Assembly (NCBI RefSeq): GCF_021432385.1 | Contig: NZ_JAEACT010000002.1 | Location: forward strand, 502,016 to 566,015 | Length of the DNA stretch: 64,000 bases | Origin: Clostridium hydrogenum | Lineage (GTDB): Bacteria > Bacillota > Clostridia > Clostridiales > Clostridiaceae | Direction: 5' to 3' | Shown here: in pieces, positions 1-64,000 of the stretch | Position numbering within the stretch: the stretch's first letter is position 1 | Layout: the number at the start of each line of letters is the position of its first letter | Program-made: the position numbers and the translations under genes | Notes under the pieces: generated by a model | The model's input: only the letters and a program-made list of their open reading frames with translations | Database searches by the model: none | What the model was told of the DNA's origin: nothing

Positions 1-203
1 GCAAATACGCCCATAAATGGTCCAAGCAATAATTGAGGTATTAAAGTTACAGCTAATACCGAAGCAAACTTCGTTCCTGAACCTGTAATTTTAAGTACAT
101 ATAATGACAAAGCAAAATCCTGCATTAACGTTCCTATATTAGATATAATTGATCCTAACATTAACAAGGAAAAATCCTTTTGTTTTAACAGTTTTACATT
201 CAT
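1..203 (-). CDS. MFS transporter, N-terminal fragment (gene runs off window start)
   Basis: ATG at 203..201 followed by MNVKLLKQKDFSLLMLGSIISNIGTLMQDFALSLYVLKITGSG..., the hydrophobic TM1/TM2 pattern of MFS exporters. Its ATG overlaps the TGA stop of the upstream rSAM gene (ATGA), which implies translational coupling. Confidence 0.6.
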   Translation of the reverse strand, partial: MNVKLLKQKDFSLLMLGSIISNIGTLMQDFALSLYVLKITGSGTKFASVLAVTLIPQLLLGPFMGVF

Positions 204-1477
204 ACTATTTCTCCTTTATTATTTATAATATCACTATAATAATGAAGCTTAATTCTATCTTCTAATGTCATGCCTCCTTTAGCTTTAGCAATGCATATAT
301 TAGAATTTTTAAATCTACTCAATTTACAACCGTCCATACACATAGGTAACTCTATGCACTCTCTGCATGCTTTATTATCAAATGGTGACATACTATGAAA
401 TTTATAATATAAAGACTGATCAGTAAAATTTATATTTTTCTTATCTCCTATGCTTCCAAAATACAATCCTTGTTCACCTGCCATAGAGCAAAAAGTCAAA
501 TTTCCTTTTGGATCAATAGTAATAGCATTTGGTGTACTTGCTTCACACTTTACTAATCTATTCACCTTATCCGAATACATATATCCTTTTTCTATAGCCA
601 ATTTATACAAATTATAACAATTTAAATTTTCTTTGTTTTGAAATACATTTACAATCTGAATGTTAACATTCCTTCTATACTTTTCAGGAATTATATCAAA
701 TAACTCAACTATACTTATATAATTATTTTCATCAAGATTTATTCTCAAATTTAAATTAATATTTTCTTGTAACAATTTCACAAAATTCTTTACTACTTTT
801 TCAAAAGTTCCCTCTCCATTAGCAAGAGGCCTTTTTTTATCGTGATAATATTTTGTACCATCTAATGTAATCTGAATATTTTTAATTGATAAATCATTTA
901 ACATACTTATATTTTTATCATTAAACAAATAACCGTTGCTAGTCATTCTAGCTTCATACTCACAATTGTTTTCATCACATATTTCCTTAAATATTTTTGT
1001 TAATTCAACAATTTTATTAAATTGTAACATAGGTTCTCCACCAAACCATGCAATCTTCAGTTTACTTATTTTTTTACACTTATCTTTTACTAAATTAGTA
1101 ATTTTATTTGAAACCTCATCTGTCAAATTTTCATTTTTATGTTCTTCATAGCAATATACACATCTAAAATTACAATTAAGCGTCGTTTGAATAACTAACG
1201 TTGCGGTATCTTGTTGAAATTTTTGTTTATTATATAAAAAACTAAGCCTGCTTATTTCATCAAGCTCATCTGAAACTGCTGCTCCTATTTTAATCATTTT
1301 TTTTATGTATTCAGCTTCTTTTAATTCAAATTTATCATGTTTTAATTTTTTTAATATCCCTTTAATCTGTTCTTTTTCCAAATTATTAAATACTAAATAT
1401 TTTCGCGTTAAAATATTATAAAGTAATGATTTCTTATCATTTACATCTAAAATTATATTATATTTAGACTCCTTCAT
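200..1477 (-). CDS. radical SAM / SPASM-domain peptide-modifying enzyme
   Basis: CxxxCxxC cluster (NCNFRCVYCYEEH) about 100 aa from the N-terminus. Before it is an RRE-sized N-terminal extension. The C-terminal region is Cys-rich (CSMAGEQG...CRECIELPMCMDGCKLSRF...NICIA), typical of SPASM auxiliary cluster domains. RBS upstream. Confidence 0.85.
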   Translation of the reverse strand: MKESKYNIILDVNDKKSLLYNILTRKYLVFNNLEKEQIKGILKKLKHDKFELKEAEYIKKMIKIGAAVSDELDEISRLSFLYNKQKFQQDTATLVIQTTLNCNFRCVYCYEEHKNENLTDEVSNKITNLVKDKCKKISKLKIAWFGGEPMLQFNKIVELTKIFKEICDENNCEYEARMTSNGYLFNDKNISMLNDLSIKNIQITLDGTKYYHDKKRPLANGEGTFEKVVKNFVKLLQENINLNLRINLDENNYISIVELFDIIPEKYRRNVNIQIVNVFQNKENLNCYNLYKLAIEKGYMYSDKVNRLVKCEASTPNAITIDPKGNLTFCSMAGEQGLYFGSIGDKKNINFTDQSLYYKFHSMSPFDNKACRECIELPMCMDGCKLSRFKNSNICIAKAKGGMTLEDRIKLHYYSDIINNKGEIV

Positions 1478-1564
1478 AGTTTTCTCCTTACACAGCTTGA
1501 TATATATGCGAAAATCCGCATATATATCAAGCTGTTTACTTTATTACTATACAAAACTCAAACT

Positions 1565-1729
1565 TTATTTAGTAGATATTACTACACAAAAATTAAGTCC
1601 TGCTTCCTCTTCAGCTGAAAGATCCAATTCTTCATTTTGTATAGCATTGGCTAATTCTGCTGAATTGATATACACCTTTCCTTCTTCAACTTTAACTTGT
1701 TCCTTTGTAACTTTAATTTCCTTTGCCAT
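1565..1729 (-). CDS. small ORF (54 aa), candidate RiPP precursor peptide
   Basis: Absent from the ORF track (<60 aa). AGGAGG (1954..1959 is the other one; here CCTCCT at 1738..1743 on plus), 8 nt before the ATG at 1729. Translation: MAKEIKVTKEQVKVEEGKVYINSAELANAIQNEELDLSAEEEAGLNFCVVISTK. Acidic leader-like region, short hydrophobic C-terminus with a single Cys. Lies immediately upstream of the rSAM/SPASM gene. Confidence 0.55.
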   Translation of the reverse strand: MAKEIKVTKEQVKVEEGKVYINSAELANAIQNEELDLSAEEEAGLNFCVVISTK

Positions 1730-1785
1730 AATAAATTCCTCCTAAAATAATATTTATTTATTTTTAATTAATAATAATTAACAAG

Positions 1786-1944
1786 CTAAGATTTTCCTGT
1801 TACTTTTATTGTTAAAATCTCATATCCTATTCCATTGCTTTCCTCATCAACTTCAGTATCTAATGAAGTATCTTGAATATCTAAATCATTTAAATTCTCA
1901 TCCTGTTTAACTTTACGATTTTTGTTCTTTTTATCCTGTCCCAC
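1786..1944 (-). CDS. small ORF (52 aa), possible second precursor-like peptide
   Basis: AGGAGG (CCTCCT at 1954..1959 on plus), 9 nt before the GTG at 1944. Translation: MGQDKKNKNRKVKQDENLNDLDIQDTSLDTEVDEESNGIGYEILTIKVTGKS. Shares an acidic-then-G-then-hydrophobic C-terminal pattern with the 54-aa ORF. The non-ATG start lowers confidence. Confidence 0.35.
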   Translation of the reverse strand: MGQDKKNKNRKVKQDENLNDLDIQDTSLDTEVDEESNGIGYEILTIKVTGKS

Positions 1945-2014
1945 ATCCAATCACCTCCTTAAAGTGCCATCTTTTTAATATATCATTACTAACTTTTAAA
2001 TTTTAGTGAAAATA

Positions 2015-2584
2015 TTATCCTAATTTATATGGTGCTAATGCACTTATAAATCCATAAGTTTCATCAGCCTCTAAATTTTCTAAGGCTTGATATTTTTCAA
2101 ATAATTCTTCTAAATCTTTTTTAAAATTCACCATTGTTTCTTCATCAGCTTTTATAAAATATGCTTTTATTTTATGAGGCTTTTGCTCATAGTCAGGTAT
2201 ATTCCTTATAATATCCCTTGTCAAAGATGCAAAATGCTGCGCAGATAATTCAATATTTTCTTTATCATTACTTGATTCACAATTATTTTTTACATAATTC
2301 AATATTTCAATATCCGTCGATGCCAATTTATATGTTTTTTCTACCTTACCATCAATTATTCTTACATCTGTTACTTTAATAAGCTTTGCATCAACCAATC
2401 GCTTAACATATAATTGAGTAGAAAAACTAGGAGTATTCAAATCTCTAGAAATTTCTTTTATTGTTTTAGCGCCTGACAAAAGAATCAATAATATGTCTAA
2501 AGCCTTTCCGTTAACAATATCCTTTTTAAATTTATCATCCTCATTAATAAGTGCTACTTCATTTATGCAAGGCATATCAGCCAT
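2015..2584 (-). CDS. putative winged-helix transcriptional regulator
   Basis: N-terminal HTH-like segment ALDILLILLSGAKTIKEISRDLNTPSFSTQLYVKRLVDAKLIKV, resembling ArsR/MarR-type winged helix. Acidic C-terminal domain. Confidence 0.5.
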   Translation of the reverse strand: MADMPCINEVALINEDDKFKKDIVNGKALDILLILLSGAKTIKEISRDLNTPSFSTQLYVKRLVDAKLIKVTDVRIIDGKVEKTYKLASTDIEILNYVKNNCESSNDKENIELSAQHFASLTRDIIRNIPDYEQKPHKIKAYFIKADEETMVNFKKDLEELFEKYQALENLEADETYGFISALAPYKLG

Positions 2585-2601
2585 AGAATCATCTCCTTTC
2601 C

Positions 2602-3990
2602 CTAATTCATTTTAAGTAACGGAACTAGTGCATCTATATCGAATTTTCCAATAGCCGCTAGTCCAATATTGTTTTCATTAAATATTTCTGTTGCAACTCT
2701 GTACACATTTTCTTTTGAAACATGCTTAATATTTCGAACTTCTTGCTCTAATGAAAACGACTTTCCGTAAGATGAGCATTTACCCAAAAACTTTAAATGC
2801 GCCACTATGTTATCTATATCTAATAAAGTTCTTGTTTCAAGAATTCGTTTCGCTCTATCAACTTCTATATCATCAAAACCTTTTTCTTTTATTCTTAAAA
2901 ATTCATTTGTCATAATTTTTACTATCTCTTCTACTGATTCATGAGCACATACAGCCATAAACCCAAGCGTTCCTCTATCTTCATAAAAATTAGTAAAAGC
3001 TCCCAAGTTGTATGCTAGTCCTCTCTTCTGACGAATCTCCTGGCATAACCTTGATTCCATAGTAGGATTACCCAATATAGTTGATAAAACCTCTATGCTA
3101 AGCCTGTCTTCATGGTTGTATGATGGAAGTCTAAATCCTATTGATAAAGCTGAACTTTTCCCGTTATTCACTGAATTAAAATATATGCCAGGATCACTAT
3201 CTACAATTTCTTTATATTTTCTAGTACTCTTATCACTCCATGGTGAAAAACTTTCTTCAATCATTTCTAATGTTTCTTCATAATCAATTCCACCTATAAC
3301 AACTAATGTTGTATTTTCTGGTGTGTATGTTTCATCTATTATTTTTTCTATATCCTCTAGCTTAGCTTTTTTTATATTTTCGATATTTCCAACTATTATT
3401 CTACCTATACCTGTATTTCCCCAAAGTGCTTGACTAGTTCTTTCTTTTATTTGATTAAACGAAGAATAAAAAGATACAGTTTCCTGTGTTACAACTTTTT
3501 TTTCATTCTCAAATAATTCTTTTGAAAAAGTCTTATTGTCCATAACTATACTTGACAAAGTTTCTATGCATTTTCCTAAAGTTCTAGTTAATCCTGTAAA
3601 ATAGTAGCTGGTAGTTTCTTTTGTGGTACCTGCATTATAAACAACACCTTCATATGAAGTTTCGTCAATTAAATTTTTAAATCTTTTGTTATCATAGTTG
3701 TTTATATTAATCATAAGATGTTCTAACAAATGTGATAATCCATTAGTCTCATCATCTTCATGCTTACTTCCTTGCTTTACCCAAACACCACATGCCATCG
3801 TCTTAACAGCTGGTATTTTATGCATAACCACTCGTAATCCATTTTCTAAATATACGGTTAATATATCATACACTTTCTCACCCACTTGCTTAGTTGTTTT
3901 GCTTGTATGTAATAATATCATGTTTTTTTTAAAAAGTAAATAATTTTTATTTACTTTTTTATTTTTTAATTTCTGGATCAATAGAGTCAC
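2602..3990 (-). CDS. M16 family (pitrilysin/insulinase-like) zinc peptidase
   Basis: Inverted zinc-binding motif HxxEH (GLSHLLEHLM). Size and two-lobe organisation fit the M16 family. The likely true start is the ATG at 3921 (MILLHTSK...), which removes the overlap with the upstream small ORF. Confidence 0.8.
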   Translation of the reverse strand: MTLLIQKLKNKKVNKNYLLFKKNMILLHTSKTTKQVGEKVYDILTVYLENGLRVVMHKIPAVKTMACGVWVKQGSKHEDDETNGLSHLLEHLMININNYDNKRFKNLIDETSYEGVVYNAGTTKETTSYYFTGLTRTLGKCIETLSSIVMDNKTFSKELFENEKKVVTQETVSFYSSFNQIKERTSQALWGNTGIGRIIVGNIENIKKAKLEDIEKIIDETYTPENTTLVVIGGIDYEETLEMIEESFSPWSDKSTRKYKEIVDSDPGIYFNSVNNGKSSALSIGFRLPSYNHEDRLSIEVLSTILGNPTMESRLCQEIRQKRGLAYNLGAFTNFYEDRGTLGFMAVCAHESVEEIVKIMTNEFLRIKEKGFDDIEVDRAKRILETRTLLDIDNIVAHLKFLGKCSSYGKSFSLEQEVRNIKHVSKENVYRVATEIFNENNIGLAAIGKFDIDALVPLLKMN

Positions 3991-4120
3991 TAATATATAT
4001 ATTAGTTAATGCATACTTTTGTTGATTGTTTTTATTTGCATTACTAATATTTTTTGCCCCAATATTTAATACCAACAATGCACTTAACCCTATAATTATT
4101 ATTTTTGCTGATTTTTTCAT
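3959..4120 (-). CDS. small secreted peptide (53 aa) with signal peptide
   Basis: Not in the ORF track. GAGGGGG, 7 nt before the ATG at 4120. Translation: MKKSAKIIIIGLSALLVLNIGAKNISNANKNNQQKYALTNIYISDSIDPEIKK. Classic n-h-c signal peptide with an IGA|K cleavage site. Lies divergent to the RNPP-like regulator and co-directional with the M16 peptidase. Confidence 0.4.
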   Translation of the reverse strand: MKKSAKIIIIGLSALLVLNIGAKNISNANKNNQQKYALTNIYISDSIDPEIKK

Positions 4121-4312
4121 CACATTGCCCCCTCTTTTATTAATTGTAGCCTTTTAGGTAAATTTGTTTAATAAAGTAAACTTTGATTTGTTTTACCTTA
4201 TTATATCACTTAACTTTTTTAAAGTAAATATATATTATTTACTTTTATGTTTTTTATTTTTATTAACTATGATATAATTAGATAAGAAATTTCAATTAAA
4301 GGAGAAAGTATC

Positions 4313-5641
4313 ATGAATACTAAAGTTATTACAGCTGGCGAAAAGCTTAAAGATATAAGAAAAAAATATAAGATAAAGCAATATGAATTAAGTGGGAATG
4401 AGCTTACACGAAACATGATAAGCATGATTGAAACTAACAAAGCTGGGCTAACGAAAAACACAGCTGAAATACTACTTAAAAATATTCATATATTATGCGA
4501 AAAAAAATCTATAGATTGTGATGTTACTTTAGAATATTTGCTTGAATCAGATGAAATTCAAGCAAAAAAAATATGTGATGATTTTATTAAATTATTGAAT
4601 TCAAATCCTACGAAAATACTTGAAGATGAATTTGAAACAAGTCTCATTGAAATACAAAAGTTGCTAGATGCATATAAATTGAGGGATAAAAAATTAACAA
4701 TATATTTAAAACTAAGTGATATATTTGATGATTGTCGTGATTTTTATAAGGCATACCTCTATTCTTTAAGAGCTTTTGAAAATTATAATGATTTGTTCAA
4801 CAACCCCGAATTAATAGACTTGATTATTAAAATCACTTATTACTGCAATCATTTAAAAAAATACAAAGAAATGCTAGATTTTGTTAAATTAGCATATATC
4901 TATATGCCTAATCTTCCAAAAGATAAAGAATACAAATTAAAATTCAACACCATAAAAGCTTATAAAAATTTAAAGGATTATAATTCCGCCTTAAGAACAA
5001 TTGATGAAATAGAAAATACTTTTAAAGAAAATTTAAATTCAGATTCTGCAGAAAAAATAAGCATCTTGATTTTTAAAGCCAATTGTCTTAGCGAAAAAAA
5101 ATTTTTTATAGATGCCCTACAAATACACAGAAAAATATTAGAATTGACTGAGGATAATGTGGAACTTCATCTTGTCACATTATGCAATATAATTGAAGTA
5201 TATATAAAAATAAAGGATAGCCAAAAGCTCAAAGAATATATTGATAAATCTATCTTTTATTTAAAAGAATATGACAAATTAGAAAACAAAATTTATTCTT
5301 CTGAGATATATAATCTTATTGGATTGGGATATTACACTATAAATAAATTTGAAATGAGCAAAATATACTTTAACAAGGCTTTAAGTAAAGCCAAAAAATA
5401 TAAAGATGTAGACGTTATAATCTCAGCTTTTGAAAAGCTTTTAAGTATAGCTATAACTACTAATTGTACAGATGAAGTGAATGATTTAAAAAATCAATTG
5501 ATTGAAATAATTTCTCTTGAACTATTGCCTATAAACAATGTTGTGATATTTCAATTTATCAAATATTACAATGACTTAGGTGATAGAGAAACCATTAATG
5601 ATATAGTTAACTTTGTAACTTCTATGCTATCTAAACGTTAA
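4313..5641 (+). CDS. XRE-HTH + TPR-like transcriptional regulator (RNPP/Rgg-like quorum-sensing regulator family)
   Basis: N-terminal XRE-type HTH (KLKDIRKKYKIKQYELSG...ISMIETNK). It is followed by about 380 aa of helical repeats with TPR-like periodicity (AYLYSLRAFENYNDL..., GLGYYTINKFEMSKIYFNKALSKAKK). Good RBS. Confidence 0.6.
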   Translation: MNTKVITAGEKLKDIRKKYKIKQYELSGNELTRNMISMIETNKAGLTKNTAEILLKNIHILCEKKSIDCDVTLEYLLESDEIQAKKICDDFIKLLNSNPTKILEDEFETSLIEIQKLLDAYKLRDKKLTIYLKLSDIFDDCRDFYKAYLYSLRAFENYNDLFNNPELIDLIIKITYYCNHLKKYKEMLDFVKLAYIYMPNLPKDKEYKLKFNTIKAYKNLKDYNSALRTIDEIENTFKENLNSDSAEKISILIFKANCLSEKKFFIDALQIHRKILELTEDNVELHLVTLCNIIEVYIKIKDSQKLKEYIDKSIFYLKEYDKLENKIYSSEIYNLIGLGYYTINKFEMSKIYFNKALSKAKKYKDVDVIISAFEKLLSIAITTNCTDEVNDLKNQLIEIISLELLPINNVVIFQFIKYYNDLGDRETINDIVNFVTSMLSKR

Positions 5642-5686
5642 TATTTTTAATTAAATTACAATTTTAATGTTTTATATTGTTTCTCT

Positions 5687-7090
5687 CTACTCTAACGGAA
5701 TAGTAAAATAAAAGGTACTTCCATTATCTTTTAAGCTTTTGCAATAAATTTCTCCTCCATGTTTTTCTACAATATACTTGCAGGTTGAAAGTCCTAACCC
5801 TGAACCTTGTATACGTGAATTTCTGGACTTGTCTCCTCTGTAAAATTTATTGAATATATAAGGCATATCTTCTGGTGATATGCCTATTCCATTATCTTCA
5901 ATGCAAATAAATAGATATCTATTTTCTATATACGATTTAAAACTTATTGTTAAATTACCCTTGCCATATTTCATTGAATTGCTTATAAGATTAAAAACTG
6001 CCTGATATATTCTTATATTATCTACATTTATAATTCCCTCTGGAATACCTTTGTCCCATATAAACTCTATATTTTTACTCTTAAGTTCTAAATCTATTTC
6101 TTCTATTAACTTTTGTAAAAATGGCTTTATAGATACTTCTTTCTTTCTAATTGTTAGCACTTCCAAATCTGCTTTTGATTGTTCAAGTAAATCGCTAACC
6201 AGACTATTTAAAGTATCTATTTTTTTTAAAATTATAGAGGTATATTCCTCTTTTTCTTCCAGCGTTTCTGCCATACCATCTCTAATCGCCTCTACATATG
6301 CCTTAATTGATGACAGCGGTGTTTTTATATCATGAGAAATTGCTGCTATTACTTCTTTTTCGGACTTTTTAATGTTCTCCTCTTTTTTAATATGATCACC
6401 TAATTCATCACGCATAAGTTCAAAGGCATAGGACAAGTCTCCAACTTCATCTTCGCTATTATAAGTAACATAATTATCAAACTTTCCTTCTATAATGTCA
6501 TTTGAACTTTGTGTTATTTTTTTTATTGGTTTTAGTACTTTTTTGCTTACAAAAATTTTAAAGCATAATAAAAGCAAAGATAATATTACAAGCATTATCA
6601 CCTCTGGAGTTAAAGTGATTAATTTTCGCTTAAATAATGAATTTTCTTCAAGATCCGTATGTTTTATGAAAGCCACAAAAAAACCTTTATTTTCACCATT
6701 AATAACAATTGGAAAACTACTTTTAATATAGCCCTTATATTTGATCGCTGAACTATTATCAAACTGAAGAAAACTTTCCAAGCTTTGACTTTTGCCTATA
6801 TTTAAGCTTCCTGAAGCATATAACACTTCGCCTTTATTGTTAAGCACCACATAAGGATATTTCCAAGTTGTAAAATTGCTCTGCCCACTAGCAAAGCTTT
6901 CTTCAACTTTTTGAATTTTTTGCGCACAAATAAGCCTAGTTTTATTATAATAAAGGCTTTCATCTTCATTTGGATAAAAAGTAAAAGTCAAAGCAATAGC
7001 TAAGACTTCTAAAGTAATTATGGCTATAATAAAAATGTTTATTAACTTAGCAATACTCTTATTATCACTATGCCTCAAGCTTATACCCAA
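5687..7090 (-). CDS. sensor histidine kinase
   Basis: Two TM segments flank an extracytoplasmic domain of about 120 aa. HisKA H-box AAISHDIKTPLSSI. HATPase_c N and G boxes (NLISNSMKYG, GSGLGLS). Confidence 0.85.
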   Translation of the reverse strand: MGISLRHSDNKSIAKLINIFIIAIITLEVLAIALTFTFYPNEDESLYYNKTRLICAQKIQKVEESFASGQSNFTTWKYPYVVLNNKGEVLYASGSLNIGKSQSLESFLQFDNSSAIKYKGYIKSSFPIVINGENKGFFVAFIKHTDLEENSLFKRKLITLTPEVIMLVILSLLLLCFKIFVSKKVLKPIKKITQSSNDIIEGKFDNYVTYNSEDEVGDLSYAFELMRDELGDHIKKEENIKKSEKEVIAAISHDIKTPLSSIKAYVEAIRDGMAETLEEKEEYTSIILKKIDTLNSLVSDLLEQSKADLEVLTIRKKEVSIKPFLQKLIEEIDLELKSKNIEFIWDKGIPEGIINVDNIRIYQAVFNLISNSMKYGKGNLTISFKSYIENRYLFICIEDNGIGISPEDMPYIFNKFYRGDKSRNSRIQGSGLGLSTCKYIVEKHGGEIYCKSLKDNGSTFYFTIPLE

Positions 7091-7760
7091 CCCCTCTAAC
7101 AGTTTTTATATAATTAGCTCCAAACTTACCCATTTTGTCCCTTAACCTATTAATATATACTGCAACAGCGCTGATTTCCCCGTACTCATTAAAACCCCAA
7201 ACCTTTTCATATATTTGTTCCTTTGACAACACTTGGTTCGGATTTCTGCATAAAAGTGTGAGCATTTCAAATTCTTTAGAGGTTAAAGATAAAAACTCTC
7301 CATTTATAGAAACATCATAGGATGCTGTGTTTATTTCTAAAGCTTTTATTTTAATAATGTTTTGTGCCTCTTCTGAAACTCCTGTATTAAAATCTTGGTA
7401 TCTTCTTATATGCGCCTTAACTCTAGCTACTAGTTCAAATGGACTAAAAGGTTTTGTAATATAATCATCTGCACCCAAGCCAAGGCTTAAAACTTTGTCC
7501 AAATCACCGTCTTTAGCCGATAACATAATTACAGGTACTTTTGACTCACTTCTTATTATCCTGCACACTTCCATGCCATCTAGCTTTGGAAGCATTATAT
7601 CCAAAATCACCAAATGGGGCTTAAAACTTTTAAATATATCCAAAGCTTCCTTACCGTCATTTGCCGTACTAACCTGAAAGCCCTCTTTAGTTAGATACTT
7701 TTCTTCTATCCTTGCTAAATCAACCTCATCATCAACAATTAAAATTCTCTCATTGGACAT
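7068..7760 (-). CDS. OmpR/PhoB-family response regulator
   Basis: Receiver domain (ILIVDDE..., LVILDIMLP, K in LSAKD) plus a C-terminal winged-helix DNA-binding domain (LTSKEFEMLTLL..., GVGYKLEA). Overlaps the HK start by 23 nt. Confidence 0.9.
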   Translation of the reverse strand: MSNERILIVDDEVDLARIEEKYLTKEGFQVSTANDGKEALDIFKSFKPHLVILDIMLPKLDGMEVCRIIRSESKVPVIMLSAKDGDLDKVLSLGLGADDYITKPFSPFELVARVKAHIRRYQDFNTGVSEEAQNIIKIKALEINTASYDVSINGEFLSLTSKEFEMLTLLCRNPNQVLSKEQIYEKVWGFNEYGEISAVAVYINRLRDKMGKFGANYIKTVRGVGYKLEA

Positions 7761-7798
7761 AATACAACCCCCACTTTTTCCCTTAATTATAACATAGG

Positions 7799-8557
7799 TT
7801 ACCAGCCTTTACTCTCAAGAAAGCTAAACACTTCTTCTTTTCTTTCTTCTTGTCCCATGCTAGTATATTTGGGCATATTAAGTTCTCCATCAATTCTTCC
7901 ATCTTTAATGTAGAGTAGCCTATTTGCTCTGCAAGCTGCTTTAGCATCATGAGTTACCATTACAATTGATTGTCCTTCATTATTAATCTTTGAAAGTATA
8001 TCAAGTACTTCCTGTCCACTGGAGGAATTTAATGCTCCCGTAGGTTCATCTGCAAAAATCACCTCTGGCTTATTTATAAGCGCTCTACATATAGCAACTC
8101 TTTGCTTTTGGCCGCCAGAAAGCTGTGATGGATACTTGCTTTCATGCTCTTTCAATTCAAATGCATTTAATAATTTATCTATAGTTTGTCTTAACTCATT
8201 TTTGTCCCTTTTCATCTTATAAGTTGGAGCCGCTATATTTTCATATATATTTAAATCATTAATCAAGTTTATTCCCTGAAATACAAAAGAAAGCTTCTCT
8301 CTTCTTATTTTGTCCATTTCCTTTTTATCTATTTTTTTTTAATCCTTGTCTAGCATTTTAACTTCACCTATGGTAGCATTATCCATACCACTTAAGAGGT
8401 ACATTAAAGTTGATTTACCTGAGCCCGAGCTTCCCATTATTACAGTAAAATCACCTTTATATATTTTTAGATCCATATTCTTAATCACATTATAATTTTC
8501 GCCGTCCGTATCAAAGCTTTTGCAAAGACCTTTTGTTTCTATTATTACTTCTTTCAT
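7799..8557 (-). pseudogene. ABC transporter ATP-binding protein (MacB/BceA-like), disrupted by a frameshift
   Basis: Walker A GSSGSGKST is in ORF 8339..8557 and ends KMLDKD*. ABC signature LSGGQKQRV and Walker B IFADEPT are in ORF 7799..8317, in another frame. The two reading frames exchange within about 8 nt next to an A10/T10 homopolymer (8331..8340). Confidence 0.6.
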
Positions 8558-8569
8558 TCAAAATTCCTC

Positions 8570-10924
8570 CTATTCCTCATTAAGCTCCTGAACCCTTACC
8601 TTTCCAATGGATAGTGACGATATTAAGGTACAAAGTACATAAACAAAAATAGATGCTATTAACCCTACTGCCAATAACTCTGGCTTTATATCTGCAGGAT
8701 AATTATATATTCCAAAGGTACTCATAATTAAATTCATAATTTTGCAGAAAGTAATAGAAAATACCGGAATACATATAATTGAAGCTATTACTGCCAATAT
8801 TAAAACATAAAATAGGTTTCCCTTTATAAGATCAGGTGTACTGTAACCTATCGCTTTATACACACAAAACTCTCTTCTGCTATTTATATTCATTAGTAAA
8901 ATAATCGAAAACACATTTATTGCTCCAACCACAACTATCATTATCATAAAAGGAGTAAGCGCCGCCTTCATTGGAACCAAAGAACCGCTTAACATGGAGC
9001 TAAAGCTTTCTATACTTTTTTCCACATCTATAGCGCTTCCAAACCTATTTTTCAATATTTTTTTAAAGCTGTCATAGTCTTTAGAATTCTTGAGATTAAA
9101 GCTTATTGCATCACTAACATAACTTTTATCTGCAGACTTTACTGTACTTTTAAGAACTCTCACATTCATACCCATATACATCATAGATTGGTAATCTCCA
9201 ACTATCAAAAGATTTTTCTCTTCACCACTAATATAAACTTTAATATAATCACCTAGTTTTTTATGGGTCTTTTCCATCACTTTTTTACTAACTGCTATCT
9301 CATTTTCATTTTTGGGATTTCTTCCTTCTACAACCTCTTCTTTTATAGCATTATCATAGGTGTCATAGACCTCACTTATAAGACTGCCCTCACCATCTAG
9401 TTCATCTTTTGATATTACAATTTTTGCATATTGGAAGGTCCCATCCACGTAATTTTTTATTTTATCATTCTTTTTAATCCACTCTAAAATATCTGGTGTC
9501 TTTTTCGTGTTCTTTATCCTTATTCTATACTGTGCGTTATCAAGACCAAACCAAAAGCTGGTTTTTTCAGATAACTTAGAAAGATCGCTATAGTTTATAA
9601 CAGAGAAAGCTACTACATAAGAGCAAACAAATAATACTAAAAATAATATTATAGATAATTTTTTATAATAAAATATTTTTCTAAGCGCCTGACTTATTGG
9701 AGTAAATTTCGTTTCTATTATTTTTAAGGTAGTCCCCTTTTTATTATTAACTGGCATTCCTATCCTAAATACTTCTACTGGTGATATATTTTTTGTTCTT
9801 TTTATCACACCATAAATACTGCTTAACATTAAAATTATTACAAATGCTAAAGTAACTATTATTGGCACAACTTCAAATGTATTAAACTTTTCTCCATAAA
9901 CCTTAAAATTACTACTAAGCATAGCATTTATAAAAAAACTTGCTAAAAATGAACCAATAACAGCAAAGATTATAACTATAAAACTATAAGCTTTCATATA
10001 AATATTCATTATTGTATTAGCAGAATAACCTATAGCCTTATAAACTCCAATAGTTTTATATTCTTTTGCTATACTATCCAATATAGATGCTCGTATAACA
10101 ACTGCCGACACTAAAAGTATTATAATTGCAAAAGCACATACAAAAGCTCCTATTATTTCATTCATAATTTCAGCACTTATCTTTGCCCTGTTTATATCAA
10201 CTAAAGAAATAGGTATTTGAATATTAGTATTTTTTCTATAATATTTAACTATGTTGTCACAGCTTCCACCATCTCTTGCGTACACCGTAACTAGCTTCAC
10301 AGGGATTCCATATATACTTTGAAGCTGATTTTTACTTACATAAAATCTATCAACATCCATAAAGCTTGAAACACTATACGCATCGGAATATATTCCTGTT
10401 ATTTTAAGTTTTGTTTTACTATCTGGATTTTCAATTGTAATGTAATCTCCAAGTGATAATTTATAAGTTTGTGCAATTATTGAAGTTATAAAACACTGAC
10501 CATCTTGAAGACTGCTGCCACCCTTTAAAAACTTTAAGCTTCCAAATTCTCCATCTTTATATGTCATAAAAAATTTTGTAGACAATTTAATTTCCTTATT
10601 ATTGTCCATAATTTTAGACCTAATAACTTTTACCCTTTCTGCAATGGCAACCTTTTTAACCTCTGCATTTTTCTCAAAAACTTTTTTTGCATTTAAAGCT
10701 TGTCTGTCTAGATCATTAACTCCTGGTACAATTGCATATAGCGTTGGTGCGTTCGTATCCTTAATAAGTTCACTCATAGGTTTATCTACACTTATAATTA
10801 TTCCCAAAGCTGCCGTTAGCATCAAAGAACTCACAAGAACAACAAGTCCAATCAAAAACATCTGAAGCTTTTTATTTTTGATTTTGTTTAACCACATTTT
10901 TTTCACCCACTTTGCGTAATTCAT
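8570..10924 (-). CDS. ABC transporter permease, FtsX family (MacB/BceB-like, two FtsX modules)
   Basis: 784 aa with N-terminal TM, a large extracytoplasmic domain and FtsX-like 4-TM bundles (GYSANTIMNIYMKAYSF...; AIGYSTPDLIKGNLFYV...). Sits immediately upstream of the ATPase on the same strand. Confidence 0.8.
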   Translation of the reverse strand: MNYAKWVKKMWLNKIKNKKLQMFLIGLVVLVSSLMLTAALGIIISVDKPMSELIKDTNAPTLYAIVPGVNDLDRQALNAKKVFEKNAEVKKVAIAERVKVIRSKIMDNNKEIKLSTKFFMTYKDGEFGSLKFLKGGSSLQDGQCFITSIIAQTYKLSLGDYITIENPDSKTKLKITGIYSDAYSVSSFMDVDRFYVSKNQLQSIYGIPVKLVTVYARDGGSCDNIVKYYRKNTNIQIPISLVDINRAKISAEIMNEIIGAFVCAFAIIILLVSAVVIRASILDSIAKEYKTIGVYKAIGYSANTIMNIYMKAYSFIVIIFAVIGSFLASFFINAMLSSNFKVYGEKFNTFEVVPIIVTLAFVIILMLSSIYGVIKRTKNISPVEVFRIGMPVNNKKGTTLKIIETKFTPISQALRKIFYYKKLSIILFLVLFVCSYVVAFSVINYSDLSKLSEKTSFWFGLDNAQYRIRIKNTKKTPDILEWIKKNDKIKNYVDGTFQYAKIVISKDELDGEGSLISEVYDTYDNAIKEEVVEGRNPKNENEIAVSKKVMEKTHKKLGDYIKVYISGEEKNLLIVGDYQSMMYMGMNVRVLKSTVKSADKSYVSDAISFNLKNSKDYDSFKKILKNRFGSAIDVEKSIESFSSMLSGSLVPMKAALTPFMIMIVVVGAINVFSIILLMNINSRREFCVYKAIGYSTPDLIKGNLFYVLILAVIASIICIPVFSITFCKIMNLIMSTFGIYNYPADIKPELLAVGLIASIFVYVLCTLISSLSIGKVRVQELNEE

Positions 10925-11080
10925 CTATGCTTAAATAATAACAGTATAAGATAAAAGGAACTTATATGGAATATTAAAATTTCATTAAAAAAAATAGATA
11001 AAGCAATTTTAATCATTACTTTATCCAAACAAATTCTATATATTTTTATATCATGCACAAGTATTAAGTTTTAGATTTTC

Positions 11081-11150
11081 CGCAGCAACAGCGGAGAAAA
11101 ATCATCCTTCACTCTACTCTCTACTCTTTACTCTCTGCTCTGTTCTATTG
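11081..11150. repeat. solo terminal-inverted-repeat fragment of the heptamer-TIR MITE-like family
   Basis: GCAACAGCGGAGAAAAATCATCCTTCACTCTACTCTCTACTCTTTACTCTCTGCTCTG matches the right arm of full copies (GCTAACGGAGAAAAATCGTCCTTCATTGTACTTTGTACTCTG...). It overlaps the last codons and stop of the MFS gene ending at 11114. Confidence 0.7.
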
Positions 11151-12322
11151 TATATTGTATAACATACAATTCCAAATACTAGAATTAAAGCACTAAAATT
11201 AAATACCCAGTCATATCCGAGGTTAGAAGCAACAACTCCCCCTACTAAAGGTCCTAATCCTTGTCCGACATTGGCACCAATAAAAAATGTACTTGAAGCT
11301 AATCCTCTTTTTTCACTACCCATTTTATGAAAACATTCTGCTTGCAGCGCAGGTTGAGCAAATCCTTGTCCGAATGCTTTAAAAATTGCAGCCAATATTA
11401 TCATCCAAAGAACACTTCCATGACCGAGAAGTAAAGCTTCCATAATAGCACACAATAAGGCAGGATATAAAACAGTTGCAAGACCTTTTTTATCATACAG
11501 CTTTCCAGCCACAGGTCTTGTAAAAATAAGAAACAATGCATTTACTACAAAATACATTCCTACTCCAGCTATCTTACGCTGTTCTCCCATTAAAACTAAA
11601 AATGAGGTAACAAGACCATTTCCCATAAAAAATAAGCCACCAAAGAAAGATAATGGCAATACTTCAAATGCGATAATATCTTTTAAATGAATAGAACGTT
11701 TTTTAGTCACAGTATTTTCTTTAATTGACTTACTTTTGTTAGGCAAAAAATTCATAAACAAAGCCGCCACTATTATAAGTACTGCTGATACCATAAAGGT
11801 TTTAGAAATCCCAAATCTGCTTGAAGCTTCTATTCCTATTTCAGGACCAAAGGCAGTTGCAATAATTTGACTAATACCAAGATAGCCTATGCCTTCTCCC
11901 ATTCTCTCCTTTGGTATAAACTCCGTTGCCCAAGCAACACTAGTAGCACTGGTAATACTAAAACTAGCTCCATGCAGTATTCTAAAGAAAATTAAAAATC
12001 CAATATTAGGCGACAAACTATACCCTAAGGTTGCTATGCCATTTATAAAAGTACCAATTATCATTACATACTTTTTACTTGTTCTATCTGTAAGTATTCC
12101 CCCAAAGGGTCCTATAAAAAGAGCTGTAAGTGAAAACAAGCCTACAATTACGCCTGCCATACTTAAAGAAGCTCCTAATCCTATAGAATACTTTGATAAT
12201 AGTGGATAAACAAGATAAAATGCTAAAAATGTAAGTGTACTAATTGCTAATAAACTAATAAACTTAATATTCCATAATTTTTCACCTTTTTTTGTTTCTA
12301 GGTTTACTTCTGTCTCCTTCAT
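11114..12322 (-). CDS. MFS transporter
   Basis: 402 aa, 12 predicted TM helices, MFS motif-like GxLaDrxGrk region (GGILTDRTSKKYVMIIG). The C-terminal tail is encoded by a repeat element. Confidence 0.8.
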   Translation of the reverse strand: MKETEVNLETKKGEKLWNIKFISLLAISTLTFLAFYLVYPLLSKYSIGLGASLSMAGVIVGLFSLTALFIGPFGGILTDRTSKKYVMIIGTFINGIATLGYSLSPNIGFLIFFRILHGASFSITSATSVAWATEFIPKERMGEGIGYLGISQIIATAFGPEIGIEASSRFGISKTFMVSAVLIIVAALFMNFLPNKSKSIKENTVTKKRSIHLKDIIAFEVLPLSFFGGLFFMGNGLVTSFLVLMGEQRKIAGVGMYFVVNALFLIFTRPVAGKLYDKKGLATVLYPALLCAIMEALLLGHGSVLWMIILAAIFKAFGQGFAQPALQAECFHKMGSEKRGLASSTFFIGANVGQGLGPLVGGVVASNLGYDWVFNFSALILVFGIVCYTIYNRTEQRVKSRE

Positions 12323-12395
12323 TTATAATTTCTCCCATCTCTTATAAATATGTTAGAAATCTAACAACTTTTAACACCTATAGACTATCACACTT

Positions 12396-12413
12396 TAGTT
12401 GAACGGTCAACTA
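12396..12413. promoter_or_regulatory. near-perfect palindrome TAGTTGA-ACGG-TCAACTA in the divergent MFS/MFS-MarR promoter region (candidate MarR operator)
   Basis: Inverted repeat read directly from the sequence. Its position between divergently transcribed transporter genes and upstream of the MarR operon is typical for MarR operators. Confidence 0.35.
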
Positions 12414-12490
12414 TATTGTGATATTGTATATATAGGAACATATGTTAAATATAGGTGCTGCTTCATGAACCATTATAGACATACAACTTG

Positions 12491-12820
12491 GAAATTTAAT
12501 TCAGAGTACAACTGACAGAGTACAGTGTACAGTGAAGGATGATTTTATTCCGCCTTGCTACAGAAAATCCTATAACTTATTTTTTGATTGCTTATGCAAT
12601 CGCTATATTATCAATGTTTTTCAGCGAAGCTGACAACATTTAAGTTTAAGATTTGCCTAACGTAAATTTATTAATATACAAAGTTTTATTGTACTACTAT
12701 TGAAGGTACTTCTACTAAGTTAAAGAACCTACATGGGCTTTACGCCCAAACCCCTAGTATGTGTATCCTTAACTGTACTCTGTACTCTGTCATCTGTACT
12801 CTGTACTCTAATTTAATGGT
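12491..12820. mobile_element. MITE-like element copy (inverted orientation, with about 100 bp of extra internal sequence)
   Basis: Left TIR CAGAGTACAACTGACAGAGTACAGTGTACAGTGAAGGATGATTT. Internal module ...TTCAGCGAAGCTGACAACATTTAAGTTTAAGATTTGCC, the reverse complement of the core of the 25.9 kb copy. Right TIR CTGTACTCTGTACTCTGTCATCTGTACTCTGTACTC (12766..12808). Confidence 0.65.
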
Positions 12821-12903
12821 TCGTATTAATTTTAAGTTACATATTAAATAATCTTAGTGCGACAGCCCATTATTAATGTGTATTAAGAAAGGATGACGTT
12901 TTA

Positions 12904-14109
12904 ATGAAGGAATCGAAAATAGAAACACTGTGGAATTCTTCATATATTTTAATGCTAATAATAAATACACTTATCTTTATTGGTTTTACTATGATGACAC
13001 CAGTACTGCCTAAATATGCGATTAGTTTAGGTGCAACTATGTCTCTTGCTGGGTTAATTGCAGGTGTTTTTGCTATTACCTCCCTTGCTATTCGTCCATT
13101 TGCTGGATTTGCAACTGATAAATTTAATAAGAAAAATTTGCTAATTATTTCAACTATTTTTCTATCCCTTTCTGCATTAGGTCTTAGACTATCAACTAAT
13201 ATGTACTCACTTTTTTTCTTTAGAATTGTTCAAGGTATATCCTTTTCTATGAGTGTTACAGTAAATAATGCCCTTGCTACAGCATATATACCAAAAGAAA
13301 GAATAGGTGAGGGAATAGGATTTCTGGGATTAGGCTGCATTTTTGCAACTGCAATAAGTCCAAATCTTGGGCTCCAAATCTCATCAAAATTTGGATTTAA
13401 ATATGTATTTTACGCATCCTGTGTTATTATCATGCTTGCAGTTATTCTTATTACCACGATTCCATACATTAAGCCAAATAATGAAACTTCAACTACAAAT
13501 AAACTTCAAATTAAAGTTGATGACTTTTTTGATAAAAGATTAATTATCTTTGCTGTTCTTGCTTGTTTATTCACCTTTATGAACGGAGCTATAGGCAGCT
13601 TCTTAGCTTTAATAGGTGATGAAAGGCATATTTCAAATATTGGTTATTACTTCACAGTAAATGCTATTGTAATTCTCATTATTAGACCAATTTCAGGTAA
13701 AGTGCTTGATAAAAAAGGTCTAGGAATTATAGCATTTCCAGCTTTTATTATGGCAATAATAGCATCAATATTGCTAGGAAGTTCTAAATCTCTTTGGATG
13801 ATACTTTTGGCGGCAATTTTTTATGGAATCGGACAAAGCTCACTTTCACCAGCACTGCAAGCTACCTGTGTAAAAAAACTTGGACCTAGCAGAGTAGGCG
13901 TCGCAACAAGCACCTATTTCATTGGCTATGATGCAGGGCAAGGATTAGGCCCAATTATAGGTGGAACAATAGCAGGTAAATTTGGCTTAGCTTCTCTTTT
14001 TTATAGCTGCAGCATTATATTATTTGCTGGCATAGTTATATACTATTTGTACTCATCAAGAGAAAAGCGTAAAATTTTAAAAAGCAATAAAAATACTATT
14101 TACAGATGA
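12904..14109 (+). CDS. MFS transporter
   Basis: 401 aa, 12 TM helices, paralogous in pattern to the divergent MFS (GFATDKFNKKNLLII). RBS AAAGGATGA. Confidence 0.8.
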   Translation: MKESKIETLWNSSYILMLIINTLIFIGFTMMTPVLPKYAISLGATMSLAGLIAGVFAITSLAIRPFAGFATDKFNKKNLLIISTIFLSLSALGLRLSTNMYSLFFFRIVQGISFSMSVTVNNALATAYIPKERIGEGIGFLGLGCIFATAISPNLGLQISSKFGFKYVFYASCVIIMLAVILITTIPYIKPNNETSTTNKLQIKVDDFFDKRLIIFAVLACLFTFMNGAIGSFLALIGDERHISNIGYYFTVNAIVILIIRPISGKVLDKKGLGIIAFPAFIMAIIASILLGSSKSLWMILLAAIFYGIGQSSLSPALQATCVKKLGPSRVGVATSTYFIGYDAGQGLGPIIGGTIAGKFGLASLFYSCSIILFAGIVIYYLYSSREKRKILKSNKNTIYR

Positions 14110-14124
14110 TTATAAGGAGAATTT

Positions 14125-14562
14125 ATGGATAACAAAGCACTAGATTTAATTGGATTAACTGGCTGCCTATATAGATGCGCTCAAACTTATTTTGATAGGG
14201 AATTAAAAAAATTTGACCTATCCATGGCAACCTACCCGTATTTACTTTCATTAAGTAAATGCGAAGGGATAAATCAAAACGAGATAAGTAGAATACTTTA
14301 CGTAGATAAGTCTATGTCTGCAAAATCTATTAAGAAGTTAATAAATCTTGGATATGTAAATAAAAAAGAAGATAAAGAAGATGCACGAGCATATAAACTT
14401 TACTTAACCGCTAAAGCAAAGAATATAATCCCTGAAATACTAGAAATCAGAAATAAGTGGATTGATATTTTGTCACAAGACAGTGATGATGAAAAAATAG
14501 AAAACTCTATAGATTTTTTATGGAAAGCCTTGGGGAACGGAAAAGAGGAGCTGGCACACTAA
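14125..14562 (+). CDS. MarR-family transcriptional regulator
   Basis: 145 aa, winged-HTH (MATYPYLLSLSKCEGINQNEISRILYVDKSMSAKSIKKLINLGYV). Likely co-transcribed with the MFS gene upstream. Confidence 0.7.
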   Translation: MDNKALDLIGLTGCLYRCAQTYFDRELKKFDLSMATYPYLLSLSKCEGINQNEISRILYVDKSMSAKSIKKLINLGYVNKKEDKEDARAYKLYLTAKAKNIIPEILEIRNKWIDILSQDSDDEKIENSIDFLWKALGNGKEELAH

Positions 14563-14711
14563 AAATTGTCAAACTATAATTTAAAAAATTATACACTAAT
14601 GCATATTGTTTAACATTTCATCCAATGCCAACTTTGTATATTAGTTGGCATTCGTTAAAACTATACTTTATAAACTTAGATTTGCAAAAAAATTATATAT
14701 ATTATTACTAT

Positions 14712-14972
14712 TTATAATTTTCTTTTGCTATAAATATCACCTGAAATTTCACTACCTATGCTATAGTCAAAAATATCATCTAAATCAATATTATATGATA
14801 TGTCATTATCAATAATTATACTATTTGCTATTTTGCTATTTAATTGTGTTGTCATTTTAATTATAACTTTTCCAGGGAATTTAAGTTTACTTGGCATTCT
14901 CTGTTCTTCCACTAAATTTATTATTCTACCCTCACCAACAAGTTGTCCATTTAAATACAATTTAACATTCAT
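14712..14972 (-). CDS. hypothetical protein
   Basis: 86-aa ORF. No recognisable motifs. Confidence 0.3.
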   Translation of the reverse strand: MNVKLYLNGQLVGEGRIINLVEEQRMPSKLKFPGKVIIKMTTQLNSKIANSIIIDNDISYNIDLDDIFDYSIGSEISGDIYSKRKL

Positions 14973-15266
14973 AATTATTAACCCTCCATACCGAATAATT
15001 TTTATATACTACCAAATTATTATATATGCTTAATTATAAAATACAAATATAGTTTTATTGATACTATTAACATTGAGTATATATAAATATTTAGTTAGTG
15101 CTTAAAATGAGTATATTATGTAAAGGTATAATTAATCTTTATCATATATTTCATCGTGAGAGTATGACTTTTTAGATTGATTATTTTTGACTAAAATATA
15201 CGGTTTTATAATATTACTGCAAGTAAGGTTTTATCAATGTTATACTAAATATAATGCATATTAACC

Positions 15267-15584
15267 CTACTTTTCATAATCTTTTGTATATCTACATTTT
15301 GGATAGTTTGAGCATCCCCAAAACGTTCCATATTGTCCACTTCTTAGTTTCATTTTAGAACCACACTGAGGGCAAACAGGTCTAGACTTTTCATAATCCA
15401 TATTTCTTTTATATTGTTCTTCAGTTATAACATTATAATCATCTGTTCCCTTATTAACTCGACAAATCGTAGTATTACATATTGGACATTGAATTTCATG
15501 AGCAATATCCTTAATAGGATATTTTACCTTTTTTAAATAGTACTTAGTTCCACACTTTGGACATTTACTCCATTCCTCATCCAT
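15267..15584 (-). CDS. zinc-ribbon protein with topoisomerase-type C4 zinc finger
   Basis: Three CxxC pairs (CPKCG...CPIC..., CPQCGSKMKLRSGQYGTFWGCSNYPKCRYT) matching the Topo I-type zf-C4 ribbon. Confidence 0.6.
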   Translation of the reverse strand: MDEEWSKCPKCGTKYYLKKVKYPIKDIAHEIQCPICNTTICRVNKGTDDYNVITEEQYKRNMDYEKSRPVCPQCGSKMKLRSGQYGTFWGCSNYPKCRYTKDYEK

Positions 15585-15877
15585 AATAATATCCTTCCTT
15601 TCATTAAATTTAATTTTCCTTGTATTTTTTATATTGTAACATAATTAGTTATATTTCCTAAAATTTATACATTATACGAGAAATATTTTAGATATTATAA
15701 ATAAGTGCAATATATAAAGTATACTAATTTACTAACACCATTTGACCTGTGTTGAAAATCATTCTTGTATATTTGAGCTACTTGCATAATTTTTTCATTC
15801 TAATGAGTGATTATTTTAATTTCATCACAATAGTAATATTTATTAAATAATTATTCTATGAAATCTGGAACCTTTTT

Positions 15878-16633
15878 CTAGAATGTAAATTTTTGTTTAT
15901 ATGATAACCCCAATATACCTTTAATTAAATTCTTTACTCTAGTACTTGATAAAATAAATTTTAGTATTCTAATAAATTGTTTTTCATCGCATATGTTCCA
16001 AAACTCTTCTCTCATTCTAGATTCCCCTTTATAATAAAATGTACCTGGTATTTTATCAAAATCTCCAAACTTGCTCCACATAGGATTATAAAAGAAACTA
16101 TATTTGAATTTTTTCACAATTCTACTTTCTTTACTTGCTACTTCAATTGATGACACTGCATGAAGTCCATCGGCATTTAATATACAATCTTCAAAAGGGT
16201 TTGCATTAAAATCTCCTACAATTATTGTATTTTTTGTACCGTATTTTTCCTCTATAGACTCTATATGATTTTTCATTCGTTCAATTATAACCCTTCTATC
16301 AGCATCCTCAGCATGCATCTTACTAGGAAGATGAACTGCCGAAATTATTTGTTTTTCAACCTCTGATATTTTTATTATTTTTATTGTATAGTATTCCTCC
16401 GAATCACCAGTTTGAAATTTATCTATACACGAAATAATTCTTATTCTCTCACATATATTAATATCAGAAATTTCGTACATTAAAATATTATGATCATCTA
16501 ATTCTTCTAGCAATTCTTTTAAATTATCATTATATTCTGCTAAAATTACTATTCCATATCTATCTTTAATAATTAATTCTTTTAAATATTCATTTACTTT
16601 TTGCTTATTAGTATTCCAGAATAAATATTTCAT
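15878..16633 (-). CDS. endonuclease/exonuclease/phosphatase (EEP) family protein
   Basis: IVGDFNANPFED motif (GDFN), upstream acidic catalytic residues, size about 250 aa. Confidence 0.5.
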   Translation of the reverse strand: MKYLFWNTNKQKVNEYLKELIIKDRYGIVILAEYNDNLKELLEELDDHNILMYEISDINICERIRIISCIDKFQTGDSEEYYTIKIIKISEVEKQIISAVHLPSKMHAEDADRRVIIERMKNHIESIEEKYGTKNTIIVGDFNANPFEDCILNADGLHAVSSIEVASKESRIVKKFKYSFFYNPMWSKFGDFDKIPGTFYYKGESRMREEFWNICDEKQFIRILKFILSSTRVKNLIKGILGLSYKQKFTF

Positions 16634-16720
16634 TACATTTCTCCTAAATAAATTAATGCTTGTTTTATTTACATTTTGAATTTAATTCCACATTTGTTGT
16701 AATGTTTTTTATTTATAGTT

Positions 16721-17086
16721 TTATTCTTTTAGCTTACTTTTTTGCATATATTGACTGAAGAACTTTAATTGTAAAAGGGATATTATAAGAGTAATTATGA
16801 TTGATAAATCACCTAATTGATCTGCTCTTTTTAAAGAATCATTATCATATCCATTATTAAAGTAAGTAAGTTTATACAGATTTATACCTCTTTTAATCAT
16901 TCTTACAATAAATAAAAATATAAAAATATAAATAATTGCTTTATAAATATAAGTACCTAACATATTGAATTTAATTTTAGATTCAAGAGAAAATAATATT
17001 AAAGCTAGTACAATAAATGCTTTAATGCTATTAGTTTCAAAAATTAAGTTTGCAATACGCTTTTTCATATGTAATATATCCTCCAT
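16721..17086 (-). CDS. small membrane protein, hypothetical
   Basis: 121 aa with two or three hydrophobic helices. Confidence 0.35.
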   Translation of the reverse strand: MEDILHMKKRIANLIFETNSIKAFIVLALILFSLESKIKFNMLGTYIYKAIIYIFIFLFIVRMIKRGINLYKLTYFNNGYDNDSLKRADQLGDLSIIITLIISLLQLKFFSQYMQKSKLKE

Positions 17087-17509
17087 ATAATGTAAAACTA
17101 AATTTAATATAGTTTCATACCGACAAACGATTTTATTTTAACATTAATTATATCATAAAATTTCATTATTTTTGAATTTATGGAATATCATTTACTTAAT
17201 CAAGTTAAAAAGCAGTCTTGTAGGAATTTAAGTTCCTCAAGACTGCTATCTATATTAATGAATATATTCCTTTAGAGGTATTTTAGAAATTATTTTTACA
17301 TTTATATTTTTAAAACTGTACTATAATATATTGCTATTAAATTTCATACAACATCTCTTACATGTACTTAACTCATAAATTTTATTAATATTTAGCTATT
17401 ATATATTTTGACACCTAAAAACTATTCCTGAAAAAGCTAGATTTTCAGGAATAGTTCAATCACAAATCCGTTAATTACACAAAATTTTAACGCGATAAAG
17501 CATTTTTCT

Positions 17510-18382
17510 TTAAAAGTACTTTTCCAAGTCCGAAACCTTTTCAAAATCAAATATTTCTGTTCCTATTATCTCTATATTTTCTTCTGGAAGCGATCTTATT
17601 TTATCAATATATTCTTTTGGCAATTTTTTAAACTTTTTTACTAGCAATTTAATTAACAGCTCTGATTTTCCTTCTGCCTTTCCCTTTTCTATTCCTTCTT
17701 CAATACCCTCTTCTCTGATCATTCTACCTATATCCGTCATTGAAAACACCTCCTTTAACTTTTTCTTACTAATTTCATCTCCAAATTTATCCGTTAACGC
17801 ATAAAGCATACTTATGCACTGAAGTTTATTTTCATTATCCTTTATATTTTCTGCAATCTCAATACTTTCTAATGCTCTTTTAAGCCTACTCTCTTTCCCA
17901 CTCATCAAAGGCAAAAATGTTAGCGTTAATATATCATTAGGATTTAACTTTTCTCCTTTTGATACCTTTTCACTTATATATTTTAACTTCTCATCACCAT
18001 TTAATTTTTTCATGTAAACTGCTTCAATACTATATTTTATTGTTCCAGCATCTATAAACGTTTCTGTATTATCTATGTCTGCTGAATATACAACTACTGT
18101 TTTCACTTTTCTTTTTTCTTTATAATACAACGAAGCATCATAAAACAAAAACCTTTTTATATCATCTTTTTTATCCGTGGTTTGAAACTCGAAATGCAAG
18201 TAGTTTCCATCTTCAGTATAAAAAAGATAATCTACAAAATTTGTATTGATTTGAATATCCTTTATTTCTGTTTCTGCTGATCCAAGTATCTTCGTATCTA
18301 TACCGAAAAAGTCAACAGCACTTTGCTTAAATATATCCATTGCCTTCTTTAAAACTGTATCCTCAATCTTATTATAATCCAT
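17510..18382 (-). CDS. Rpn-family recombination-promoting nuclease / putative transposase (PD-(D/E)xK, YhgA-like)
   Basis: 290 aa. The C-terminal GIEEGIEKGKAEGKSELLIKLLVKKF repeat region is characteristic of this family. N-terminal nuclease-like core. Confidence 0.5.
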   Translation of the reverse strand: MDYNKIEDTVLKKAMDIFKQSAVDFFGIDTKILGSAETEIKDIQINTNFVDYLFYTEDGNYLHFEFQTTDKKDDIKRFLFYDASLYYKEKRKVKTVVVYSADIDNTETFIDAGTIKYSIEAVYMKKLNGDEKLKYISEKVSKGEKLNPNDILTLTFLPLMSGKESRLKRALESIEIAENIKDNENKLQCISMLYALTDKFGDEISKKKLKEVFSMTDIGRMIREEGIEEGIEKGKAEGKSELLIKLLVKKFKKLPKEYIDKIRSLPEENIEIIGTEIFDFEKVSDLEKYF

Positions 18383-18459
18383 GCAATCACCTACTTAAAA
18401 GAGAAATTTTATATTGTTATTATTTACATAAATCATAATAATATGCGAACATATGTTTA

Positions 18460-19071
18460 CTATTTTTCAACTATAAATTTATAAATCATATCTATTAAGC
18501 CATCTACATACTCATTTCTATACTTTTCATCCTCAATCCTAGTGATAGCACTAGCATTACCCTTAATTGTATTAATTAATATGTCATACTTTAATTCAAA
18601 ATCTACTAAAGTTTTATCATTATTAGCACTTTCAAGAAATGGTTTAAGCAGCTTTTTTACTCTTTCGTTGTGATTTTGAAATATTGTTTCTAATTGAGAG
18701 TATTCCTTCTTTAAGCTATCTATTTCTTCATATATGTGTCCACTTTTATAAAGACTTTTTATTCCAATCTGTAAATATTCTTTAAAAATTTCACTTGAAG
18801 CTTCAGTATTTATTAAAGTCTTATGAACAAGCTCTTCTAATAGGTTATAAGAATAATCACAATCCCCCTGAAAAATTTCTAAAAATATATCTATTTTATC
18901 TTTAAAATAATTATAAAACACTCCTGTTGATACTTCTGCATTACTAGCTATTTCTTTGGAATTAGTATTGTAAAAACCTTTATTCTTAAATAATTTATCA
19001 GCAGAAATTATAAGTTTTTCCTTATTTTCTAATGTTCTTTTTTGCACAGCCCTTTTTCGTTTTTTCTCCAT
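18460..19071 (-). CDS. TetR-family transcriptional regulator
   Basis: N-terminal TetR HTH (KLIISADKLFKNKGFYNTNSKEIASNAEVSTGVFYNYFKDK). 203 aa. Confidence 0.8.
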   Translation of the reverse strand: MEKKRKRAVQKRTLENKEKLIISADKLFKNKGFYNTNSKEIASNAEVSTGVFYNYFKDKIDIFLEIFQGDCDYSYNLLEELVHKTLINTEASSEIFKEYLQIGIKSLYKSGHIYEEIDSLKKEYSQLETIFQNHNERVKKLLKPFLESANNDKTLVDFELKYDILINTIKGNASAITRIEDEKYRNEYVDGLIDMIYKFIVEK

Positions 19072-19142
19072 TTTGCATCATCCTCATTTTGTTTTTCTAT
19101 AATTCAATTTTATGATTACTTAAATCTATAGTCAATGCTAAA

Positions 19143-19216
19143 GTGAAATAAAGTTCATTTTAATATTGACTTTTGTATTTCCCGGACTTAAAATGAAATA
19201 AAGTTCATTTTAATAT
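19143..19216. promoter_or_regulatory. two direct copies of a palindromic operator-like motif AAATGAA-ATAAAG-TTCATTTTAATAT
   Basis: 19143..19166 and 19191..19216. The arms AAATGAA/TTCATTT are reverse complements. Located in the divergent promoter between the TetR gene and the hydrolase gene. Confidence 0.5.
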
Positions 19217-19282
19217 CAAATAAATTATTTATGGATTCTTAAAAAATTTCCATTTAAAAACTAGCGAAACGGGGGAATAAAT

Positions 19283-20587
19283 ATGCCTAAAAACAATTGT
19301 GTCATAAAAATCATTCCAGAAAAATCTTTTATAGATGAGAAAGTGGACATAAAAATAAGTGGACTACCTAAAAATGAGAAAGTACTTATTCGAGCAGTAA
19401 GTAAAGATTACTATTGCATAAATGCCGGCATGACGGAGCAAGGAAGAAATTCAATATGGGAAGCCTATGGAATTTTTATAACAGATAACAATGGAAACAT
19501 CGATCTAAAAAATACTGCTCCAATTGAAGGAACCTATAAAACTTGCAATCCCATGGGACTGTTTTACTCTATGAGGATAAAAAGGCTGAATAAATGCACT
19601 CCTCCTCAAAAACTCCATGAAGTTAGTGAAAATAGAAATTACAATGTTCTTTTTACAGTTGAAGTTAATAATGAAGTTTTAACATCTCAAAAGCATACAA
19701 GAGTGTTTTGTGATGAAACAATAAAAAGTGAAACCATTATAAATAAAAATCTTGTAGCACGTTATTTTACAAGCAATAAAATTGAAAAAAGGCCTGCAAT
19801 TATTGTAGTAAGCGGAAGTGATGGAAGAATTGAAAAAGCTCAAGCAATTTCAGAAATCTTTGCAGCAAAAGGTTACTCTGCACTTGCAGTATGCTATTTC
19901 GGAATGGAAGGGACTTCACCTTGTCTAAATAAAATACCTCTTGAAATAATTAAAAATGCTATTGACTGGCTAAGTATGCAAGATACTGTTGATAAAAATC
20001 GCATTGCCATTTATGGACGATCAAAGGGTGGGGAATTAGTTCTTCTTGCAGCTTCTCTTTTTAAAGAATTAAATTGTGTTATTGCAAACGTACCAAGCTG
20101 CTATATATATGAAGGCTTGAAAAACGCTCTTCCTTCTCATCAGTCATCATGGACATACCAAAACAAAGAACTTCCTTTTTTAAAATTTTCTATGTTCTTA
20201 CTTATAAAAATGGCTATTAAAAAGCTTCTTGGTCAAGAAAACATCATGTCCTGGATGTATAAAAATTTAATAAAAAAAGGTAATACAACTACAGCTGCAA
20301 TTGCATTGGAAAAAATAAATGGTCCAATTTTAATGTTATCTTCAGCATCAGATAATATATGGCCATCACTATTACATTGTGAAATAGCGTCAAAAAGATT
20401 GACAGAAAAAAATTTTAAATACAACTATAAGCATTGTACATATGAAAAATCAGGTCATATGCTTACGTTGCCATTTCAATCCATATCCTCTTTAAATAAG
20501 TGCAATAATAACTTAGAAGCTTGGGCAAAAGCTTGTATTGATTCTTGGGAAGAAACAATTGAATTCTTAAATAATTGGACAAGGTAG
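19283..20587 (+). CDS. BAAT/acyl-CoA thioester hydrolase-like alpha/beta hydrolase
   Basis: GxSxG nucleophile elbow (GRSKGGELVLLAAS) and a C-terminal His (SGHM) in an alpha/beta-hydrolase context. An N-terminal beta-rich domain, as in the BAAT/acyl-CoA thioesterase family. Confidence 0.5.
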   Translation: MPKNNCVIKIIPEKSFIDEKVDIKISGLPKNEKVLIRAVSKDYYCINAGMTEQGRNSIWEAYGIFITDNNGNIDLKNTAPIEGTYKTCNPMGLFYSMRIKRLNKCTPPQKLHEVSENRNYNVLFTVEVNNEVLTSQKHTRVFCDETIKSETIINKNLVARYFTSNKIEKRPAIIVVSGSDGRIEKAQAISEIFAAKGYSALAVCYFGMEGTSPCLNKIPLEIIKNAIDWLSMQDTVDKNRIAIYGRSKGGELVLLAASLFKELNCVIANVPSCYIYEGLKNALPSHQSSWTYQNKELPFLKFSMFLLIKMAIKKLLGQENIMSWMYKNLIKKGNTTTAAIALEKINGPILMLSSASDNIWPSLLHCEIASKRLTEKNFKYNYKHCTYEKSGHMLTLPFQSISSLNKCNNNLEAWAKACIDSWEETIEFLNNWTR

Positions 20588-20596
20588 GATTAAAAT

Positions 20597-23191
20597 TTAT
20601 GTTATTAATCCTACCTTCTTAGCCTTTTCTACCGCTTGCACTCTATTTGAAACTTCAAGCTTAGAATAAATATTTATCATATGAGTTTTTACCGTAGCCA
20701 AAGATATGTGCAGGATTCCTGCGATTTCCTTATTTGAGTGTCCTGCGCAAAGAACCTTTAGTACTTCCTTTTCTCTCTCACTTAAGAGGTCATTTTTCTG
20801 GGTTTTATTTGGCTCTTCTATATCAATTATCCTTTGAATAAATTCTTTTTCATTATTATTCAATTCTATTTCATTATCATTTTTAAGCTTTTTAATAAGC
20901 TGAAGCAGCCATTTACCTTCAATTATATAAACTCTTAAATATCTATTTTGTATGCTATAATGAATAGCTTCTCTAAGCAAATTATATATTTCTCTTTTTT
21001 TTGTGTTAAAATCTTTTTCAAGTATTAAAATCTTTATTACTATTCCTTCAATTAGAAAGCTTCCCATTGAATATTTTCTACAACCTTCCAAAACTTCATT
21101 AATACCCTTTAAAGCTTCTTCCTTTTGTGAAAGCAAATATAAAACTCTGCAATAAACTATTTTATCTTCAATAGTTACATACATTTCTTTATTGTTTCTA
21201 TATTTCTCAATTAATTCTTTATATTCAATAAGCTCTGATTCTTCATATGCTTTAAGTGGCAGTGTAAATTTTAATTTTGCAGAAAAAAAGCGGCAAGGAA
21301 GGTAGGTTTTTGATGCACTATATTCCCCTATGAGTTTATCTGCTATTTCAATTCCCTTCTTAATCTCGCCCTTAACAAAGCAAAACTCCATATTGTGATA
21401 AACTATGGTATTTTTTATAATGGGCGCGTGCATTTCTAAATCTCCAGATACTATACTAAGGCTTTTTTCAGCTTTATCAATTTCATACCTTTTTATGTAT
21501 ATACCTGCAACCCCTAAATCATATACAAATTTAAAGTAGCTTAAAAAACTGTTTTTATCAACAATGTTTTTAATCTCTCTATAAGTTTCAATCACTTTAG
21601 AAAATTCGCCCATCTCTTCAAACTTTGAAGCCATCTGAAATTTTGCAAAAATACTAAGAGAAACCATATTATACTTTTTAGCAATTCTATCAGTTTCTAA
21701 AATATAGTACATAGCCTTATCATATTCATCGTATTTATAAAGAAACATCCAAATGTTAGAATAGATTATTGCCCTAGTAATCTCACTGAGCTTAACTTTT
21801 TCAATAAGCTTTAAATCTTCATCTGTAATAGTTGTATGGTAATTATATATATACAATTTAAATATATTTGCAATGGCTTTTAGTTCTGTTTTATCACTGT
21901 TATTTATCTTTTCCACTATTTGCTTGCACGCACCTACATCCATATTCGATAAATGATAAAAAATTCTTTGAACCATGAGCTCACTACTATCCATAAGTTT
22001 TTCTAAGGGTATTTCTTTAATATATGGCAATAACTTCATGTTGGTTATATTTTCTTCTATATCCTTAATCGCCTTATCGTAAGCTTTTATTTCTAACAAG
22101 TGCTTTATGCCTTCGTTAAGATCGTCATTTTCCTTTAAATAATTATATGCCCTTAAGTGAAGTTCTTTCTTTTCACTTTCCTCTAGCTTTTCAAAATTGA
22201 TATTCAAAAACTCCTTAAAAAGATGATGATATCTAAATACATTTTCTCTCTCATTAAGCGTTATTATAAATAAGTTTTTATCTACTAAGCAATTTATTAT
22301 ATCTCTAGAATTGTCCATTTTAAGTATATAATTGCAAAACTCTGCATCAAACCAATTTAAAATTGAAGTTCTTATAATAAAATTTCTTTCTTCTTCACTA
22401 AGTCCTTTAAGTATTTCCTCTGTTAAATATTCAATAACATATTTATTAATGACATCTATTTTTTCAATATCCTTTTTATTTTTAAATGCCAAAGCTGTAA
22501 GTTGTATTCCGCCTATCCAGCCTTCTGAGATGCTAAAAACCTTACTCACAAACTCTTCTGATAAATCAAACTTTAACGTATTTTTTATAAAGTTTAAACA
22601 TTCCTCCTTTGAAAATTTAAGTTGACTTTCATCAAACTCCAAAATTTCATCCCTTACCCTAAGCTCCCCAAGATAAATAGGGAACTCCTCTCTGGTAAGG
22701 AACACATAATGCATATTTGTGGGAGAATATTTTATAAGATATTCTACTGTAGCATTTAATGCCTTTTCTTTAATGTAGTGATAATCATCAAACACCACTA
22801 TAATATCTTCCTCTGTTGAAATTTTATTTACTATATAGGCTGCAATATTTAACACATCATCTTTATTTACCATACCATTCAAAAAATCAATAAGCTTTTC
22901 ACCATGTTCTGGAATATAATCTTTAATAGCTTCAATAAAGTAATACCAAAAAGAATATATATTATTATTACTCTCATCCAAGTTTACCCACTGAATATTT
23001 TTAGGTTTCTTATCTTCTATAAAAGAAGAGAGCAGTGTAGACTTACCGCTTCCTGCTGCTCCCTTTATTATTGTTACTTTGTATTCAAATATATTACTTA
23101 GTTCACTTATTAGCCTTTCTCTTTTAATGCAATTTTTTCTCGGTATTGGCGCTATAAGCTTTGTTCTTATCAAATTAAATTCATTTTTCAT
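20597..23191 (-). CDS. LuxR-family transcriptional regulator, large ATP-binding (LAL/MalT-like)
   Basis: 864 aa. N-terminal P-loop GAAGSGKST. Long helical/TPR-like middle region. C-terminal LuxR HTH (EIAGILHISLATVKTHMINIYSKLEVSNRVQAV). Confidence 0.8.
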   Translation of the reverse strand: MKNEFNLIRTKLIAPIPRKNCIKRERLISELSNIFEYKVTIIKGAAGSGKSTLLSSFIEDKKPKNIQWVNLDESNNNIYSFWYYFIEAIKDYIPEHGEKLIDFLNGMVNKDDVLNIAAYIVNKISTEEDIIVVFDDYHYIKEKALNATVEYLIKYSPTNMHYVFLTREEFPIYLGELRVRDEILEFDESQLKFSKEECLNFIKNTLKFDLSEEFVSKVFSISEGWIGGIQLTALAFKNKKDIEKIDVINKYVIEYLTEEILKGLSEEERNFIIRTSILNWFDAEFCNYILKMDNSRDIINCLVDKNLFIITLNERENVFRYHHLFKEFLNINFEKLEESEKKELHLRAYNYLKENDDLNEGIKHLLEIKAYDKAIKDIEENITNMKLLPYIKEIPLEKLMDSSELMVQRIFYHLSNMDVGACKQIVEKINNSDKTELKAIANIFKLYIYNYHTTITDEDLKLIEKVKLSEITRAIIYSNIWMFLYKYDEYDKAMYYILETDRIAKKYNMVSLSIFAKFQMASKFEEMGEFSKVIETYREIKNIVDKNSFLSYFKFVYDLGVAGIYIKRYEIDKAEKSLSIVSGDLEMHAPIIKNTIVYHNMEFCFVKGEIKKGIEIADKLIGEYSASKTYLPCRFFSAKLKFTLPLKAYEESELIEYKELIEKYRNNKEMYVTIEDKIVYCRVLYLLSQKEEALKGINEVLEGCRKYSMGSFLIEGIVIKILILEKDFNTKKREIYNLLREAIHYSIQNRYLRVYIIEGKWLLQLIKKLKNDNEIELNNNEKEFIQRIIDIEEPNKTQKNDLLSEREKEVLKVLCAGHSNKEIAGILHISLATVKTHMINIYSKLEVSNRVQAVEKAKKVGLIT

Positions 23192-23224
23192 TTAATCATC
23201 CTTTTTAAAACATATTAAACCCAC

Positions 23225-25810
23225 TTATTCAATTAAATTAAATTGTTTTGCTTTATCAACGGCCTGCACTCTGTTTGAAACTTGAAGCTTGCCATAAATG
23301 TTTATAATATGAGTCTTTACAGTAGCTAAAGATATATTAAGAATTTCTCCTATTTCCTTATTTGAATGACCTTCACAAAGAACCTTTAAGACCTCTTTTT
23401 CTCGCTCGCTCAAAAGCTCATCCTTTTTAGTTTTATCTGGCTCTTCTATATAAAATATCTTTTGAATAACTTCTTTTTCTTTATCATTTAATTTTATATC
23501 TTTATCATTTTTAAGCTTTTTAATAAGCTCAAGCAATGGCTTGCCCTCAATTATATATACTCTTAAATATCCATTTTTTATGCTATAATGAAGTGCTTCT
23601 CTAAGCAGATTATATATTTCCCTTTTTCTAAGCTCAAAATTCTCTTTAATAAGCATTATTTTCACTACAAGTCCATCTACAAGATTAGTTTTTATAGAAT
23701 ATTTTCTCGAATATTCCAAAACTTCATCTATGACTTTTAGCGCCTCCTGTTTATTTGAAAGTAAATATAACACTCTTGAATAAACTATTCTATCCTCTGG
23801 CCTTATATATTTCCCATCGTTTTTCTCTCTTTCAAACATATCTTTAAATTGCTGCAAATCTTCTTTTTTATAAAGCTTCATTGGAAGCATATATCGAAGC
23901 TTAGCAGTAAAAATTTGAAGAGGTATAAAAGAATCTATATATACTTTTGCAAGTCCATCTGCAATTTCTTTGCCATCTTCGATTTCATTCTTTATAAATT
24001 TAATCTCCATTTCATTATAAAGAATACCAAGCTTTGTAATAGAATACTTCATGCCTATTACTTTTTTAGATATATTTAAACACTCTTCAGCTTTAGCTAT
24101 ATCATATCTTTTCATATATATACCTGCAACCCCAAGATAGTATAAACTTTTATATGCTCCCTTAAAGCCACTTTTTTCAGCCAACACTTTTATCTCATTA
24201 TATTCTGTGAGAACTTTATCATATTCACCCATATCCTCAAGTATACTTGCTATTTGACATTTTGCAAAAACGCTTAAAAAAAACATATTATATTTTTCAG
24301 CTATTTTATTAGCTTCTACTGCATATTTCATTACCTTTTCATACTCATTTTTACTCAAAAATATAGGTTGAATATTAAGATATATAACAGCCTTTGTAAT
24401 TTGACTTACTTTAAGTTCTTCTATCAATTTTAAATCTTCTTCTTTTATTTCACTGCAATAATTGTAAACATACATTTTTGATATATTGGCAAGAGACTTA
24501 GCCTCCCTTGAACCATGTTTTTCAATATAATTTATTATGTCCTTACACTCATCTACCTGCATATTCGAAAAATCATAAAAAATTCGCTGTATAATAAGTT
24601 CATTACTGGCTATTAAATTTTTAAGCGGTATTCTTTTTATATATATCCATGATTTTGGATCTGAAATATTTTCTTCTATAAGCGGTATAGCTTTTTCATA
24701 AGCTTTTATTACAAGAAGATGCCTTATGCTTTCACTTACATCCCCGTTTTCCTTTAAAAAATTACACGCTCTTAAATGAAGCACCTTTTTTTCTTCCTCA
24801 TCTAGCTTATCAAAACTCATATTTAAAAACTCACTAAAAAGATGATGATACCTAAATACAGTTTCTTCCTCATTAAGAGTTATTATAAACAAGTTTTTGT
24901 CTACAAGAGAATTTATTATATTTGCCGAATCTTCTATTTCCAAAACATAATCTGTTAAGTCAGCATTGAAATATTTAAGTATAGAAGTTTTTATAAGGAA
25001 CTCTCTTTCCCGCAGCTTCAATCCATTTAATATTTCCTCTGTCAAATATTCAATAACATACTTGTTTAAAACATTAATGCTTTCAATATGCCCCTTATTT
25101 TTTAATGCTAGAGCTGTAAATTGAAGTCCACCTATCCAACCTTCAGAAACAATAAAAATCTTATTCATGGCTTCTTCCGATATATTAAATTTTAGCGTAT
25201 TGTGCATAAAATCTAAGCATTCTGCCTTTGAAAACTTAAGTTCATTTTCATCAATTTCTAAAAGTTCATCCCTAACTCTAAATTCACCTAAATAAATTTG
25301 GAATTCCTCTCGCGTTAAAAATACATAGTGAACATTTTTAGATGAATATTTTATAAGATACTCTACTGCTAAATTCAAGTTCTTTTCCTTAATGTAATGA
25401 TAATCATCAAACACTATTAAAATATCTTCTTCCACACACATTTTGTTTATTATATAAGATATTATTTCTAGTATTTCCTCATTTTTTGTCATTCCATTTA
25501 AATTGTTAATAAGTTTTTCGCTTTCCCCAAATAAATATTCTTGAACTGCTTCTATAAAATAGTACCAAAACGAATACATTTCATTATTATCCTGATCTAA
25601 ATTTATCCATTTTACATGTTTAAACTTTTTATCCTTTATAAAAGAAGAGAGCAGTGTAGACTTGCCGCTTCCTGCTGCTCCCTTTATTATTGTTACTTTA
25701 TATTCAAATATATTATTCAGTTCACTTATGAGCCTTTCCCTTTTAATACAATTTCTTCTCGGCATTGGCGCTATAAGCTTTGTTCTTATAAAATTAAATT
25801 CATTTTGCAT
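23225..25810 (-). CDS. LuxR-family transcriptional regulator, large ATP-binding (LAL/MalT-like), paralog
   Basis: 861 aa. Same architecture as the preceding gene and alignable along the full length, for example EYKVTIIKGAAGSGKSTLLSSF, VFRYHHLF and LSEREKEVLKVLC(A/E)GHSNKEI are shared. Confidence 0.8.
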   Translation of the reverse strand: MQNEFNFIRTKLIAPMPRRNCIKRERLISELNNIFEYKVTIIKGAAGSGKSTLLSSFIKDKKFKHVKWINLDQDNNEMYSFWYYFIEAVQEYLFGESEKLINNLNGMTKNEEILEIISYIINKMCVEEDILIVFDDYHYIKEKNLNLAVEYLIKYSSKNVHYVFLTREEFQIYLGEFRVRDELLEIDENELKFSKAECLDFMHNTLKFNISEEAMNKIFIVSEGWIGGLQFTALALKNKGHIESINVLNKYVIEYLTEEILNGLKLREREFLIKTSILKYFNADLTDYVLEIEDSANIINSLVDKNLFIITLNEEETVFRYHHLFSEFLNMSFDKLDEEEKKVLHLRACNFLKENGDVSESIRHLLVIKAYEKAIPLIEENISDPKSWIYIKRIPLKNLIASNELIIQRIFYDFSNMQVDECKDIINYIEKHGSREAKSLANISKMYVYNYCSEIKEEDLKLIEELKVSQITKAVIYLNIQPIFLSKNEYEKVMKYAVEANKIAEKYNMFFLSVFAKCQIASILEDMGEYDKVLTEYNEIKVLAEKSGFKGAYKSLYYLGVAGIYMKRYDIAKAEECLNISKKVIGMKYSITKLGILYNEMEIKFIKNEIEDGKEIADGLAKVYIDSFIPLQIFTAKLRYMLPMKLYKKEDLQQFKDMFEREKNDGKYIRPEDRIVYSRVLYLLSNKQEALKVIDEVLEYSRKYSIKTNLVDGLVVKIMLIKENFELRKREIYNLLREALHYSIKNGYLRVYIIEGKPLLELIKKLKNDKDIKLNDKEKEVIQKIFYIEEPDKTKKDELLSEREKEVLKVLCEGHSNKEIGEILNISLATVKTHIINIYGKLQVSNRVQAVDKAKQFNLIE

Positions 25811-25876
25811 TTAATCACCTTATATACTTTATGTGGATATAATACTCGAAAACTTCAAATTGAAAATACAAAGTTT

Positions 25877-26150
25877 ATCCTCCTAAATTACAATTTGAAA
25901 AGCAAAGTACAAAGTACAAAGTACAGAGTACAAAGAAGGATGATTTACCTTTCGTTTTACTCAGGCAAATCTTAAACTTAAATGGTATCAGCTTCGCTGA
26001 GTACCATGTATGGCGCGATTGCGCAGCAATAAAAAAATAAGTTTTCAGATTTTTTCGTAGTGCTAACGGAGAAAAATCGTCCTTCATTGTACTTTGTACT
26101 CTGTACTTTGTACTTTGGCTTCTCCTCGATAAATCGTAATTTAACAGGAT
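25877..26150. mobile_element. complete copy of the MITE-like element (about 270 bp)
   Basis: Outer inverted repeat ATCCTCCTAAATTACAATTT ... AAATCGTAATTTAACAGGAT. Inner TIRs are heptamer tandem repeats: (AAGTACA)n-GAAGGATGATTT on the left and AAATCGTCCTTCATTGTACTTTGTACTCTGTACTTTGTACTTTG on the right. The GC-rich internal hairpins are TCAGCTTCGCTGA and GCGCGATTGCGC. Confidence 0.75.
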
Positions 26151-26230
26151 GCATCTAGAATTTATAATTTTCATATTTAAACAAGTATATCCATATCTTT
26201 ATTTTATAATACTAAGCTATAAGATGACAA

Positions 26231-27220
26231 TTAATATTTTCCAGTTTTTAAATTTCTTTTTGTAATAAAGGTTCCAAGAATAAATAACGCTAAACTCAAA
26301 CCTAAAATATAAGTTAACTGCCCATAATAATTTGATAGTCCTTTTCCATCTTCAATTCCTTGTACTAAAGTTAAATATCCCTTAAAAGGAATTGCTGTAA
26401 CTATGGTATCCAAAATCTTGTTGTCATCTGTAAAGGAATAGAAGCTTCCTGCCAAAATTGACGTTATCATAATTATTGCATTTGCAAGCATGGCAGCATT
26501 GTCTACATCATCCATAATCGACGTAATAAAAAGTGCAAAAGCTGTTCCCATAATCAAAAGCAAAGCTAAAACTCCAGCAAGTTGTAAATATGAAAATCCA
26601 ATATCAATATTAAATATAACCTTGGCACCTATTACAGCTATATAAGTTGGTATAAATGCTACTAAGAAATCAAAAATGCCCTGTGAAATTAGATACTTAC
26701 TCGAGCTTACTGGTGCTATTAGTATCCTCTTAAAAGTTCCAAAATCCCTGTCCTCCGGATAAAAAAGCATAAAATTAATTTGTAATATTAAAACTATCAT
26801 TATCAAAAATCCAATTATACTAGTTCCAACGCCTCTTTTATTATACGAGTTTGAACCCACAGTAACTGAATTTGATTTTTTAAATAGACTTGCAATTTGG
26901 CTTTTTAATTTATCATCTTTAATAGTCGTTATTTTAAAATTTCCCATTCCTTTATCTTCAACTATAGCATCATACTTATTAAGCACAAGTTCAGACATCT
27001 TAGGCTTTTCCTTTACTACCTTGAGATTAACATATTTGTTACTTAGATTTAGCTTTTGATTATTTGAAACCACTGCTATATTTGCCTTTGTCTCCATTTT
27101 TGCATTAAAATACACTCCTCCAACTATCATAAGTGGAATAAATATAACAGCATTTATAATTATTATTTTCTTACCCAGCAATCTATACAAATTATTTTTT
27201 AATATATTAAATATATTCAT
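26231..27220 (-). CDS. ABC-2 type transporter permease
   Basis: 329 aa. N-terminal TM, an extracytoplasmic loop of about 130 aa, then five TM helices, the ABC-2 topology. Immediately downstream of another permease and an ATPase. Confidence 0.6.
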   Translation of the reverse strand: MNIFNILKNNLYRLLGKKIIIINAVIFIPLMIVGGVYFNAKMETKANIAVVSNNQKLNLSNKYVNLKVVKEKPKMSELVLNKYDAIVEDKGMGNFKITTIKDDKLKSQIASLFKKSNSVTVGSNSYNKRGVGTSIIGFLIMIVLILQINFMLFYPEDRDFGTFKRILIAPVSSSKYLISQGIFDFLVAFIPTYIAVIGAKVIFNIDIGFSYLQLAGVLALLLIMGTAFALFITSIMDDVDNAAMLANAIIMITSILAGSFYSFTDDNKILDTIVTAIPFKGYLTLVQGIEDGKGLSNYYGQLTYILGLSLALFILGTFITKRNLKTGKY

Positions 27221-27975
27221 TACACATACGCCTCCGGTTTAAAGGTTAATTTGCACAAAAACATTAGCATTACTGATCCAACTAATAATATTGCTACTAC
27301 CGGTACAAACATAGAAAGATCCTTATCATAAATTATTTTTAAGGCACATTCGTTTATCCATTTTAAGGGAGATATACAAGATAACTTTTGTACTGCACTT
27401 CCAAGGCTATCCACATGAAAAAATACTCCTCCAAATATACCAAACAACATAATAAAAGGGGACATAACTTTATTTGTTGCTTCTTCACTTTTAAAAATGC
27501 AGCACATAAAAGCTCCAAATGAGCACATAAACAATATCAAGACTAATACCAATATTAATACATATATAAAATCTTCCCCGCCAAGCTTTATATTAAAAAC
27601 CTTATCCTCTATTACCATTAAAATCGTATAGCATATTGCTGCAAAAGCAGAACAAGCAAATATTTTAGACAAAAATATATTTGAAGTTTTTGTTGGCGAA
27701 TAAATAAGTCTAACATTTCCCGGCTTAATTCTCTTCTCCATAAAAGTATTTGATTCAGTAAGTGCTATATTTAAAACAAAGAAAAGTGTCATCGTCACTC
27801 CGTAATAATCATACGAAGTTACCTTTGTTCCATAACTCCCCTTTGTTATAAACCCCATTATAAGTATAAAAATCAACGGAAACACCGTATTACAAAGAAA
27901 CAATGTTGGGTTCTTTACCGTATTCATAAAATCCATTTTACATATTTTAAACAAATTCAATTGTATTACCTCCAT
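27220..27975 (-). CDS. ABC-2 type transporter permease
   Basis: 251 aa, six TM helices. Confidence 0.6.
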   Translation of the reverse strand: MEVIQLNLFKICKMDFMNTVKNPTLFLCNTVFPLIFILIMGFITKGSYGTKVTSYDYYGVTMTLFFVLNIALTESNTFMEKRIKPGNVRLIYSPTKTSNIFLSKIFACSAFAAICYTILMVIEDKVFNIKLGGEDFIYVLILVLVLILFMCSFGAFMCCIFKSEEATNKVMSPFIMLFGIFGGVFFHVDSLGSAVQKLSCISPLKWINECALKIIYDKDLSMFVPVVAILLVGSVMLMFLCKLTFKPEAYV

Positions 27976-27992
27976 CTATAATTAAAGATTTT

Positions 27993-28047
27993 CCAGAATG
28001 AAATGAAGGAAAATCATCCTTCACTGTACTCTCTACTCTATTTTTTA
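27993..28047. repeat. solo TIR fragment of the MITE-like family
   Basis: GAAATGAAGGAAAATCATCCTTCACTGTACTCTCTACTCTATTTTTTA. It fills the gap between the ATPase stop (28045..28047) and the permease start. Confidence 0.7.
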
Positions 28048-29028
28048 GTCTCTCAAGCTTCTTCCTGTAAGATTTAAAAATACTCTTTCAAGCGAAGCTG
28101 AATTAGTTGTTATATTGTTTATTTTGCAGTGCTTATTCATCATAACCATAATTAGCTTATCTAAATTTTCTACTGTATTTAGGCATATTATTTCAACCTT
28201 GTTTTTCAATATATCTACTTTTTTAACGCCTTCAACCTCAAAGAAATCATCATCGCTTAATTTTTCTACATTATCAGCTTCTATGGTATATACTTTTTCG
28301 TCTTGAATATTTTCCTTTAGCTTTTCTTTTGTCCCTTCTGCAATAATAGTCCCATGGTCCATTATTATTATTCTATCTGATATTTCCTCTACTTCTTCCA
28401 TGTAATGAGTTGTATATATTATTGTTGCGCCTCTTTTTTGAAGCTTCTTTATTGAATCTAAAATGTGATTTCTTGACTGAGGATCTATTCCAACAGTAGG
28501 CTCATCCATTATTATTAACTTTGGATTATGTGCTATAGCACAAGCTATATTAAGTCTCCTTTTCATACCGCCTGAAAATGTCTTTGCCTTATCAGCTTTT
28601 CTATCATATAAACCTACAAACTCAAGAGCTTCTTTTACCTTTTCATTTAAAATCTCACCTTTAAGTCCATACAAGCTTGCAAAGAACCTAACATTTTTTT
28701 CTGCTGTTATGTCCTCGTATATGGCTAAATCCTGAGGAACTATTCCTATATTCTTTTTAACTCTAAGTGAATTTTCTTTAACATTTTGTCCATCAAATTT
28801 AATTTCTCCACCATCGGCTTTTAAGGCTGTAGATAATATATTTATAGTTGTACTTTTCCCTGCACCGTTAGGTCCTAAAAAACCTAATATTTCTCCTTGT
28901 CTTACATTAAAACTTATTTCCTTTACTGCTTTTTTGTCCTTATATCCCTTTTCTAAATTTTTAACTTCTACTATATTTTCCAATTTCATTTCTCCCTTCA
29001 ATGTTTCCTTGATGTAAAGATAAACCAT
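28045..29028 (-). CDS. ABC transporter ATP-binding protein
   Basis: Walker A GPNGAGKST, signature SGGMKRRL, Walker B IIMDEPT, H-loop. The probable true start is M14 (MKLENIVEVKNLEKGY), around 28989. Confidence 0.85.
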   Translation of the reverse strand: MVYLYIKETLKGEMKLENIVEVKNLEKGYKDKKAVKEISFNVRQGEILGFLGPNGAGKSTTINILSTALKADGGEIKFDGQNVKENSLRVKKNIGIVPQDLAIYEDITAEKNVRFFASLYGLKGEILNEKVKEALEFVGLYDRKADKAKTFSGGMKRRLNIACAIAHNPKLIIMDEPTVGIDPQSRNHILDSIKKLQKRGATIIYTTHYMEEVEEISDRIIIMDHGTIIAEGTKEKLKENIQDEKVYTIEADNVEKLSDDDFFEVEGVKKVDILKNKVEIICLNTVENLDKLIMVMMNKHCKINNITTNSASLERVFLNLTGRSLRD

Positions 29029-29587
29029 TGTGAAACTTAAAATTTATTTGTACAAAAATGCCGTCTTCTGGGCATTATTGTGCACATGAATTTTAATAGC
29101 TGAACTAGTGTATCTATATATTAACAAAAATAACAAAAAAACAAATCAACCGAAAGATTGATTCTAAGGGTTGATTTTTAGGCAACAAAAAAAGTACATA
29201 ATATAAAACTGGACATTATTTTATTATATTATAAATCGAAATAGTAATTACTCTATAAAACTATTATTTTACTTTATGACATGTTGTATGTTTTATTTGC
29301 AATTACTTTAAAACATATACAATCGCAATATATTCAACATCACAATTATACATTTTTCTACTATTTTAAAGTTCAAATAATAAAAATAAAAAAATATATT
29401 TACATTTTTCGCATATTAAGTTATAATCAAGACATAACAATTGTTATTAATTTCAAACTTTTTGTTGGCGTTAACAAATTCCCCCTGTATTAATGAACCA
29501 GTTGAAACATCAAATTTATAAGTATATATTTGGTACTTCTAATTTTGAAGTTTCAAGTGGTTTATATTTAAAAGGAGTTGATTGTTA

Positions 29588-30718
29588 ATGAAAAAATTAT
29601 TATGTTTTGTTACCTCTGTTGCCGTTTCTCTTTCTTTATCTTCAGTGTCGCAATTAAAAGCAAATACAATTCATAACGCCACTGCAATATCCGTGGCAAG
29701 CACAGGTTCTGGGAACGATTCAGCTGTTATACAAGCTGCTGTAAATAAAGCCATGCCAGGCGACACAATAGTGCTTACTAGTCCATCCTATAAATTAAAA
29801 TCACCAATTGTATTAAGCAAAAGTGGAACTTCGTCAAATCTTATAACAATAAAATCCTCCACTACACAAAAGGTAACACTTGATTTTTCCAGTGAACCCG
29901 ATGGGGATAGTGATTACGGAATCAATATCAAAGGCTCTTATTGGGAACTAGATTATTTAAATGTATACAGTGCTGGCGACAACGGAATAATAATGAAAGG
30001 TGCTGCAGCTGGCAATAATGTAATTAATCACTGCGACACAGACAATAATGATGATGCAGGATTACAAATTACAGGCGGTGCTCACGACAATTTAGTTGAG
30101 TATTGCAATTCATATAATAATTACGATGTAGCTACAAAAGGTTCAAATGCAGATGGTTTTGCATGTAAACTTGGAGCTGGAGCCGGAAATGAATTCTTAA
30201 ACTGTGACTCTTACGGCAATGCAGACGATGGATGGGATTTACTAGGTACTGATGAAACCGTTAAAATAATCGGATGCACAGCTACTAAAAATGGCTTTTA
30301 TCATGGTGATCCTCAAAGTTCTCTAAACAACTCAGGCATGAATGGCGATGGTATTAAGCTTGGTGGAAATCAAAAACCTCCAAAGGGGACGCACAGATCT
30401 TTAGGCTCACATATAGTAACTGGCTGCAAATCATATGACAATAAAGCAGCAGGTTTCTCTCAAAATAACAGTGCTGGAGCTTTAAAACTTACAGATTGTG
30501 ATGCTGACAGAAATGGTGCTGATAATCAACTTAACGCTAATCAAAAAACCACTAAAGGTAATTTTAACTTCCCTTATAACCCTAATAACGGAAATGTATT
30601 TACCTTTACAGATTGTACAACAACAGGAAAGTATATAATATATGGTGGTGCCAAAGTTATAGGTGGCAATATAAGCGCAAATGCTCCTAACACTCCACTT
30701 CCAGGTATTAATGATTAA
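29588..30718 (+). CDS. secreted right-handed parallel beta-helix protein (pectate-lyase-like fold)
   Basis: Signal peptide MKKLLCFVTSVAVSLSLSSVSQLKA. Repetitive G/N/D-rich beta-helix-like repeats (NHCDTDNNDDAGLQITGGAHDNLVEYCNSYNNYD...DGFACKLGAGAGNEF...). Confidence 0.55.
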   Translation: MKKLLCFVTSVAVSLSLSSVSQLKANTIHNATAISVASTGSGNDSAVIQAAVNKAMPGDTIVLTSPSYKLKSPIVLSKSGTSSNLITIKSSTTQKVTLDFSSEPDGDSDYGINIKGSYWELDYLNVYSAGDNGIIMKGAAAGNNVINHCDTDNNDDAGLQITGGAHDNLVEYCNSYNNYDVATKGSNADGFACKLGAGAGNEFLNCDSYGNADDGWDLLGTDETVKIIGCTATKNGFYHGDPQSSLNNSGMNGDGIKLGGNQKPPKGTHRSLGSHIVTGCKSYDNKAAGFSQNNSAGALKLTDCDADRNGADNQLNANQKTTKGNFNFPYNPNNGNVFTFTDCTTTGKYIIYGGAKVIGGNISANAPNTPLPGIND

Positions 30719-30941
30719 TACCTAAAGTTAGCCTTGTTATTTTCTTTAAAATGCCCAACAAAGTTCCTAGATAATTAAAGCTAAGTGAAGAGAACAATAG
30801 TTTCTCTCCACTTTTTTCGTTTACCTAGTAAAAAAGATTACATTTTATGTTAAAATCGTTCTTTTTCTCAAATTGACTTCCAATGCAAATGTGGTATTAT
30901 ATAACTCATATCAGAAATATTTATGAAGGTGAGGGTTCTTT

Positions 30942-33059
30942 ATGAATCAAAGTTACATCTACTTAATCATCGCTGTTATAGCAATTATAGCAGTATTATT
31001 TCTAGTACTAAAATTTATAGGAATAGTCGTAATAAAAAGCAGTGAAGTTGGAATCGTAGAAAAATGGTGGTCACCAAAAGGATCACTAAACAAACAAATT
31101 ATAGCTTTAAATGGGGAAGCTGGTTTCGAGCCAGATGTACTAAGAGCTGGTATTCACTTAAAAACTCCTCTTATGTACAAAATTCATCGTGCTCCACTTA
31201 TAACTATTCCTCAAGGTAAAATAGGCTACGTTTTTGCAAAAGATGGAAAAGCTCTTGATGTTTCTCAAACTCTTGGTCGTGTAATACCTGAAGCAGATAA
31301 CTTCCAGGACGTTAAAGGATTTTTGAAAAGTGAAGGTCAAAAAGGGCCTCAAAGAGCAATACTAAGAGAAGGTACCTATGCCTTTAACCTTGCACAATTC
31401 ATAATCATAACTGAAAATGGCGTTTATTCTCTAACTACCACTAAAGAGGAAAATCAACAAGTTCAGAACATGGCAGATAAGATAAGAAGACTCGATGGTT
31501 TTAATCCAGTTATAATTAATGGTAAAGATGACAGCATAGGTATAGTTACTGTAAATGATGGTCCTGCTCTTCCAAATGAAGTTTTAATAGCACCAATTAT
31601 AGGTGACAAGGCTGGACTTGAAAATTACCACAACAACTTCCAAGATCCTGAGAAGTTCCTTAAAGCTGGCGGTTTTAAAGGAAGACAGATGCAGATTTTA
31701 GCAGATGGAACTTACTTCATAAATAGATTATTTGCAACTGTTGAATATTTACCTAAAACCATAATAAACATTGGTGAAGTTGGTGTTGTTGTATCTTATT
31801 ATGGAGACAAGGGTAAGGATGTTACTGGTGACACTTATAAACACGGCGAATTAGTTTCTGAGGGTTCTAAAGGTATATGGGAGGCTGCTTTAGCTCCTGG
31901 CAAATATGGATTTAATATTTATGCTGGGAAAGTAGTTAAAGTTCCAACAACAAATGTAATTTTAAAATGGATTAGTGGACAAAGCGGAAATCATAGACTT
32001 GATGAAAACTTAAAAGAAATAAGTCTTATTACGAAGGATGCTTTTGAGCCAAGTCTTCCTTTAACTGTAGTAATGCATATAGATTATAAAAAAGCTTCTA
32101 GAGTAATACAAAGATTTGGTGATGTAAAGCTCCTTATAGAACAGTCACTGGATCCTATGATAGCTGGATACTTCAAAAATGTCGGACAAACAATGACTTT
32201 AGTAGAATTGATACAAAATAGAAATGAAATCCAAAATAGGGCTTCCGCTGAAATGAAAGAGAAGTTTGAGAAATACGACTTAGAATTAGAAGAAGTCTTA
32301 ATTGGTACTCCTATTGCCTCTAAAAATGACAATAGAATTGATACAATACTTGCACAGCTTAGAGACAGACAACTTGCAATGGAGCAAATAGCAACTTTTG
32401 ATGCCGAACAAAAAGCTGCTGAAAAAGAAATAGAATTAAACAAAGCAAAAGCTGCTTCATCAAAACAAGCTGATTTAACTGCTTCTGCTGTAGAAATTCA
32501 AATTAAGGAAAATGAAGGTAAAGCTCAGCTTCTTGTTGCTAAACAAATTGCAGAAAAAACAAAAACTGAAGCTGAAGCTAATTTGTACAAACAGCAGAAG
32601 GATGCCGAAGCCAAGGCATATACAACAAAACAAGATGCCGAAGCAAAAGCTTATGCTATTGAAAAAGAAGCTACCGCAAACTCTAAGCAAATTAGTCTTC
32701 TTGGTTCTGCCGAAGCTTCAAAGATAAAATCTATTGGTGAAGCCGAAGCTGACAAGGAAGCTAAAATCGGTATTTCCAAGGCAATAGCTGCTAGAGAACA
32801 AGTTAATGCTTATGGTGGTCCTCAATATCAAGTAATTCAAGATGTAATGACTAAACTTGCAGAAGCATTAAAAGAATCAAAAATTGATATCGTTCCTAGA
32901 ACTTACATTGGTGGCAACAGCGATGGCAAAACTCCAAATGCTTTAGAAGGTATCCTTAATTTACTTCTCGCAGACATGGGTAATGGAACAAGCACAGAAA
33001 GAGAACTTTCTCCTGAAGTTGAAAAAATAAAAAGTAAAATTATAGAATCACTAAAATAA
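30942..33059 (+). CDS. flotillin-like SPFH/band-7 domain protein
   Basis: 705 aa. N-terminal TM helix, an SPFH domain, then a long coiled-coil with EA-rich repeats (AEAKAY x3), typical of bacterial flotillins. Confidence 0.8.
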   Translation: MNQSYIYLIIAVIAIIAVLFLVLKFIGIVVIKSSEVGIVEKWWSPKGSLNKQIIALNGEAGFEPDVLRAGIHLKTPLMYKIHRAPLITIPQGKIGYVFAKDGKALDVSQTLGRVIPEADNFQDVKGFLKSEGQKGPQRAILREGTYAFNLAQFIIITENGVYSLTTTKEENQQVQNMADKIRRLDGFNPVIINGKDDSIGIVTVNDGPALPNEVLIAPIIGDKAGLENYHNNFQDPEKFLKAGGFKGRQMQILADGTYFINRLFATVEYLPKTIINIGEVGVVVSYYGDKGKDVTGDTYKHGELVSEGSKGIWEAALAPGKYGFNIYAGKVVKVPTTNVILKWISGQSGNHRLDENLKEISLITKDAFEPSLPLTVVMHIDYKKASRVIQRFGDVKLLIEQSLDPMIAGYFKNVGQTMTLVELIQNRNEIQNRASAEMKEKFEKYDLELEEVLIGTPIASKNDNRIDTILAQLRDRQLAMEQIATFDAEQKAAEKEIELNKAKAASSKQADLTASAVEIQIKENEGKAQLLVAKQIAEKTKTEAEANLYKQQKDAEAKAYTTKQDAEAKAYAIEKEATANSKQISLLGSAEASKIKSIGEAEADKEAKIGISKAIAAREQVNAYGGPQYQVIQDVMTKLAEALKESKIDIVPRTYIGGNSDGKTPNALEGILNLLLADMGNGTSTERELSPEVEKIKSKIIESLK

Positions 33060-33117
33060 TATAAATTAGTGTGCTGTTGCACTAAAAAATATTTAATAGA
33101 AATTTAAAATTATTGCG

Positions 33118-33151
33118 AACCTTTATTCAGAGTACTCTGAATAAAGGTTTG
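33118..33151. terminator. bidirectional stem-loop between convergent genes
   Basis: Perfect 15-bp stem AACCTTTATTCAGAG/CTCTGAATAAAGGTT with the 4-nt loop TACT, flanked by T-rich sequence. It overlaps the last codons of the minus-strand ORF. Confidence 0.55.
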
Positions 33152-33569
33152 CAACAATTTCATTATTCTTAATCACCGTTCTTTGTTTAGGTAATGTTAT
33201 TTTATATTCATTATTTCCCAAAACATGTAGTACCACAAAATCATACGCAGTATTGCTGTCTTTATTCATACTTGTATCGTAAATTCGTATTCCGCCACCA
33301 ACTGCAAAGGTATATGTAGGGAATCCTTTTGCATTAAATAAAATTTCAATTTCATCATTCTTTTCACTTACCGAATTAATAGTAATTTTTTTATTATCAC
33401 CTACTGAGACATCAATCGGCAACTTGGAGTTTAATGGTAAATACTTTGGGTTTTTTACCTTAAAATCATTAGAAAAAACACTATCACCTTTTGGTTTAAG
33501 TATCATAATCCTAGAAAGCTTGCTACCTTCAATTTGCTTGTAAAATAAGTATTCTAAGTTCATAATCAA
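33123..33569 (-). CDS. hypothetical protein (beta-rich, could be a sigma-factor partner)
   Basis: 148 aa. Overlaps the 3' end of the sigma-factor gene by 41 nt in another frame. The track start is TTG; an ATG lies 2 codons downstream (33563). Confidence 0.4.
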   Translation of the reverse strand: MIMNLEYLFYKQIEGSKLSRIMILKPKGDSVFSNDFKVKNPKYLPLNSKLPIDVSVGDNKKITINSVSEKNDEIEILFNAKGFPTYTFAVGGGIRIYDTSMNKDSNTAYDFVVLHVLGNNEYKITLPKQRTVIKNNEIVANLYSEYSE

Positions 33570-33927
33570 TTTTATCTACCGTGCTTCTTATGTCTATTTT
33601 TCTAAAACCATTTTCTTCAAATGTACCTTCAACGTAATTTTCATAAGAAACAATTTTTCTTTTCTTATTAATAATTGCATTACAACTATTGATAAGAATT
33701 TTTATAAGCCATGTTTTAAAATACTCAGGCTTTTTCAACTTTCTTATACCTTCAAAAGCTTTAAGTATAGAATCTTGTATAGCATCTAAAGCATCGTCAT
33801 CATTTTTAAGCATTGCAATAGCTATTCTATATAAATCTTTTTCGTAAAGTTTTATAATTTGCGTAAATGCTTCTTTATTTCCTTTCCTAGCCACTTCTAC
33901 TAACCTTATCGAGTCCAAATTTCCCAT
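33529..33927 (-). CDS. sigma-70 family (ECF-like) RNA polymerase sigma factor, short or truncated
   Basis: Region 2-like segment (KEAFTQIIKLYEKDLYRIAIAMLKNDDDALDAIQDSILKAFEGIRKLKKPEYFKTWLIKILIN). GGAGGA RBS 6 nt before the internal ATG (M15, 33927). The ORF ends where region 4 would begin (VDKIDYELRILILQAN*). Confidence 0.5.
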   Translation of the reverse strand: MGNLDSIRLVEVARKGNKEAFTQIIKLYEKDLYRIAIAMLKNDDDALDAIQDSILKAFEGIRKLKKPEYFKTWLIKILINSCNAIINKKRKIVSYENYVEGTFEENGFRKIDIRSTVDKIDYELRILILQAN

Positions 33928-34343
33928 ATTATCCTCCAAAGCTAAAATATGATTACATTTTATATTCACATATTAGATAAGTTAAAACTACTTTTGGTTC
34001 TAACAAATTTTTCAATAGTAGTATGTTTTTTATCAATTTCTCTTTATATAAATCTACATAAAAATATTACATTTTATACAAATACTATTTAAAATTGTTA
34101 TGTGTTAGCTTAAAATAATAAAATTATAAACTTTATTGTCAATATGCATTTGTAAATTTTCACTATTACATTGTATTATTTACCAAATATATAATTGTAT
34201 GTAATTATATATTGTTTTATAGCATTCATTAGGTGTATACTTTTACATTTGATATGTAATCTAATTACAGAAATTGAAAAGAAAGTTTCGCAATGCTATA
34301 ACTTTACTCGTGATCACAAATATATATCACAGGAGGCAATAAT

Positions 34344-35102
34344 ATGAAATTAAGTAAATTTTTAAAGAAAGTTCTTGTTACTTCAGCATTTGTTGCTGCT
34401 TTTTCTATCTTTGGTATTGCTGGTTTACCAAATCAAGCAAAAGCCGATACCCTTCCTGCTCAATTATATTATTCTCAACGTGTCCTAGATTCTAGAGGTG
34501 GGACAAGCCATCTTGAAGGATATATTGCTATACAAAACTTAGCATTTGAAAAGAATGTAACTGTTCATTATACTTATGATGGCGGTAAAACATGGTATGA
34601 TGCCCCTGCAAGTTACTTAAAAACAGATTCAAATGACAATAGTGAGGTATGGAAATTCCAAACAATGTCAGTATATTACTTACAACCCATAACATATTGC
34701 ATAAAATATGAAGTTAACGGACAAACTTACTGGGATAATAATAATGGTAAAAATTACACAGATGGTGCTTTTGGCAAATCATACGTGTACGCACACTCTA
34801 TCTTTACTCAAACATTTAATGGAAACAACTATATTTCTTTTTATACAGCTACAAGAAATATCGCTGGTTCAAACTCTAGAGTAGTTAAAGTACGTTATAC
34901 TGAAGATAATTGGAACACATACAAAGATGTAGATACAGCTTATCAAGTAGGTTCAATTAGTACTGCTGATACTACTGAATGGGCTACAAATGTTACAGTA
35001 TCAAGTTCTTCAAAGCAGGTTAAATTTGCTGTACTTTATGAAGTAGATGGAGTAGACTATTGGGACAATAACTTCGGAGCCAACTATACCGCAAACTTTT
35101 AA
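34344..35102 (+). CDS. secreted protein with two tandem carbohydrate-binding-like repeats
   Basis: Signal peptide MKLSKFLKKVLVTSAFVAAFSIFGIAG. Two repeats of about 100 aa each ending in a YWDNNxGxNYT motif (GQTYWDNNNGKNYT and GVDYWDNNFGANYT). The repeats resemble starch-binding CBM families. Confidence 0.5.
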   Translation: MKLSKFLKKVLVTSAFVAAFSIFGIAGLPNQAKADTLPAQLYYSQRVLDSRGGTSHLEGYIAIQNLAFEKNVTVHYTYDGGKTWYDAPASYLKTDSNDNSEVWKFQTMSVYYLQPITYCIKYEVNGQTYWDNNNGKNYTDGAFGKSYVYAHSIFTQTFNGNNYISFYTATRNIAGSNSRVVKVRYTEDNWNTYKDVDTAYQVGSISTADTTEWATNVTVSSSSKQVKFAVLYEVDGVDYWDNNFGANYTANF

Positions 35103-35201
35103 ATTATAAATTATAAAGAGTTACCATGATAAAACTAAAGTTATACATGTTACAAAATAATAGTCATAAAACTCATTATTTAAAACATGTATAACTTAAA
35201 T

Positions 35202-35615
35202 TTAAGATTGGTAACTTTCAATTTTAAATATAACTTGACCATATTGGACCATATCTTTATCTTTAACTAATATTTCTAATATAGTTCCATTAACTGGAGA
35301 AAGTATTTCAATAGTAACCTTTAAAAAATTAATTGTGCATAGTAATTGCTTTATCTTAACCCTTTCACCACGTTTTACATATAAATTGTTAATTTCATGA
35401 TTAAAAATATTTACTATGCCAACATATTGCGACTTAACTTCTATAATCTCACTTCTATTGTGAGTAGTGCAACAGATTTCATTTCTAGCGGTATTGAAAA
35501 CTTCTTGTGTCGCCTTTATATATAAATTATTTGTTTTTATTTCAACATATGTCATATTGGAATTTATTATTTGTTGAATTAGGTTAACAAGTTGAGATTC
35601 CTCCATATTCTTCAC
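35202..35615 (-). CDS. hypothetical protein, last gene of the RiPP/ABC operon
   Basis: 137 aa. C-terminal region (VSPVNGTILEILVKDKDMVQYGQVIFKIE) weakly resembles a biotin/lipoyl-like hybrid barrel. Confidence 0.4.
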   Translation of the reverse strand: MKNMEESQLVNLIQQIINSNMTYVEIKTNNLYIKATQEVFNTARNEICCTTHNRSEIIEVKSQYVGIVNIFNHEINNLYVKRGERVKIKQLLCTINFLKVTIEILSPVNGTILEILVKDKDMVQYGQVIFKIESYQS

Positions 35616-35659
35616 CTAGCTTACGAGTTTTTATAAGTACCTCAAATTTAATAGCTTAT

Positions 35660-36331
35660 TTACTTACTACTGCATATCCTACCATCTTTTATTTTAATAA
35701 CATCATCACATATTGAAGTAGATTCTAAGTTATGTGTAACCATTAATATAGTGGTCTTAAAATCATCACAAAGTTTTCTTAATAATTTTAAAATCATATC
35801 AGCATTTTGGGAATCTAAATTACCCGTTGGTTCATCGGCAAAAACAATCTTAGGGTTATTAACTAATGACCTTGCTATTGACACACGCTGTTGTTCTCCT
35901 CCTGATAAATATCCTGCTTTTTTATTTCTCTTATCATACAATCCTACATCTTTCATTAATTTATCAATAATATCTTTCTTTTTACCAAGTTCCCTATTCG
36001 CTATTATTATTGGTAATCTAATATTCTCTTCAATAGTCATCGTAGGTATAATATTATAAGATTGAAATACAAAACCTATATTATTACATCTAAACTCTGA
36101 CATTTTACTATCATTTAATTTCATTATATCAGTATTATCGATATATACTTCTCCTTTATCAGCAGTTAATAGCCCACTCAATGTATACAAAAGAGTACTT
36201 TTACCAGATCCCGAATTTCCTGTTATTGCAACAAATTTGCCATTTTCAACATTAAGTGATATATCCTGTAATACTGGTACATTTGTATTATTATTATCGT
36301 ACGACTTACAAACATTTACTGCTCTAATCAT
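35660..36331 (-). CDS. ABC transporter ATP-binding protein (MacB/FtsE-like)
   Basis: Walker A GNSGSGKST, signature LSGGEQQRV, Walker B VFADEPT, H-loop THN. 223 aa. Confidence 0.85.
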   Translation of the reverse strand: MIRAVNVCKSYDNNNTNVPVLQDISLNVENGKFVAITGNSGSGKSTLLYTLSGLLTADKGEVYIDNTDIMKLNDSKMSEFRCNNIGFVFQSYNIIPTMTIEENIRLPIIIANRELGKKKDIIDKLMKDVGLYDKRNKKAGYLSGGEQQRVSIARSLVNNPKIVFADEPTGNLDSQNADMILKLLRKLCDDFKTTILMVTHNLESTSICDDVIKIKDGRICSSK

Positions 36332-36341
36332 TTACAATCCC

Positions 36342-38858
36342 CTATTCATCCTTTATATTTTTAACAACATCGCATTTAACTGATTTTCTAACGGAAAAAA
36401 ACATGAACGTCAGTGATACACTAAGAACTAATATACCAATTATACAAGACTGTACTACTGAAAAACTACTTGGCACATTTACGCCACCTCCATTAGATGC
36501 TTTATTAAAAATCCCCACCAAATATTCAGTTGATATACTACTTCCACAAATGCCAACTACAATCACCACAAGAAATAATAACGCTATCTCTAAAAACGCT
36601 ATTCTAGTAGTGCTAATCTTGCTTAGACCAATAGACATTAGTAACGCTAATTGCTTTTTATTTTCACTTATTGTCATTACACATGTATTTACCAATAATG
36701 TCATTAAAGCAAGTTCTATGGTAAAGAAAAGAACTTCAATTGGTAGCATTCCTTCCATCACATTTTCCTGCCACATATATTTCATACCATTACGGTCATT
36801 ATAATCTACTTCCTTGCTTTTTTGCTTTCTTTCTTCTTTAATCTCTTCTTTGCTTTTTTGTGTAGTATCACCAAACAACGCTTGATCAATTTTATCTTCT
36901 GTGTCAAATCCATTTTTCTCATTTATATATTTAATTGGTATTCTACATGTTTCAGGCTTAAATTGATCCTTATCGCCAAAAGAAAATACAACCCTTCCTG
37001 AATAATCCATAGTATTAATTATATCAGCAATCCTAACATTTTTCTTTTTTTCTCCTACAATTACTTCCAACTCAGAATTTATTTTCTTGTGTAAATTATC
37101 AGCTAATTCCTGTGAAATTACAACATCGTTATTGTTATCTTTAATATACTGTAATCCATTTTCAAATAAATTTTGATTATACATTTCCTTTATGACCGAT
37201 TCACTAGTTACACAATAGTTAAATTGGTCTCCTAAATTACTTTTTGCTTGTCCTTCATATATGCTACCAATTGGTTCTATATTTCCAATCTTTTTAATGA
37301 TCTTTTGCACTTTACTTTCTTCGGAATCTGTATATTTATAATTAATCTCAATATCATACCTTAATTGTTTATCAACTTGATCCCTTGCCCAATTGTGGTA
37401 TGACTTAATTGTATTTGATAAGGAAAGCTGTATAAGAATTATTAATAAAAAAGAACATGCCAGCCCCTTGTTTTTACTAAAATTATTACTCATATTATGA
37501 GATACAAGAAGTGTAGTTCTATTTACCTTTAATTTCACTAATTTTCCGATGATCACTACTATATACGGAACCAAGCTAATAATTCCAACAATAAATAGTG
37601 CAAATAAAATTCCACATGATAACAATGTTAAGTTATTACTATTACAAACTAAATGGATAGTAATTGGGATAGCTATAGCTATGATACCCAGAGTAATTTT
37701 GATAGGATTATTTTTACTGCTATCTATTACTTCATCTTTAGCTTTAATAAGCTCATATGGGGTTTTCTTATTAAACCTTGTTGTTACAACTAAAACTGAT
37801 ACTATTGGCAGTACACCACCAACAACAATAGATATTAAAATGAATTCAAAACTCGGCACAAAACTCAAAATTGGTGTAGCTGTTAGAGTACAAACTCCAC
37901 ACCCTAATGCTATTCCTAAAGTAATTCCAAGAACTATACCAATACATGAATAAAACAAATTCTCAAGCACTATACAATATACCATCTCTCTATACTTAAG
38001 TCCTATAGTTCTTAAAACTGCCCAAAACTTAATACGTTCATTAATTATAACCGTATACGTATTTATAATTAAACTACACCCTAGAAATACAATAATAGCA
38101 ACTAAAAAAAGTAAACTATTTTGTAAAAATCCCATATCTTTTTCAACTTTAACATACTTTTGATAATCGTCAAAAACCTTTACCTCATCTCCATAGCTAT
38201 TATTTATCTTTTGTATTAACAATTTTGCATTGTTTGTATTGTGATTTAGATCTAGAAATATTCCACTTAAAGTATTACTACCATTTAAAATACCACTAGA
38301 AATAAATATTGTATCATTATCAGAGGTACTTGCATAATTTTCAGTTACTGCAGCAATCCTACATTCAGTTTTAATCCCATCAACCTCAACCTCTACATAA
38401 TCATTTAATTTAGCCCCCAGTTTTTTCATTAACTGCTTATTAACCACAATATCATTAGGTAATTTACTTATACTTCCTTGTACTATATTCATTTTTTCCA
38501 TGTAATTATAATCATTAAATTCTGTTTCATAAATATCTATACTTACTGGATTATCATTAAATGTTATATTACCTCCTTGTATAATATTAAAATTGACTTT
38601 CTTCTTTACATCACTATTGCTTATAATATTATCAATTTTTTTTCTATTAACCTCAGAATTAAATATCAGCCTTACATCTGAACTTCCACTTTTATTGACT
38701 TCTCTTATCTTCAGTCCGTTCATATTATTTGAGAACAATATTTCAGACATAATTATTATTGCCACTATTAGCATTACAGCAAAGGAAATAGGTATATTCC
38801 TCCTACGCTCTTTTGAATTGCTCACCCTATCTTTTATTAATATAATTTCTTTTTCCAT
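36342..38858 (-). CDS. ABC transporter permease, FtsX family (two FtsX modules)
   Basis: 838 aa, N-terminal TM, large extracytoplasmic domains, two 4-TM FtsX-like bundles. Adjacent to the ATPase. Confidence 0.75.
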   Translation of the reverse strand: MEKEIILIKDRVSNSKERRRNIPISFAVMLIVAIIIMSEILFSNNMNGLKIREVNKSGSSDVRLIFNSEVNRKKIDNIISNSDVKKKVNFNIIQGGNITFNDNPVSIDIYETEFNDYNYMEKMNIVQGSISKLPNDIVVNKQLMKKLGAKLNDYVEVEVDGIKTECRIAAVTENYASTSDNDTIFISSGILNGSNTLSGIFLDLNHNTNNAKLLIQKINNSYGDEVKVFDDYQKYVKVEKDMGFLQNSLLFLVAIIVFLGCSLIINTYTVIINERIKFWAVLRTIGLKYREMVYCIVLENLFYSCIGIVLGITLGIALGCGVCTLTATPILSFVPSFEFILISIVVGGVLPIVSVLVVTTRFNKKTPYELIKAKDEVIDSSKNNPIKITLGIIAIAIPITIHLVCNSNNLTLLSCGILFALFIVGIISLVPYIVVIIGKLVKLKVNRTTLLVSHNMSNNFSKNKGLACSFLLIILIQLSLSNTIKSYHNWARDQVDKQLRYDIEINYKYTDSEESKVQKIIKKIGNIEPIGSIYEGQAKSNLGDQFNYCVTSESVIKEMYNQNLFENGLQYIKDNNNDVVISQELADNLHKKINSELEVIVGEKKKNVRIADIINTMDYSGRVVFSFGDKDQFKPETCRIPIKYINEKNGFDTEDKIDQALFGDTTQKSKEEIKEERKQKSKEVDYNDRNGMKYMWQENVMEGMLPIEVLFFTIELALMTLLVNTCVMTISENKKQLALLMSIGLSKISTTRIAFLEIALLFLVVIVVGICGSSISTEYLVGIFNKASNGGGVNVPSSFSVVQSCIIGILVLSVSLTFMFFSVRKSVKCDVVKNIKDE

Positions 38859-38869
38859 ATATTCTCCTT

Positions 38870-40066
38870 TTATGCTTGTTGTTTATTTTTAACACCCTTT
38901 AATTTCTTAAGTATATCTACTATGCCTATACAAGGCAGCACAGTTACTATTGCAACAAAAATTTTTGTAAAAATTGAGTGTGCATCATACCAAGCTAAAA
39001 ATATCCATCTAGCCATAAATAAAAACATATAAGCTATAGCTATTAAACTAGCTATAAAATATATAAAATATACTCTTCTCTCCTTTTTGCTTATCTTATA
39101 AGCTTTATTCTTAAAGAACATATATTTAATTATATATGTTCTTACGTTGAATTTATTTAAAAGAATGGAAAATAAAAAATACCCATCAGTTAATGAAAAT
39201 GGACTTAAATTAGTTACAATAGCAATAAAATTACTTATAGCTACTATCTTACACATATCTCTAAAATTAGAGTCAATCCCTCCAAGCGATGCAATCCCTA
39301 AACTTACAAATGCAATAGCTAAATTTGTAACTAAACCAGCCATAACTATCTGTATTTTCTCAACATTTTTAAGTGTATTAATTCCCTTTACTTTAATATA
39401 AACAATAGGCATACATCCACTATATAAATTAAATGAAACTTTGTAAACGTCCTTTCCTAATGACAATGCAACAATAATATGTGATAATTCATGGGCTATT
39501 AATGAAAATCCTGACATAATTGTTAGATAAATAAATCCAGCTGAAGCAGAATTATTATACTTATACAATTGTTTTGTATTTCCCAAATCTAAAACATTGA
39601 AATTATTTATAGCAACTATAATACTAAAAAAAATCAATATACTATATAAAGCTATAAATAATTTCTTTATAGCTTTAGCTATTTCCTTTATTTTTTTGCT
39701 TTGAGGTTTCAGTATAACTTTAACTATCTCCTTTGACATAATATCAATTTCATTACTTATAATTCCACGCTGTTCATTTTCAATAAACCCATTATTCACT
39801 AATATCTTATAAAAGGCGCCAATATCTACTTTGCATTTTAATTCATCTTCAACTTTTGATTGCACATTGCTTAATGTACTACTTCCATCAAATAACTTTA
39901 TTATTCTTTGTACATATTTCAATTTATTTTTTGGTATCTTTATATATTTCTCCTTGTCCTCGCAAGCTAATACATAATACTCTTGTTTTCCAAATATGGA
40001 CTTATCCTCGATTATCTTATAGTCACTTACAAATTTAGGTTTAGCCTCTAAACTACTAGCCTCCAT
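38870..40066 (-). CDS. M50-family (site-2-protease-like) membrane zinc metalloprotease with N-terminal cytoplasmic domain
   Basis: HExxH within a TM helix (LIAHELSHIIVAL) and a downstream LDG-type motif (NLSPFSLTDGYFLF). Multiple TM helices. Its ATG overlaps the stop of the upstream rSAM gene (TAATG). Confidence 0.7.
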   Translation of the reverse strand: MEASSLEAKPKFVSDYKIIEDKSIFGKQEYYVLACEDKEKYIKIPKNKLKYVQRIIKLFDGSSTLSNVQSKVEDELKCKVDIGAFYKILVNNGFIENEQRGIISNEIDIMSKEIVKVILKPQSKKIKEIAKAIKKLFIALYSILIFFSIIVAINNFNVLDLGNTKQLYKYNNSASAGFIYLTIMSGFSLIAHELSHIIVALSLGKDVYKVSFNLYSGCMPIVYIKVKGINTLKNVEKIQIVMAGLVTNLAIAFVSLGIASLGGIDSNFRDMCKIVAISNFIAIVTNLSPFSLTDGYFLFSILLNKFNVRTYIIKYMFFKNKAYKISKKERRVYFIYFIASLIAIAYMFLFMARWIFLAWYDAHSIFTKIFVAIVTVLPCIGIVDILKKLKGVKNKQQA

Positions 40067-41472
40067 TAATTATCAACTCTCTCTAAACTTTTTTTATAAT
40101 ACTCGTAACTATTGAAATTTGCCTCTGAAAAATTAATTGATAACTTTTTTACATTCTTACTAAAGTTTTTATACTCCTCTTTATTTGTAACAAGTTTAAC
40201 AAGGTTTAATATTACCCTTTCAGTTATAACCCTTTGAACAGCACATCTTGATTCTATTACACTTTTTTTATTTCCATTAAACAAAAGTGAACTTCCTTCA
40301 CACCATAATGTACATACTCTATTGCAGAAACATTTTTTACATTTTTCTATCTCCGAACGATCTACCTTTTTAAATTCGTTCATTTTATCTTTTATATTTG
40401 ATTCATTATCAAAAATTGATGATATTTTGTCTTTTTTAGCTTCATAATACATTTGGCATGGATAAAACACTCCATCTATAGTATAAAATAATGACTCCTT
40501 ACCTGCTGTACAGTATTTAGCTTTTCTTTTTGTTACTATATTTATAATTATATTCAAAATTGTAATCGGAACTGTCATACATTTTTCTTCATCCTGTAAC
40601 ATTTCAAAACAATAATCAACCATATCATAATAAAATGTTCTTATATTTCTTTCAAATTCTGTAGGTAACTCATTCACATTATTGTAATCAGCTATATATG
40701 TAGATACATTCTGAGCCCCTAGTTCATAAAAATTATTAAAATATTCATTTATACTTCCGGCATTATATGTTCTTAAAAATGCCTCTCCCACCGTAGACTC
40801 TACCTCAAAAGTATATCCTCTATCTCTTAGCAATTTTAAGTTATTTAAAACTGTATCATAAGATCCTCTACCATCCTTAAATACTCTCATAGAATCATGA
40901 CATTCCTTATTTGCATCCATGCTAATAGTCACAAGAACACTATGTTCAATTATAAACTCAACAATTTCATTTGTAAGTAATGTACCATTTGTAATTACAC
41001 TAAATAGTGGCTGAGTAATGTTCTTTTGTCTACAAACATCTTCTGCATAACATATAAATTTTTCTATCTCACTAAATCCAATTAATGGTTCTCCGCCAAA
41101 AAAATTAATTACCTTTACACCATCAGGATAATTATTTAGAATAAATTCAAAAATCTTCTTATAATCATCAAATACCATTACTTTGTTGCCTTTTCTATCA
41201 TAAGTACCAGCATTTGCAAAACAGTACTTACAAGCCAAATTACAAGTTTCTGATGAACATATTATAAGATGTTTTAACCAAGTTCTATCAATAACATTAT
41301 TGGGAGTAACCATATCTTTTATTTTATCATTCTTAAAAACTTCTTTAATTTTTAAATTTATTTCATCTGGTTTACTACTATATAAAGCGATACTTGACGT
41401 TTCTGCATTATATAATATTTTTGTATTTTCATCCCTATCAATTACGTATACATTATCATACATCTTGTTCAT
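40066..41472 (-). CDS. radical SAM / SPASM-domain peptide-modifying enzyme
   Basis: CxxxCxxC (ETCNLACKYCFANAG), a GGEP motif (FFGGEPLIG), and a C-terminal Cys-rich SPASM-like region (KYCTAGKESLFYTIDGVFYPCQ...CKKCFCNRVCTLWCEGSS...RCAV). About 70 aa of N-terminal extension precede the rSAM core. Confidence 0.85.
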   Translation of the reverse strand: MNKMYDNVYVIDRDENTKILYNAETSSIALYSSKPDEINLKIKEVFKNDKIKDMVTPNNVIDRTWLKHLIICSSETCNLACKYCFANAGTYDRKGNKVMVFDDYKKIFEFILNNYPDGVKVINFFGGEPLIGFSEIEKFICYAEDVCRQKNITQPLFSVITNGTLLTNEIVEFIIEHSVLVTISMDANKECHDSMRVFKDGRGSYDTVLNNLKLLRDRGYTFEVESTVGEAFLRTYNAGSINEYFNNFYELGAQNVSTYIADYNNVNELPTEFERNIRTFYYDMVDYCFEMLQDEEKCMTVPITILNIIINIVTKRKAKYCTAGKESLFYTIDGVFYPCQMYYEAKKDKISSIFDNESNIKDKMNEFKKVDRSEIEKCKKCFCNRVCTLWCEGSSLLFNGNKKSVIESRCAVQRVITERVILNLVKLVTNKEEYKNFSKNVKKLSINFSEANFNSYEYYKKSLERVDN

Positions 41473-41574
41473 TAACTTTTCCCCCTATGATATTTATTTT
41501 TTATATCCTTTTTAATATCGAGAAGCACTGCCAACAAAATTAATTGCTAGCAAGTGCTAAAGGTTATATATTAA

Positions 41575-41709
41575 CTAGCAGCAGTGATAGCCACCAAAAG
41601 AAAATCCACTTACAACTTCTTCAATCTCACTAAGATCATCAAATGAGACCATTTCTAAATTTTCTTCATCTAATATTTTGTTTTCATTTTCTCTTTCATT
41701 CTTTATCAT
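41575..41709 (-). CDS. RiPP precursor peptide paralog 1 (44 aa)
   Basis: GGAGGG RBS. Translation: MIKNERENENKILDEENLEMVSFDDLSEIEEVVSGFSFGGYHCC*. Not in the ORF track. Confidence 0.7.
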   Translation of the reverse strand: MIKNERENENKILDEENLEMVSFDDLSEIEEVVSGFSFGGYHCC

Positions 41710-41849
41710 AATAAACCCTCCCCTCTTATCTGATTATTTGTTTATAATCTTATTACCTTGTAAAGAACCATATGTTTATTTATTCATATTATTCAAATAT
41801 ATGTCATACAAGGTTAAAATTTTTTTATTATTTTCCTAACTAATCTTAA

Positions 41850-41984
41850 TTAGCAACAGTGATAGCCACCAAAAGAAAATCCACTTACAACCTCTTCAAT
41901 CTCACTAAGATCATCAAATGTAACCATTTCTAAATTTTCTTCATTTAATATTTTGTTTTCATTTTTCTCTTCATTTTTTGTCAT
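41850..41984 (-). CDS. RiPP precursor peptide paralog 2 (44 aa)
   Basis: RBS GGAGCG. Translation: MTKNEEKNENKILNEENLEMVTFDDLSEIEEVVSGFSFGGYHCC*. Confidence 0.7.
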   Translation of the reverse strand: MTKNEEKNENKILNEENLEMVTFDDLSEIEEVVSGFSFGGYHCC

Positions 41985-42033
41985 AATAAAACGCTCCTTT
42001 AATCTTTTAATTTACCATATTAACTATTCTAAA

Positions 42034-42168
42034 TTAGCAACAATATTGAGTTCCTGCAGAAAATCCACTTACAACCTCTTCCATTTCACTGAGATCATCA
42101 AATGTAACCATTTCTAAATTTTCTTCACTTAATACCTTGTTTTCATTTTCTTTTTCATTTTTCATCAT
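42034..42168 (-). CDS. RiPP precursor peptide paralog 3 (44 aa)
   Basis: RBS GGGGTG. Translation: MMKNEKENENKVLSEENLEMVTFDDLSEMEEVVSGFSAGTQYCC*. Confidence 0.7.
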   Translation of the reverse strand: MMKNEKENENKVLSEENLEMVTFDDLSEMEEVVSGFSAGTQYCC

Positions 42169-42252
42169 AATAAAACACCCCTTTTAATTTTTTTAATATA
42201 TAATAAACTCAATCAAAAATTATTAAAACTTTGTTATATTATCTATTGTTAA

Positions 42253-42387
42253 CTAACAACAATATTGACTTCCTGCAGAAAATCCGCTTACAACTTCTTC
42301 CATTTCGCTAAGATCATCAAATGTAACCATTTCTAAATTTTCTTCACTTAATACCTTGTTTTCATTTTCTTCATTATTCATCATCAT
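42253..42387 (-). CDS. RiPP precursor peptide paralog 4 (44 aa)
   Basis: RBS GGGGGGG. Translation: MMMNNEENENKVLSEENLEMVTFDDLSEMEEVVSGFSAGSQYCC*. Confidence 0.7.
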   Translation of the reverse strand: MMMNNEENENKVLSEENLEMVTFDDLSEMEEVVSGFSAGSQYCC

Positions 42388-42466
42388 TGCAAATCCCCCC
42401 CCTTCAAATTTTATAATTTCAATTAACTATTTAGTTTTACATTTATTTATTGATTGAATTTATATC

Positions 42467-43579
42467 TTAATTTGTGACTATGGAATTAACTTTTTTCATA
42501 ATTTCAGCCTCTATTTTGGAAACTTCCTCTAGTCTAATAATCAAATCTTTTAGAAATGAAATTTTGCATCCAATGTAATTTTTATTATTATATAGTTTTC
42601 TAATTATATATCTCCATTTGATACTTAAATCCATCATTTTTTGTGCTTCAATAACTAACTCATCACTTTTAATATCCTTTCCAAACATTATTAATGCCTT
42701 TGCTATCTCTTCTCTTTCAAAAGTGCTTGTCCCTATTATTAATCCTTTTCTAAGGATTTTTGATTGTAATGTAAAAATTTTACTTGTTATATCCTCCTTA
42801 TTGGTATATCTTTTAATCATATCTATAAATTCATTAAGATATTCTATTATATACTTATATGCATTTTTACCACTTGTGAAATAAACATTATCACAATATT
42901 GTGTTAACTTGCTTTCCTTTGAATAGTTATCAGAAAATATAGCTATTTGCCTTAATATCAGTGTTCTTAATTTATCCTTATCCAATGACATTTTACTGTT
43001 TTTTTCAATTATAAATGCTCGTCCACTTGGCGACATTGGATATATTTTACTTTGCCTACTTCTTTTAAAATCCTCATAATCTACACTTATATATTCCTCA
43101 GTACTTGCAAGTGAACTCAATATTAGCTTTTCTTCTAAAACCCCTATTACTATTCCAGAAGATATATTGCTAATTCTTGCACTATTTTTTTTATATCTAT
43201 CTAACATCTCACTAGTATCGAAATAATAAACTACAGTTTGTTTATTAGAAACATATTCTTTAATTTTCTCAAGTGAATCTGTATTTTCCTTATCTAATTC
43301 AAAAACATTAAAACCTAATGATTTCAAAACATATATTTCAACCTCCTCATCACCAGGAAATATCTGGCACAAGTTTAGTTTGTTATAATTCTTTATTAAA
43401 AAGAAATTTATAATATTATTTAGACTTAATAACAATATATATTCAAAGCTTACTTCTTCATTTTTTAACCTTAGTAAATCGTAGATACATTTAATTCTAC
43501 AATGCCTATTTCTTTCATGTATGCCTTTATACTTATAAAGTAATGAATCTTCCACTATACTCCCTCCAATTTTTTGCAC
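42467..43579 (-). CDS. hypothetical protein (370 aa) between the KS/ACP genes and the precursor array, candidate transferase
   Basis: Intact ORF with RBS. No motif I can assign with confidence. Its position suggests a role linking the ACP-bound product and the peptide. Confidence 0.5.
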   Translation of the reverse strand: MQKIGGSIVEDSLLYKYKGIHERNRHCRIKCIYDLLRLKNEEVSFEYILLLSLNNIINFFLIKNYNKLNLCQIFPGDEEVEIYVLKSLGFNVFELDKENTDSLEKIKEYVSNKQTVVYYFDTSEMLDRYKKNSARISNISSGIVIGVLEEKLILSSLASTEEYISVDYEDFKRSRQSKIYPMSPSGRAFIIEKNSKMSLDKDKLRTLILRQIAIFSDNYSKESKLTQYCDNVYFTSGKNAYKYIIEYLNEFIDMIKRYTNKEDITSKIFTLQSKILRKGLIIGTSTFEREEIAKALIMFGKDIKSDELVIEAQKMMDLSIKWRYIIRKLYNNKNYIGCKISFLKDLIIRLEEVSKIEAEIMKKVNSIVTN

Positions 43580-43602
43580 GAAAGTATTTTTTTATTAAAA
43601 AT

Positions 43603-45954
43603 CTATAATTTGCATTTTTTTAATATAACCGCACTATATGAGTGAGGATATGAGTAACTAGTAATCAAAATATTATTTATATCTGTTTTTAAACCTCTAC
43701 AATAGTAAATACTATTTTCATACAACTTATTTTCCCCACGCAATACCAATGCAGCATGTGCTATTTGCATTGAACTTGTTGCCGCTCGTCCTTCTCCTAA
43801 AATATCCTTAATTGAAATGATAGAAATATCGTTAAAAATATTCTTATAAATTTTTAGCTCCATCTCATCTATATTCTTATGCCCATTTGCAAGCCCCACA
43901 ATAGCCCCTATATCACAAGGATTTAATTTACACCGTTGTAATGCCATACTTATTGCGTACTTTAATCCTTCGCCATCATAATTAATTTTTGAAGAATCAT
44001 TATACATGCCATATCCCAAAACTTCAGCGTACTTCCTTCCATTTCTCTTATTGACGCTTTCTTCTGATTCTAAAACTATACTCCCAGCACCTTCAGTGAT
44101 TTCAAAACCATTATTTCTAAAGCTATCTGTTACTGAATTTTTATCATAGTTTGCCATATCATATGCTTTTTTTATGGTATCATTTATTTCATCTACCCCA
44201 GAAGCTATTATGCATTGGCTTCTATTTAGCTTTATTAAGTCATAGGAATAACAGAAACTATGAATTCCACTTTCTATACCATTTACTAATGTCGCTGTAT
44301 ATCCTTTTGCTTTTGTTATCATTGATAAATACCCTGCTGCGGTATTATATGATATACTTGGAAATAAAATTGCACTTGTGCCTTTAGTTCCCTTTTGTAT
44401 AATTTGCTTTATATAACTTTCAATTGTATTTATGGGTCCATCGCTTGTACCGACTATTATACCTACATCTTCTAATTGATTAAAATCAATTTTCGCATCA
44501 CTTATTGCATTTATCCCTGAAACAGTTAACATCTTTGAAAATCTATCCATTCTTCTTAAATACTTACTCTTAATACAATCAAATTTTTTTAAATTCTGCT
44601 CAAAATTTTCCATTTCATTTATATGCTTATCACCGTTTCTTTTTGTAAAAAAATCTATGTAGCTATCCTTACCTATTCCAAGGCAATTTACCATACCAAT
44701 TCCAGTTATAAATACTCTCGGTTGATTTAATTCCTCCGCTTTATATGAATTTACTTTCCTAGAAAATATAACAGACGAATTAACTCCACCAAAAGCTAAC
44801 GAATTAGACATTATATTATTTGTATTATACTTAATAAACTTATTAGGAATAAAATCCATATTATAATTTTGATTATTTTTATCAAAATTCATAGTTGGCG
44901 GTAATACATTATTCTCCATAGATTTTATTGATATTATCGCTTCTAATATGCCTGCTGCACCAAGGCAATGCCCTATCATCGATTTAGTTGAGCTTATCTT
45001 TATGGAATTTAATTTTTTTGCAAACAGTTTTTCATAACATCTTTTTTCAGTTGTGTCATTTAAATACGTTCCAGTTCCATGTGCATTTACATAATCTATA
45101 TCACTAGCATTTAATTTTGACATGTTTAAAGCAGACTCCATTGCTTTTAATTGAGTTTCTCCTGATGGTTCAGGTGATGTTACATGATATGCATCGCTTG
45201 TAGTTCCATATCCTAATACTTCACAATACATCTTTGCATTTCTTTTATTTGCATGCTCCAAAGATTCTACTATAATTATTCCTGCCCCTTCTCCTAATGT
45301 TAACCCATCACTTTTTGAAAATGGTGAACATTCATTACTAGATAATGCTTTTAAAGCATGGAATCCTGAAAACTGAGTATTACTAAGTGCATCAGCTCCA
45401 CCTACAATCATTACATCGACATTTCCTCTTTTAATCAAATCACATCCATATGCAATACTTATATTGGAAGATGCACACGCATCTGCAATACTTTCTACAG
45501 GACCACATATTTCAAAATATTCCGATATTTTTTCAGCAATATTTCTTATGCTGATTTTATCAATATCACTTTTAAAAATTTCCTTGCCCTTATCAATTTT
45601 TCTTAGGACGGTTTCACGTGAGTTCATTCCGCCCATGCAACTTCCTATAGCTATTCCTATTCTGCTTTTATCCAATTCACATATGTTTAACTGTGAATCC
45701 TCAATTGCCTCTATACATGCTTTTAAGGCCATCATTGTTGTATTATTTAATTCTTCTCTGATTTTAGAATGAAATTCGAAATTATCAATTTCAGCTCCTA
45801 CCATTGTATAACATCCATCAGTATTAACCTTGCTTAATTTTTTAAAACCAACTTTTCCATTTACTGTATTTAAAAAAGTATCATTTACATTTTCTCCATT
45901 ACAGCATGTACACCCCATACCAGTTACAACACATCTAATCATTTCCATCACCAC
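43603..45954 (-). CDS. tandem beta-ketoacyl synthase protein (KS + chain-length-factor-like second KS domain)
   Basis: Domain 1 carries the KS triad: active-site Cys in IADACASSNISIAYG, and His in VNAHGTGTYLND and SMIGHCLGAAG. Domain 2 (from about aa 410) is KS-like but lacks the active-site Cys (TSDGPINT), as in CLF/KS-beta. Confidence 0.8.
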   Translation of the reverse strand: MVMEMIRCVVTGMGCTCCNGENVNDTFLNTVNGKVGFKKLSKVNTDGCYTMVGAEIDNFEFHSKIREELNNTTMMALKACIEAIEDSQLNICELDKSRIGIAIGSCMGGMNSRETVLRKIDKGKEIFKSDIDKISIRNIAEKISEYFEICGPVESIADACASSNISIAYGCDLIKRGNVDVMIVGGADALSNTQFSGFHALKALSSNECSPFSKSDGLTLGEGAGIIIVESLEHANKRNAKMYCEVLGYGTTSDAYHVTSPEPSGETQLKAMESALNMSKLNASDIDYVNAHGTGTYLNDTTEKRCYEKLFAKKLNSIKISSTKSMIGHCLGAAGILEAIISIKSMENNVLPPTMNFDKNNQNYNMDFIPNKFIKYNTNNIMSNSLAFGGVNSSVIFSRKVNSYKAEELNQPRVFITGIGMVNCLGIGKDSYIDFFTKRNGDKHINEMENFEQNLKKFDCIKSKYLRRMDRFSKMLTVSGINAISDAKIDFNQLEDVGIIVGTSDGPINTIESYIKQIIQKGTKGTSAILFPSISYNTAAGYLSMITKAKGYTATLVNGIESGIHSFCYSYDLIKLNRSQCIIASGVDEINDTIKKAYDMANYDKNSVTDSFRNNGFEITEGAGSIVLESEESVNKRNGRKYAEVLGYGMYNDSSKINYDGEGLKYAISMALQRCKLNPCDIGAIVGLANGHKNIDEMELKIYKNIFNDISIISIKDILGEGRAATSSMQIAHAALVLRGENKLYENSIYYCRGLKTDINNILITSYSYPHSYSAVILKKCKL

Positions 45955-45959
45955 TCAGC

Positions 45960-46220
45960 TTAATTGATTTTAGTAATAATTAAATTAGCCAAGTCTCGTA
46001 TACATTTAATAGATTTCTCATCATCACTTGTAATTGTAATTCCAAACATATCTTCAGCAGTTGATGTTATTTCAATTATGTCTAGCGAATCTAATTCTAA
46101 TCCTCCATCAAAAAATTCTTGATCATATGTTAATCTTTCGGCATCAATATCTAGTTTTAACTTTTCAATTATTTCTTTCTTTAGCTTTGCACAAATATCC
46201 TCTTGACTATATTTCATCAT
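45960..46220 (-). CDS. acyl carrier protein
   Basis: 86 aa, acidic. Phosphopantetheine attachment motif GGLELDSLDIIEI, where the Ser of DSL is the attachment site. Confidence 0.75.
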   Translation of the reverse strand: MMKYSQEDICAKLKKEIIEKLKLDIDAERLTYDQEFFDGGLELDSLDIIEITSTAEDMFGITITSDDEKSIKCIRDLANLIITKIN

Positions 46221-46594
46221 TTATCCCCACTTTCATTTTTATTATATTCCCACAATAATATTTAACTTTTGTTAAAATACTAATTTACGTTTAGAATCGT
46301 ACAATTAGCATATTTTTTGATTTTAACAACCAATATGTAATATATTAAAATTATTATTTTACAATTCCTTATTTGTATTATACTTCCAATTAACTTTATA
46401 TTCAATACTTTTTTGTATTATTTTGCCAAATATATTTTTCTAACTATCAAGTTTCTGTAAATATAAAGCAAAAACACCTTAATTCATACTTTTTAAGTAT
46501 AAATTAAGGTGTTTTTATTAAATTTAGGTATAACACAAAAAGTGTAAATACATTTTTAATTATATATTTTAAATTATTTGCTACAAATGTTGAG

Positions 46595-47203
46595 TTACCT
46601 AAAAAGTTTTTCCCCAATCTCTACAAAGGCTTGGAACATTATAAACGCCCTCATATCCATTTTCACATCTTCTTTTAATAACTTTTTAACTTCATCTTGC
46701 GAAAGTAGCATTACTTCAATGTCCTCATCTTCCTCAAGAAACTCATTAGATACAGTTCCCTTGCAAGTGCAGAAAACTATTGCTGCTGATTCATCTGTCA
46801 TACCTGCTGAGGCATAAACCTTCTTTTTAGTTTTTTCATGATTTATTTCAATAAGTTCAAGTCCTGTTTCTTCTTTCAATTCTCTTGCAGCTGCAACATC
46901 AAAACTCTCATTTCCATCAACAAGTCCTGCTGGAAGCTCATATACATAATCATTTAAAGGAACCCTAAATTGTCTTACACATACTATTTTTTTACTTTCA
47001 ACATGAAGTGCAGCAATTATTGCAGCATCGACTCTCTCCTCTGCCCCTTCAAAATATTGTTTTTTAAGTGTTTCATAATCTTTTCTTGAAGCAATTGTCC
47101 AATGCTTTAAACTTCCCATTTTATTTTCATATTCTGCATCATAAAGACTCAAAAATTTTGATCCTGCCATGGTTGTTAACTTCTTTATTTTATTTTCTTT
47201 CAT
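46595..47203 (-). CDS. NUDIX hydrolase (ADP-ribose pyrophosphatase-like)
   Basis: NUDIX box PAGLVDGNESFDVAAARELKEETGL. The start is set at the ATG with RBS GAGGGTGA (MKENKIKK), not the upstream track ATG at 47239. Confidence 0.75.
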   Translation of the reverse strand: MKENKIKKLTTMAGSKFLSLYDAEYENKMGSLKHWTIASRKDYETLKKQYFEGAEERVDAAIIAALHVESKKIVCVRQFRVPLNDYVYELPAGLVDGNESFDVAAARELKEETGLELIEINHEKTKKKVYASAGMTDESAAIVFCTCKGTVSNEFLEEDEDIEVMLLSQDEVKKLLKEDVKMDMRAFIMFQAFVEIGEKLFR

Positions 47204-47231
47204 ATGTATCACCCTCATTTTCAAAAAAATC

Positions 47232-47270
47232 ATCCACATTCATACTATATATTTTAGCATAAATGTGGAT
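47232..47270. promoter_or_regulatory. conserved stem-loop motif, copy 1 (ATCCACATT-N21-AATGTGGAT)
   Basis: 9-bp perfect stem with the 21-nt loop CATACTATATATTTTAGCATA. A near-identical stem and loop recur at 50317..50355. Sits between an HK stop and the NUDIX start. Confidence 0.5.
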
Positions 47271-47286
47271 AAGTATGCTTTTATAT

Positions 47287-48717
47287 TTAATTTTCGTTTA
47301 AGAATCTTATAGCAATCCTTGTCCCTTTATTAACTTCACTTTCAACTTCAAGTTTAGCATTGTGAATCTTAGAAATTTGTGCACATATTGAAAGTCCAAG
47401 TCCTGAGCCATTATTACTTCTATCTCTTGATTTATCAACCATATAAAAGGGCTCAAAAATCTTATTTATATCTTCCTTTGGAATTCCAATTCCGTTATCT
47501 GCTATTTCAATAACAGGAGATTCCTTAACATATGCTCTTATATATATTTCACCATCATCTTGAGACGCCTTTATTGCATTATCCACAAGATTTGTTATTA
47601 AAATTATTATAAGCTCCCTATCCATGTTTATACATAAATCTTGTGCCTTAATTATTAGCTTAATATTTTTACTTTTTAATTTAGGTGTAATTAAAGCCTG
47701 TACCTCTCGAAGAAGCTCTTGTACTCTTTCCATTTTCATTATAGGCTTTTCTTCTCTTAATACAATCAAATCTCTAAGCTTTAAAGAAAGTTTTTGTAAC
47801 CTTTTTCCTTCTTTATATATGTACGTTAAACATTTTATATGTGTTTCTTCATCATATTTATCAGTTGTTCTTAAAAAATCAGCATATCCAATTATTGAAG
47901 TAAGCGGTGTTTTAAGCTCATGTGATAAATCATCTATAAATCTTTGCTTATCCTCTGAAATTCTCTCAAGCTCATTTATCTTATCTTCTATTACCTGTGC
48001 CATACAATTAAAATTTATTGATAAATTACTAATTTCATCATGTGATTTAATTTTGACCCTTTCAGAAAAATCCCCACTGGATATTTTTTTTGTAGATTTA
48101 ACAAGCTCATCTATAGGCCTAATTATAATTTTACTAAGCAATATCATAACTACAGCTAAAATCAAACATATTGCTATATTGGCCTTTATTAAAACATTAT
48201 ATAAGTACTTTCCATCTTCATATGCTTGCGAAATTTCCTTTACATATGTAATTTTATAAATATTTTTATTTAAATTAATTTTTTTATTTACAAACAAATA
48301 TGTATGTTTATTTATATCATGTATAAAGTAACTATAACTATTAAATGAAATATTCCATATACTTTTATTACTTATAATTTTCTCTTTAAAATTGGTGAAT
48401 ATAGTTTTGTTATTTTTATCACTTATGTACAAATATACATTTCTATCATTAAAGTAACTTGCATAAGCACATACCATAGAATCTATACTTTTCTTATCCA
48501 CCTTCAAATCATCACTAGGTGGATTTTTTTTATCTTCAAAAAACTTAATTGAAAGTTTTATAGAATCACAAAATTTATTTTCTTCAATCATACCTATATT
48601 TATTTCGTTTTGTAAATTACGTTCAAAGCTTCTATGTATTAAATACATGCTTGATGATACAAAAAATACTTCAAAAACTATTAAAGTACATAAAAATATC
48701 TTCTCCCAAAGTTTCAT
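47287..48717 (-). CDS. sensor histidine kinase
   Basis: Two TM segments and an extracytoplasmic domain. H-box LSHELKTPLTSI. HATPase_c N and G boxes (NLVDNAIKAS, DNGIGI, GSGLGLSI). Confidence 0.85.
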   Translation of the reverse strand: MKLWEKIFLCTLIVFEVFFVSSSMYLIHRSFERNLQNEINIGMIEENKFCDSIKLSIKFFEDKKNPPSDDLKVDKKSIDSMVCAYASYFNDRNVYLYISDKNNKTIFTNFKEKIISNKSIWNISFNSYSYFIHDINKHTYLFVNKKINLNKNIYKITYVKEISQAYEDGKYLYNVLIKANIAICLILAVVMILLSKIIIRPIDELVKSTKKISSGDFSERVKIKSHDEISNLSINFNCMAQVIEDKINELERISEDKQRFIDDLSHELKTPLTSIIGYADFLRTTDKYDEETHIKCLTYIYKEGKRLQKLSLKLRDLIVLREEKPIMKMERVQELLREVQALITPKLKSKNIKLIIKAQDLCINMDRELIIILITNLVDNAIKASQDDGEIYIRAYVKESPVIEIADNGIGIPKEDINKIFEPFYMVDKSRDRSNNGSGLGLSICAQISKIHNAKLEVESEVNKGTRIAIRFLNEN

Positions 48718-49374
48718 TTATTCCTCCAGCTTATATCCTAATCCAAACACTGTTTTTATATCATCCTTTAAATTCAATTTTTTTCTAATACGTTGGATAT
48801 GGCTATCTATGGTTCTTGTTTCACCTATATAGTCATACCCCCATATCTTTTCTAGCAATCTTTCTCTTGTAAGTACAATATTCTTATTTTGCACTAAAAT
48901 TAAAATAAGCTCAAACTCCTTAAGTGTAAGTTTTACAAAGTCTCCATTTTGTTTCACAGTTCTTTCTTGCAAATTAATTTCTATATACTTATACCTAAGT
49001 ATATTTTCCACTTTATTATAATGCCTAAGTACATTTTCAATTCTTGCAAGCAGTTCAACACCTTCAAAAGGCTTTGTCATGTAATCATCGGCACCCATTT
49101 TTAACCCATATACCTTATCTGCGATTGAATCCTTTGCTGTTAAAAAAATACTAGGAATGTTATACCCCTTAATTTTTTTAAACAAAGTAAATCCATCTAC
49201 CTTTGGCAGCATTACATCTATAATCGCCAAATCAAAGGTTTCTTCTTCGATCATATCCAAAGCCTCTTTGCCATTATATGCTTGTCTACTATCATAGTTT
49301 GACATACTTAAATTTAGCTTTATTAAATCAGAAATTGGGACATCATCTTCAACTATTAATATTTTCATTATCAA
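48718..49374 (-). CDS. OmpR/PhoB-family response regulator
   Basis: Receiver domain (KILIVEDD, LAIIDVMLP, LTAKD) plus a winged-helix domain (LTLKEFELILIL, GLGYKLEE). Confidence 0.9.
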   Translation of the reverse strand: MIMKILIVEDDVPISDLIKLNLSMSNYDSRQAYNGKEALDMIEEETFDLAIIDVMLPKVDGFTLFKKIKGYNIPSIFLTAKDSIADKVYGLKMGADDYMTKPFEGVELLARIENVLRHYNKVENILRYKYIEINLQERTVKQNGDFVKLTLKEFELILILVQNKNIVLTRERLLEKIWGYDYIGETRTIDSHIQRIRKKLNLKDDIKTVFGLGYKLEE

Positions 49375-49461
49375 TCCTTCTTCCTAAAATAAATAAATGT
49401 AAAACTTGAAATTAATTTATACCAAAATGCTGTCTTTCAAACATTTTGGTATAAATTAATT

Positions 49462-50208
49462 TTAGTTTAAAAACTTTTTATTTAAAGATTCTCCGTAGCC
49501 ATTTACCGTATAATTTAATATATTAACCTGTACCCACTTAGTTACACCATCAGGATAATCAACATATGCAGCACTATATGGAACTACTGCACAAGTATCT
49601 GGTCCACCAGTTCTTATGCCTGTGTAATTTGTATCAAAGCCTTTATCTTTTAAAAATTGTGCAATTACACTTTTAACCCTATTATCATCATATTTGCCCT
49701 TTAACCTTCTATCTATATTATTGTAAACTTCCGCATCTCTAACTTTACCATCTCTTAAAGAAATAGCAACTTTAGCACTAGCATCAATATAATCTGGTAG
49801 TGAAGAATCATTAGGCTTACAAAATTCTAAAGTAACAGGCGTATTAAATCCTTTTTTTATCAATTCATCAGTATTATCTACTCCATTATTAAAATCCTTT
49901 GGCCAATAAAACGTTACTTGAGTAATTCCTTCCTTATCAAGATCTACGCCATATATATTTTTTATAGTCTGTTTGGCAATTGCTATGGCCTTGTCACTAG
50001 TCATATTAAAACCCTTACTAGCACTAGTATTAGTTGCTGCTGCTATCGTACTCTGATTCTGACTTTGATTTTTTACAGTTTGAGTTTCTACCTTAACAAC
50101 ATCCTTAGTTGACTGTGTTGCATTTTGACTTGCAAAAGCAATTACGGATGTACTAATCGTAATTACAAATGCTGCAGTTAACGTTCCAAATATCTTTTTC
50201 TTATTCAT
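49462..50208 (-). CDS. secreted hypothetical protein
   Basis: Signal peptide MNKKKIFGTLTAAFVITISTSVIAFA. RBS GGAGGG 7 nt before this ATG; the track's upstream ATG lies inside the RBS. Confidence 0.5.
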   Translation of the reverse strand: MNKKKIFGTLTAAFVITISTSVIAFASQNATQSTKDVVKVETQTVKNQSQNQSTIAAATNTSASKGFNMTSDKAIAIAKQTIKNIYGVDLDKEGITQVTFYWPKDFNNGVDNTDELIKKGFNTPVTLEFCKPNDSSLPDYIDASAKVAISLRDGKVRDAEVYNNIDRRLKGKYDDNRVKSVIAQFLKDKGFDTNYTGIRTGGPDTCAVVPYSAAYVDYPDGVTKWVQVNILNYTVNGYGESLNKKFLN

Positions 50209-50316
50209 AATTAATCCCTCCATAAACTAATTTTTTATAGAATTATCTTCTATAAACATAATTATCAGTTCATGATGTATAAAATCTTTGCTTAAAATGT
50301 GTTTAAAATGTAAAAT

Positions 50317-50355
50317 ATCCACATTCATACTATTTATTTTAGCACAAATGTGGAT
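50317..50355. promoter_or_regulatory. conserved stem-loop motif, copy 2 (ATCCACATT-N21-AATGTGGAT)
   Basis: Same 9-bp stem, loop CATACTATTTATTTTAGCACA. Sits between the dapA-family gene 3' end and the start of the secreted-protein gene. Confidence 0.5.
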
Positions 50356-50361
50356 AACTAT

Positions 50362-51222
50362 TTATAGAATGTTATTTATTTTTTTAGCTAATTCGTCTGA
50401 TATTTCAACTAAAGGCAATCTAACTTCTGGCGATTTTATTAAACCAAGCTTACTTAAGCAGTACTTAATTGGAGCTGGATTAGGTTCTTCAAACAACAAT
50501 GGTATTATAGGCGCTACTTTCTTCCAAATTTCAAATGCACCTTCGTGGTCGTTTTGCTTAGCTTTATTAAATATTTCTACATACTTCTCTGCATTGAGAT
50601 GTGCTGAAGCCATTATTCCACCATCTCCACCAAGCATTAATGTGCTGTAGAAAAATGCATCTTCTCCTGTTAATATTGAAAAATCCTTTGGTCTATTAAG
50701 TAAAAGGTCTGTTGTTTGATTAAAATCTCCGCAAGCATCCTTTATACCAACTATATTTTTGAGTTCTGCAAGCTTTCTTACAGTATCATTTTCAATATTT
50801 CTGCCAGTTCTATAAGGTATGTTATAAAGGACTATATCCAAAGCTGTAGACTCAGATATCCTCTTAAAGTGTTCATATATACCCTTCTGGCTAGGTCTAT
50901 TGTAATATGGACATACCGATAATATTCCTTGAATTTTATATTTTTCAAACATTTTAATACTCTTTGCCATTTTTTCTGTATTGTTTCCCCCAAAGCCAAT
51001 ATACAATGGCACTTTATTTTCAGTATATTCTACTGTTTTTTCAAGTATACTTTCATATTCATACTCTGATAATGTTGGGGTTTCTCCTGTAGTTGCAAGC
51101 GGCATAAGTCCTGAAACACCCTTACTTGTATAGTTCTGTATCAATTTTTTATAGGAAGCAAAATCTACTTCCCCATTTTCAAAAGGAGTAATAATTGGTA
51201 ATAAAACGCCTTCAATTTTCAT
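50362..51222 (-). CDS. dapA: 4-hydroxy-tetrahydrodipicolinate synthase family protein (DapA/NAL superfamily)
   Basis: DapA-family motifs (LPIITPF, GLMPLATTGE, Schiff-base Lys context GIKDA). It is preceded by a lysine riboswitch, which supports dapA rather than another aldolase. Confidence 0.65.
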   Translation of the reverse strand: MKIEGVLLPIITPFENGEVDFASYKKLIQNYTSKGVSGLMPLATTGETPTLSEYEYESILEKTVEYTENKVPLYIGFGGNNTEKMAKSIKMFEKYKIQGILSVCPYYNRPSQKGIYEHFKRISESTALDIVLYNIPYRTGRNIENDTVRKLAELKNIVGIKDACGDFNQTTDLLLNRPKDFSILTGEDAFFYSTLMLGGDGGIMASAHLNAEKYVEIFNKAKQNDHEGAFEIWKKVAPIIPLLFEEPNPAPIKYCLSKLGLIKSPEVRLPLVEISDELAKKINNIL

Positions 51223-51259
51223 ATATATCCACCTTTCTTCTACCTGGGCTAAAAATATT

Positions 51260-51500
51260 CACATGAAAAGTAACAGCAAAGGAACACCCTTGCTGTTACT
51301 ATTATATTCAATATTAACAATACGCGTGTACCTTGTAGCTCTCCACTATATAAATATTTCAAGTGACAGTCCTGCATATATTCTATACAAAACCAGAAGG
51401 CACCCTTGCCAGAATGCTTTCTTCGGCTGTAATTCCTTTTCTTGTCCATCACTGCCCGCTGGCTAAAGACAAGTACTTATAATTGCAGCACCTCTACCCT
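51260..51500 (-). ncRNA. lysine riboswitch (L-box) with terminator-type expression platform, in the dapA leader
   Basis: Read on the minus strand: AGAGGTGCTGC ... CCGAAGAAAGCATTCTGGCAAGGGTGCC ... GACTGTCAC ... TGGAGAGCTACAAGG. These match the conserved L-box blocks AGAGGTGC, GAAAG...GGG, CTGTCA and TGGAGxGCTA. They are followed by the hairpin AACAGCAAGGGTGTTCCTTTGCTGTT plus a T-rich tail (51272..51297). Local GC is high for this genome. Confidence 0.7.
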
Positions 51501-51567
51501 AGGTAAAATTCATTTAATTTTACAGTTAGTTTATCACATACCTGTATAAATTTCAAGCCATGCAAAA

Positions 51568-52272
51568 TTAATAATTATTGTCTCTTTTTACATAAAACTT
51601 AACATAATTATTATCCATATAATCATAGGAATAAAAAATAGGCAAATCATTAATATCAAAATGAAGCTGCTTAAGCAAAATAGTCTTTTCTCCTAATTGA
51701 CTTACAGCTTTCTTATAAAAAACTTCACTGTCATTTGGTATACAAATTTCACTAAAAGCATAACTTATATTTATATTCATTTTCTCTTTTAAAAACGATA
51801 ATAATGAACCCGAAATTCCGTCCTTAAAAAAATCCTTAGCAATATTATGAGGAAATATATTAAAAGTATACGCTGCCTTTATTTCATTGCTTTTTCTTAT
51901 TCTTTCAATAATAATTGCCTTTCCATCGCAATTAAGTTTTTCCTTCCATTCCTCTATCATATCAAGTTCATATATATTTACCTCTGCTTCAGCTGGTTTT
52001 ATTCCAGAATGCTCTATCATCGAATTAGTACCCTGAAGTAAATTAAGTGAATTGCTCATAAGTGCTCTGTTCTTTTGCACATAAGTTCCAATGCCATTTT
52101 TGGAAATTAACAAACCCTGTATTTGTAAAAGTTTAATAGCTTCTCTCAATGTAGATCTTGATACATTTAACTCTTTTGCAAGGATTGGTTCTGATGGGAG
52201 CTTATCTCCCTCCTTTAATATTCCATCCTCAATCATATTCTCTATTTTTTGTTTTACACTTAAATAAAGCAT
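51568..52272 (-). CDS. GntR-family transcriptional regulator (HTH + UTRA-like effector domain)
   Basis: N-terminal GntR HTH (KLPSEPILAKELNVSRSTLREAIKLLQIQGLL). 234 aa. Confidence 0.75.
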   Translation of the reverse strand: MLYLSVKQKIENMIEDGILKEGDKLPSEPILAKELNVSRSTLREAIKLLQIQGLLISKNGIGTYVQKNRALMSNSLNLLQGTNSMIEHSGIKPAEAEVNIYELDMIEEWKEKLNCDGKAIIIERIRKSNEIKAAYTFNIFPHNIAKDFFKDGISGSLLSFLKEKMNINISYAFSEICIPNDSEVFYKKAVSQLGEKTILLKQLHFDINDLPIFYSYDYMDNNYVKFYVKRDNNY

Positions 52273-52273
52273 A

Positions 52274-53248
52274 CTAGTCCACTTCTTTCCTTGTCTTAAA
52301 ATAAATGGGGTTAGTTATAGCTATTGTATCATTACTTCTATAATCTATTATTTTAGCCCTTATCCATTTAACTCTCTTATCCCCATAAAGCTTAAACTGA
52401 ATATTGCATTTTTCATCGTACTTAGCTTCAGCTAATATGCCATCATTGCTTACTATACATACTTTCATAGAAATATCCTTTACCAATTCACATGGTTTTA
52501 TTGTGACCCTATATTGTTCTTTTTCACTTAATAAAGCAGTATCTCCTATATTATAAATTTCATTGTTATTTTCAAGCGTCATATCAAAGCATACTCCCTT
52601 TGACATTATTAATCTCCCACACCTAATTCCTTCTTTTACCGCTTCAAGGAACTCTTTATTTTCATCTATTAAAAGCCAATTTACAGCACTGCTTTTATCA
52701 AAATTCTCCTTTGCATGAAAATCTCCACCGTATAAACATGTTATTTTGCCCACAGCATTTATCTTATCAAGCCAAAATTTTTCATTTCTCTCCCATTCAT
52801 TTGACTCATTAATTACACGATGCCAGGTTTCAATGAAATCTATATTTTTAAAATCAACATTTTCAAACTCAAAGGTTGCCCCGGTAGATACTGGATCACC
52901 AAGCTGCCTTGGGTGTGCTATTCCTATTATTCCATCATTTTTATGCACATAATCTACAAGTTCATTTAAAGATTTTTTATTTATATTTTCCCACCTATAA
53001 TACGGTGCATCTATTGCAATTATGTGTCCATAAAAAGTTGTATATTCAATACCCTTTATTATTTTTACACCGTTCACCTCATATACCTTATCAAAATTCT
53101 CATAACCCGCCATAGTATTGTGATCCGTAAGGCATATCGCATCAATATTATGTTTTTTCGCCGCCTCTGCCATAGCTTCCAAAGTATCTTTTCCATCCGA
53201 ATTTAAAGTATGTATATGCGTAAGTATTTTTATCCACTTTAAGCCCAT
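52274..53248 (-). CDS. PHP-domain (polymerase/histidinol-phosphatase-like) metal-dependent phosphoesterase
   Basis: N-terminal HIHTLNSDG and DAICLTDHN motifs of the PHP fold. Confidence 0.6.
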   Translation of the reverse strand: MGLKWIKILTHIHTLNSDGKDTLEAMAEAAKKHNIDAICLTDHNTMAGYENFDKVYEVNGVKIIKGIEYTTFYGHIIAIDAPYYRWENINKKSLNELVDYVHKNDGIIGIAHPRQLGDPVSTGATFEFENVDFKNIDFIETWHRVINESNEWERNEKFWLDKINAVGKITCLYGGDFHAKENFDKSSAVNWLLIDENKEFLEAVKEGIRCGRLIMSKGVCFDMTLENNNEIYNIGDTALLSEKEQYRVTIKPCELVKDISMKVCIVSNDGILAEAKYDEKCNIQFKLYGDKRVKWIRAKIIDYRSNDTIAITNPIYFKTRKEVD

Positions 53249-53263
53249 AATTATAACCCTTTC

Positions 53264-53719
53264 CTATATAATTTCCTTTACCAAAACTTTTACACAAATA
53301 TTATCAGAATATGCTGCATGTACAGAAAGTATTATTTGCCACTCTCCATCTTCAATTGGCATCTTTATGAAACCAGGTGTACTTTCAAACTCTGATATCA
53401 CTATATTCTGTTTACTATCATGCCTATGCGCACATCCTACATATGTTTCTTTGCAATAAATGGACATAGTAATTAAATTATTTATTTTATTATACCCTTT
53501 TAAAAATTCATCTTCTAAAATTCTTGTCTCCTTTAAATCAAAGGCCTGTTTAATATCTTCCTTTTTTTCTACAAATTCATTACTATAACTAAATTCTATT
53601 TTTAGCTTCTGAATCCCACTATTTACCCTAAAGGATTTCTTTATTTGTGTTTTGTTGTCACCTTTATTTATTTTTAAATTCCAGTTTAATATTTCTTCCA
53701 TATTATCGATACCCTTCAA
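53264..53719 (-). CDS. hypothetical protein
   Basis: 151-aa ORF, no clear motifs. Confidence 0.4.
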   Translation of the reverse strand: MKGIDNMEEILNWNLKINKGDNKTQIKKSFRVNSGIQKLKIEFSYSNEFVEKKEDIKQAFDLKETRILEDEFLKGYNKINNLITMSIYCKETYVGCAHRHDSKQNIVISEFESTPGFIKMPIEDGEWQIILSVHAAYSDNICVKVLVKEII

Positions 53720-53738
53720 ACATTTAATTAATTAAAAA

Positions 53739-54584
53739 TTAAGACCTAGATGCCCATTTATCTTCTTTCATCATTGATGCTATATAAAAGGAACCCACCA
53801 CTGCCGAAATTATAAACATCATAACAGACATAGCCGCCGCTCTTGGTAAATTATAAAAAGTTCCAAACTCTTGCTGAAGCGCAACCCCCAGCATTCTCGG
53901 TGAATTTGTTCCCATTAAATATGGAGTCGTAAATTCTCCTATGTTTCCCATAAACACAAATATAGCTGCTATCATAATTGTCCTTAAAGATAATGGGAAT
54001 ATTACTTTAGCTGCAATTGTAAGCTTATTTGCCCCTATATCTCTTGCACTCTCAATTATAGAATCTGATATCCCAGTTAAACTTGAGTGTATAAGCATAG
54101 TTGAAAAAGGTATGTTAAACCATAAATTAGCTAAAATTATGCCTTTTGCAGTAAACATAATACCAGGCTTATAATTAATGCCAAATACAAGCAAAAATCT
54201 ATTTATAACGCCTGTGTCTTTAATTATTAACATAATAGCATATACTGCTACTATTGATGGTACAAATTTAGGTATTATGTATATTTTTTCTAATATATGT
54301 GCTACTCTACTTGTACTAAATCTTAAATAAAGTGCAAAAGCAAATGATATTATCATGCAAAGTATTACAGTAATTACCACTATATACAAAGTATATTTTA
54401 TATTACTAACTTGTCCTTTGTCACTAAAAATGCTTTGATAATTTGATAAATCATAAGTATTTTTCTTTTCATCATGAAAACTCAATATTAATGAATTTAA
54501 AATGGGGATCATTATTACTACTACCATTATAATAAAAGATGGAAGTACCAATAAAAGTGGCTTTAACTTAGAATTTCTTTCCAT
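53739..54584 (-). CDS. ABC transporter permease (binding-protein-dependent, PotB/PotC-like)
   Basis: Six TM helices and the EAA-like loop region (SARDIGANKLTIAAKVIFPLSL). The start is set at ATG 54584 (MERNSKL) with a GGAGG RBS. The upstream 33 codons in the track ORF lie inside a repeat element. Confidence 0.7.
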   Translation of the reverse strand: MERNSKLKPLLLVLPSFIIMVVVIMIPILNSLILSFHDEKKNTYDLSNYQSIFSDKGQVSNIKYTLYIVVITVILCMIISFAFALYLRFSTSRVAHILEKIYIIPKFVPSIVAVYAIMLIIKDTGVINRFLLVFGINYKPGIMFTAKGIILANLWFNIPFSTMLIHSSLTGISDSIIESARDIGANKLTIAAKVIFPLSLRTIMIAAIFVFMGNIGEFTTPYLMGTNSPRMLGVALQQEFGTFYNLPRAAAMSVMMFIISAVVGSFYIASMMKEDKWASRS

Positions 54585-54630
54585 AACATCCTCCATAATA
54601 TTTATTTTAAAAACAAGCTTTGAACTTTTT

Positions 54631-54740
54631 CCAAAGTACAAAGTATAAAGTACAGAGTACAAAGAATGATGATTTTCCTCCATTTCACTACGAAAAATCT
54701 TACAACTTATTTTTATTGTTTATACAATTGCAACAGTTCC
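54631..54740. repeat. MITE-like element fragment (TIR plus about 60 nt of internal sequence)
   Basis: CCAAAGTACAAAGTATAAAGTACAGAGTACAAAGAATGATGATTTTCCTCC followed by CACTACGAAAAATCTTACAACTTATTTTTATTG, which matches the core of the full copies. Confidence 0.7.
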
Positions 54741-54826
54741 TGTTTTTATTCCAAAATTCCGTAGGCACGAAGGAATTTTTTCCTTTAAAACCATGTACAT
54801 TGAGAAGTAAGTGTGTTGTAGGATGA

Positions 54827-54968
54827 TTTAAATAAAATTTTATAAATCTTAGGTAAAAAACTTTAAAAGGCTTAGAGGTTTCATTTGTCTGAGCGTTTTT
54901 TCAGCGAGTTATTGGAACGTCTTAGGCTTTTAAAGTTTTTTACCTTAGATTTATAAATTTTATTTAAT
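54827..54968. repeat. long inverted repeat (arms of about 48 bp, spacer of about 42 bp)
   Basis: TTAAATAAAATTTTATAAATCTTAGGTAAAAAACTTTAAAAGGCTTAGAG pairs with GTCTTAGGCTTTTAAAGTTTTTTACCTTAGATTTATAAATTTTATTTAAT. Lies inside the operon between the SBP and permease genes. Confidence 0.7.
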
Positions 54969-54999
54969 ATCCTGCAATATACTTACTTTTCAATAGTTT

Positions 55000-56157
55000 T
55001 TAGTTTAACGTAGCAATTTCATCCTGCCATTTTTTATTAAGATCTTTGCTTAAATCTCCAATACTATATGCTCTAAATTTACTTATCTGTAATCCTTGCA
55101 ATACTTTTATTGATGCTTTTGGAAGCTTAGCCTCGTCTATTACCGGTATAGCCTTCATTTTACTTACAAATATTCCTTGACCATCAGCAGACGCTACAAA
55201 ATCTAGAAATTTTTCTGCTGCTTCTTTATTCTTTGATTTACTTGGTATAACCAAATCCTCACCACCGCCATTAAGCTCTGGTTGTATTTGCGCTATTTTT
55301 ACCGACTTTGGAAGTGTACCTTTATCTAAAGCATCAAGTGTCATATCTGCCCATGCTGGTATAATGTCAACTTGTCCGTTGGCAAGCAAATCTAAAGTTC
55401 CTTGATTCTTTACTGGATATTGCACTTTGCCTGAAGCCTTATACATATATGGATGAAGTTCTTTGAGCAAATTAAATCCTTCCGTCCACTGAGCTTCCCA
55501 CTTAGTATCATCTGACATAATAGCTTCCTTTGGTAAACTATTGTAAACTGCTGTTACTAAGAAGGATTCTCCAGCTCCTCCTGTTGTTGGGTCATTATAT
55601 GCGAATCTTCCCGGATGAGCTTTTATCCAAGAATATAATTCTTTATCTGTTTTAGGAACATTTTTTACCTTATCTGAGTTATACGCTAAAACTACAGTTG
55701 TTCCTCTAAATACCATTGCTTTATCTCCACCGGATGATGACTTAAATTTAATATTGCTTATATTAGGAATATCTTTTGAAGTCAAAGTTGTAAGTGTATT
55801 TTTTCCTGCTTCTTTAAATAATCTTGATATATCATCATCAGAAGCTTCTATAATATCCATATCTGTTTGCTTTTGTCCTGCTTTTTCTGCTGCAATTTCT
55901 TTGTCTATTGCTGATTGAGCACCTGTACCAGATGGTATAAACTGAAGTTTAACTTTAATATTAGGGTTTTTAGCATCGAAGGCACTTATTACTGATTCCC
56001 AAGTTGTCCTTACATTATCAGAACCACCTGCATAAATATTAATAGTTGCTGATTTAGCTGCTCCATTAGTCTTACTAGCTTGCCCACATCCTGTTAATAA
56101 TAGAGATACTGTAGTTAATGTTACTAACACTGTTGATAAAATTTTTTTTCTTATCAT
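55000..56157 (-). CDS. ABC transporter substrate-binding lipoprotein (family 1 SBP)
   Basis: Lipobox LLLTGC after the signal peptide. 385 aa, periplasmic-binding-protein-like. Confidence 0.7.
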   Translation of the reverse strand: MIRKKILSTVLVTLTTVSLLLTGCGQASKTNGAAKSATINIYAGGSDNVRTTWESVISAFDAKNPNIKVKLQFIPSGTGAQSAIDKEIAAEKAGQKQTDMDIIEASDDDISRLFKEAGKNTLTTLTSKDIPNISNIKFKSSSGGDKAMVFRGTTVVLAYNSDKVKNVPKTDKELYSWIKAHPGRFAYNDPTTGGAGESFLVTAVYNSLPKEAIMSDDTKWEAQWTEGFNLLKELHPYMYKASGKVQYPVKNQGTLDLLANGQVDIIPAWADMTLDALDKGTLPKSVKIAQIQPELNGGGEDLVIPSKSKNKEAAEKFLDFVASADGQGIFVSKMKAIPVIDEAKLPKASIKVLQGLQISKFRAYSIGDLSKDLNKKWQDEIATLN

Positions 56158-56305
56158 GGGTTTCTCTCCTTTTAAATTTATTTATATTTTAACTTTTAGA
56201 TAAACTACTTCAACTATTGAATTTATATGCACCATAATTCCCAGAAAACGGTATTTTGCTACAAATAAATTTCAAGTTTCAGAGTAGTTTATCTTTGATT
56301 ATGGG

Positions 56306-57277
56306 TTAGTTTGAATATGAATGATATTTTTCAAAAAGAATTGAAACTGTCTCAGCTACTTTATAATTGCTTGCTTCTTCCCTTGAAATATAAGATTTTA
56401 CTGTACCTGCTTCAGTTTTAACATTTACTTCTGCATAATGTCCTAAAATCATCACATTTTCTATGGCTCCTATATATCTACTTTTTGCTTCTTTTCTTAA
56501 TAGTATATTTTCTGGTCTTACTGCTATAACTTCCTTGCCTTTTTCAAAGAAATTCATGTTTCCTATAAACCCTGCGACAAATTTGGATTTAGGTTTATCA
56601 TATATCTCACTTGGAGTTCCTATTTGTTCAAATTTTCCTTTATTCATAACAACTATTCTATCTGAAAGCGTCATTGCTTCCTCTTGATCGTGAGTTACAA
56701 AGACAACTGTTATGCCAAGTTTTGTTTGTATTTTTTTTAGTTCTTCTCTCATTTGAGCACGGATTCTTGCGTCAAGTGCAGAAAATGGTTCATCTAAAAG
56801 TAGTAAGGATGGTTTTAAAAGTAATGCTCTTGCTATAGCAACTCTTTGTTGCTGACCACCTGATAATTGAGATGGATACTTTTTCTCCACGCCTTCCATT
56901 TTCACAAGTTCTAACACTTTTTTAATTTCAGCTTCAATTAGATTCTTACTTATCTTTCTAATCTTTAATCCAAAAGCCAAATTATCAAATATTGTCATAT
57001 GAGGCCATAGATTGTAACTTTGAAATACCATTGCTGTAGGCCTTTTTTCTGGAGGCAGCTTAGATATATCTTCGTTATCAAGCATAATTTTCCCTGAAGC
57101 CAGCTTTAAAAAGCCTCCAATAGTTCTTAATAAAGTGGTTTTTCCACACCCAGAGGGGCCAAGTAATGTTAAAAGCTCACCTTCATATATGTCAAGATTA
57201 ATGTTTTCAATACCATCTCCATTTTCATATTTTCTTGTAAGTCCCTTAAGCGAAACTTTAATTTTGTTTTCCTTCAT
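56306..57277 (-). CDS. ABC transporter ATP-binding protein (PotA/MalK-like with C-terminal TOBE-like domain)
   Basis: Walker A GPSGCGKTT, signature LSGGQQQRV, Walker B LLLDEPFSALD, H-loop THDQ. 323 aa. Confidence 0.85.
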   Translation of the reverse strand: MKENKIKVSLKGLTRKYENGDGIENINLDIYEGELLTLLGPSGCGKTTLLRTIGGFLKLASGKIMLDNEDISKLPPEKRPTAMVFQSYNLWPHMTIFDNLAFGLKIRKISKNLIEAEIKKVLELVKMEGVEKKYPSQLSGGQQQRVAIARALLLKPSLLLLDEPFSALDARIRAQMREELKKIQTKLGITVVFVTHDQEEAMTLSDRIVVMNKGKFEQIGTPSEIYDKPKSKFVAGFIGNMNFFEKGKEVIAVRPENILLRKEAKSRYIGAIENVMILGHYAEVNVKTEAGTVKSYISREEASNYKVAETVSILFEKYHSYSN

Positions 57278-57290
57278 AATTGCCTCCTAT

Positions 57291-58091
57291 TTATTTCATA
57301 GTGAAGCCCTGAGACAGAGCCTTAGTTCCTGCAAATTTCCTAAGCACCATTAGTAAAATTATTGTCGGTATAACAAGTATTATTGCAAACACTGCGCCTC
57401 CAGTAGCTGGATAATCCGTTATTACTGAATACATCAATACAGATAAAGTTTTTATATTTGGCATTCCAATTAAAAGTGTTCCTTGAGCTTCTTCAAGCGA
57501 TGCTAAAAAAGTAAATATTGAAGCTGTGATAATTCCAGGCATAGCAAGTGGCAATGTAATATGCATAAAAGTCTGCCAAGGGGTTGCTCCTGCATCCAGT
57601 GCTGCTTCTTCCTGTTCCTTATGTATACTTTTGAATGCCCCCGCTGGTATCCAAGTCATAAACATCAAGGTATTTACTATATGGATTAATACTACGCCTC
57701 TCATTGTTCCCATTAAATTTAGCTTAAAAAACATAACTCCAATCATTACATACAAGCCTATTTTAGGGAAAGCATTTGATAAAAGAAAAGAAAATAAGAA
57801 CATCCTCTTAAATGGGAACTCATACCTTGCAAATGCATATGCAGCAGGTATACAAATTACAATTGATAGCAATGTGGCTATACTTGCTATTACAAAAGAC
57901 ATGATTATTGCACCAAATAAATTTTCTTGGCTAAATACAAATTTCCACCACTGAAAAGAAAATGCAGTTGGTAAAAATGTAGGATAATCATAGTTATTTG
58001 CAAAAGCTAAAACTGCCAAATTTATAATTGGAATAAAAAAGAATATTATGAATATTGCAAACATAATATAACTAAAAAAACGTTTATTCAT
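57291..58091 (-). CDS. ABC transporter permease
   Basis: 266 aa, six TM helices, EAA-type loop (EAALDAGATPWQTFMHITLPLAMPG). Overlaps the upstream gene by 4 nt. Confidence 0.75.
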   Translation of the reverse strand: MNKRFFSYIMFAIFIIFFFIPIINLAVLAFANNYDYPTFLPTAFSFQWWKFVFSQENLFGAIIMSFVIASIATLLSIVICIPAAYAFARYEFPFKRMFLFSFLLSNAFPKIGLYVMIGVMFFKLNLMGTMRGVVLIHIVNTLMFMTWIPAGAFKSIHKEQEEAALDAGATPWQTFMHITLPLAMPGIITASIFTFLASLEEAQGTLLIGMPNIKTLSVLMYSVITDYPATGGAVFAIILVIPTIILLMVLRKFAGTKALSQGFTMK

Positions 58092-58759
58092 CTTTTCCCT
58101 CCTAATAAATTTTTTAAAACATCTACTTTTTTGGTTGTTATAGAATTTACCCTTAAACTTATCATTCTCTCCATTTGACTTACTTCGTCAACTGTCCAAA
58201 CCGAACATAATAATCCATTCTCCCTACAAGCTTCTACAAGTTCAACTGATGCTAATTCATAAAATATATTTACCCCAATTGCCTTTAAACTTTTTATTTC
58301 CATCATTAGTTCATTCAAATATGATTTTGTATGTATTTTTGATATATCAAGTTTAGGTGGTTCAAGATTTATAAAGTAACTCTTTCCAATTAGCTTGTCT
58401 ATGTTTTCAATTAGACTTTTAAAATTTATCCCTGTAAAAAAGGTTTTGCTCTCAATATCATAATCTGAAATAATCTTATTAGCCTTTTCTATCACTTCCA
58501 TTTTCTTTACATCAATATTCAATAATACATTTTGTTCTTTTATTAATTCTAAAACCTCTCCAAATTTTTTATACTGGACATCTCCTTCAGGTACGTTATG
58601 ACTTAAAATAAGTTCTCCCTCTTCATTTTCATTTTCATTAAGGTCAATTTCTATGATATCAGCCTGATGCTTTATTCCTTCTGTTATTGACTCAAGACTA
58701 TCCATCTCGGTACCCATACAACCAGCATGTGCTGTTATATTTATTTTGTTTTTTTCCAT
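58088..58759 (-). CDS. glycerophosphodiester phosphodiesterase-like (GDPD family) protein
   Basis: N-terminal ITAHAGC...E.D pattern and a TIM-barrel-sized protein (223 aa) at the head of the ABC importer operon. The assignment is tentative. Confidence 0.45.
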   Translation of the reverse strand: MEKNKINITAHAGCMGTEMDSLESITEGIKHQADIIEIDLNENENEEGELILSHNVPEGDVQYKKFGEVLELIKEQNVLLNIDVKKMEVIEKANKIISDYDIESKTFFTGINFKSLIENIDKLIGKSYFINLEPPKLDISKIHTKSYLNELMMEIKSLKAIGVNIFYELASVELVEACRENGLLCSVWTVDEVSQMERMISLRVNSITTKKVDVLKNLLGGKR

Positions 58760-58957
58760 AGTATCTCACCTACACTTATAATAATTTTAAGCTGTCTGAC
58801 AGTTATTATTTTATACTGCTATTGTTAAGTAAAATGTACTTTTAAGTTAATTCCCTGTTAAAGCAAAAAAAATCCCCTCGAAAGCATCTTTAATGCAAAC
58901 AAAGAGAATTTATATATAGATAAGCAATTTGAAAAGTTAAAATTGCTTTTACCAAGT

Positions 58958-59220
58958 TCATCCTGTTAAATTACAATTTTTAGAGCAGAGTACAGATGAC
59001 AGAGTACAGAGTACAGTGAATGATAATTTGCCTTTCGCTTTGCTTAGGTAAATCTTAAACTTAATGTTGTCAGCTTCGCTGAGCACCATTTATGGGGCGA
59101 TTGCGCAGCAATAAAAATAAGTTTTCAAATTTTTCACAGTGCTAACGGAGAAAAATCATCCTTCGTTGTACTCTGTACTCTGTACTCCGTACTCTATGTT
59201 AAATTGTAATTTGTCAGGAT
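58958..59220. mobile_element. complete copy of the MITE-like element
   Basis: Outer IR TCATCCTGTTAAATTACAATTT ... AAATTGTAATTTGTCAGGAT. Heptamer TIRs GAGTACAGATGACAGAGTACAGAGTACAGTGAATGATAATTT and AAATCATCCTTCGTTGTACTCTGTACTCTGTACTCCGTACTC. The same core as the 25.9 kb copy (GTCAGCTTCGCTGA, GCGATTGCGCAGCAATAAAAATAAGTTTTCA). Confidence 0.75.
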
Positions 59221-59251
59221 AAACTTGGTATTTGCAATTTCAATGTTCCAG

Positions 59252-61387
59252 TTATATTTTAAACTTTCTTACCATATTTTCTAAGTCCTTAGCCAGTTGT
59301 TCTTGCTTCTCTGATGCTGCTGCTACCTTTTTTACAACATCTGTAGTTTCATTAACGCTAATTTTTATTGTTTCAGTATTTTCAGATGATTTTTGAGCAT
59401 TTCTTGCAGTTCCTTGTACTGATTCACTTACCTCATTTATTGTTGCAGTAAGCTCCTCTGTCATAGAAGCTATTTCCTCTGACATCTTGCTTACAAACTC
59501 TGAATCCTTGTAATATACATCTCCTATATCCTCCATGTACTTTAATTGAGGATATACATTTTCATATATAAAATTGAGAACATCCTTTTCATTATCAGAA
59601 AGGCTTTTAAATGCATCTTGAACTTTTTTAATGGTATCCTGTATATTGGACACGGCTTCAGATGACTGCTCTGCGAGTTTTCTAACTTCTTCTGCAACCA
59701 CTGCAAAACCTTTTCCCTGTTCTCCTGCTCTTGCCGCTTCTATCGATGCATTAAGTGCAAGCAAATTTGTTTGCTCAGATATTTCTGAAATAGTATCTGC
59801 CATAACCTTTATGTTCTCTACAACCTTACCATCTTCTATTGCTTTTAAAGCTTTATTCTTCTTTTCTTCATATATTTTTTTAGTTTCTTCAACTGCAGCT
59901 CTTCCTTTATCCTTAATGTCAGTAGCTGTTTTCTTTGAAGTATTTGCATTATTGCTGCTATCCATTGCCTTATCCGAAAGTACATTTATACTAGAATCTA
60001 CTTCCTCAACAGATGTACTTATCTCTTCAGAAGCCGCCCCTGCTTCCTCCATTTCATTTGATATTTTTACTATTGCTTTATCAATTTCTTCAGCTTTTAA
60101 TAATAATTCATTGGTAGCATAACCTAGTTCTTCACTCATGGAGTTCATATTTTGAGAATTCTTAAGCATTTCTTTGATTATCATTACAAATTGCTTTTTC
60201 ATAATCATGAAGGCTTCTGCAAGCTGTCCTATTTCATCCTTACGCTTTATCAAGTATTTATAATCTTCATCCTCAGTCAAATCAAATTCCGAAGATTTTT
60301 TAATTATCCCAGTAATTTTAATCAAGGGCTTTGAAATTATGCTTCCAAAATATAGAGAAATTACTGCAACTATAATTATGCCAATTACAATAAATATACT
60401 TATTATTCTAATTAGATTATTAGACTGCCTAAAAATTTCACTTTCTGGTGCTGCAAGTACAATTGTCCACCCATTAGAAAGTTTTTTATAAGCTAAATCT
60501 TTTTTGATACCATTAAAATCATAGTCATATATCTTATTTGAAGTTTTATTTTTACTTATCTCATTTGCCAAAAACTTCAGCGAACCTTTATCTACAGTAT
60601 TTAAATTATCCTTTATTGTATATTTAGGATGAATCATAAAGTTATAGTTATCATTAATTAAAAATGAATACCCACCAGCATATACTTTAGTGCTTTTTAC
60701 AATGTCCTTAATCTGATTGAAATCAATATCCATTCCTACTATACCAATAGTCTGTCCATCTTTAAAAATTGGAACCACATAGGATATCATATAAACATTA
60801 ATATTAGAATTCAAATACGGATCGAGCCATGTTGCTTTTCCATTTTTTATAGGAGTGTAATACCATCCAACATGTGCTGTATCGCTTGGATCATATTTGC
60901 TAAAATCCGTTGGAACTAATTTTTTAAAATCACCTTTTGCACTTTCCTTTGAATAAAATACTCCAGATGTTGGTGGGGTATATTTAGGATTAAATCTTAT
61001 GTAAAAGGTCATTGCCCCATCTGTATTTTCTCCAAACTCCTTAGCTATAGCTTCTATTTTATTTTGGTAATCGTTCAAATAATTACTGTCGGTAAAAAAT
61101 TTATTTACATCACCTAAGTTATCAACTGATATCTTTGCTAATGTATCTACTGATGCCTGTATTTTTGAAATCTTTAAATTCAGTTCATTAGCTTCATTTT
61201 CACAACTAAGTTGTATCTTTTCTTTTGAATTTTCCTTTGACATAGTAGTTGAATTTATAATACCTGCTGCCCCAACAAATAATGCAATTAGTATTGAACT
61301 TAATATTATCGCTAAAAATATTTTAGTTCTTATGCTTCTCATAATTTTCATCCCCCTAATTATTCTTTTGTTAAACATGCCTTTCAT
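59252..61387 (-). CDS. methyl-accepting chemotaxis protein
   Basis: N-terminal TM, an extracytoplasmic Cache-like domain, a second TM, a HAMP domain, and the highly conserved MCP signalling motif [38 protein letters not shown]. Confidence 0.8.
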
Positions 61388-61560
61388 TTATTTCATAATA
61401 CACTGTATATACACAATAGTAAATAAAAAAATGTACTAATTAGTCAAAGTTTAGCTAATTAGTACATTTCCTAACGCTTAGTAAAATTAACCTGATATAC
61501 AATACTAAAATCATTAATTTAATACATAACACTTGTTGTTTCTCAATTTAATATGCCTTA

Positions 61561-62433
61561 TTAACTATTTTTTAAATATTTTATAAGTAGTTTAATTTGT
61601 GGCAACATGTAATAAGAATTTTTACATAAAATATAAGTATTACGACAAAATGGAGTCCCATCTGAAAAATATAACTCTTTAATATATCCATCAAAGTTAT
61701 CCAAGCATATTTTGGGGAAAATACCCCATCCTAATCCGTATTTAGCCATTTCTAAGCAAGTATCAATATTGTCCATCCAAAGTTTTGTATTGTCAACAGA
61801 TATGCCATTTTCCAAAATCCAAGTCTCAATTTTCCCTTGTGAAATGGGATCGGTAGTTCTTCCAATATACGAGTAAGAATTAAGCGGAAGATTTGCGTTT
61901 TCATTACTGCACACAAGACACATCGGTTCGGTATCTAATAGTATAATTTGTTCATCCCAGTTATATTCTCCCCGTATAATTGCCATGGAAAATTCATCCC
62001 TTTTAAGTCTATTATATAAATTTTTGCTATGATCAGTAATTATATTAACATCAACATTTGGAAATGCCTCTGTATAACTTTTTAAAATCTTAGGAAGGCG
62101 ATATCGAGCATAATTTAATGAAACTCCTGCAGATAAACTTCCTCCCATAAAATCATGGTTAGCTGATACATGTTGACGCATCTCATTTAAAGTATTTACT
62201 ACATTTCTAATATACGGGATAATACTTTCACCTAAGGGAGTAAATAAAACTCCTTTCTTAGAACGGATAAGCAATTCAGCACCCAACTCTTTTTCTATTT
62301 TTTTAATCCTCTTTGTGAGGGCAGGTTGAGTGATAAATAATTTTTCAGATGCCTTTGTAATATTTTTCAATTTATACAGTGTTAAAATTAACTTATAATC
62401 CTTCTCATCCATAATTATTAATCCTTTATTCAT
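61561..62433 (-). CDS. LysR-family transcriptional regulator
   Basis: N-terminal LysR HTH (LKNITKASEKLFITQPALTKRIKKIEKELG) and a C-terminal substrate-binding domain. 290 aa. Confidence 0.8.
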   Translation of the reverse strand: MNKGLIIMDEKDYKLILTLYKLKNITKASEKLFITQPALTKRIKKIEKELGAELLIRSKKGVLFTPLGESIIPYIRNVVNTLNEMRQHVSANHDFMGGSLSAGVSLNYARYRLPKILKSYTEAFPNVDVNIITDHSKNLYNRLKRDEFSMAIIRGEYNWDEQIILLDTEPMCLVCSNENANLPLNSYSYIGRTTDPISQGKIETWILENGISVDNTKLWMDNIDTCLEMAKYGLGWGIFPKICLDNFDGYIKELYFSDGTPFCRNTYILCKNSYYMLPQIKLLIKYLKNS

Positions 62434-62702
62434 TACTTTTGGTTATGATTATTTATAAAATAGTATTATTATACATTATAACATATAAGATATATAATAG
62501 AATTGCGTTATTTAAGAAATTCTTAATTTAGGCATATTAAAGAAAATAACAAGTGCAACTTTCAGCTAGTTTTGTGTACTACTTCGTCACCATAACACGC
62601 TAAGACAACCAGTATTAAGGAATTATAGTTCCTTGTATTGCACAAAACTATCTCTCAATTTGGACTTATTATTTTTTTTAAGATGCCTTAAAAGGAGATA
62701 AA

Positions 62703-63317
62703 ATGATTAATCAAAATAAAACAAAATCAAATACTTGCACAATTACCAAACTGCTTCTTACATGGCTACAAATTGGTTTTACATCCTTCGGTGGTGGTGC
62801 TACAACTCAATATCTTATCCAAGAGCAATTTATTTACAAACATAAATGGATAACTGATGAAGAATATGCTAATATCATCGGAATGTGTCAGATAACCCCA
62901 GGTATGAATATAATTGCATACACCATACTTATAGGTAAAAAGTTAGCTGGTGCTATAGGAATTCTTGTATCTTTGGTTGGCCTTATTTTACCTAGTGCAG
63001 CAGTTACAATTGCATTAACTACAATTTATACTTCTATTAGTAAATCACCAAAAGTACATTCTGCACTTCACACAGTATTTGCTGCTATTTTTGGTATAGC
63101 TTTAGCTACCAATTGGAGAAATGTACAACCTATTATTATAAAAAATTATAAGCGGGAACACATTATTTTTGCAACAACACTTGTTATAATGATTGGCAGT
63201 GGAATTATTTATATACTTTTAAACCCACCTGTAATTTTATTATATGTCTTAGGTGGCTTATGCTTTGCTGTTGCCTATTGGTATATTTCAAAGAAAGAGG
63301 TGAAGGTTAACAAATGA
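62703..63317 (+). CDS. chrA: chromate transporter (CHR family) short-chain subunit 1
   Basis: GFTSFGGGATTQYLIQEQF motif typical of ChrA N-terminal halves. 4-nt overlap with the partner gene. Confidence 0.7.
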   Translation: MINQNKTKSNTCTITKLLLTWLQIGFTSFGGGATTQYLIQEQFIYKHKWITDEEYANIIGMCQITPGMNIIAYTILIGKKLAGAIGILVSLVGLILPSAAVTIALTTIYTSISKSPKVHSALHTVFAAIFGIALATNWRNVQPIIIKNYKREHIIFATTLVIMIGSGIIYILLNPPVILLYVLGGLCFAVAYWYISKKEVKVNK

Positions 63318-63823
63318 GCTGGATTGTATTTTTTTGGATCTTACTTAAATCAGTTTTATTCTCTTCAGGAGGTTATGGACCTTTACCTAGTTTACATTCT
63401 GACTTTATACATTATAGGCTATCAGGTCAAAAACAATTTACTGAAGCCTTATCAATTGGACAAATTACTCCTGGCCCTAATGGACTTTGGGTTGTAAGTC
63501 TATGCTATTTAGTTGCTGGATTGCGTGGTGCTTTATTGTCATGCATTGCATTGCTTTTGCCACCGCTTTTAATCTTAATTGTTCAACCTTGCTATAATCG
63601 TATTGCCAGCTATCCCGCAACACAAGGGCTACTTGATGGTGTAGTAATTGTTATATCTACCTTTAGTATAATAGTTGTATTTAAAATATTCGTAGGTAAT
63701 GGCATAGATATAGAAACAATTGCAATTGCAGCTATAAGTTTTGCATTAGCAATGTCAAGACGTGTATCTACAAATATTATATTATTAGTTTCAGCCCTGA
63801 TAGGCATAGGGTTGTCGCATTAA
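63314..63823 (+). CDS. chrA: chromate transporter (CHR family) short-chain subunit 2
   Basis: Paired CHR half (GQITPGPNGLWV). Gene-pair organisation as in split ChrA systems. Confidence 0.7.
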   Translation: MSWIVFFWILLKSVLFSSGGYGPLPSLHSDFIHYRLSGQKQFTEALSIGQITPGPNGLWVVSLCYLVAGLRGALLSCIALLLPPLLILIVQPCYNRIASYPATQGLLDGVVIVISTFSIIVVFKIFVGNGIDIETIAIAAISFALAMSRRVSTNIILLVSALIGIGLSH

Positions 63824-63865
63824 AGGTTGCTAAATCATGATTAATAAATATTGCGAAGCAGCTAA

Positions 63866-64000
63866 ATCAAAGTACAGAGTACAAAGTACAATGAAGGATG
63901 ATTTACCTTCCCTTACGTCAGGTAAATCTTAAACTTAACTGTTGTCAGCGAAGCTGACAACAGTAATGACGCGATTGCGTAAGCAATCAAAAATAAGTTA
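63866..64000. mobile_element. MITE-like element copy, truncated by the window end
   Basis: AAAGTACAGAGTACAAAGTACAATGAAGGATGATTTACCTTCCCTTACGTCAGGTAAATCTTAAACTTAACTGTTGTCAGCGAAGCTGACAACAG...GCGATTGCGTAAGCAATCAAAAATAAGTT. Confidence 0.7.

Follow-up and report, generated by a model that had tools for sequence, protein, structure and literature searches.

Gene content and boundaries of the locus

The window is a stretch of 64,000 nucleotides from Clostridium hydrogenum. At 35202-46220, twelve open reading frames follow head to tail on the minus strand, covering about 11 kb (Table 1). All of the reading frames that an earlier note on this DNA had placed here were found where it put them and on this strand. 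From the ACP gene to the 137-aa gene, the gaps are 5, 23, 79, 84, 49, 140, 102, -1, 11, 10, and about 44-53 nt. The overlap that the note had seen between the rSAM stop and the protease start (-1 nt) amounts to one shared base. The ACP, KS-CLF, and BtrH-like genes are thus tightly spaced, and the terminator scan found no terminator between the BtrH-like gene and the precursors. A promoter-like match lies within the 3' end of the BtrH-like gene, 5' of the first precursor; such matches occur at chance rate.

The neighbours are unrelated on both sides: a NUDIX gene and a two-component system upstream, and a gene for a CBM21/53 protein on the opposite strand downstream. The terminator scan was GC-biased and overlooked the AT-rich hairpin at the downstream side, which probably marks the operon end. 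The stem-loop behind the last precursor gene may possibly stabilise or attenuate the mRNA and so set the ratio of precursor to enzyme.

Table 1. Features of the locus in the order of transcription.
Feature	Length	Position	Strand	Remarks
Terminator, strong		46470-46516		End of preceding NUDIX gene; promoter-like site then follows
Promoter-like site		46377..46405	-	TTGAAT-17-TATAAT; 5' of ACP gene; 10/12, consensus match only
Dedicated ACP	86 aa	45960..46220	-	PF00550 38.9 bits; LDSLD with phosphopantetheine-attachment serine
Fused KS/CLF-like protein	783 aa	43603..45954	-	TIGR03150 FabF 496 bits, N-terminal half
BtrH/CtaG/CcbD-fold protein	370 aa (NCBI call: 362 aa)	42467..43579	-	Proposed acyl-ACP:peptide transacylase
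Precursor 1	44 aa	42253..42387	-	MMMNNEENENKVLSEENLEMVTFDDLSEMEEVVSG then core FSAGSQYCC
Precursor 2	44 aa	42034..42168	-	Core FSAGTQYCC
Precursor 3	44 aa	41850..41984	-	Core FSFGGYHCC
Precursor 4	44 aa	41575..41709	-	Core FSFGGYHCC
Stem-loop		41524..41558	-	Right after last precursor gene; no U-tract; centroid -18.6 kcal/mol, z = -2.2
Radical SAM/SPASM peptide maturase	468 aa	40066..41472	-	PF04055 59.6 bits
Site-2-protease-type (M50-like) intramembrane zinc protease	398 aa	38870..40066	-	HELSH, N..P..LTDG motifs
MacB/FtsX-type ABC permease	838 aa	36342..38858	-	PF02687 + PF12704; two FtsX modules
ABC ATPase, LolD/MacB/bacteriocin-export type	223 aa	35660..36331	-	PF00005 127 bits
Degenerate biotin carboxyl carrier protein	134-137 aa	35202..35615	-	PF00364 50.4 bits; TIGR00531 BCCP 37.6 bits
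AT-rich long hairpin, then U-rich stretch		35132..35203	-	-23.8 kcal/mol, z = -4.1

Proteins and precursor peptides

The ACP scored 36-45 bits against the NCBIfam ACP models, every one under its cut-off, and is 32% identical to the ACP of a C. fungisolvens locus (L025). The KS plus CLF-like assignment of the earlier note holds for a single fused chain. Aligned residue by residue with B. subtilis FabF (4ls5), the N-terminal KS shows an intact Cys-His-His triad (DACASS, NAHGTGT, GHCLGAAG). Aligned to the KS half, the C-terminal CLF half has Ile in place of the Cys and neither His; judged from its sequence, it is catalytically dead. The KS-CLF family is widespread in Firmicutes (37-48% identity). 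KR, DH, MBL, PPTase, and AT accompany the KS in relatives. Because these genes are missing from the window cluster, the chain made there is undefined. The absence of AT, KR, DH, and ER from the cluster, as the note had it, was upheld.

Both proteins that had been left without a name can now be assigned. The 370-aa protein has the BtrH/CtaG/CcbD fold. It is composed of a papain-like N-terminal domain and a helical DUF4872-like domain, and its family members match the BtrH_N and DUF4872 profiles. In CtaG, CcbD, BtrH, and AsbE, acyl groups bound to carrier proteins pass to amines in a ping-pong mode via the N-terminal Cys, and the known members of the fold have a Cys-His-Asp/Glu triad (PMC12865890, PMC12945683). 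In the window protein, Cys27 is conserved and present in 39 of 43 relatives. However, Ser140 occupies the canonical His position, and 40 of the 43 relatives have Ser/Thr where CtaG, CcbD, and C39 peptidases carry the catalytic His. At the triad Asn/Asp of its close relatives, the window protein likewise has Ser. Therefore, its chemistry may differ from that of the amide-forming relatives.

The 137-aa protein is a degenerate BCCP. Its start is more likely the ATG at 35606, behind AGGTGA. In the alignment with E. coli AccB and the canonical BCCP of L025, Lys is found at the biotinyl-Lys position, but the motif is FLKV instead of AMKM. Most related loci have no counterpart of this gene. In the L025 cluster, the canonical BCCP stands beside biotin carboxylase and carboxyltransferase genes, which would explain the BCCP-like gene of the window.

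The four precursors are paralogous, and a G-rich ribosome-binding site precedes each. They belong to a small family whose leaders share F-D-D-L-x-E-M-E-E-V-V-x-G and whose cores keep the fixed spacing x-[S/T]-x-G-x3-C-C (precursor alignment A5). The core contains no conserved Lys. The window cores end exactly at Cys-Cys; 2-14 more residues follow in the precursors of L001/2, L004, L005, L006, L012, L028, L029, and L030. The maturase carries CNLACKYC (CX3CX2C) and the full SPASM Cys pattern CX12GX4C ... CX2CX5CX3C ... C. Among solved structures, the thioether-forming SCIFF maturase CteB is the closest to it (5wgg, E 3e-28); its relatives are rare, the best being 39% identical. The protease has an N-terminal cytoplasmic domain of ~110 aa and the invariant residues H192/E193/H196, N286, P289, D294, and G295 (alignment A3), and its profile matches the S2P structure MJ0392 and SpoIVFB. 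It is proposed to be the leader peptidase. The ABC permease is weakly similar to LolCE, and the ATPase scored 233 bits for LolD and 199 bits for DarD, each under cut-off.

In the profile-HMM search of each protein, which the earlier note had suggested, no NCBIfam equivalog cut-off was reached by the rSAM (PapB 162 vs 340 bits, ScfB 152 vs 425, CcpM 142 vs 500), the protease (daptide_HExxH 53.7 vs 300 bits, YydH/LiaK 37.6 vs 225), or the precursors, which matched no NCBIfam or Pfam precursor model.

Recurrence of the gene combination and the proposed pathway

A search for the gene combination in other genomes showed that precursor, BtrH-like protein, CteB-like rSAM, site-2-type protease, MacB-type exporter, and KS/carrier protein recur together in five other diverged loci (L001/2, L004, L006, L025, and L030; 23-48% protein identity), also in other anaerobes. 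Unrelated phylogenetic distributions of the two gene sets, which would have spoken against the earlier note, are the opposite of this co-occurrence. The precursors have CC cores in four of the loci and are of a multi-Cys type in L025. Gene order differs among the loci and so do the KS lineages; therefore, the link between the modules looks functional. The window rSAM and BtrH-like protein are closest to those of L001/L006 (39% and 36%). On the other hand, the window KS has its nearest counterparts in L030/L025/L026 (46-48%), and its identity to the KS of L001/L004/L006 is no more than 33%. This disagreement indicates that different chain-building modules were coupled repeatedly to one peptide module. 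An A-T-C NRPS-like protein, another carrier-bound donor, is encoded directly before the BtrH-like gene in L001 and L006. L026 and L027 are KS-CLF/ACP cassettes without RiPP genes. L005, L012, L028, and L029 end at contig edges and are uninformative for co-occurrence.

The joint proposal of the note, a KS/ACP module joined to an rSAM RiPP system and yielding an acylated peptide of an uncharacterised class, is supported by this recurrence, by the sub-cut-off matches, and by the literature searched, in which lipidated RiPPs depend on GNAT enzymes only, as far as sequence comparison reaches. We regard it as reasonably probable that the locus is a single biosynthetic operon for a hybrid of an acyl chain (fatty acid or polyketide) and a ribosomal peptide. 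Its product is most likely a short thioether-crosslinked peptide bearing an ACP-built acyl chain. The KS-CLF, a heterodimer in one chain, would extend an acyl chain on the dedicated ACP, drawing its malonyl units in trans from the housekeeping FabD and ACC. As for the BCCP-like gene, it may be left over from, or accessory to, an ACC encoded within the cluster, of which a relative has the complete set. The precursors would be bound via the conserved leader F-D-D-L-S-E-M/I-E-E-V-V-S-G, and the CteB-like rSAM/SPASM enzyme would join the invariant Cys-Cys pair by thioether crosslink(s), probably to the likewise conserved Ser/Thr and Gly that precede it by four to seven residues. The membrane protease would then cut off the leader after Gly. 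Cys27 of the BtrH-like protein would be loaded with the acyl group from the ACP and pass it to the peptide, most likely to the newly freed N-terminal amine since the core has no conserved Lys. The small lipopeptide with its 9-residue core would be expelled by the MacB-type ABC exporter.

Another explanation concerns the BtrH-like step. The protein might act on the peptide rather than as an acyl-ACP transferase, be it as a factor for leader binding or processing or through a new enzymatic chemistry at Cys-Cys, while the KS-CLF/ACP makes a separate co-regulated lipid or polyketide, perhaps co-exported as, for example, a synergistic partner or membrane-anchoring component. The canonical His is absent across the whole clade, and the N-terminal domain finds its next-best structural matches in C39-type peptidase domains. 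However, a protease needs His too, and its loss counts at least equally against proteolysis; besides, a dedicated S2P-type protease is already found in every locus of the set. AziU3 shares the fold and is not known to be an acyltransferase. L007/8 has the trio of BtrH-like, M50, and precursor genes without a carrier protein nearby and without KS or rSAM within 10 kb, but the donor there could be a housekeeping acyl-ACP. The near-invariant Cys27 argues for covalent catalysis. Moreover, unrelated carrier-protein systems (KS/ACP or A-T-C) were repeatedly recruited beside the BtrH-like gene, a pattern difficult to account for unless some step depends on a carrier protein. This explanation is therefore considered unlikely.

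It is quite improbable that the peptide is a disposable scaffold of the pearlin/3-thiaglutamate type, on whose Cys-Cys end a small thio-polyketide is built before being released, for instance with the KS extending a chain onto a Cys-derived unit. Very short cores that end at Cys-Cys in the window, four near-identical precursor copies, and two protease-fold proteins would suit such a scheme. Nevertheless, the Cys-Cys is not terminal in the related loci, profile searches found no peptide-aminoacyl-tRNA ligase or similar scaffold-loading enzyme in the cluster, and the fixed-spacing S/T and G together with a CteB-like crosslinker point to intramolecular crosslinks. Finally, chance or regulatory adjacency of a fatty-acid/polyketide operon to a chemically unconnected, ordinary ranthipeptide/SCIFF-like bacteriocin operon downstream, though KS-CLF/ACP cassettes are common in Firmicutes in non-RiPP contexts as well and a chance-rate promoter-like site lies inside the BtrH-like gene, is already disfavoured and hardly credible given the recurrence in five further loci of differing gene order and KS lineage, the 5- and 23-nt gaps without a terminator before the precursors, and the carrier-protein transacylase fold of the linking gene.

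Comparison with known systems

The hybrid operon proposed here shares parts with several known systems. As in SCIFF, ranthipeptide, and sactipeptide systems (CteB, PapB, ScfB, CcpM), the maturase combines CX3CX2C with a full SPASM domain, and the precursor has an acidic leader followed by a short Cys-containing core. In contrast, the two Cys of the window core are adjacent and C-terminal to the conserved S/T and G, and, unlike with PapB, no Asp/Glu acceptor is offered. As in daptide (MpaP-type) and epipeptide (YydH/LiaK) clusters, the gene of a polytopic HExxH metalloprotease comes right after the RiPP maturase gene, but the window protease differs by its S2P NxxPxxLxDG motif and its distinct cytoplasmic N-terminal domain.

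An active KS, a Cys-less partner, and a dedicated ACP are also found in aryl-polyene-like and type II PKS cassettes. There, however, KS and CLF are not fused in one chain; the window CLF has no Cys and also lacks the Gln of aromatic PKS CLFs. Relatives add KR and an ApeI/FabA-like DH, which were lost from, or never present in, the window cluster. The BtrH-like protein is only 10-14% identical to CtaG (closthioamide), CcbD/LmbD (lincosamides), BtrH (butirosin), and AsbE (petrobactin), from which its clade differs by the Ser/Thr at the His position. Those ligases belong to ribosome-independent pathways and use small-molecule or PCP-bound amines; no report of a papain-like CtaG/CcbD-type ligase acting on a ribosomal peptide was found in the literature searched.

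The architecture fits none of the families described for lipidated ribosomal peptides, for which the literature searched holds acyltransferases of the GNAT type only. The goadvionins, lipolanthines, and lipoavitides, lipopeptides of actinomycetes, likewise combine a ribosomal precursor with FAS/PKS-type genes (KS, ACP) in one cluster. Their acyl chain is made on its own and attached to the N-terminus of the processed peptide once the leader is gone, and the goadvionin donor must be ACP-bound (10.1101/2023.10.25.564083; PMC13647313). Acylation in these systems is the task of a GNAT acyltransferase, and their avionin or AviMeCys rings are formed by enzymes of the lanthipeptide type; NCBIfam/Pfam profile searches found no GNAT, LanKC, or LanD gene in the window cluster. 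Here, the coupling candidate is instead a papain-like protein of the BtrH/CtaG fold, the maturase a radical SAM/SPASM enzyme, the protease an intramembrane S2P, and the hosts are strictly anaerobic Clostridia.

Gene order and chain-building genes

The cluster, from Clostridium hydrogenum, consists of twelve open reading frames in one orientation. The earlier note had described them as head-to-tail genes of the minus strand, and the ends of the run fall where it had placed them. The overlap that it claimed between the rSAM and protease genes is also present, and the protease start and the rSAM stop have one base in common. The intergenic gaps are 5 nt between the ACP and KS-CLF genes, 23 nt between the KS-CLF gene and the gene of the 370-aa protein, 11 nt between protease and permease, and 10 nt between permease and ATPase. 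Longer spacers (49-140 nt) are found at the four precursor genes only, each of which is preceded by a G-rich ribosome-binding site. A stable stem-loop without a U-tract (z = -2.2) was seen directly behind the fourth precursor gene, ahead of the rSAM gene; it could be a stabiliser of the precursor mRNA or a read-through attenuator. Upstream of the cluster, the 20-bp terminator of the NUDIX gene is followed by a TTGAAT-17-TATAAT site. A scan for sigma-70 promoters was uninformative because 86 sites were found and 90 were expected. A long AT-rich hairpin (z = -4.1) lies 3' of the last cluster gene, and the next gene downstream, which encodes a starch-binding-module protein, is on the opposite strand. 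GC content is uniform along the cluster and megablast against plasmids gave no match. Therefore, there is no sign of a mobile element. Neighbouring genes of the window are described in the table.

Coordinates of the cluster, of neighbouring features in the window and of two features in related loci
Feature	Position	Strand	Description
Sensor genes and second permease	5687-10924	minus	Histidine kinase and OmpR-type response regulator beside a second MacB/FtsX-type permease (784 aa); the genes look like a module of Bce type that senses and detoxifies peptide antibiotics
Thioesterase-like gene	19283-20587	plus	BAAT/acyl-CoA-thioesterase-like; beside the tandem regulators
Tandem regulators	20597-25810	minus	Two proteins of ~860 aa with C-terminal LuxR/GerE domain
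Second tandem regulator	23225-25810	minus	Also MalT-like TPR and AAA-type matches
Two short ORFs	33123-33969	minus	146-aa ORF with sigma-70 region 2 only, overlapping by 41 nt a 148-aa ORF without family match; perhaps a split gene, or else a short sigma/anti-sigma pair
Cluster	35202-46220	minus	Twelve genes, read from 46220 to 35202
Stem-loop	41524-41558	minus	
370-aa BtrH-like protein	42467-43579	minus	
NUDIX and two-component genes	46595-49374	minus	NUDIX hydrolase and HK/OmpR-type pair directly upstream of the cluster, strong terminator between
Second precursor type	L001:12600-15506; L025:3727-7753		Multi-Cys cores such as ...FEDLTERVEFGPCAANFSPCGANGCIGAC
Divergent BtrH-like paralogue	L001:2033-3127; L006:29-1105		In the KS/KR/DH part; A1 HMM 66 and 47 bits, respectively

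The gene products named in the earlier note, a KS plus CLF-like protein with its own ACP, an rSAM/SPASM maturase and an M50 HExxH membrane protease, were each borne out by their motifs. The KS and CLF form a single chain of 783 aa. The FabF model scored 496 bits on the N-terminal half, and alignment to B. subtilis FabF showed that Cys, His and His are all retained. In the C-terminal half, Ile stands in place of Cys and both His are absent, so that by its residues this half is a chain-length-factor-like dead partner. The ACP matches PF00550 and possesses the LDSL serine. With its Cys-His-His KS, its partner without Cys and its dedicated ACP with a DSL serine, the module is like type II KS-CLF systems. 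However, it differs from the aromatic PKS type, since the Gln that primes by malonyl decarboxylation is absent from the CLF active-site position, which is Ile in the window and Val in L025, the related locus of Clostridium fungisolvens. KR, DH and AT genes are absent from the window cluster.

The 137-aa protein contains a biotinyl domain (PF00364, 50.4 bits, above cut-off; TIGR00531, 37.6 against 115) and an AccB-like N-terminal region. Its Lys, which is Lys96 when counted from the ATG at 35606, aligned with the biotinyl-Lys of the L025 BCCP and of E. coli AccB, with the motif N-F-L-K-V versus E-A-M-K-M. Biotin carboxylase and carboxyltransferase genes are absent from the window cluster and present in L025. 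Because the L025 cluster encodes all three components, the BCCP-like gene may be left over from, or assist, an acetyl-CoA carboxylase encoded by the cluster. A role as HlyD-type adaptor of the exporter, which is composed of a MacB/FtsX-type permease and an ATPase of LolD/MacB type, was rejected, given the lack of a transmembrane segment, the AccB-like N-terminus and the L025 counterpart beside BC/CT.

Precursors, maturase and protease

The four precursors of 44 aa have the common leader ...E-N-L-E-M-V-T/S-F-D-D-L-S-E-M/I-E-E-V-V-S-G, and their cores are FSAGSQYCC, FSAGTQYCC and, in two of them, FSFGGYHCC. Precursor relatives from eight other loci could be aligned without gaps in the core. The family leader motif is F-(D/E/N)-(D/E)-L-x-E-(M/L/I)-E-(E/D)-V-V-x-G and the core is x-[S/T]-x-G-x3-C-C with fixed spacing, in which Gly39, Cys43 and Cys44 are near-invariant. 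The Cys-Cys pair is the C-terminus of the window precursors, and 2-14 more residues follow it elsewhere.

The rSAM enzyme possesses CNLACKYC (CX3CX2C) and the complete SPASM Cys pattern, CX12GX4C...CX2CX5CX3C...C. It scored 59.6 bits with PF04055 and 18.2 bits with SPASM PF13186, whose cut-off is 21.5. Its best NCBIfam equivalog scores are all below cut-off (PapB 162/340, ScfB 152/425 and CcpM 142/500 bits). The closest solved relative is CteB, a thioether-forming SCIFF maturase (E 3e-28). Given this CteB-like enzyme and the invariance of the Cys-Cys pair, the product would carry a Cys-to-carbon thioether. Relatives of the enzyme are rare, the best having 39% identity, and a homologue in a Lutisporaceae MAG (P0007) has no related gene context.

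The protease is a 398-aa membrane protein whose zinc-ligand motifs, HExxH and the site-2 protease motif NxxPxxxLDG (N..P..L-x-D-G), lie in transmembrane segments. Residues H192, E193, H196, N286, P289, D294 and G295 are invariant in the protease alignment (A3), whose profile matches the S2P structure MJ0392 (E 0.0018) and SpoIVFB. The HExxH protease models of daptides and epipeptides match the window protease weakly, and the Pfam M50 match is weak in its relatives. A leader-binding domain of RRE/PqqD type, suspected at the N-terminus of both the protease and the rSAM enzyme, gave no significant Pfam match and is at most a tentative assignment.

The BtrH-like protein and related loci

The 370-aa protein has no family match in Pfam or NCBIfam, and a word-indexed homology search returned only the protein itself. 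When 1.84 billion representatives were searched exhaustively with HMMER, 50 relatives were recovered, each 340-390 aa in length. When relatives were scanned one by one with Pfam, BtrH_N was matched by 28 of 43, DUF4872 by 21 and Peptidase_C39_2 by 8. The profile of their alignment (A1) gave only a marginal C39-like match against PDB sequences, and therefore a fold comparison was required. An AlphaFold model of the single sequence was discarded (pLDDT 39). The model made with the alignment of the relatives reached a pLDDT of 94.4 and a pTM of 0.92, and the two-domain layout of BtrH, CtaG and CcbD is present in it, with a papain-like N-terminal domain and a helical C-terminal domain. The N-terminal catalytic Cys of these ligases is retained in the window protein as Cys27, which opens the first helix (residues 27-38) and is shared by 39 of the 43 relatives. 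By sequence and topology, the catalytic-His column lies six residues N-terminal of the G-Y-D motif, where the C39-like peptidase 3erv has its His in the alignment. It is occupied by Ser (34/43), Thr (6/43) or His (2/43), the residue of the window protein being Ser140. In CtaG and CcbD, by contrast, the catalytic His (H128 and H131, respectively) stands at the start of the central beta-strand. Because of the Ser or Thr in this column, the clade is, as judged from its alignment, a Cys/Ser variant of the papain-like ligase fold. The presumed position of the third triad residue, on the next strand, is Asn in close relatives (I-L-N-S), Asp in distant ones (L-D-L) and Ser in the window (L-I-L-S-S).

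Neighbourhoods of homologues of the rSAM enzyme, the BtrH-like protein and the KS-CLF were compared. The A3 profile was also scanned over species genomes and metagenomes, where distant systems were recovered too and the species representatives returned did not include the window's own genome. The loci were annotated by BLAST and HMM. The union of chain-building and peptide genes, which had been proposed from the window alone, recurs in all the loci of the following table, where a KS and a carrier protein accompany the peptide module.

Gene content of related loci
Locus	First part	Second part
L030 (GCA_030154545.1)	BtrH-like, 2 precursors, rSAM, M50, FtsX, ABC, MBL, ACP, fused KS-CLF	
L004	ABC, nitroreductase, BtrH-like, 3 precursors, rSAM, M50, FtsX	ACP, KS, DH, CLF, KR, PPTase, thioesterase
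L001/2 (one locus)	CLF, KR, DH, KS, flavoprotein	A-T-C NRPS-like protein immediately before BtrH-like; then precursor; rSAM and M50 as well
L006	CLF, KR, DH, KS, flavoprotein	A-T-C NRPS-like protein immediately before BtrH-like; then precursor; stops at contig edge
L025 (Clostridium fungisolvens, GCA_014193895.1)	BCCP, biotin carboxylase, carboxyltransferase, rSAM, 4 multi-Cys precursors, M50-like	BtrH-like, MBL, ACP, fused KS-CLF, KR, DH, FtsX, ABC

The peptide module is found in four more loci (L005, L012, L028 and L029), all truncated by contig ends. In L007/8, a locus of a Clostridium MAG with full flanks, only the BtrH-like protein, M50 and a single-Cys precursor are present, with no rSAM and no KS. 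A separate rSAM and a separate M50-like protease subfamily go with the multi-Cys precursor type. This precursor type directly follows the CC-type set in L001, and in L025 it is the sole peptide type, together with the same BtrH-like/ACP/KS-CLF machinery. Owing to the divergent BtrH-like paralogue, L001 and L006 encode two proteins of the papain-like ligase fold. In distant metagenome loci (L013, L015, L018, L019, L021 and L024), an M50-like protease adjoins an AMP-binding/Condensation NRPS-like protein. An ABC ATPase, a 4HBT thioesterase and two rSAM enzymes occur in L015 and L018 besides a distant BtrH-like protein, and L018 has a PPTase as well. These loci may represent a wider family of peptide/carrier-protein hybrid clusters. 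Since L018 and L019 are human gut contigs, the family may be relevant to microbiome chemistry.

Proposed pathway and comparison with known systems

We consider it probable that acyl chain building, rSAM crosslinking and BtrH-like acyl transfer together lead to an exported lipopeptide. In this pathway, the KS-CLF would build the chain on the ACP with malonyl units supplied in trans, and the rSAM enzyme would make crosslinks from the Cys-Cys pair, with the conserved S/T and G as probable partners; the predicted links join Cys8/Cys9 of the core to Gly4 and Ser2. The S2P-type protease would cut off the leader after Gly. The BtrH-like protein would then take the acyl group off the ACP onto Cys27 and hand it to the peptide, most likely to the freed N-terminus because the core has no conserved Lys. 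Finally, the MacB-type pump would expel the small lipopeptide. The weak points are the missing catalytic His and the absence of KR, DH and AT from the window cluster. If the BtrH-like protein instead had a non-acyl role, the KS-CLF/ACP would make a separate lipid product, a reading that we regard as unlikely. A carrier protein lies near the BtrH-like gene, as an ACP two genes upstream in the window and as an ACP or A-T-C protein in relatives, L007/8 being the exception. That the peptide is a scaffold in a scaffold-peptide pathway is quite improbable. Mere adjacency of KS/ACP and peptide genes is hardly credible: Firmicutes commonly have the fused KS-CLF/ACP/KR/DH cassette, which is found in non-RiPP clusters too (L026 and L027), but the window rSAM and BtrH-like proteins are nearest to those of L001 and L006 (39% and 36%) whereas its KS shares 46-48% with the fused KS-CLFs of L030, L025 and L026 and 33% with the KS of L001/L004/L006, so that different chain-building modules were joined repeatedly to the same peptide module, which favours a functional link over inherited neutral adjacency.

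Beyond the lipopeptide pathway, we tentatively propose, at somewhat less than even chances, a new RiPP class of anaerobic Firmicutes. Its short x-[S/T]-x-G-x3-C-C peptides would be crosslinked by dedicated rSAM/SPASM enzymes and covalently joined to fatty-acyl or polyketide groups (NRPS-derived in relatives) by papain-like carrier-protein ligases of a Cys/Ser type that lacks the His. Such a class would be the first in which ribosomal peptides are lipidated without a GNAT, and the first in which a CtaG/BtrH fold acts on a ribosomal peptide. Its linkage chemistry might be unprecedented too, the conserved Ser/Cys being S-, O- or C-acylated. It would add a second, unrelated coupling enzyme using carrier-protein-bound donors, and papain-like thiotemplated ligases would be active in ribosomal as well as non-ribosomal pathways. 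The KS/ACP donors of some loci and A-T-C modules of others would suggest a plug-and-play donor side. Lipidated ribosomal peptides are wanted as a genetically encodable replacement for NRPS lipopeptide antibiotics, and a compact, well-delimited 11-kb cluster with a 9-residue core would be directly testable by heterologous expression.

The view that the locus fits no characterised class has stood up to comparison. The rSAM resembles those of SCIFF/ranthipeptide systems but remains under every equivalog cut-off. CtaG and CcbD are papain-like ligases that take a carrier-bound acyl group onto an N-terminal Cys and then pass it to an amine, and BtrH and AsbE reportedly belong with them (PMC12865890, PMC12945683); the window protein has the fold of these ligases with an incomplete triad. 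Searches of the accessible literature returned no account of enzymes with the BtrH fold in RiPP clusters, nor any of hybrids between rSAM-RiPP and KS-CLF systems, although subscription-only work may have been missed. According to an October 2026 review, GNAT acyltransferases serve all the lipidated-RiPP classes that it lists, and the FAS/PKS hybrids among these come from actinomycetes (PMC13647313). Among the ten cluster proteins, Pfam and NCBIfam gave no match to any acetyltransferase family, and no LanKC/LanM/LanD-like protein was found in the cluster. Thus, the window cluster differs from the lipolanthine/goadvionin/lipoavitide type in having neither GNAT nor avionin or AviMeCys machinery, and from RiPP/fatty-acid-polyketide hybrids in its peptide maturase, coupling enzyme, protease and phylum. 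On the other hand, it is like them in uniting precursor genes with FAS/PKS genes (KS, ACP) in one cluster, and it would operate as goadvionins, lipolanthines and lipoavitides do, by joining a FAS/PKS-made acyl chain to a RiPP.

What the first reader, a model, noticed from the sequence alone, without database searches (positions are those of the whole stretch)
38870..41472. Translationally coupled rSAM/SPASM maturase and M50 intramembrane-type metalloprotease
The rSAM stop and the protease start overlap (TAATG at 40064..40068). The protease carries an HExxH inside a TM helix plus an LDG-like motif (M50/site-2-protease signature) and a cytoplasmic N-terminal domain of about 130 aa. An M50 family protease acting as leader peptidase, stoichiometrically coupled to the maturase, is an uncommon RiPP processing arrangement. 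The rSAM itself has a roughly 70-aa N-terminal extension that could act as a leader-binding (RRE-like) domain.
Basis: partly seen in the sequence, partly recalled or inferred. Interest (0 to 1): 0.6.

Follow-up and report, generated by a model that had tools for sequence, protein, structure and literature searches.

The report
Peptide maturase coupled to membrane leader-protease
A radical-SAM peptide-modifying enzyme and a membrane-embedded zinc protease that carries its own leader-peptide-binding domain form a conserved gene pair inside an 11-kb Clostridium operon. The operon looks like an undescribed pathway for short, cysteine-bridged and probably acylated peptides, although this type of protease is already known from daptides.

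Summary
On the minus strand a 468-aa rSAM/SPASM gene (40066-41472) ends in TAATG, which starts a 398-aa HExxH / NxxPxxxxDG membrane protease (38870-40066). The protease gene is the only one in the operon without a G-rich Shine-Dalgarno sequence.

- The rSAM N-terminal extension is about 30 aa shorter than in SCIFF-type maturases, so it is at best a truncated RRE.

What looks new is the system. The pair recurs in 15 related loci (18 pairs). Precursors share a daptide-like leader end, E-Φ-E-x-Φ-x-x-G/A/P (Φ = hydrophobic), and short cores with Cys-Cys. Several loci also carry a BtrH_N/DUF4872 acyltransferase-like protein and ACP/KS or PKS genes. The window has ACP, a KS-CLF fusion, the BtrH-like gene, four precursors, rSAM, M50 and a MacB-type exporter.

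I found no published description. The chemistry is inferred, not shown.

The parts
45960..46220 (-). Acyl carrier protein (86 aa) with an LDSLD phosphopantetheine-attachment motif (Ser45). It is the first gene of the operon.
   Evidence: Pfam PP-binding 1e-9. NCBIfam ACP models up to 9.6e-12. Motif located. A 20-bp-stem terminator-like hairpin at 46470-46516 separates it from the upstream NUDIX gene.
43603..45954 (-). Fused ketosynthase / chain-length-factor-like protein (783 aa). The N-half is a FabF-like KS with active-site Cys160. The C-half is a KS fold without the Cys and His catalytic residues.
   Evidence: NCBIfam fabF 6.9e-149 with two matched stretches, and AmcF 1.9e-79. Aligning the two halves puts C160 opposite Ile and shows the His residues lost.
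42467..43579 (-). BtrH_N/DUF4872-family protein (370 aa), a putative ACP-dependent acyltransferase.
   Evidence: It has no direct Pfam hit. An HMM built from it and five syntenic homologues hits the L015 homologue at 3.4e-55 over its full length. That homologue passes the Pfam gathering scores for BtrH_N (1.3e-9) and DUF4872 (1.1e-8). Relatives also hit NCBIfam DarH_acyl at 4.9e-7 and 1.7e-5.
42253..42387 (-). Precursor peptide 1 (44 aa): ...MVTFDDLSEMEEVVSG | FSAGSQYCC
   Evidence: ORF with a strong SD. The leader motif is shared with precursors of related loci.
42034..42168 (-). Precursor peptide 2 (44 aa): ...SEMEEVVSG | FSAGTQYCC
   Evidence: It lies in one of four 193-nt tandem units.
41850..41984 (-). 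Precursor peptide 3 (44 aa): ...SEIEEVVSG | FSFGGYHCC
41575..41709 (-). Precursor peptide 4 (44 aa): ...SEIEEVVSG | FSFGGYHCC
40066..41472 (-). Radical SAM/SPASM peptide maturase (468 aa).
   Evidence: Pfam Radical_SAM, Fer4_12 and SPASM. NCBIfam PapB 1.8e-47 and SCIFF 2e-44, all below the equivalog cut-offs. PDB best match is CteB 5wgg at 3.1e-28. It is 100% identical to a Clostridium hydrogenum protein.
41269..41472 (-). rSAM N-terminal extension (residues 1-68): a strand-rich remnant of the SCIFF-type RRE that lacks most of the helical half.
   Evidence: Alignment A7. The first Cys of CX3CX2C lies at a median position of 74 in the 20 closest relatives, against 104 in the SCIFF-like remainder. 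No structure was predicted.
41221..41244 (-). CX3CX2C radical-SAM cluster motif (CNLACKYC, residues 77-84).
40243..40512 (-). SPASM auxiliary-cluster cysteine region (C321, C339, C378, C381, C383, C387, C391, C410).
40064..40068 (-). TAATG stop/start overlap between the rSAM and protease genes.
   Evidence: The protease gene has only AGAGAGAG upstream, whereas every other well-defined gene has GGGGG, GGAGG or AGGAG.
38870..40066 (-). RRE-fused M50/site-2-type intramembrane metalloprotease (398 aa), the predicted leader peptidase.
39782..40039 (-). RiPP recognition element (residues about 10-95) of the protease: three beta-strands followed by three helices.
39479..39493 (-). HELSH zinc-binding/catalytic motif (residues 192-196) in a transmembrane helix.
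39182..39211 (-). NLSPFSLTDG motif (residues 286-295). D294 is the predicted third zinc ligand.
36342..38858 (-). MacB/FtsX-type ABC permease (838 aa), the probable exporter.
   Evidence: Pfam FtsX 1.6e-15 and MacB_PCD 5.5e-6. The same gene follows the pair in L002, L009, L014 and L016.
35660..36331 (-). ABC ATPase (223 aa, LolD/MacB type).
   Evidence: Pfam ABC_tran 6.9e-37. NCBIfam LolD 3e-69 and bacteriocin-export ABC 2.8e-61.
35202..35615 (-). 137-aa protein with a biotin/lipoyl (barrel-sandwich) domain. It is the last gene of the operon and its role is unresolved.
   Evidence: Pfam Biotin_lipoyl 2.1e-13 and weak HlyD hits. It is also present in L002.

Best explanation
The two genes are the core of a RiPP pathway.

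**Proposed steps (inferred unless marked as shown)**
1. The four 44-aa precursors end their leader in E-M/I-E-E-V-V-S-G. This is bound by the complete RRE that forms the cytoplasmic N-terminal domain of the 398-aa membrane protein.
2. The rSAM/SPASM enzyme modifies the 9-residue core (FSAG(S/T)QYCC or FSFGGYHCC). The most likely chemistry is thioether bridging from the conserved Cys-Cys pair. This enzyme is made in fixed proportion with the protease, by termination-reinitiation at TAATG.
3. The M50/site-2-type active site (HELSH plus D294) lies at the cytoplasmic face of the membrane. It cuts after the small residue at position -1 (Gly here).
4. The peptide leaves through the MacB-type ABC exporter encoded immediately downstream.
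5. In this operon and several relatives, a BtrH-type acyltransferase probably moves an acyl chain onto the peptide. The chain would be built on the operon's own ACP by the KS-CLF fusion. The most likely acceptor is the amino terminus freed by the protease.

**Shown here:** the motifs, the fold of the protease, the RRE, the conserved synteny and the shared leader motif.

**Inferred:** the cleavage site, the thioether chemistry, the acylation and the order of steps.
For: **Protease identity**
- HExxH and NxxPxxxxDG are invariant across relatives.
- The AF2 model is of high quality (pLDDT 92.7).
- The NCBIfam daptide intramembrane metalloprotease model aligns over residues 35-377, covering both domains.
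- In daptides this fusion protein is the leader peptidase. The leader motif there is ELExMEAP, L(-7) and M(-4) are essential, and cleavage follows P(-1) (PMC10036551). The leaders here have E(-8), a hydrophobic residue at -7, E(-6), a hydrophobic residue at -4 and G/A/P at -1, in all related loci.
- The motif persists in loci that lack the BtrH-like gene (L011) and in one that lacks the rSAM (L012). The protease is the only partner present in every case.

**Coupling**
- The TAATG overlap and the absence of an own SD.
- 16 rSAM-to-M50 pairs in related loci. The ORFs overlap in 10, and all but one lie within 20 nt. Two more loci have the inverted order.

**rSAM**
- Closest to thioether-forming maturases: PapB, SCIFF/CteB and CcpM.
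- Cys-Cys or CxC is conserved in the cores.

**Acylation**
- The BtrH_N/DUF4872 family assignment.
- Carrier-protein and KS or PKS genes lie in the window, L003, L009, L013 and L014.
- In L013 the carrier-protein gene overlaps the BtrH-like gene.
Against: - No biochemical data exist for any member of this family.
- The window protease itself does not reach Pfam M50 significance (E 0.36). It scores 53.7 bits against a 300-bit cut-off for the daptide model, so its function is transferred from distant relatives.
- All rSAM subfamily models are below cut-off, so the chemistry is open. It could be epimerisation, C-C cross-linking or Cys modification.
- The BtrH-like protein has a C39/papain-like fold family and could itself be a peptidase. 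Its conserved Cys27 is Asn in the L013 homologue, and no good structural model could be made (pLDDT 38.9).
- The window operon has no KR, DH or ER genes, so the nature of the acyl chain is unknown.
- L012 has the protease and the BtrH-like protein but no rSAM, so the pair is not obligatory.
Confidence: 0.65

Rival explanations
1. The BtrH_N/DUF4872 protein (C39/papain-like fold family) is the true leader peptidase and cuts a double-glycine-like site (VVSG|). The M50 protein would then serve another role, such as export, immunity or a second trimming step.
For: The L015 homologue gives a weak Peptidase_C39_2 hit (0.017) alongside BtrH_N. A Cys near the N-terminus is conserved in 5 of 6 homologues. 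The window, L003 and L007 leaders end in S-G or N-G. From the review PMC10885120, deleting the epipeptide M50 protease EpeP did not abolish product formation.
Against: Other loci end the leader in T-P, C-P, F-A, T-A or C-A, which are not C39 sites. L010, L011, L016 and several others have the same pair without any BtrH-like gene. No His is conserved in the family alignment, and the Cys is missing in L013. The named relatives of this family (BtrH, DarH) are acyltransferases. The gene co-occurs with carrier proteins.
Confidence: 0.12
2. The pair works as described, but the rSAM does not make thioethers. It would carry out another radical reaction on the core, for example epimerisation as YydG does, C-C or C-O cross-linking, or modification of the C-terminal cysteines.
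For: All thioether-maturase models are far below their cut-offs, for example PapB at 162 bits against 340. The enzyme belongs to a distinct clade with a shortened N-terminus. The other known rSAM + M50 system makes epimerised peptides (my knowledge of yydFGHIJ; PMC10885120).
Against: The best hits in NCBIfam and the PDB are all Cys-thioether enzymes. The only universally conserved core feature is a pair of cysteines. A full SPASM cysteine set is present.
Confidence: 0.2
3. The peptides are scaffolds. The M50 enzyme would act like the pearlin proteases TglG and TmoG, releasing a small molecule derived from the modified C-terminal cysteine(s).
For: M50 proteases that cut at the C-terminus of scaffold peptides exist (PMC10885120). 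The window peptides end in Cys-Cys.
Against: In related loci the Cys pair is followed by variable tails (NS, VF, NTTDFC, K, GGTGSV, NNI), so the C-terminus is not fixed. There is no PEARL/tRNA-dependent ligase or MNIO gene. The leader end matches the daptide recognition and cleavage motif.
Confidence: 0.04
4. The M50 protein is a housekeeping or regulatory intramembrane protease (RseP/RasP/SpoIVFB type), and its position next to the rSAM gene is incidental.
Against: There is no PDZ or CBS domain. An RRE domain is present instead. Only 1 of 100 relatives hits the RseP model. Adjacency to an rSAM and small peptides is conserved in 15 distinct related loci (18 pairs) at 25-39% identity.
Confidence: 0.02

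Closest known systems
Daptide leader peptidase MpaP/DapP (RRE fused to an intramembrane site-2 protease; NCBIfam NF041824; Ren et al. 2023, PMC10036551)
   Same: The two-domain architecture (N-terminal RRE plus M50 core) is the same. The profile match is full-length. Multiple tandem precursors are followed by an ABC exporter. The leader end has acidic and hydrophobic residues in the same register and a small residue at -1.
   Different: The score is 53.7 bits against a 300-bit cut-off. There is no aminotransferase, oxidoreductase, methyltransferase or DUF-RRE (MpaB) gene. The cores are 9-15 residues with Cys-Cys rather than long aliphatic helices ending in Thr. The partner enzyme is an rSAM/SPASM.
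Epipeptide system yydFGHIJ / epeXEPAB (rSAM epimerase YydG, M50 protease YydH/EpeP, ABC transporter; NCBIfam NF058609)
   Same: The operon logic is the same: small peptide, rSAM, M50 membrane protease, ABC transporter. The profile hit is 1.9e-9 over the membrane core.
   Different: The YydH-type profile is only 246 positions long and matches only residues 108-299, so it has no RRE domain. The rSAM here is a SPASM enzyme closest to thioether formers, not a YydG-type epimerase. The extra ACP, KS and BtrH-like genes are absent from epipeptide operons.
SCIFF/ranthipeptide and sactipeptide maturases (CteB 5wgg, PapB, CcpM)
   Same: They share the CX3CX2C motif plus the SPASM cysteines. The best sequence and PDB matches fall here. 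The substrates are Cys-containing.
   Different: All equivalog cut-offs are missed. The N-terminal RRE is shortened by about 30 residues. The partner is an RRE-bearing membrane protease rather than a soluble or C39-ABC protease.
BtrH (butirosin) and DarH (dialkylresorcinol/aryl-polyene) ACP-dependent acyltransferases
   Same: They share the BtrH_N + DUF4872 architecture. They are also encoded next to carrier-protein and type-II KS, CLF, ApeI-type dehydratase and KR genes.
   Different: The relationship is very distant: the window protein itself has no direct Pfam hit. The presumed acceptor is a ribosomal peptide rather than an aminoglycoside or resorcinol. Activity is untested.
Lipidated RiPPs (lipolanthines, goadvionins, selidamides, lipoavitides) - recalled from memory, not tested here
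   Same: The concept of joining a fatty-acid or polyketide chain to a ribosomal peptide.
   Different: As I recall, those systems use GNAT-type or other acyltransferases with lanthipeptide, avionin or other scaffolds. None that I know of uses a BtrH-type enzyme, an rSAM/SPASM maturase or an RRE-M50 protease.

Membership tests
Peptidase M50 / site-2 protease | HExxH in a transmembrane helix | tested here: met
   HELSH at residues 192-196 lies in helix 174-202. H192, E193 and H196 are invariant in 138 relatives.
Peptidase M50 / site-2 protease | Second motif NxxPxxxxDG, with the Asp as third zinc ligand | tested here: met
   NLSPFSLTDG at residues 286-295. D294 is invariant, and P289 and G295 are nearly invariant.
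Peptidase M50 / site-2 protease | S2P membrane-core fold | tested here: met
Peptidase M50 / site-2 protease | Pfam PF02163 gathering score | tested here: not met
   The window protein scores E 0.36 and 10.6 bits against a 27.2-bit cut-off. However, 94 of its 100 relatives hit PF02163 at E <= 0.01, the best at 1.2e-11.
Daptide intramembrane metalloprotease (NF041824, MpaP) | N-terminal RRE fused to the S2P core | tested here: met
Daptide intramembrane metalloprotease (NF041824, MpaP) | Equivalog score cut-off (300 bits) | tested here: not met
   53.7 bits. The best of the 100 relatives reaches 1.4e-34.
Daptide intramembrane metalloprotease (NF041824, MpaP) | Daptide context: precursors ending in Thr, plus aminotransferase, oxidative decarboxylase and methyltransferase genes | tested here: not met
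   The precursors end in Cys-Cys. None of these genes lies in 35202-46220.
YydH/LiaK epipeptide protease (NF058609) | Equivalog score cut-off (225 bits) | tested here: not met
   37.6 bits, matching residues 108-299 only.
Housekeeping RseP/RasP | PDZ domain(s) between the catalytic motifs | tested here: not met
   No PDZ hit in Pfam. The AF2 model shows only a beta-hairpin between the TM helices.
Radical SAM / SPASM | CX3CX2C motif plus the C-terminal 7-8 Cys for auxiliary clusters | tested here: met
   C77, C81 and C84, plus C321, C339, C378, C381, C387, C391 and C410, are conserved. Pfam Radical_SAM 5.6e-16. SPASM scores 18.2 bits, just under the 21.5-bit cut-off.
SCIFF / PapB / CcpM thioether maturases | Equivalog score cut-offs | tested here: not met
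   PapB 162 against 340, SCIFF 152 against 425, CcpM 142 against 500.
SCIFF / PapB / CcpM thioether maturases | Formation of Cys-S to carbon cross-links | not testable with these tools
   Needs MS/NMR of the product or an in vitro assay.
Anaerobic sulfatase maturase | Equivalog score and a sulfatase substrate | tested here: not met
   91 bits against 349. The neighbouring genes are precursor peptides, not sulfatases.
RRE (PqqD-like) domain in the rSAM N-terminus | Three strands followed by three helices, about 85 aa | tested here: inconclusive
   Only 68 residues precede the core. Alignment with SCIFF maturases shows the strand part kept and most of the helical part missing.
BtrH_N/DUF4872 acyltransferases | BtrH_N followed by DUF4872 | tested here: met
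   Met only indirectly. The window protein has no direct hit. The family HMM links it to L015_366 at 3.4e-55, and that protein passes both Pfam gathering scores. The L013 and L003 homologues hit BtrH_N, DUF4872 and DarH_acyl weakly.
BtrH_N/DUF4872 acyltransferases | Acyl transfer from acyl-ACP to an acceptor | not testable with these tools
   Needs an enzyme assay.

The most novel reading that the evidence does not exclude
This operon may represent an undescribed class of polyketide/fatty-acid-RiPP hybrids. In it, a BtrH-type ACP-dependent acyltransferase would acylate a short thioether-bridged peptide. The only complete leader-recognition domain of the pathway sits on the intramembrane protease. 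That domain could serve in trans for the rSAM maturase, whose own RRE has decayed, which would explain why the two genes are kept overlapping and translationally coupled.
Probability: 0.3. Interest if true: 0.8.

Novelty: new variant of a known kind. Interest (0 to 1): 0.6.

Why it matters
The RRE-fused site-2 protease has so far been tied to one RiPP class, the daptides. Here the same leader/peptidase module, with a recognisably similar leader end, is attached to a different chemistry: an rSAM/SPASM enzyme acting on Cys-Cys cores. In several loci it is also attached to carrier-protein, KS or PKS genes through a BtrH-type enzyme.

If this is confirmed, three things follow:
- The RRE-M50 protease plus its leader motif becomes a class-independent handle for genome mining.
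- It adds a new way of joining polyketide or fatty-acid chains to ribosomal peptides.
- It gives a test case for whether an RRE on a protease can also present the substrate to a separate maturase.

The producers are anaerobic Firmicutes, including gut metagenome contigs, a group in which few RiPP products have been characterised.

Tried and rejected
- **AF2 of the 370-aa BtrH-like protein as a single sequence failed** (pLDDT 38.9), so no fold search was run on it.
- **A PDB sequence search with the BtrH-like profile gave nothing useful**. The word-index homologue search found only the protein itself.
- **The genome-contig scan with the protease alignment found no relative**. The family seems absent from, or very rare in, species-representative genomes.
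- **The afdb50 fold library was not available**.
- **A conserved Ser at core position 2 is not the acylation site.** This looked possible from the window, L003, L007, L009 and L013. It was rejected because L015 has a BtrH-like gene but cores without that Ser (GDGTWGCC, GNGTIGCC, NVGGTLACC).
- **Cys27 of the BtrH-like protein is not an invariant catalytic nucleophile.** It is Asn in the L013 homologue.
- **Literature searches found no description of this family.** The searches covered BtrH+RiPP, DUF4872, ranthipeptide+lipidation, site-2 protease+rSAM+RRE and M50+sactipeptide. The library lacks most subscription-journal papers, so this is not proof of absence.
- **The closest rSAM relative without an M50 neighbour (L006, Lutisporaceae) has a longer N-terminus** (first Cys at position 90). 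This is suggestive, but it is a single case.


Full report
**Observation**

All genes discussed are on the minus strand. A 468-aa ORF (40066-41472) and a 398-aa ORF (38870-40066) share one base, and the sequence reads TAATG.

The first ORF is a radical SAM/SPASM protein:
- CNLACKYC lies at residues 77-84.
- A C-terminal set of cysteines (C321, C339, C378, C381, C387, C391, C410) is invariant or nearly so in relatives.
- Pfam gives Radical_SAM 5.6e-16, Fer4_12 2.9e-9 and SPASM 0.0031.

The second ORF has HELSH (192-196) and NLSPFSLTDG (286-295). H192, E193, H196 and D294 are invariant in 138 relatives.

The rSAM protein is 100% identical to a protein of Clostridium hydrogenum, and the window has about 28% G+C. 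One-base overlaps are common; other pairs in the window overlap too. However, the protease gene is the only gene of the operon without a G-rich Shine-Dalgarno sequence (AGAGAGAG against GGGGG, GGAGG or AGGAG). That fits termination-reinitiation.

**The protease**

Pfam does not call the window protein directly (E 0.36). NCBIfam matches the daptide intramembrane metalloprotease model over residues 35-377 (1.7e-14, 53.7 bits, cut-off 300). It matches the YydH/LiaK epipeptide protease model over the membrane core only (1.9e-9).

An exhaustive phmmer search found 540 representative clusters at E <= 1e-3. Nearly all are 360-420 aa and aligned end to end, so the two-domain layout is a family trait. 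Of 100 relatives, 94 hit Pfam Peptidase_M50, 99 hit the daptide model, 96 hit the YydH model, 1 hits RseP and 1 hits PqqD.

AF2 with a 138-sequence alignment gave pLDDT 92.7 and pTM 0.90. The model has these parts:
- **Residues 17-91:** three strands followed by three helices.
- **Then six long helices,** with HELSH in helix 174-202 and a beta-hairpin at 206-227.

The Foldseek top hit is 3b4r_A at probability 0.99. The protein is therefore an RRE fused to an M50/site-2 protease core, without a PDZ domain. By helix order, both catalytic motifs sit at the cytoplasmic ends of their helices, on the same side as the RRE. This topology is an inference from the model.

**What is already known**

[quoted passage not shown] It also reports the following (PMC10036551):
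- The precursors carry the leader motif ELExMEAP.
- L(-7)A and M(-4)A abolish RRE-dependent processing.
- MpaP is an "RRE-dependent intramembrane peptidase".

A review lists M50 proteases in epipeptides (EpeP) and pearlins (TglG, TmoG) (PMC10885120). From my own knowledge, the epipeptide operon yydFGHIJ also reads precursor, rSAM, M50, ABC. An M50 leader peptidase, and an rSAM next to an M50 protease, are therefore uncommon but not new.

**Comparative genomics**

I retrieved the contexts of rSAM and protease relatives at 25-41% identity. I annotated them with HMMs built here.

An rSAM gene directly precedes the protease gene in L001, L002, L003 (two pairs), L007, L009, L013, L014, L015, L016, L017, L019, L020, L021, L022 and L026.
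- The ORFs overlap in 10 of these 16 pairs.
- All but L016 (88 nt) lie within 20 nt.
- In L010 and L011 (Epulopiscium) the order is inverted but still contiguous.
- Only L012 has the protease without an rSAM.
- The one rSAM relative without a protease neighbour is L006.

The precursors next to these pairs share a leader end:

| Locus | Leader end | Core |
|---|---|---|
| window | DLSEMEEVVSG | FSAGSQYCC |
| L003 | DLKEMEEVVSG | GSVGPIFCCNS |
| L007 | DAQEMEDVING | ASFGVVGCCVF |
| L009 | ELEELEEIVFA | SSQGDSSCCNTTDFC |
| L011 | FEDMEEIVTP | GFFGVIICC |
| L013 | ELEELEEIVCP | SSNGCCGCC |
| L014 | DMEAIEEVICA | GIGGTICGCDNN |
| L015 | LEEMEEIICP | GNGTIGCCNNI |
| L016 | EIEELESVVSA | ASGCGCLIKD |
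| L012 | LEEIEQVITA | NMSIVSGNANSNFC |

Counting back from the small residue gives E(-8), hydrophobic(-7), E(-6), x, hydrophobic(-4), x, x, G/A/P(-1). Daptides have E(-8) L(-7) E(-6) x M(-4) E A P(-1). The positions essential there (-7 and -4) and the cleavage-site residue are matched.

The motif is kept in loci without the BtrH-like gene and in the locus without the rSAM. The protease is the only partner always present. That is the main argument that the protease's RRE reads this motif and that cleavage follows residue -1. The cleavage site is an inference by analogy.

**The rSAM**

The best NCBIfam hits are PapB (1.8e-47), the SCIFF maturase (2e-44), nif11 and CcpM, all far below cut-off. 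Anaerobic sulfatase maturase scores 91 bits against 349. The best PDB relative is CteB (3.1e-28). The only core feature conserved across the family is a pair of cysteines. Thioether formation is therefore the most likely chemistry, but it is not shown.

- In the alignment with SCIFF maturases, the strand-rich part is kept and most of the helical part is missing.
- The first radical-SAM Cys lies at a median position of 74 in the 20 closest relatives, against 104 in the SCIFF-like remainder.
- No stand-alone PqqD-like ORF is present in the operon.

The only complete RRE of the pathway is therefore on the protease. It may also serve the rSAM. That hypothesis would explain the tight gene coupling, but I could not test it.

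**The larger operon**

A terminator-like hairpin (46470-46516) lies upstream of the ACP gene, and the strand switches below 35202. Between these limits, the gaps between enzyme genes run from -1 to 44 nt, and the gaps flanking the precursor genes from 49 to 140 nt. In transcription order the operon contains:
1. **ACP** (45960-46220).
2. **KS-CLF fusion** (43603-45954). Its second half has lost the catalytic Cys and His residues.
3. **370-aa protein** (42467-43579).
4. **Four precursor genes** in 193-nt tandem units.
5. **rSAM.**
6. **Protease.**
7. **MacB/FtsX permease.**
8. **ABC ATPase.**
9. **137-aa lipoyl-type protein.**

The 370-aa protein has no direct family hit, but it has syntenic homologues in L003, L007, L009, L012, L013, L015 and L021. 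A profile built from six of them matches the L015 protein at 3.4e-55. That protein passes the Pfam gathering scores for BtrH_N and DUF4872. The L013 and L003 homologues also hit NCBIfam 'BtrH-related acyltransferase DarH'.

Carrier-protein, KS or PKS genes accompany the module in several loci:

| Locus | Accompanying genes |
|---|---|
| window | ACP, KS-CLF fusion |
| L003 | KS, KS-like, KR, ApeI-type dehydratase, an A-C protein |
| L009 | ACP, two KS, dehydratase, KR, PPTase, thioesterase |
| L013 | 5022-aa type I PKS, A-PCP-C, and a carrier-protein gene overlapping the BtrH-like gene |
| L014 | ACP, KS, dehydratase |

The simplest reading is that an ACP-bound chain is transferred to the peptide. 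The acceptor atom is unknown. A conserved Ser was considered and rejected.

**Verdict**

It also puts the RRE on the wrong protein.

The protease is a new, distant member of a known kind. The system around it (rSAM/SPASM, RRE-M50, Cys-Cys cores, and optionally a BtrH-type enzyme with PKS/FAS genes) is not described in the literature I could search. It is a good candidate for a new RiPP family. All the chemistry remains inference.

Noticed in passing
window 43603-46220 (-): An ACP gene and a fused KS/CLF-like gene open the same operon. The second KS half has lost the catalytic Cys and His residues. No KR, DH or ER genes are present in the operon.
   Followed up: partly
window 42467-43579 (-): A 370-aa protein has no direct family hit. 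Through syntenic homologues it belongs to the BtrH_N/DUF4872 (ACP-dependent acyltransferase) family. AF2 on the single sequence failed.
   Followed up: partly
window 41558-42428: The four precursor genes lie in tandem 193-nt units that are 73-83% identical. They encode two pairs of cores (FSAG(S/T)QYCC and FSFGGYHCC).
   Followed up: yes
window 35202-35615 (-): A 137-aa protein with a biotin/lipoyl barrel-sandwich domain closes the operon after the ABC ATPase, and is also present in L002. It could be a minimal MacA-like adaptor or a BCCP-like protein.
   Followed up: no
window 46470-49374 (-): A response regulator, a histidine kinase and a NUDIX gene lie directly upstream, separated from the ACP gene by a 20-bp-stem hairpin. 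Whether they regulate the operon is unknown.
   Followed up: no
L003 12600-15506: A second rSAM/RRE-M50 pair lies in the same locus. It has a different 48-aa Cys-rich peptide (…DSCFHVCINCIDCFCIKISCISF) with a different leader.
   Followed up: no
L012 8868-11471: A BtrH-like gene, an RRE-M50 gene and a 43-aa peptide with the same leader motif occur together, but there is no rSAM and no Cys-Cys. The pair is followed by two M23 peptidase genes. The protease/leader module can therefore work without the rSAM.
   Followed up: partly
L013 1-9188: A 5022-aa type I PKS and an A-PCP-C protein sit immediately upstream of the carrier protein, BtrH-like gene, precursor, rSAM and M50 module. This is the clearest hint of a PKS-RiPP hybrid.
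   Followed up: partly
window 33123-33969 (-): A 146-aa ORF with only sigma-70 region 2 overlaps a 148-aa ORF of unknown function by 41 nt. This could be a truncated ECF sigma factor or a sigma/anti-sigma pair.
   Followed up: no

Follow-up and report, generated by a model that had tools for sequence, protein, structure and literature searches.

A Clostridium hydrogenum operon of radical SAM and carrier-protein genes around G-x3-C-C precursor peptides points to a possible new way of making lipid-linked ribosomal peptides

Ranthipeptide and sactipeptide systems such as PapB/freyrasin, SCIFF/CteB thermocellin, CcpM and QhpD rely on a radical SAM (rSAM) enzyme with an N-terminal extension, a CxxxCxxC motif and a seven-cysteine SPASM domain, and on a small precursor, encoded directly 5' of the rSAM gene, that has an acidic leader and core cysteines. 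We know of no ranthi- or sactipeptide system that includes acyl carrier protein (ACP) and ketosynthase (KS) genes together with a BtrH-fold enzyme, and no report of one was found in the literature. Epipeptide loci (yydFGHIJ) bring together genes for a precursor, an rSAM enzyme, a membrane metalloprotease and an ABC transporter. In epipeptide maturation the leader is removed by the M50 protease EpeP (PMC10885120).

Fatty-acid or polyketide genes are co-clustered with RiPP genes in the lipolanthines, goadvionins, lipoavitides and selidamides, all of which use a GNAT acyltransferase (PMC13647313). The acyl donor of the goadvionins is ACP-bound, and in lipolanthines, goadvionins and lipoavitides the acyl group is attached N-terminally after leader removal. 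Carrier-protein-dependent transacylases of a different, papain-like kind are CtaG (closthioamide), CcbD/LmbD (lincosamides), BtrH (butirosin) and AsbE (petrobactin), whose acceptors are a sugar, a polyamine or a PCP-bound amine; CcbD, CtaG and BtrH form amides.

The locus described here lies in a 64,000-nucleotide stretch of Clostridium hydrogenum DNA (the window), as an operon of ~11 kb and about 13 genes (46220 to 35202), all on the minus strand with gaps of no more than ~100 nt. Its order is ACP, fused double ketosynthase (KS-CLF), an enzyme of the CcbD/CtaG/BtrH fold, four precursor peptides, rSAM/SPASM maturase, HExxH protease, MacB permease, ABC ATPase and adaptor. It thus resembles the lipidated RiPP loci in the co-clustering of acyl-chain and RiPP genes, and epipeptide loci in the arrangement of precursor, rSAM, membrane metalloprotease and ABC transporter genes, in an anaerobic member of the Firmicutes; the hosts of this gene set are anaerobic Firmicutes, unlike those of the described lipidated RiPPs.

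Precursor genes and the G-x3-C-C family

Four 44-aa peptides are encoded on the minus strand: copy 4, the first transcribed (42253..42387; MMMNNEENENKVLSEENLEMVTFDDLSEMEEVVSGFSAGSQYCC; RefSeq WP_268906138.1), copy 3 (42034..42168; MMKNEKENENKVLSEENLEMVTFDDLSEMEEVVSGFSAGTQYCC), copy 2 (41850..41984; MTKNEEKNENKILNEENLEMVTFDDLSEIEEVVSGFSFGGYHCC) and copy 1 (41575..41709; MIKNERENENKILDEENLEMVSFDDLSEIEEVVSGFSFGGYHCC). Their coordinates and translations agree exactly with those of a previous, sequence-only reading of the window, which had taken them to be unannotated, but RefSeq already lists them as hypothetical proteins of Clostridium hydrogenum (WP_268906135.1 to WP_268906138.1). The G-rich ribosome-binding site reported for each gene is present as GGAG or GGGG, 6-9 nt 5' of the ATG in all four. 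A repeat finder returned a single direct-repeat family of four copies (193 nt, 73-83% identity), and Tandem Repeats Finder detected no regular array; the start-to-start distances are 275, 184 and 219 nt. Identity between copies is 79-91% in the coding sequences versus 33-70% in the flanking 30-40 nt, and the alignment of copies that had been called for gave pairwise pS of 0.23-0.55, pN of 0.05-0.16 and dN/dS of 0.15-0.26, a sign of purifying selection. Thus, the conservation is at the level of protein and not due to chance, and the synonymous divergence speaks against very recent amplification. The proposal that gene and spacer had been recently duplicated together is therefore only partly true: the four-copy repeat stands, but the spacers were not co-duplicated.

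The small size of the open reading frames is all that favours their having arisen by chance in a non-coding repeat, which the previous reading had already thought unlikely. The dN/dS values, with pS up to 0.55, refute this explanation, as do the four intact frames, each with its ribosome-binding site, and the homologues that occupy the same position relative to the rSAM gene in unrelated genomes; its probability is vanishingly small. The four genes almost certainly encode RiPP precursors, being adjacent to a maturase gene and having a conserved leader, a variable core and a position that is kept in homologues.

Related precursors were recovered at about 9-10 other loci (17 sequences from 11 distinct loci, counting the window). 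They share the acidic leader F-x-[DE]-L-x-E-[LMI]-E-E-V-V, and at eight of the other loci (L002/L003, L004, L005/L006, L016, L017, L019, L020 and L102) they are encoded directly 5' of a homologous rSAM gene, in three copies at L016 and two each at L019 and L102, which supports the original recognition of a conserved RiPP leader. At L100 and L103, precursor genes adjoin a BtrH-like gene on contigs that stop short of any rSAM gene. The core had been thought hypervariable but is not: the window copies are of two types, both with F-S-x-G-x-x-x-C-C, and G-x3-C-C is kept in every relative that adjoins a homologous rSAM/SPASM gene. The two cysteines follow the V-V of the leader by 9 residues (10 in one case), and G39, C43 and C44 are near-invariant in the family alignment. 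L101 has kept the leader together with genes for the HExxH protease and the BtrH-like protein, but its core lacks G-x3-CC and there is no rSAM gene within 21 kb; judged from its gene content, L101 can be regarded as a natural control that links the presence of the rSAM gene with the CC motif.

The precursor-model search that had been suggested recognized no family: none in NCBIfam (n=9 family precursors) or Pfam (n=8) matched at E <= 10. The two cysteines distinguish the peptides from SCIFF precursors, which have six in ~45 residues and a curated model of their own, and no description of a G-x3-C-C precursor family was found in the curated models and literature consulted. The only match of a word-based search with a precursor was this locus in a single sequencing run, and the species-representative genome collection apparently contains neither C. 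hydrogenum nor close relatives of the cluster. A degenerate DNA pattern for the leader matched nine Bacteroidales sequences among genome contigs; the two that were translated sit inside larger unrelated frames, and all nine were treated as chance.

The aromatic residue followed by a terminal Cys-Cys, which had been put forward as the rule for the core, does not hold across the family. The residue before CC is F, L, G, I, S, M or T in relatives, and 1-12 residues follow CC in most of them; CC is exactly C-terminal in the window copies and in one L019 copy. The lack of a conserved aromatic residue undercuts a crosslink of Cys to Tyr or His, and the internal position of CC in most relatives undercuts chemistry specific to the C-terminus; both proposals were rejected. 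The GG in the cores of copies 1 and 2 was likewise rejected as a double-glycine cleavage site, because its first G is the invariant glycine of the motif.

Radical SAM maturase, protease and exporter

Directly downstream of the precursors, as previously read, are the genes of an rSAM maturase and then of an HExxH (M50-like) membrane protease. Where the precursor genes end and before the rSAM gene begins, a stem-loop (41524..41558, minus strand; MFE -22.6 kcal/mol, z = -2.2) may, to judge from its predicted fold, be a partial terminator or stabilizer that raises the ratio of precursor to enzyme transcript; this is weak evidence, as 3 of 200 shuffled sequences fold equally well.

The maturase (468 aa; 40066..41472, minus strand) has Radical_SAM, Fer4_12 and SPASM domains. 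Like the sacti- and ranthipeptide enzymes, it has an N-terminal extension and possesses both the CxxxCxxC motif (C77, C81, C84) and auxiliary-cluster cysteines (C321, C339, C378, C381, C387, C391, C410), all invariant in the 15 members of its clade. The best matches among curated families all form cysteine thioethers, and all fall short of their cutoffs by a wide margin: PapB (NF047865) with 162 versus 340 bits, SCIFF (TIGR03974) with 152 versus 425 and CcpM (TIGR04068) with 142 versus 500. Among solved structures, CteB comes closest (5wgg, E 3e-28). The nearest homologues are only ~39% identical, and SCIFF-type enzymes 24-30%. A scan of the genome collection with the rSAM protein found nothing, and a metagenome scan with the clade alignment mostly found generic SCIFF-type rSAM enzymes in the same 24-30% range, only L020 being relevant. 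Unlike epipeptide YydG, the maturase has no epimerase family among its matches.

The substrate also differs from those of the described systems. Unlike SCIFF, with several spaced cysteines, and PapA, with C-x3-D/E repeats, the core has two adjacent cysteines in G-x3-C-C, and none of the potential acceptors Asp, Glu, Thr and Asn is conserved in it, Gly being the only other conserved residue. The rSAM enzyme probably acts on the CC motif. By analogy with the thioether-forming families the product may contain thioethers, a prospect that we rate a little below even: with scores so far under every curated cutoff and so low an identity to SCIFF-type enzymes, a different reaction is possible, and the rSAM chemistry on vicinal cysteines may be new.

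The protease (398 aa; 38870..40066, minus strand; 'zinc metalloprotease' in RefSeq) is a predicted intramembrane HExxH zinc metalloprotease with ~5 hydrophobic segments, its motif being HELSH at residue 192. It is like the daptide and epipeptide proteases in having several membrane segments and in weakly matching the corresponding NCBIfam models, but it falls far below both cutoffs (daptide_HExxH, 53.7 versus 300; YydH/LiaK, 37.6 versus 225), and the core motif of its neighbouring precursors differs from those of epipeptides and daptides. Homologues were found at nine further loci (L001 represents this locus in a nearly identical strain), and homologues have weak Pfam Peptidase_M50 matches. 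By analogy it is presumed to be the leader peptidase. The last three genes encode a MacB/FtsX-type ABC permease in which a MacB periplasmic core domain is combined with two FtsX domains (838 aa; 36342..38858, minus strand), an ABC transporter ATPase of the LolD/bacteriocin-export/DarD type (223 aa; 35660..36331, minus strand) and a protein with a biotin-lipoyl or HlyD-like barrel-sandwich domain (137 aa; 35202..35615, minus strand) that may be a short adaptor of the MacB-type pump.

Double-glycine (C39 PCAT) systems combine a leader that ends in GG, GA or GS with a C39 domain fused to the ABC exporter. Here the exporter has no C39 peptidase domain, as had been stated, and the end of the leader is variable across the family (SG, NG, FA, TP, AP, CL). 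Both observations bear on the explanation that the peptides are unmodified class II (double-glycine-type) bacteriocins or pheromones, cut after V-V-S-G by a C39-like peptidase, with the rSAM enzyme acting elsewhere. The sequence L-S-E-I-E-E-V-V-S-G does loosely resemble the double-glycine consensus (E at -8, hydrophobic residues at -7 and -4, G at -1; PMC10885120), but the x-G end is found in only ~5 of 11 family members, precursor and rSAM genes are adjacent at eight other loci, and CC co-varies with the rSAM gene, all of which makes this explanation highly improbable.

A pearlin-like pathway would use the peptide as a scaffold on which Cys-Cys is converted to a small sulfur molecule, possibly joined to a chain from the ACP and then cut off by the M50-like protease. 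There is precedent in the membrane M50 proteases TglG and TmoG, which cut modified C-terminal residues off scaffold peptides (PMC10885120). G-x3-CC is, moreover, the only conserved element of the core, and CC ends the peptide in the window copies and in one copy at L019. This pathway is very unlikely, considering the residues that follow CC in most relatives, the absence from the operon of a PEARL/LanB-like, DUF692 or other small-molecule-forming enzyme, and the MacB-type exporter and several diverging cores, which are typical of peptide products.

Carrier-protein genes and the BtrH-like protein

The previous reading overlooked the ACP, the KS-CLF and a protein of papain/C39-like fold that are encoded upstream of the precursors. 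With an ACP, a KS-CLF and a BtrH/CtaG/CcbD-type protein in the operon, the likely nature of the product changes. The ACP gene, first in the operon (86 aa; 45960..46220, minus strand), encodes a DSLD phosphopantetheine-attachment motif and matches Pfam PP-binding with 38.9 bits (cutoff 20.8); homologous ACPs are found in L102, L016 and L017. Upstream of it, just downstream of a terminator-like hairpin that ends a NUDIX gene (46470-46516), is a candidate sigma-70-type promoter, TTGAAT-17-TATAAT (46377..46405, minus strand), a consensus match of a kind that is no more frequent in this AT-rich DNA than in shuffled sequence. The KS-CLF (783 aa; 43603..45954, minus strand) contains ketoacyl-synt twice and scores 496 bits against TIGR03150 fabF. 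Its N-terminal half is FabF-like with an intact Cys-His-His triad (ADACASS, NAHGTGT, IGHCLG); its C-terminal half, aligned to the first, has none of the three residues and is CLF-like (NGIESG, GLANGH, LGEGRA). The same fusion is present in L102 (E 7.6e-191). The operon contains no KR, DH, ER, acyltransferase, thioesterase or PPTase gene from which the acyl product might be predicted. No GNAT or other acetyltransferase domain is present in any protein of the operon; unlike in the described lipidated RiPPs, the candidate coupling enzyme is of the papain-like CcbD/CtaG/BtrH fold, and the peptide would be modified by an rSAM enzyme instead of a lanthionine or avionin system.

This candidate (a 370-aa ORF, 362 aa in RefSeq; 42467..43579, minus strand) has no Pfam match at E <= 0.1. 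A word-based search returned only the query; an exhaustive HMMER scan gave a family of 44 members, 27 of which match BtrH_N and 20 DUF4872. An AF2 model from the single sequence was useless (pLDDT 40), which was remedied with the 44-sequence alignment. The full-length structural matches of the resulting model are transacylases, over ~284-306 aligned residues, whereas C39 domains match its N-terminal half only. AziU3, which is not known to be a transacylase, is also among the top structural matches. CcbD and CtaG were not reached by a profile search of the family against PDB sequences, nor is their similarity to the family detectable by HMMER, and thus the relationship is visible by fold only.

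Cys19 is present in 40 of the 44 members, at the start of the predicted helix 19-30, and corresponds in location to the conserved cysteine at the N-terminus of the first long helix of CcbD, which is also Cys19 (9dks). A catalytic histidine has no such counterpart, as the alignment of the 44 members has no histidine-rich column anywhere. Position 132 was tentatively assigned as the histidine site by its location on a strand and by a weak HMM alignment to 3erv, a C39-like peptidase (domain E 0.5). It is Ser in 35 members (including the window protein), Thr in six and His in two; on this assignment, 41 of 44 members would have Ser or Thr in place of the catalytic His of CtaG and CcbD. At position 147, a candidate site for the third triad residue (Asp, Glu or Asn), 14 members have Asn, nine Asp and eight Ser, and D113, E283 and E349 are conserved elsewhere, as are the basic residues R20, R167, R269, R281, R315 and R319.

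Like the genes of CtaG, CcbD and BtrH, that of the 370-aa protein adjoins a carrier-protein gene. At six of nine loci (the window, L002, L100, L016, L017 and L102) the BtrH-like gene is found together with ACP/KS or NRPS-like carrier systems, in four different gene orders and with sets of ACP, KS, DH, KR, TE and PPTase genes in all but the window. Such systems are absent from L004 and L019, the two fully visible rSAM loci without a BtrH-like gene. On the basis of this genomic association, the BtrH-like protein is a putative user of a carrier-protein thioester as donor. Unlike CtaG, CcbD and BtrH, some of its relatives have no carrier protein nearby: at L101 the BtrH-like gene is found without a carrier protein or KS gene, likewise on the visible parts of the L005 and L103 contigs, and so the enzyme may have another role or may draw on housekeeping acyl-ACP.

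The same three loci favour a plain, non-lipidated product of sacti/ranthipeptide type, with the 370-aa protein as a leader-binding partner or second leader peptidase and the ACP and KS-CLF making an unrelated lipid or a group that is not linked to the peptide. So do the missing catalytic His of the known transacylases and the conserved arginines, which could grip the acidic leader as well as an acidic ACP. Yet the carrier systems adjoin the BtrH-like gene despite the shuffled gene order and are absent where it is absent; the full-length fold matches are to transacylases and not to C39 peptidases; and a papain fold that lacks His is no easier to reconcile with a protease than with a transferase. 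Moreover, the residue before the presumed cleavage point varies (G, A, P, L), unlike in double-glycine leaders, and the operon already has a dedicated HExxH protease. We regard a non-lipidated product as unlikely, though by no means negligible. That the BtrH-like enzyme attaches an ACP-borne acyl group to the peptide is a tentative proposal, to which we give slightly less than even weight.

Proposed pathway and its significance

In the pathway that we propose, the acidic leader (...F-D-D-L-S-E-[IM]-E-E-V-V) would dock the precursor on the enzymes. The rSAM/SPASM enzyme would then act on the core G-x3-C-C, most likely by linking the two cysteine thiols to nearby residues as thioethers, as suggested by analogy with its nearest characterized relatives PapB, the SCIFF maturase CteB, QhpD and CcpM, and the HExxH membrane protease would cut off the leader near the V-V-(x-x) junction. 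The KS-CLF pair would assemble an acyl or polyketide chain, a short one, on the ACP of the operon. The papain-fold enzyme would load this chain on Cys19 and then acylate the peptide, the simplest site being the N-terminal amine that leader removal has freed. The presumed acceptor would thus be a ribosomal peptide, unlike the acceptors of CtaG, CcbD, BtrH and AsbE, and the outcome would be a lipidated or hybrid peptide that is exported by the MacB-type ABC system. The genes and the selection on them, the motif kept across the family, the neighbourhoods and the folds are observations, whereas each chemical step is inferred. For the pathway as a whole, in which a peptide from one operon is rSAM-modified, leader-cleaved, ACP-acylated and MacB-exported, we consider the case evenly balanced.

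Searches of the literature for BtrH or DUF4872 proteins in RiPP systems, for ranthipeptides with an ACP, for rSAM enzymes with a chain-length factor and for papain-like enzymes with RiPP lipopeptides found no such system. The operon may, on decidedly tentative grounds, be the first example of a new class of hybrid natural products of anaerobic Firmicutes, in which an rSAM-modified G-x3-Cys-Cys peptide and a carrier-borne polyketide or fatty-acyl chain are joined by a His-less enzyme of the CtaG/BtrH/CcbD fold instead of a GNAT; if so, this would be the first thiotemplated, protease-like ligase to act on a RiPP. If the pathway is right, a protease-fold, carrier-protein-dependent ligase would constitute a third means of attaching lipids or polyketides to ribosomal peptides. 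With vicinal cysteines as its substrate, the rSAM enzyme could prove to have a chemistry unlike that of sactipeptides and ranthipeptides with their spaced cysteines, and the replacement of His by Ser poses a mechanistic question for the recently defined family of CtaG-type ligases. The leader F-x-[DE]-L-x-E-[LMI]-E-E-V-V followed by G-x3-C-C provides a signature for genome mining, and because the operon is small (~11 kb), its chemistry lends itself directly to study by heterologous expression. Its products could serve clostridia as signals or as membrane-active antibiotics.

Four precursor genes in a biosynthetic operon

The four precursor genes on the minus strand (copies 1 to 4, at 41575-41709, 41850-41984, 42034-42168 and 42253-42387) are confirmed as 44-aa ORFs with the translations given in the sequence-only reading, and the G-rich ribosome-binding sites described there correspond in all four to a GGAG or GGGG Shine-Dalgarno sequence 6-9 nt 5' of the ATG. 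They had been called unannotated, but RefSeq carries them as hypothetical proteins (WP_268906135.1 to WP_268906138.1) of Clostridium hydrogenum, and the proteins encoded around them match RefSeq entries at 100% identity. A repeat finder placed the four genes in one direct-repeat family with irregular spacing (275, 184 and 219 nt), and Tandem Repeats Finder detected no head-to-tail array of them. Nucleotide identity among the copies is 79-91% in the coding regions versus 33-70% in the flanking 30-40 nt on each side, and Nei-Gojobori counts on the nucleotide alignment that had been proposed as a check gave pS of 0.23-0.55, pN of 0.05-0.16 and dN/dS of 0.15-0.26 over all six pairs. Thus, the protein sequence has been held by selection while the spacers have drifted; the recent tandem amplification of gene plus spacer proposed earlier is only partly supported, since the duplications are not very recent, with pS reaching 0.55. 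Chance ORFs are ruled out by these dN/dS values together with the conserved homologues in the family alignment. In the same locus of a near-identical strain (Logan SRR22038622; L001, 1-85 and 226-360), a precursor copy ends ...SEMEEVVSGFSAGGYHCC; this combines both core types of the window in a mosaic, which suggests recombination among paralogous copies.

The operon runs from 46220 to 35202, with all genes on the minus strand and short gaps. It begins with an acyl carrier protein (ACP; 86 aa, DSLD motif, PP-binding score 38.9 bits versus a cutoff of 20.8) and a fused double ketosynthase (783 aa) that has Cys-His-His in its N-terminal half and has lost all three in its C-terminal half, and is thus a ketosynthase-chain-length factor (KS-CLF). 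The third gene encodes a 370-aa BtrH-like protein without a Pfam or NCBIfam match, and after it come the four precursor genes, a radical SAM/SPASM enzyme (rSAM; 468 aa), a membrane metalloprotease (398 aa, HExxH motif as HELSH at residue 192, about five hydrophobic segments, weak matches to daptide_HExxH and YydH/LiaK), an FtsX/MacB permease (838 aa), an ABC ATPase (223 aa) and a lipoyl/HlyD-like protein (137 aa). The earlier interpretation is partly supported: it recognized the rSAM, protease and exporter, but missed the ACP, KS-CLF and 370-aa genes. A terminator-like hairpin (46470-46516) ends the NUDIX gene preceding the operon, a sequence match at 46377-46405 is a candidate promoter, and a moderately stable stem-loop (41524-41558) lies 3' of the last precursor gene. 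The minus strand at 47287-49374, two genes upstream of the operon and with the NUDIX gene and hairpin in between, encodes an OmpR-type response regulator and a HAMP histidine kinase.

Elsewhere, the window appears to contain another RiPP-like locus, unrelated to the first (200-3990, minus strand). It comprises an rSAM/SPASM enzyme (200-1477) whose best NCBIfam matches, Clo7bot, TIGR04463 and CefB, all score below cutoff, a 54-aa ORF directly upstream of this enzyme (1565-1729; MAKEIKVTKEQVKVEEGKVYINSAELANAIQNEELDLSAEEEAGLNFCVVISTK), a 189-aa protein (2015-2584) and a YfmF/YfmH-like M16-like peptidase (2602-3990). Two adjacent paralogous large regulators of MalT/LuxR type (864 and 861 aa) are encoded at 20597-25810 (minus strand). 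The dapA gene (50362-51222; TIGR00674, 277 bits) is preceded by a lysine riboswitch (51328-51504, minus strand; Rfam RF00168, 108 bits), an ordinary arrangement.

The precursor family and its radical SAM enzyme

Contigs of the closest relatives of the rSAM and BtrH-like proteins were fetched, and one useful metagenome locus (L020) was added. Small ORFs of the same family were found at every locus whose contig covers the region beside the enzyme genes, with leader end and core reading ...ITFDDLKEMEEVVSGGSVGPIFCCNS in L002, ...EEVVSGGSAGPILCCNS in L100, ...VSFEDAQEMEDVINGASFGVVGCCVF in L005, ...VTFEELEEMEDVVNGSTSGIAICCSGQGVVSIPGL in L103, ...ISFNELEELEEIVFASSQGDSSCCNTTDFC in L016 (three copies), ...VSFKELEELEEVVFASSSAGNTSCCNGSK in L017, ...VSLNELDELEEMVCLGSGGTISCCNGRDGNTSVSR in L102 (two copies), ...LSDFEDMEEIVTPGFFGVIICC and ...GLIGCCK in the two copies of L019, MKKTFELVSFAGINDIGEVVAPSWLGFDTCCNGVSEK in L004 and MKKVTFTAGALRLVGAAGCFGLIGCCNGNSTVIA in L020. 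In the alignment, G-x3-C-C is present in all family peptides but that of L101, with the CC nine residues past the leader V-V (ten in one peptide). Since the residue preceding CC may be F, L, G, I, S, M, T, H or Y, and 0-12 residues follow it, the aromatic residue plus terminal CC noted earlier in the four copies is a local feature. The Gly once read as part of a GG is the invariant Gly of G-x3-C-C; an unmodified double-glycine peptide is a minor alternative. No Pfam or NCBIfam model matches the family peptides, even at E = 10.

The rSAM of the window has CxxxCxxC and seven invariant downstream cysteines, a full SPASM domain. It shares only about 39% identity with its nearest relatives and about 24-30% with SCIFF-type maturases; its best curated matches (PapB of ranthipeptides, SCIFF maturase, nif11-rSAM, CcpM and QhpD) are all below cutoff, and among solved structures CteB (5wgg, E 3e-28) is the closest. 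PapB, CteB and QhpD make Cys-to-carbon thioethers, and because these are the relatives with established chemistry, thioether formation from the two precursor cysteines would be the default expectation. A different reaction is conceivable, given how far the enzyme lies from all curated families and how unusual a substrate with vicinal cysteines is. In L002, the first cassette is followed immediately by a second (12600-15506), which has its own rSAM gene and encodes a 48-aa peptide rich in Cys (MKSLNEKETLWSNLDVEEMEIREEYDSCFHVCINCIDCFCIKISCISF) as well as a 396-aa protein.

Locus L101 (GCA_050717515.1, 10001-12604) encodes a BtrH-like protein, a homologue of the HExxH protease and a precursor that shares the leader (EEITFEDLEEIEQVI), but the precursor's core TANMSIVSGNANSNFC has no G-x3-CC, no ACP or KS accompanies the set, and no rSAM was found within 21 kb. 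This natural control, a single case, links the CC motif with the rSAM, and the leader with the protease and BtrH-like protein. Two M23 peptidases and ABC/FtsX genes come after this set, and L101 could be a distinct product class sharing the leader system.

A transacylase fold beside carrier-protein machinery

An exhaustive HMMER scan returned about 50 representative relatives of the 370-aa protein; among 44 aligned, Pfam matches were to BtrH_N (27), DUF4872 (20) and Peptidase_C39_2 (6). A confident AlphaFold2 model built with the relatives' alignment (pLDDT 95.3) agrees by Foldseek with a transacylase fold (E about 1e-9, TM 0.58-0.67). The transacylases CtaG, BtrH, AsbE and CcbD are papain-like, depend on a carrier protein and form amides; a Cys thioester, ping-pong mechanism and Cys-His-Asp/Glu triad have been shown for CtaG and CcbD, and BtrH and AsbE are reported to conserve this triad (PMC12865890; PMC12945683). 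Membership of the 370-aa protein in the CtaG/BtrH/CcbD fold family is clear, but its family does not follow the canonical triad: Cys19 is kept in 40/44 members, at a helix start as in papain, whereas at the position aligned with the catalytic His 35 members have Ser, 6 have Thr and 2 have His, and the alignment has no alternative His column. Conserved polar residues are R20, D113, R167, R269, R281, E283, R315, R319 and E349. The main rival explanation is that this protein binds or processes the leader and that the peptide carries no acyl group; the residue pattern and L101 speak for it, the fold and the neighbouring carrier-protein genes against it.

Beside the BtrH-like gene are an ACP and KS-CLF in the window; an ACP, fused KS-KS and MBL-fold protein in L102; and an ACP, two KS, an ApeI/FabA-like DH, KR, 4HBT thioesterase and PPTase in L016 and L017. 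In L002 and L100, a KS, DH, FMN reductase and A-PCP-C NRPS-like protein are directly upstream of it, and L002 has a KR as well. Gene order varies among these loci. Such machinery is absent from L004 and L019, rSAM loci without a BtrH-like gene and with both flanks visible; it is also absent beside the BtrH-like gene in L101 and, as far as the contigs reach, in L005 and L103. A nitroreductase/TM1586-type flavoprotein directly precedes the BtrH-like gene in L016 (7324-7971) and L017 (3295-3924), and L002 and L100 encode FMN_red proteins, of which the window has none; these flavoproteins may be tailoring oxidoreductases. A second, remote BtrH-like paralogue lies among fatty-acid genes in L002 (2069-3127; profile E 2e-18) and L100 (65-1105; 5e-14).

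A possible lipidated product

In the proposed pathway, the leader would dock the precursor onto the enzymes, the rSAM would cross-link or otherwise modify the CC motif, and the HExxH protease would remove the leader, for which the M50 protease EpeP of epipeptides is a precedent (PMC10885120). An acyl chain would be built by KS-CLF and ACP; its length and reduction state are not predictable because the window operon has no KR, DH, ER, AT or TE. The BtrH-fold enzyme would then carry it from the ACP via Cys19 to the peptide, most simply to the N-terminal amine, or alternatively to a thiol, which would suit a His-less enzyme, and the product would be exported by the MacB-type pump. A pearlin-like small-molecule pathway is a minor alternative to this acylated peptide.

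Every lipidated RiPP class listed in PMC13647313 uses a GNAT acyltransferase, whereas the window operon encodes none, and no description of an rSAM-RiPP that combines KS/ACP with a BtrH-fold enzyme was found in the literature. As far as was found, the hybrid operon has a type of candidate coupling enzyme, the BtrH fold, previously unlinked to RiPPs. The rSAM-RiPP family to which the locus belongs is small and uncurated, and its precursor signature is new.
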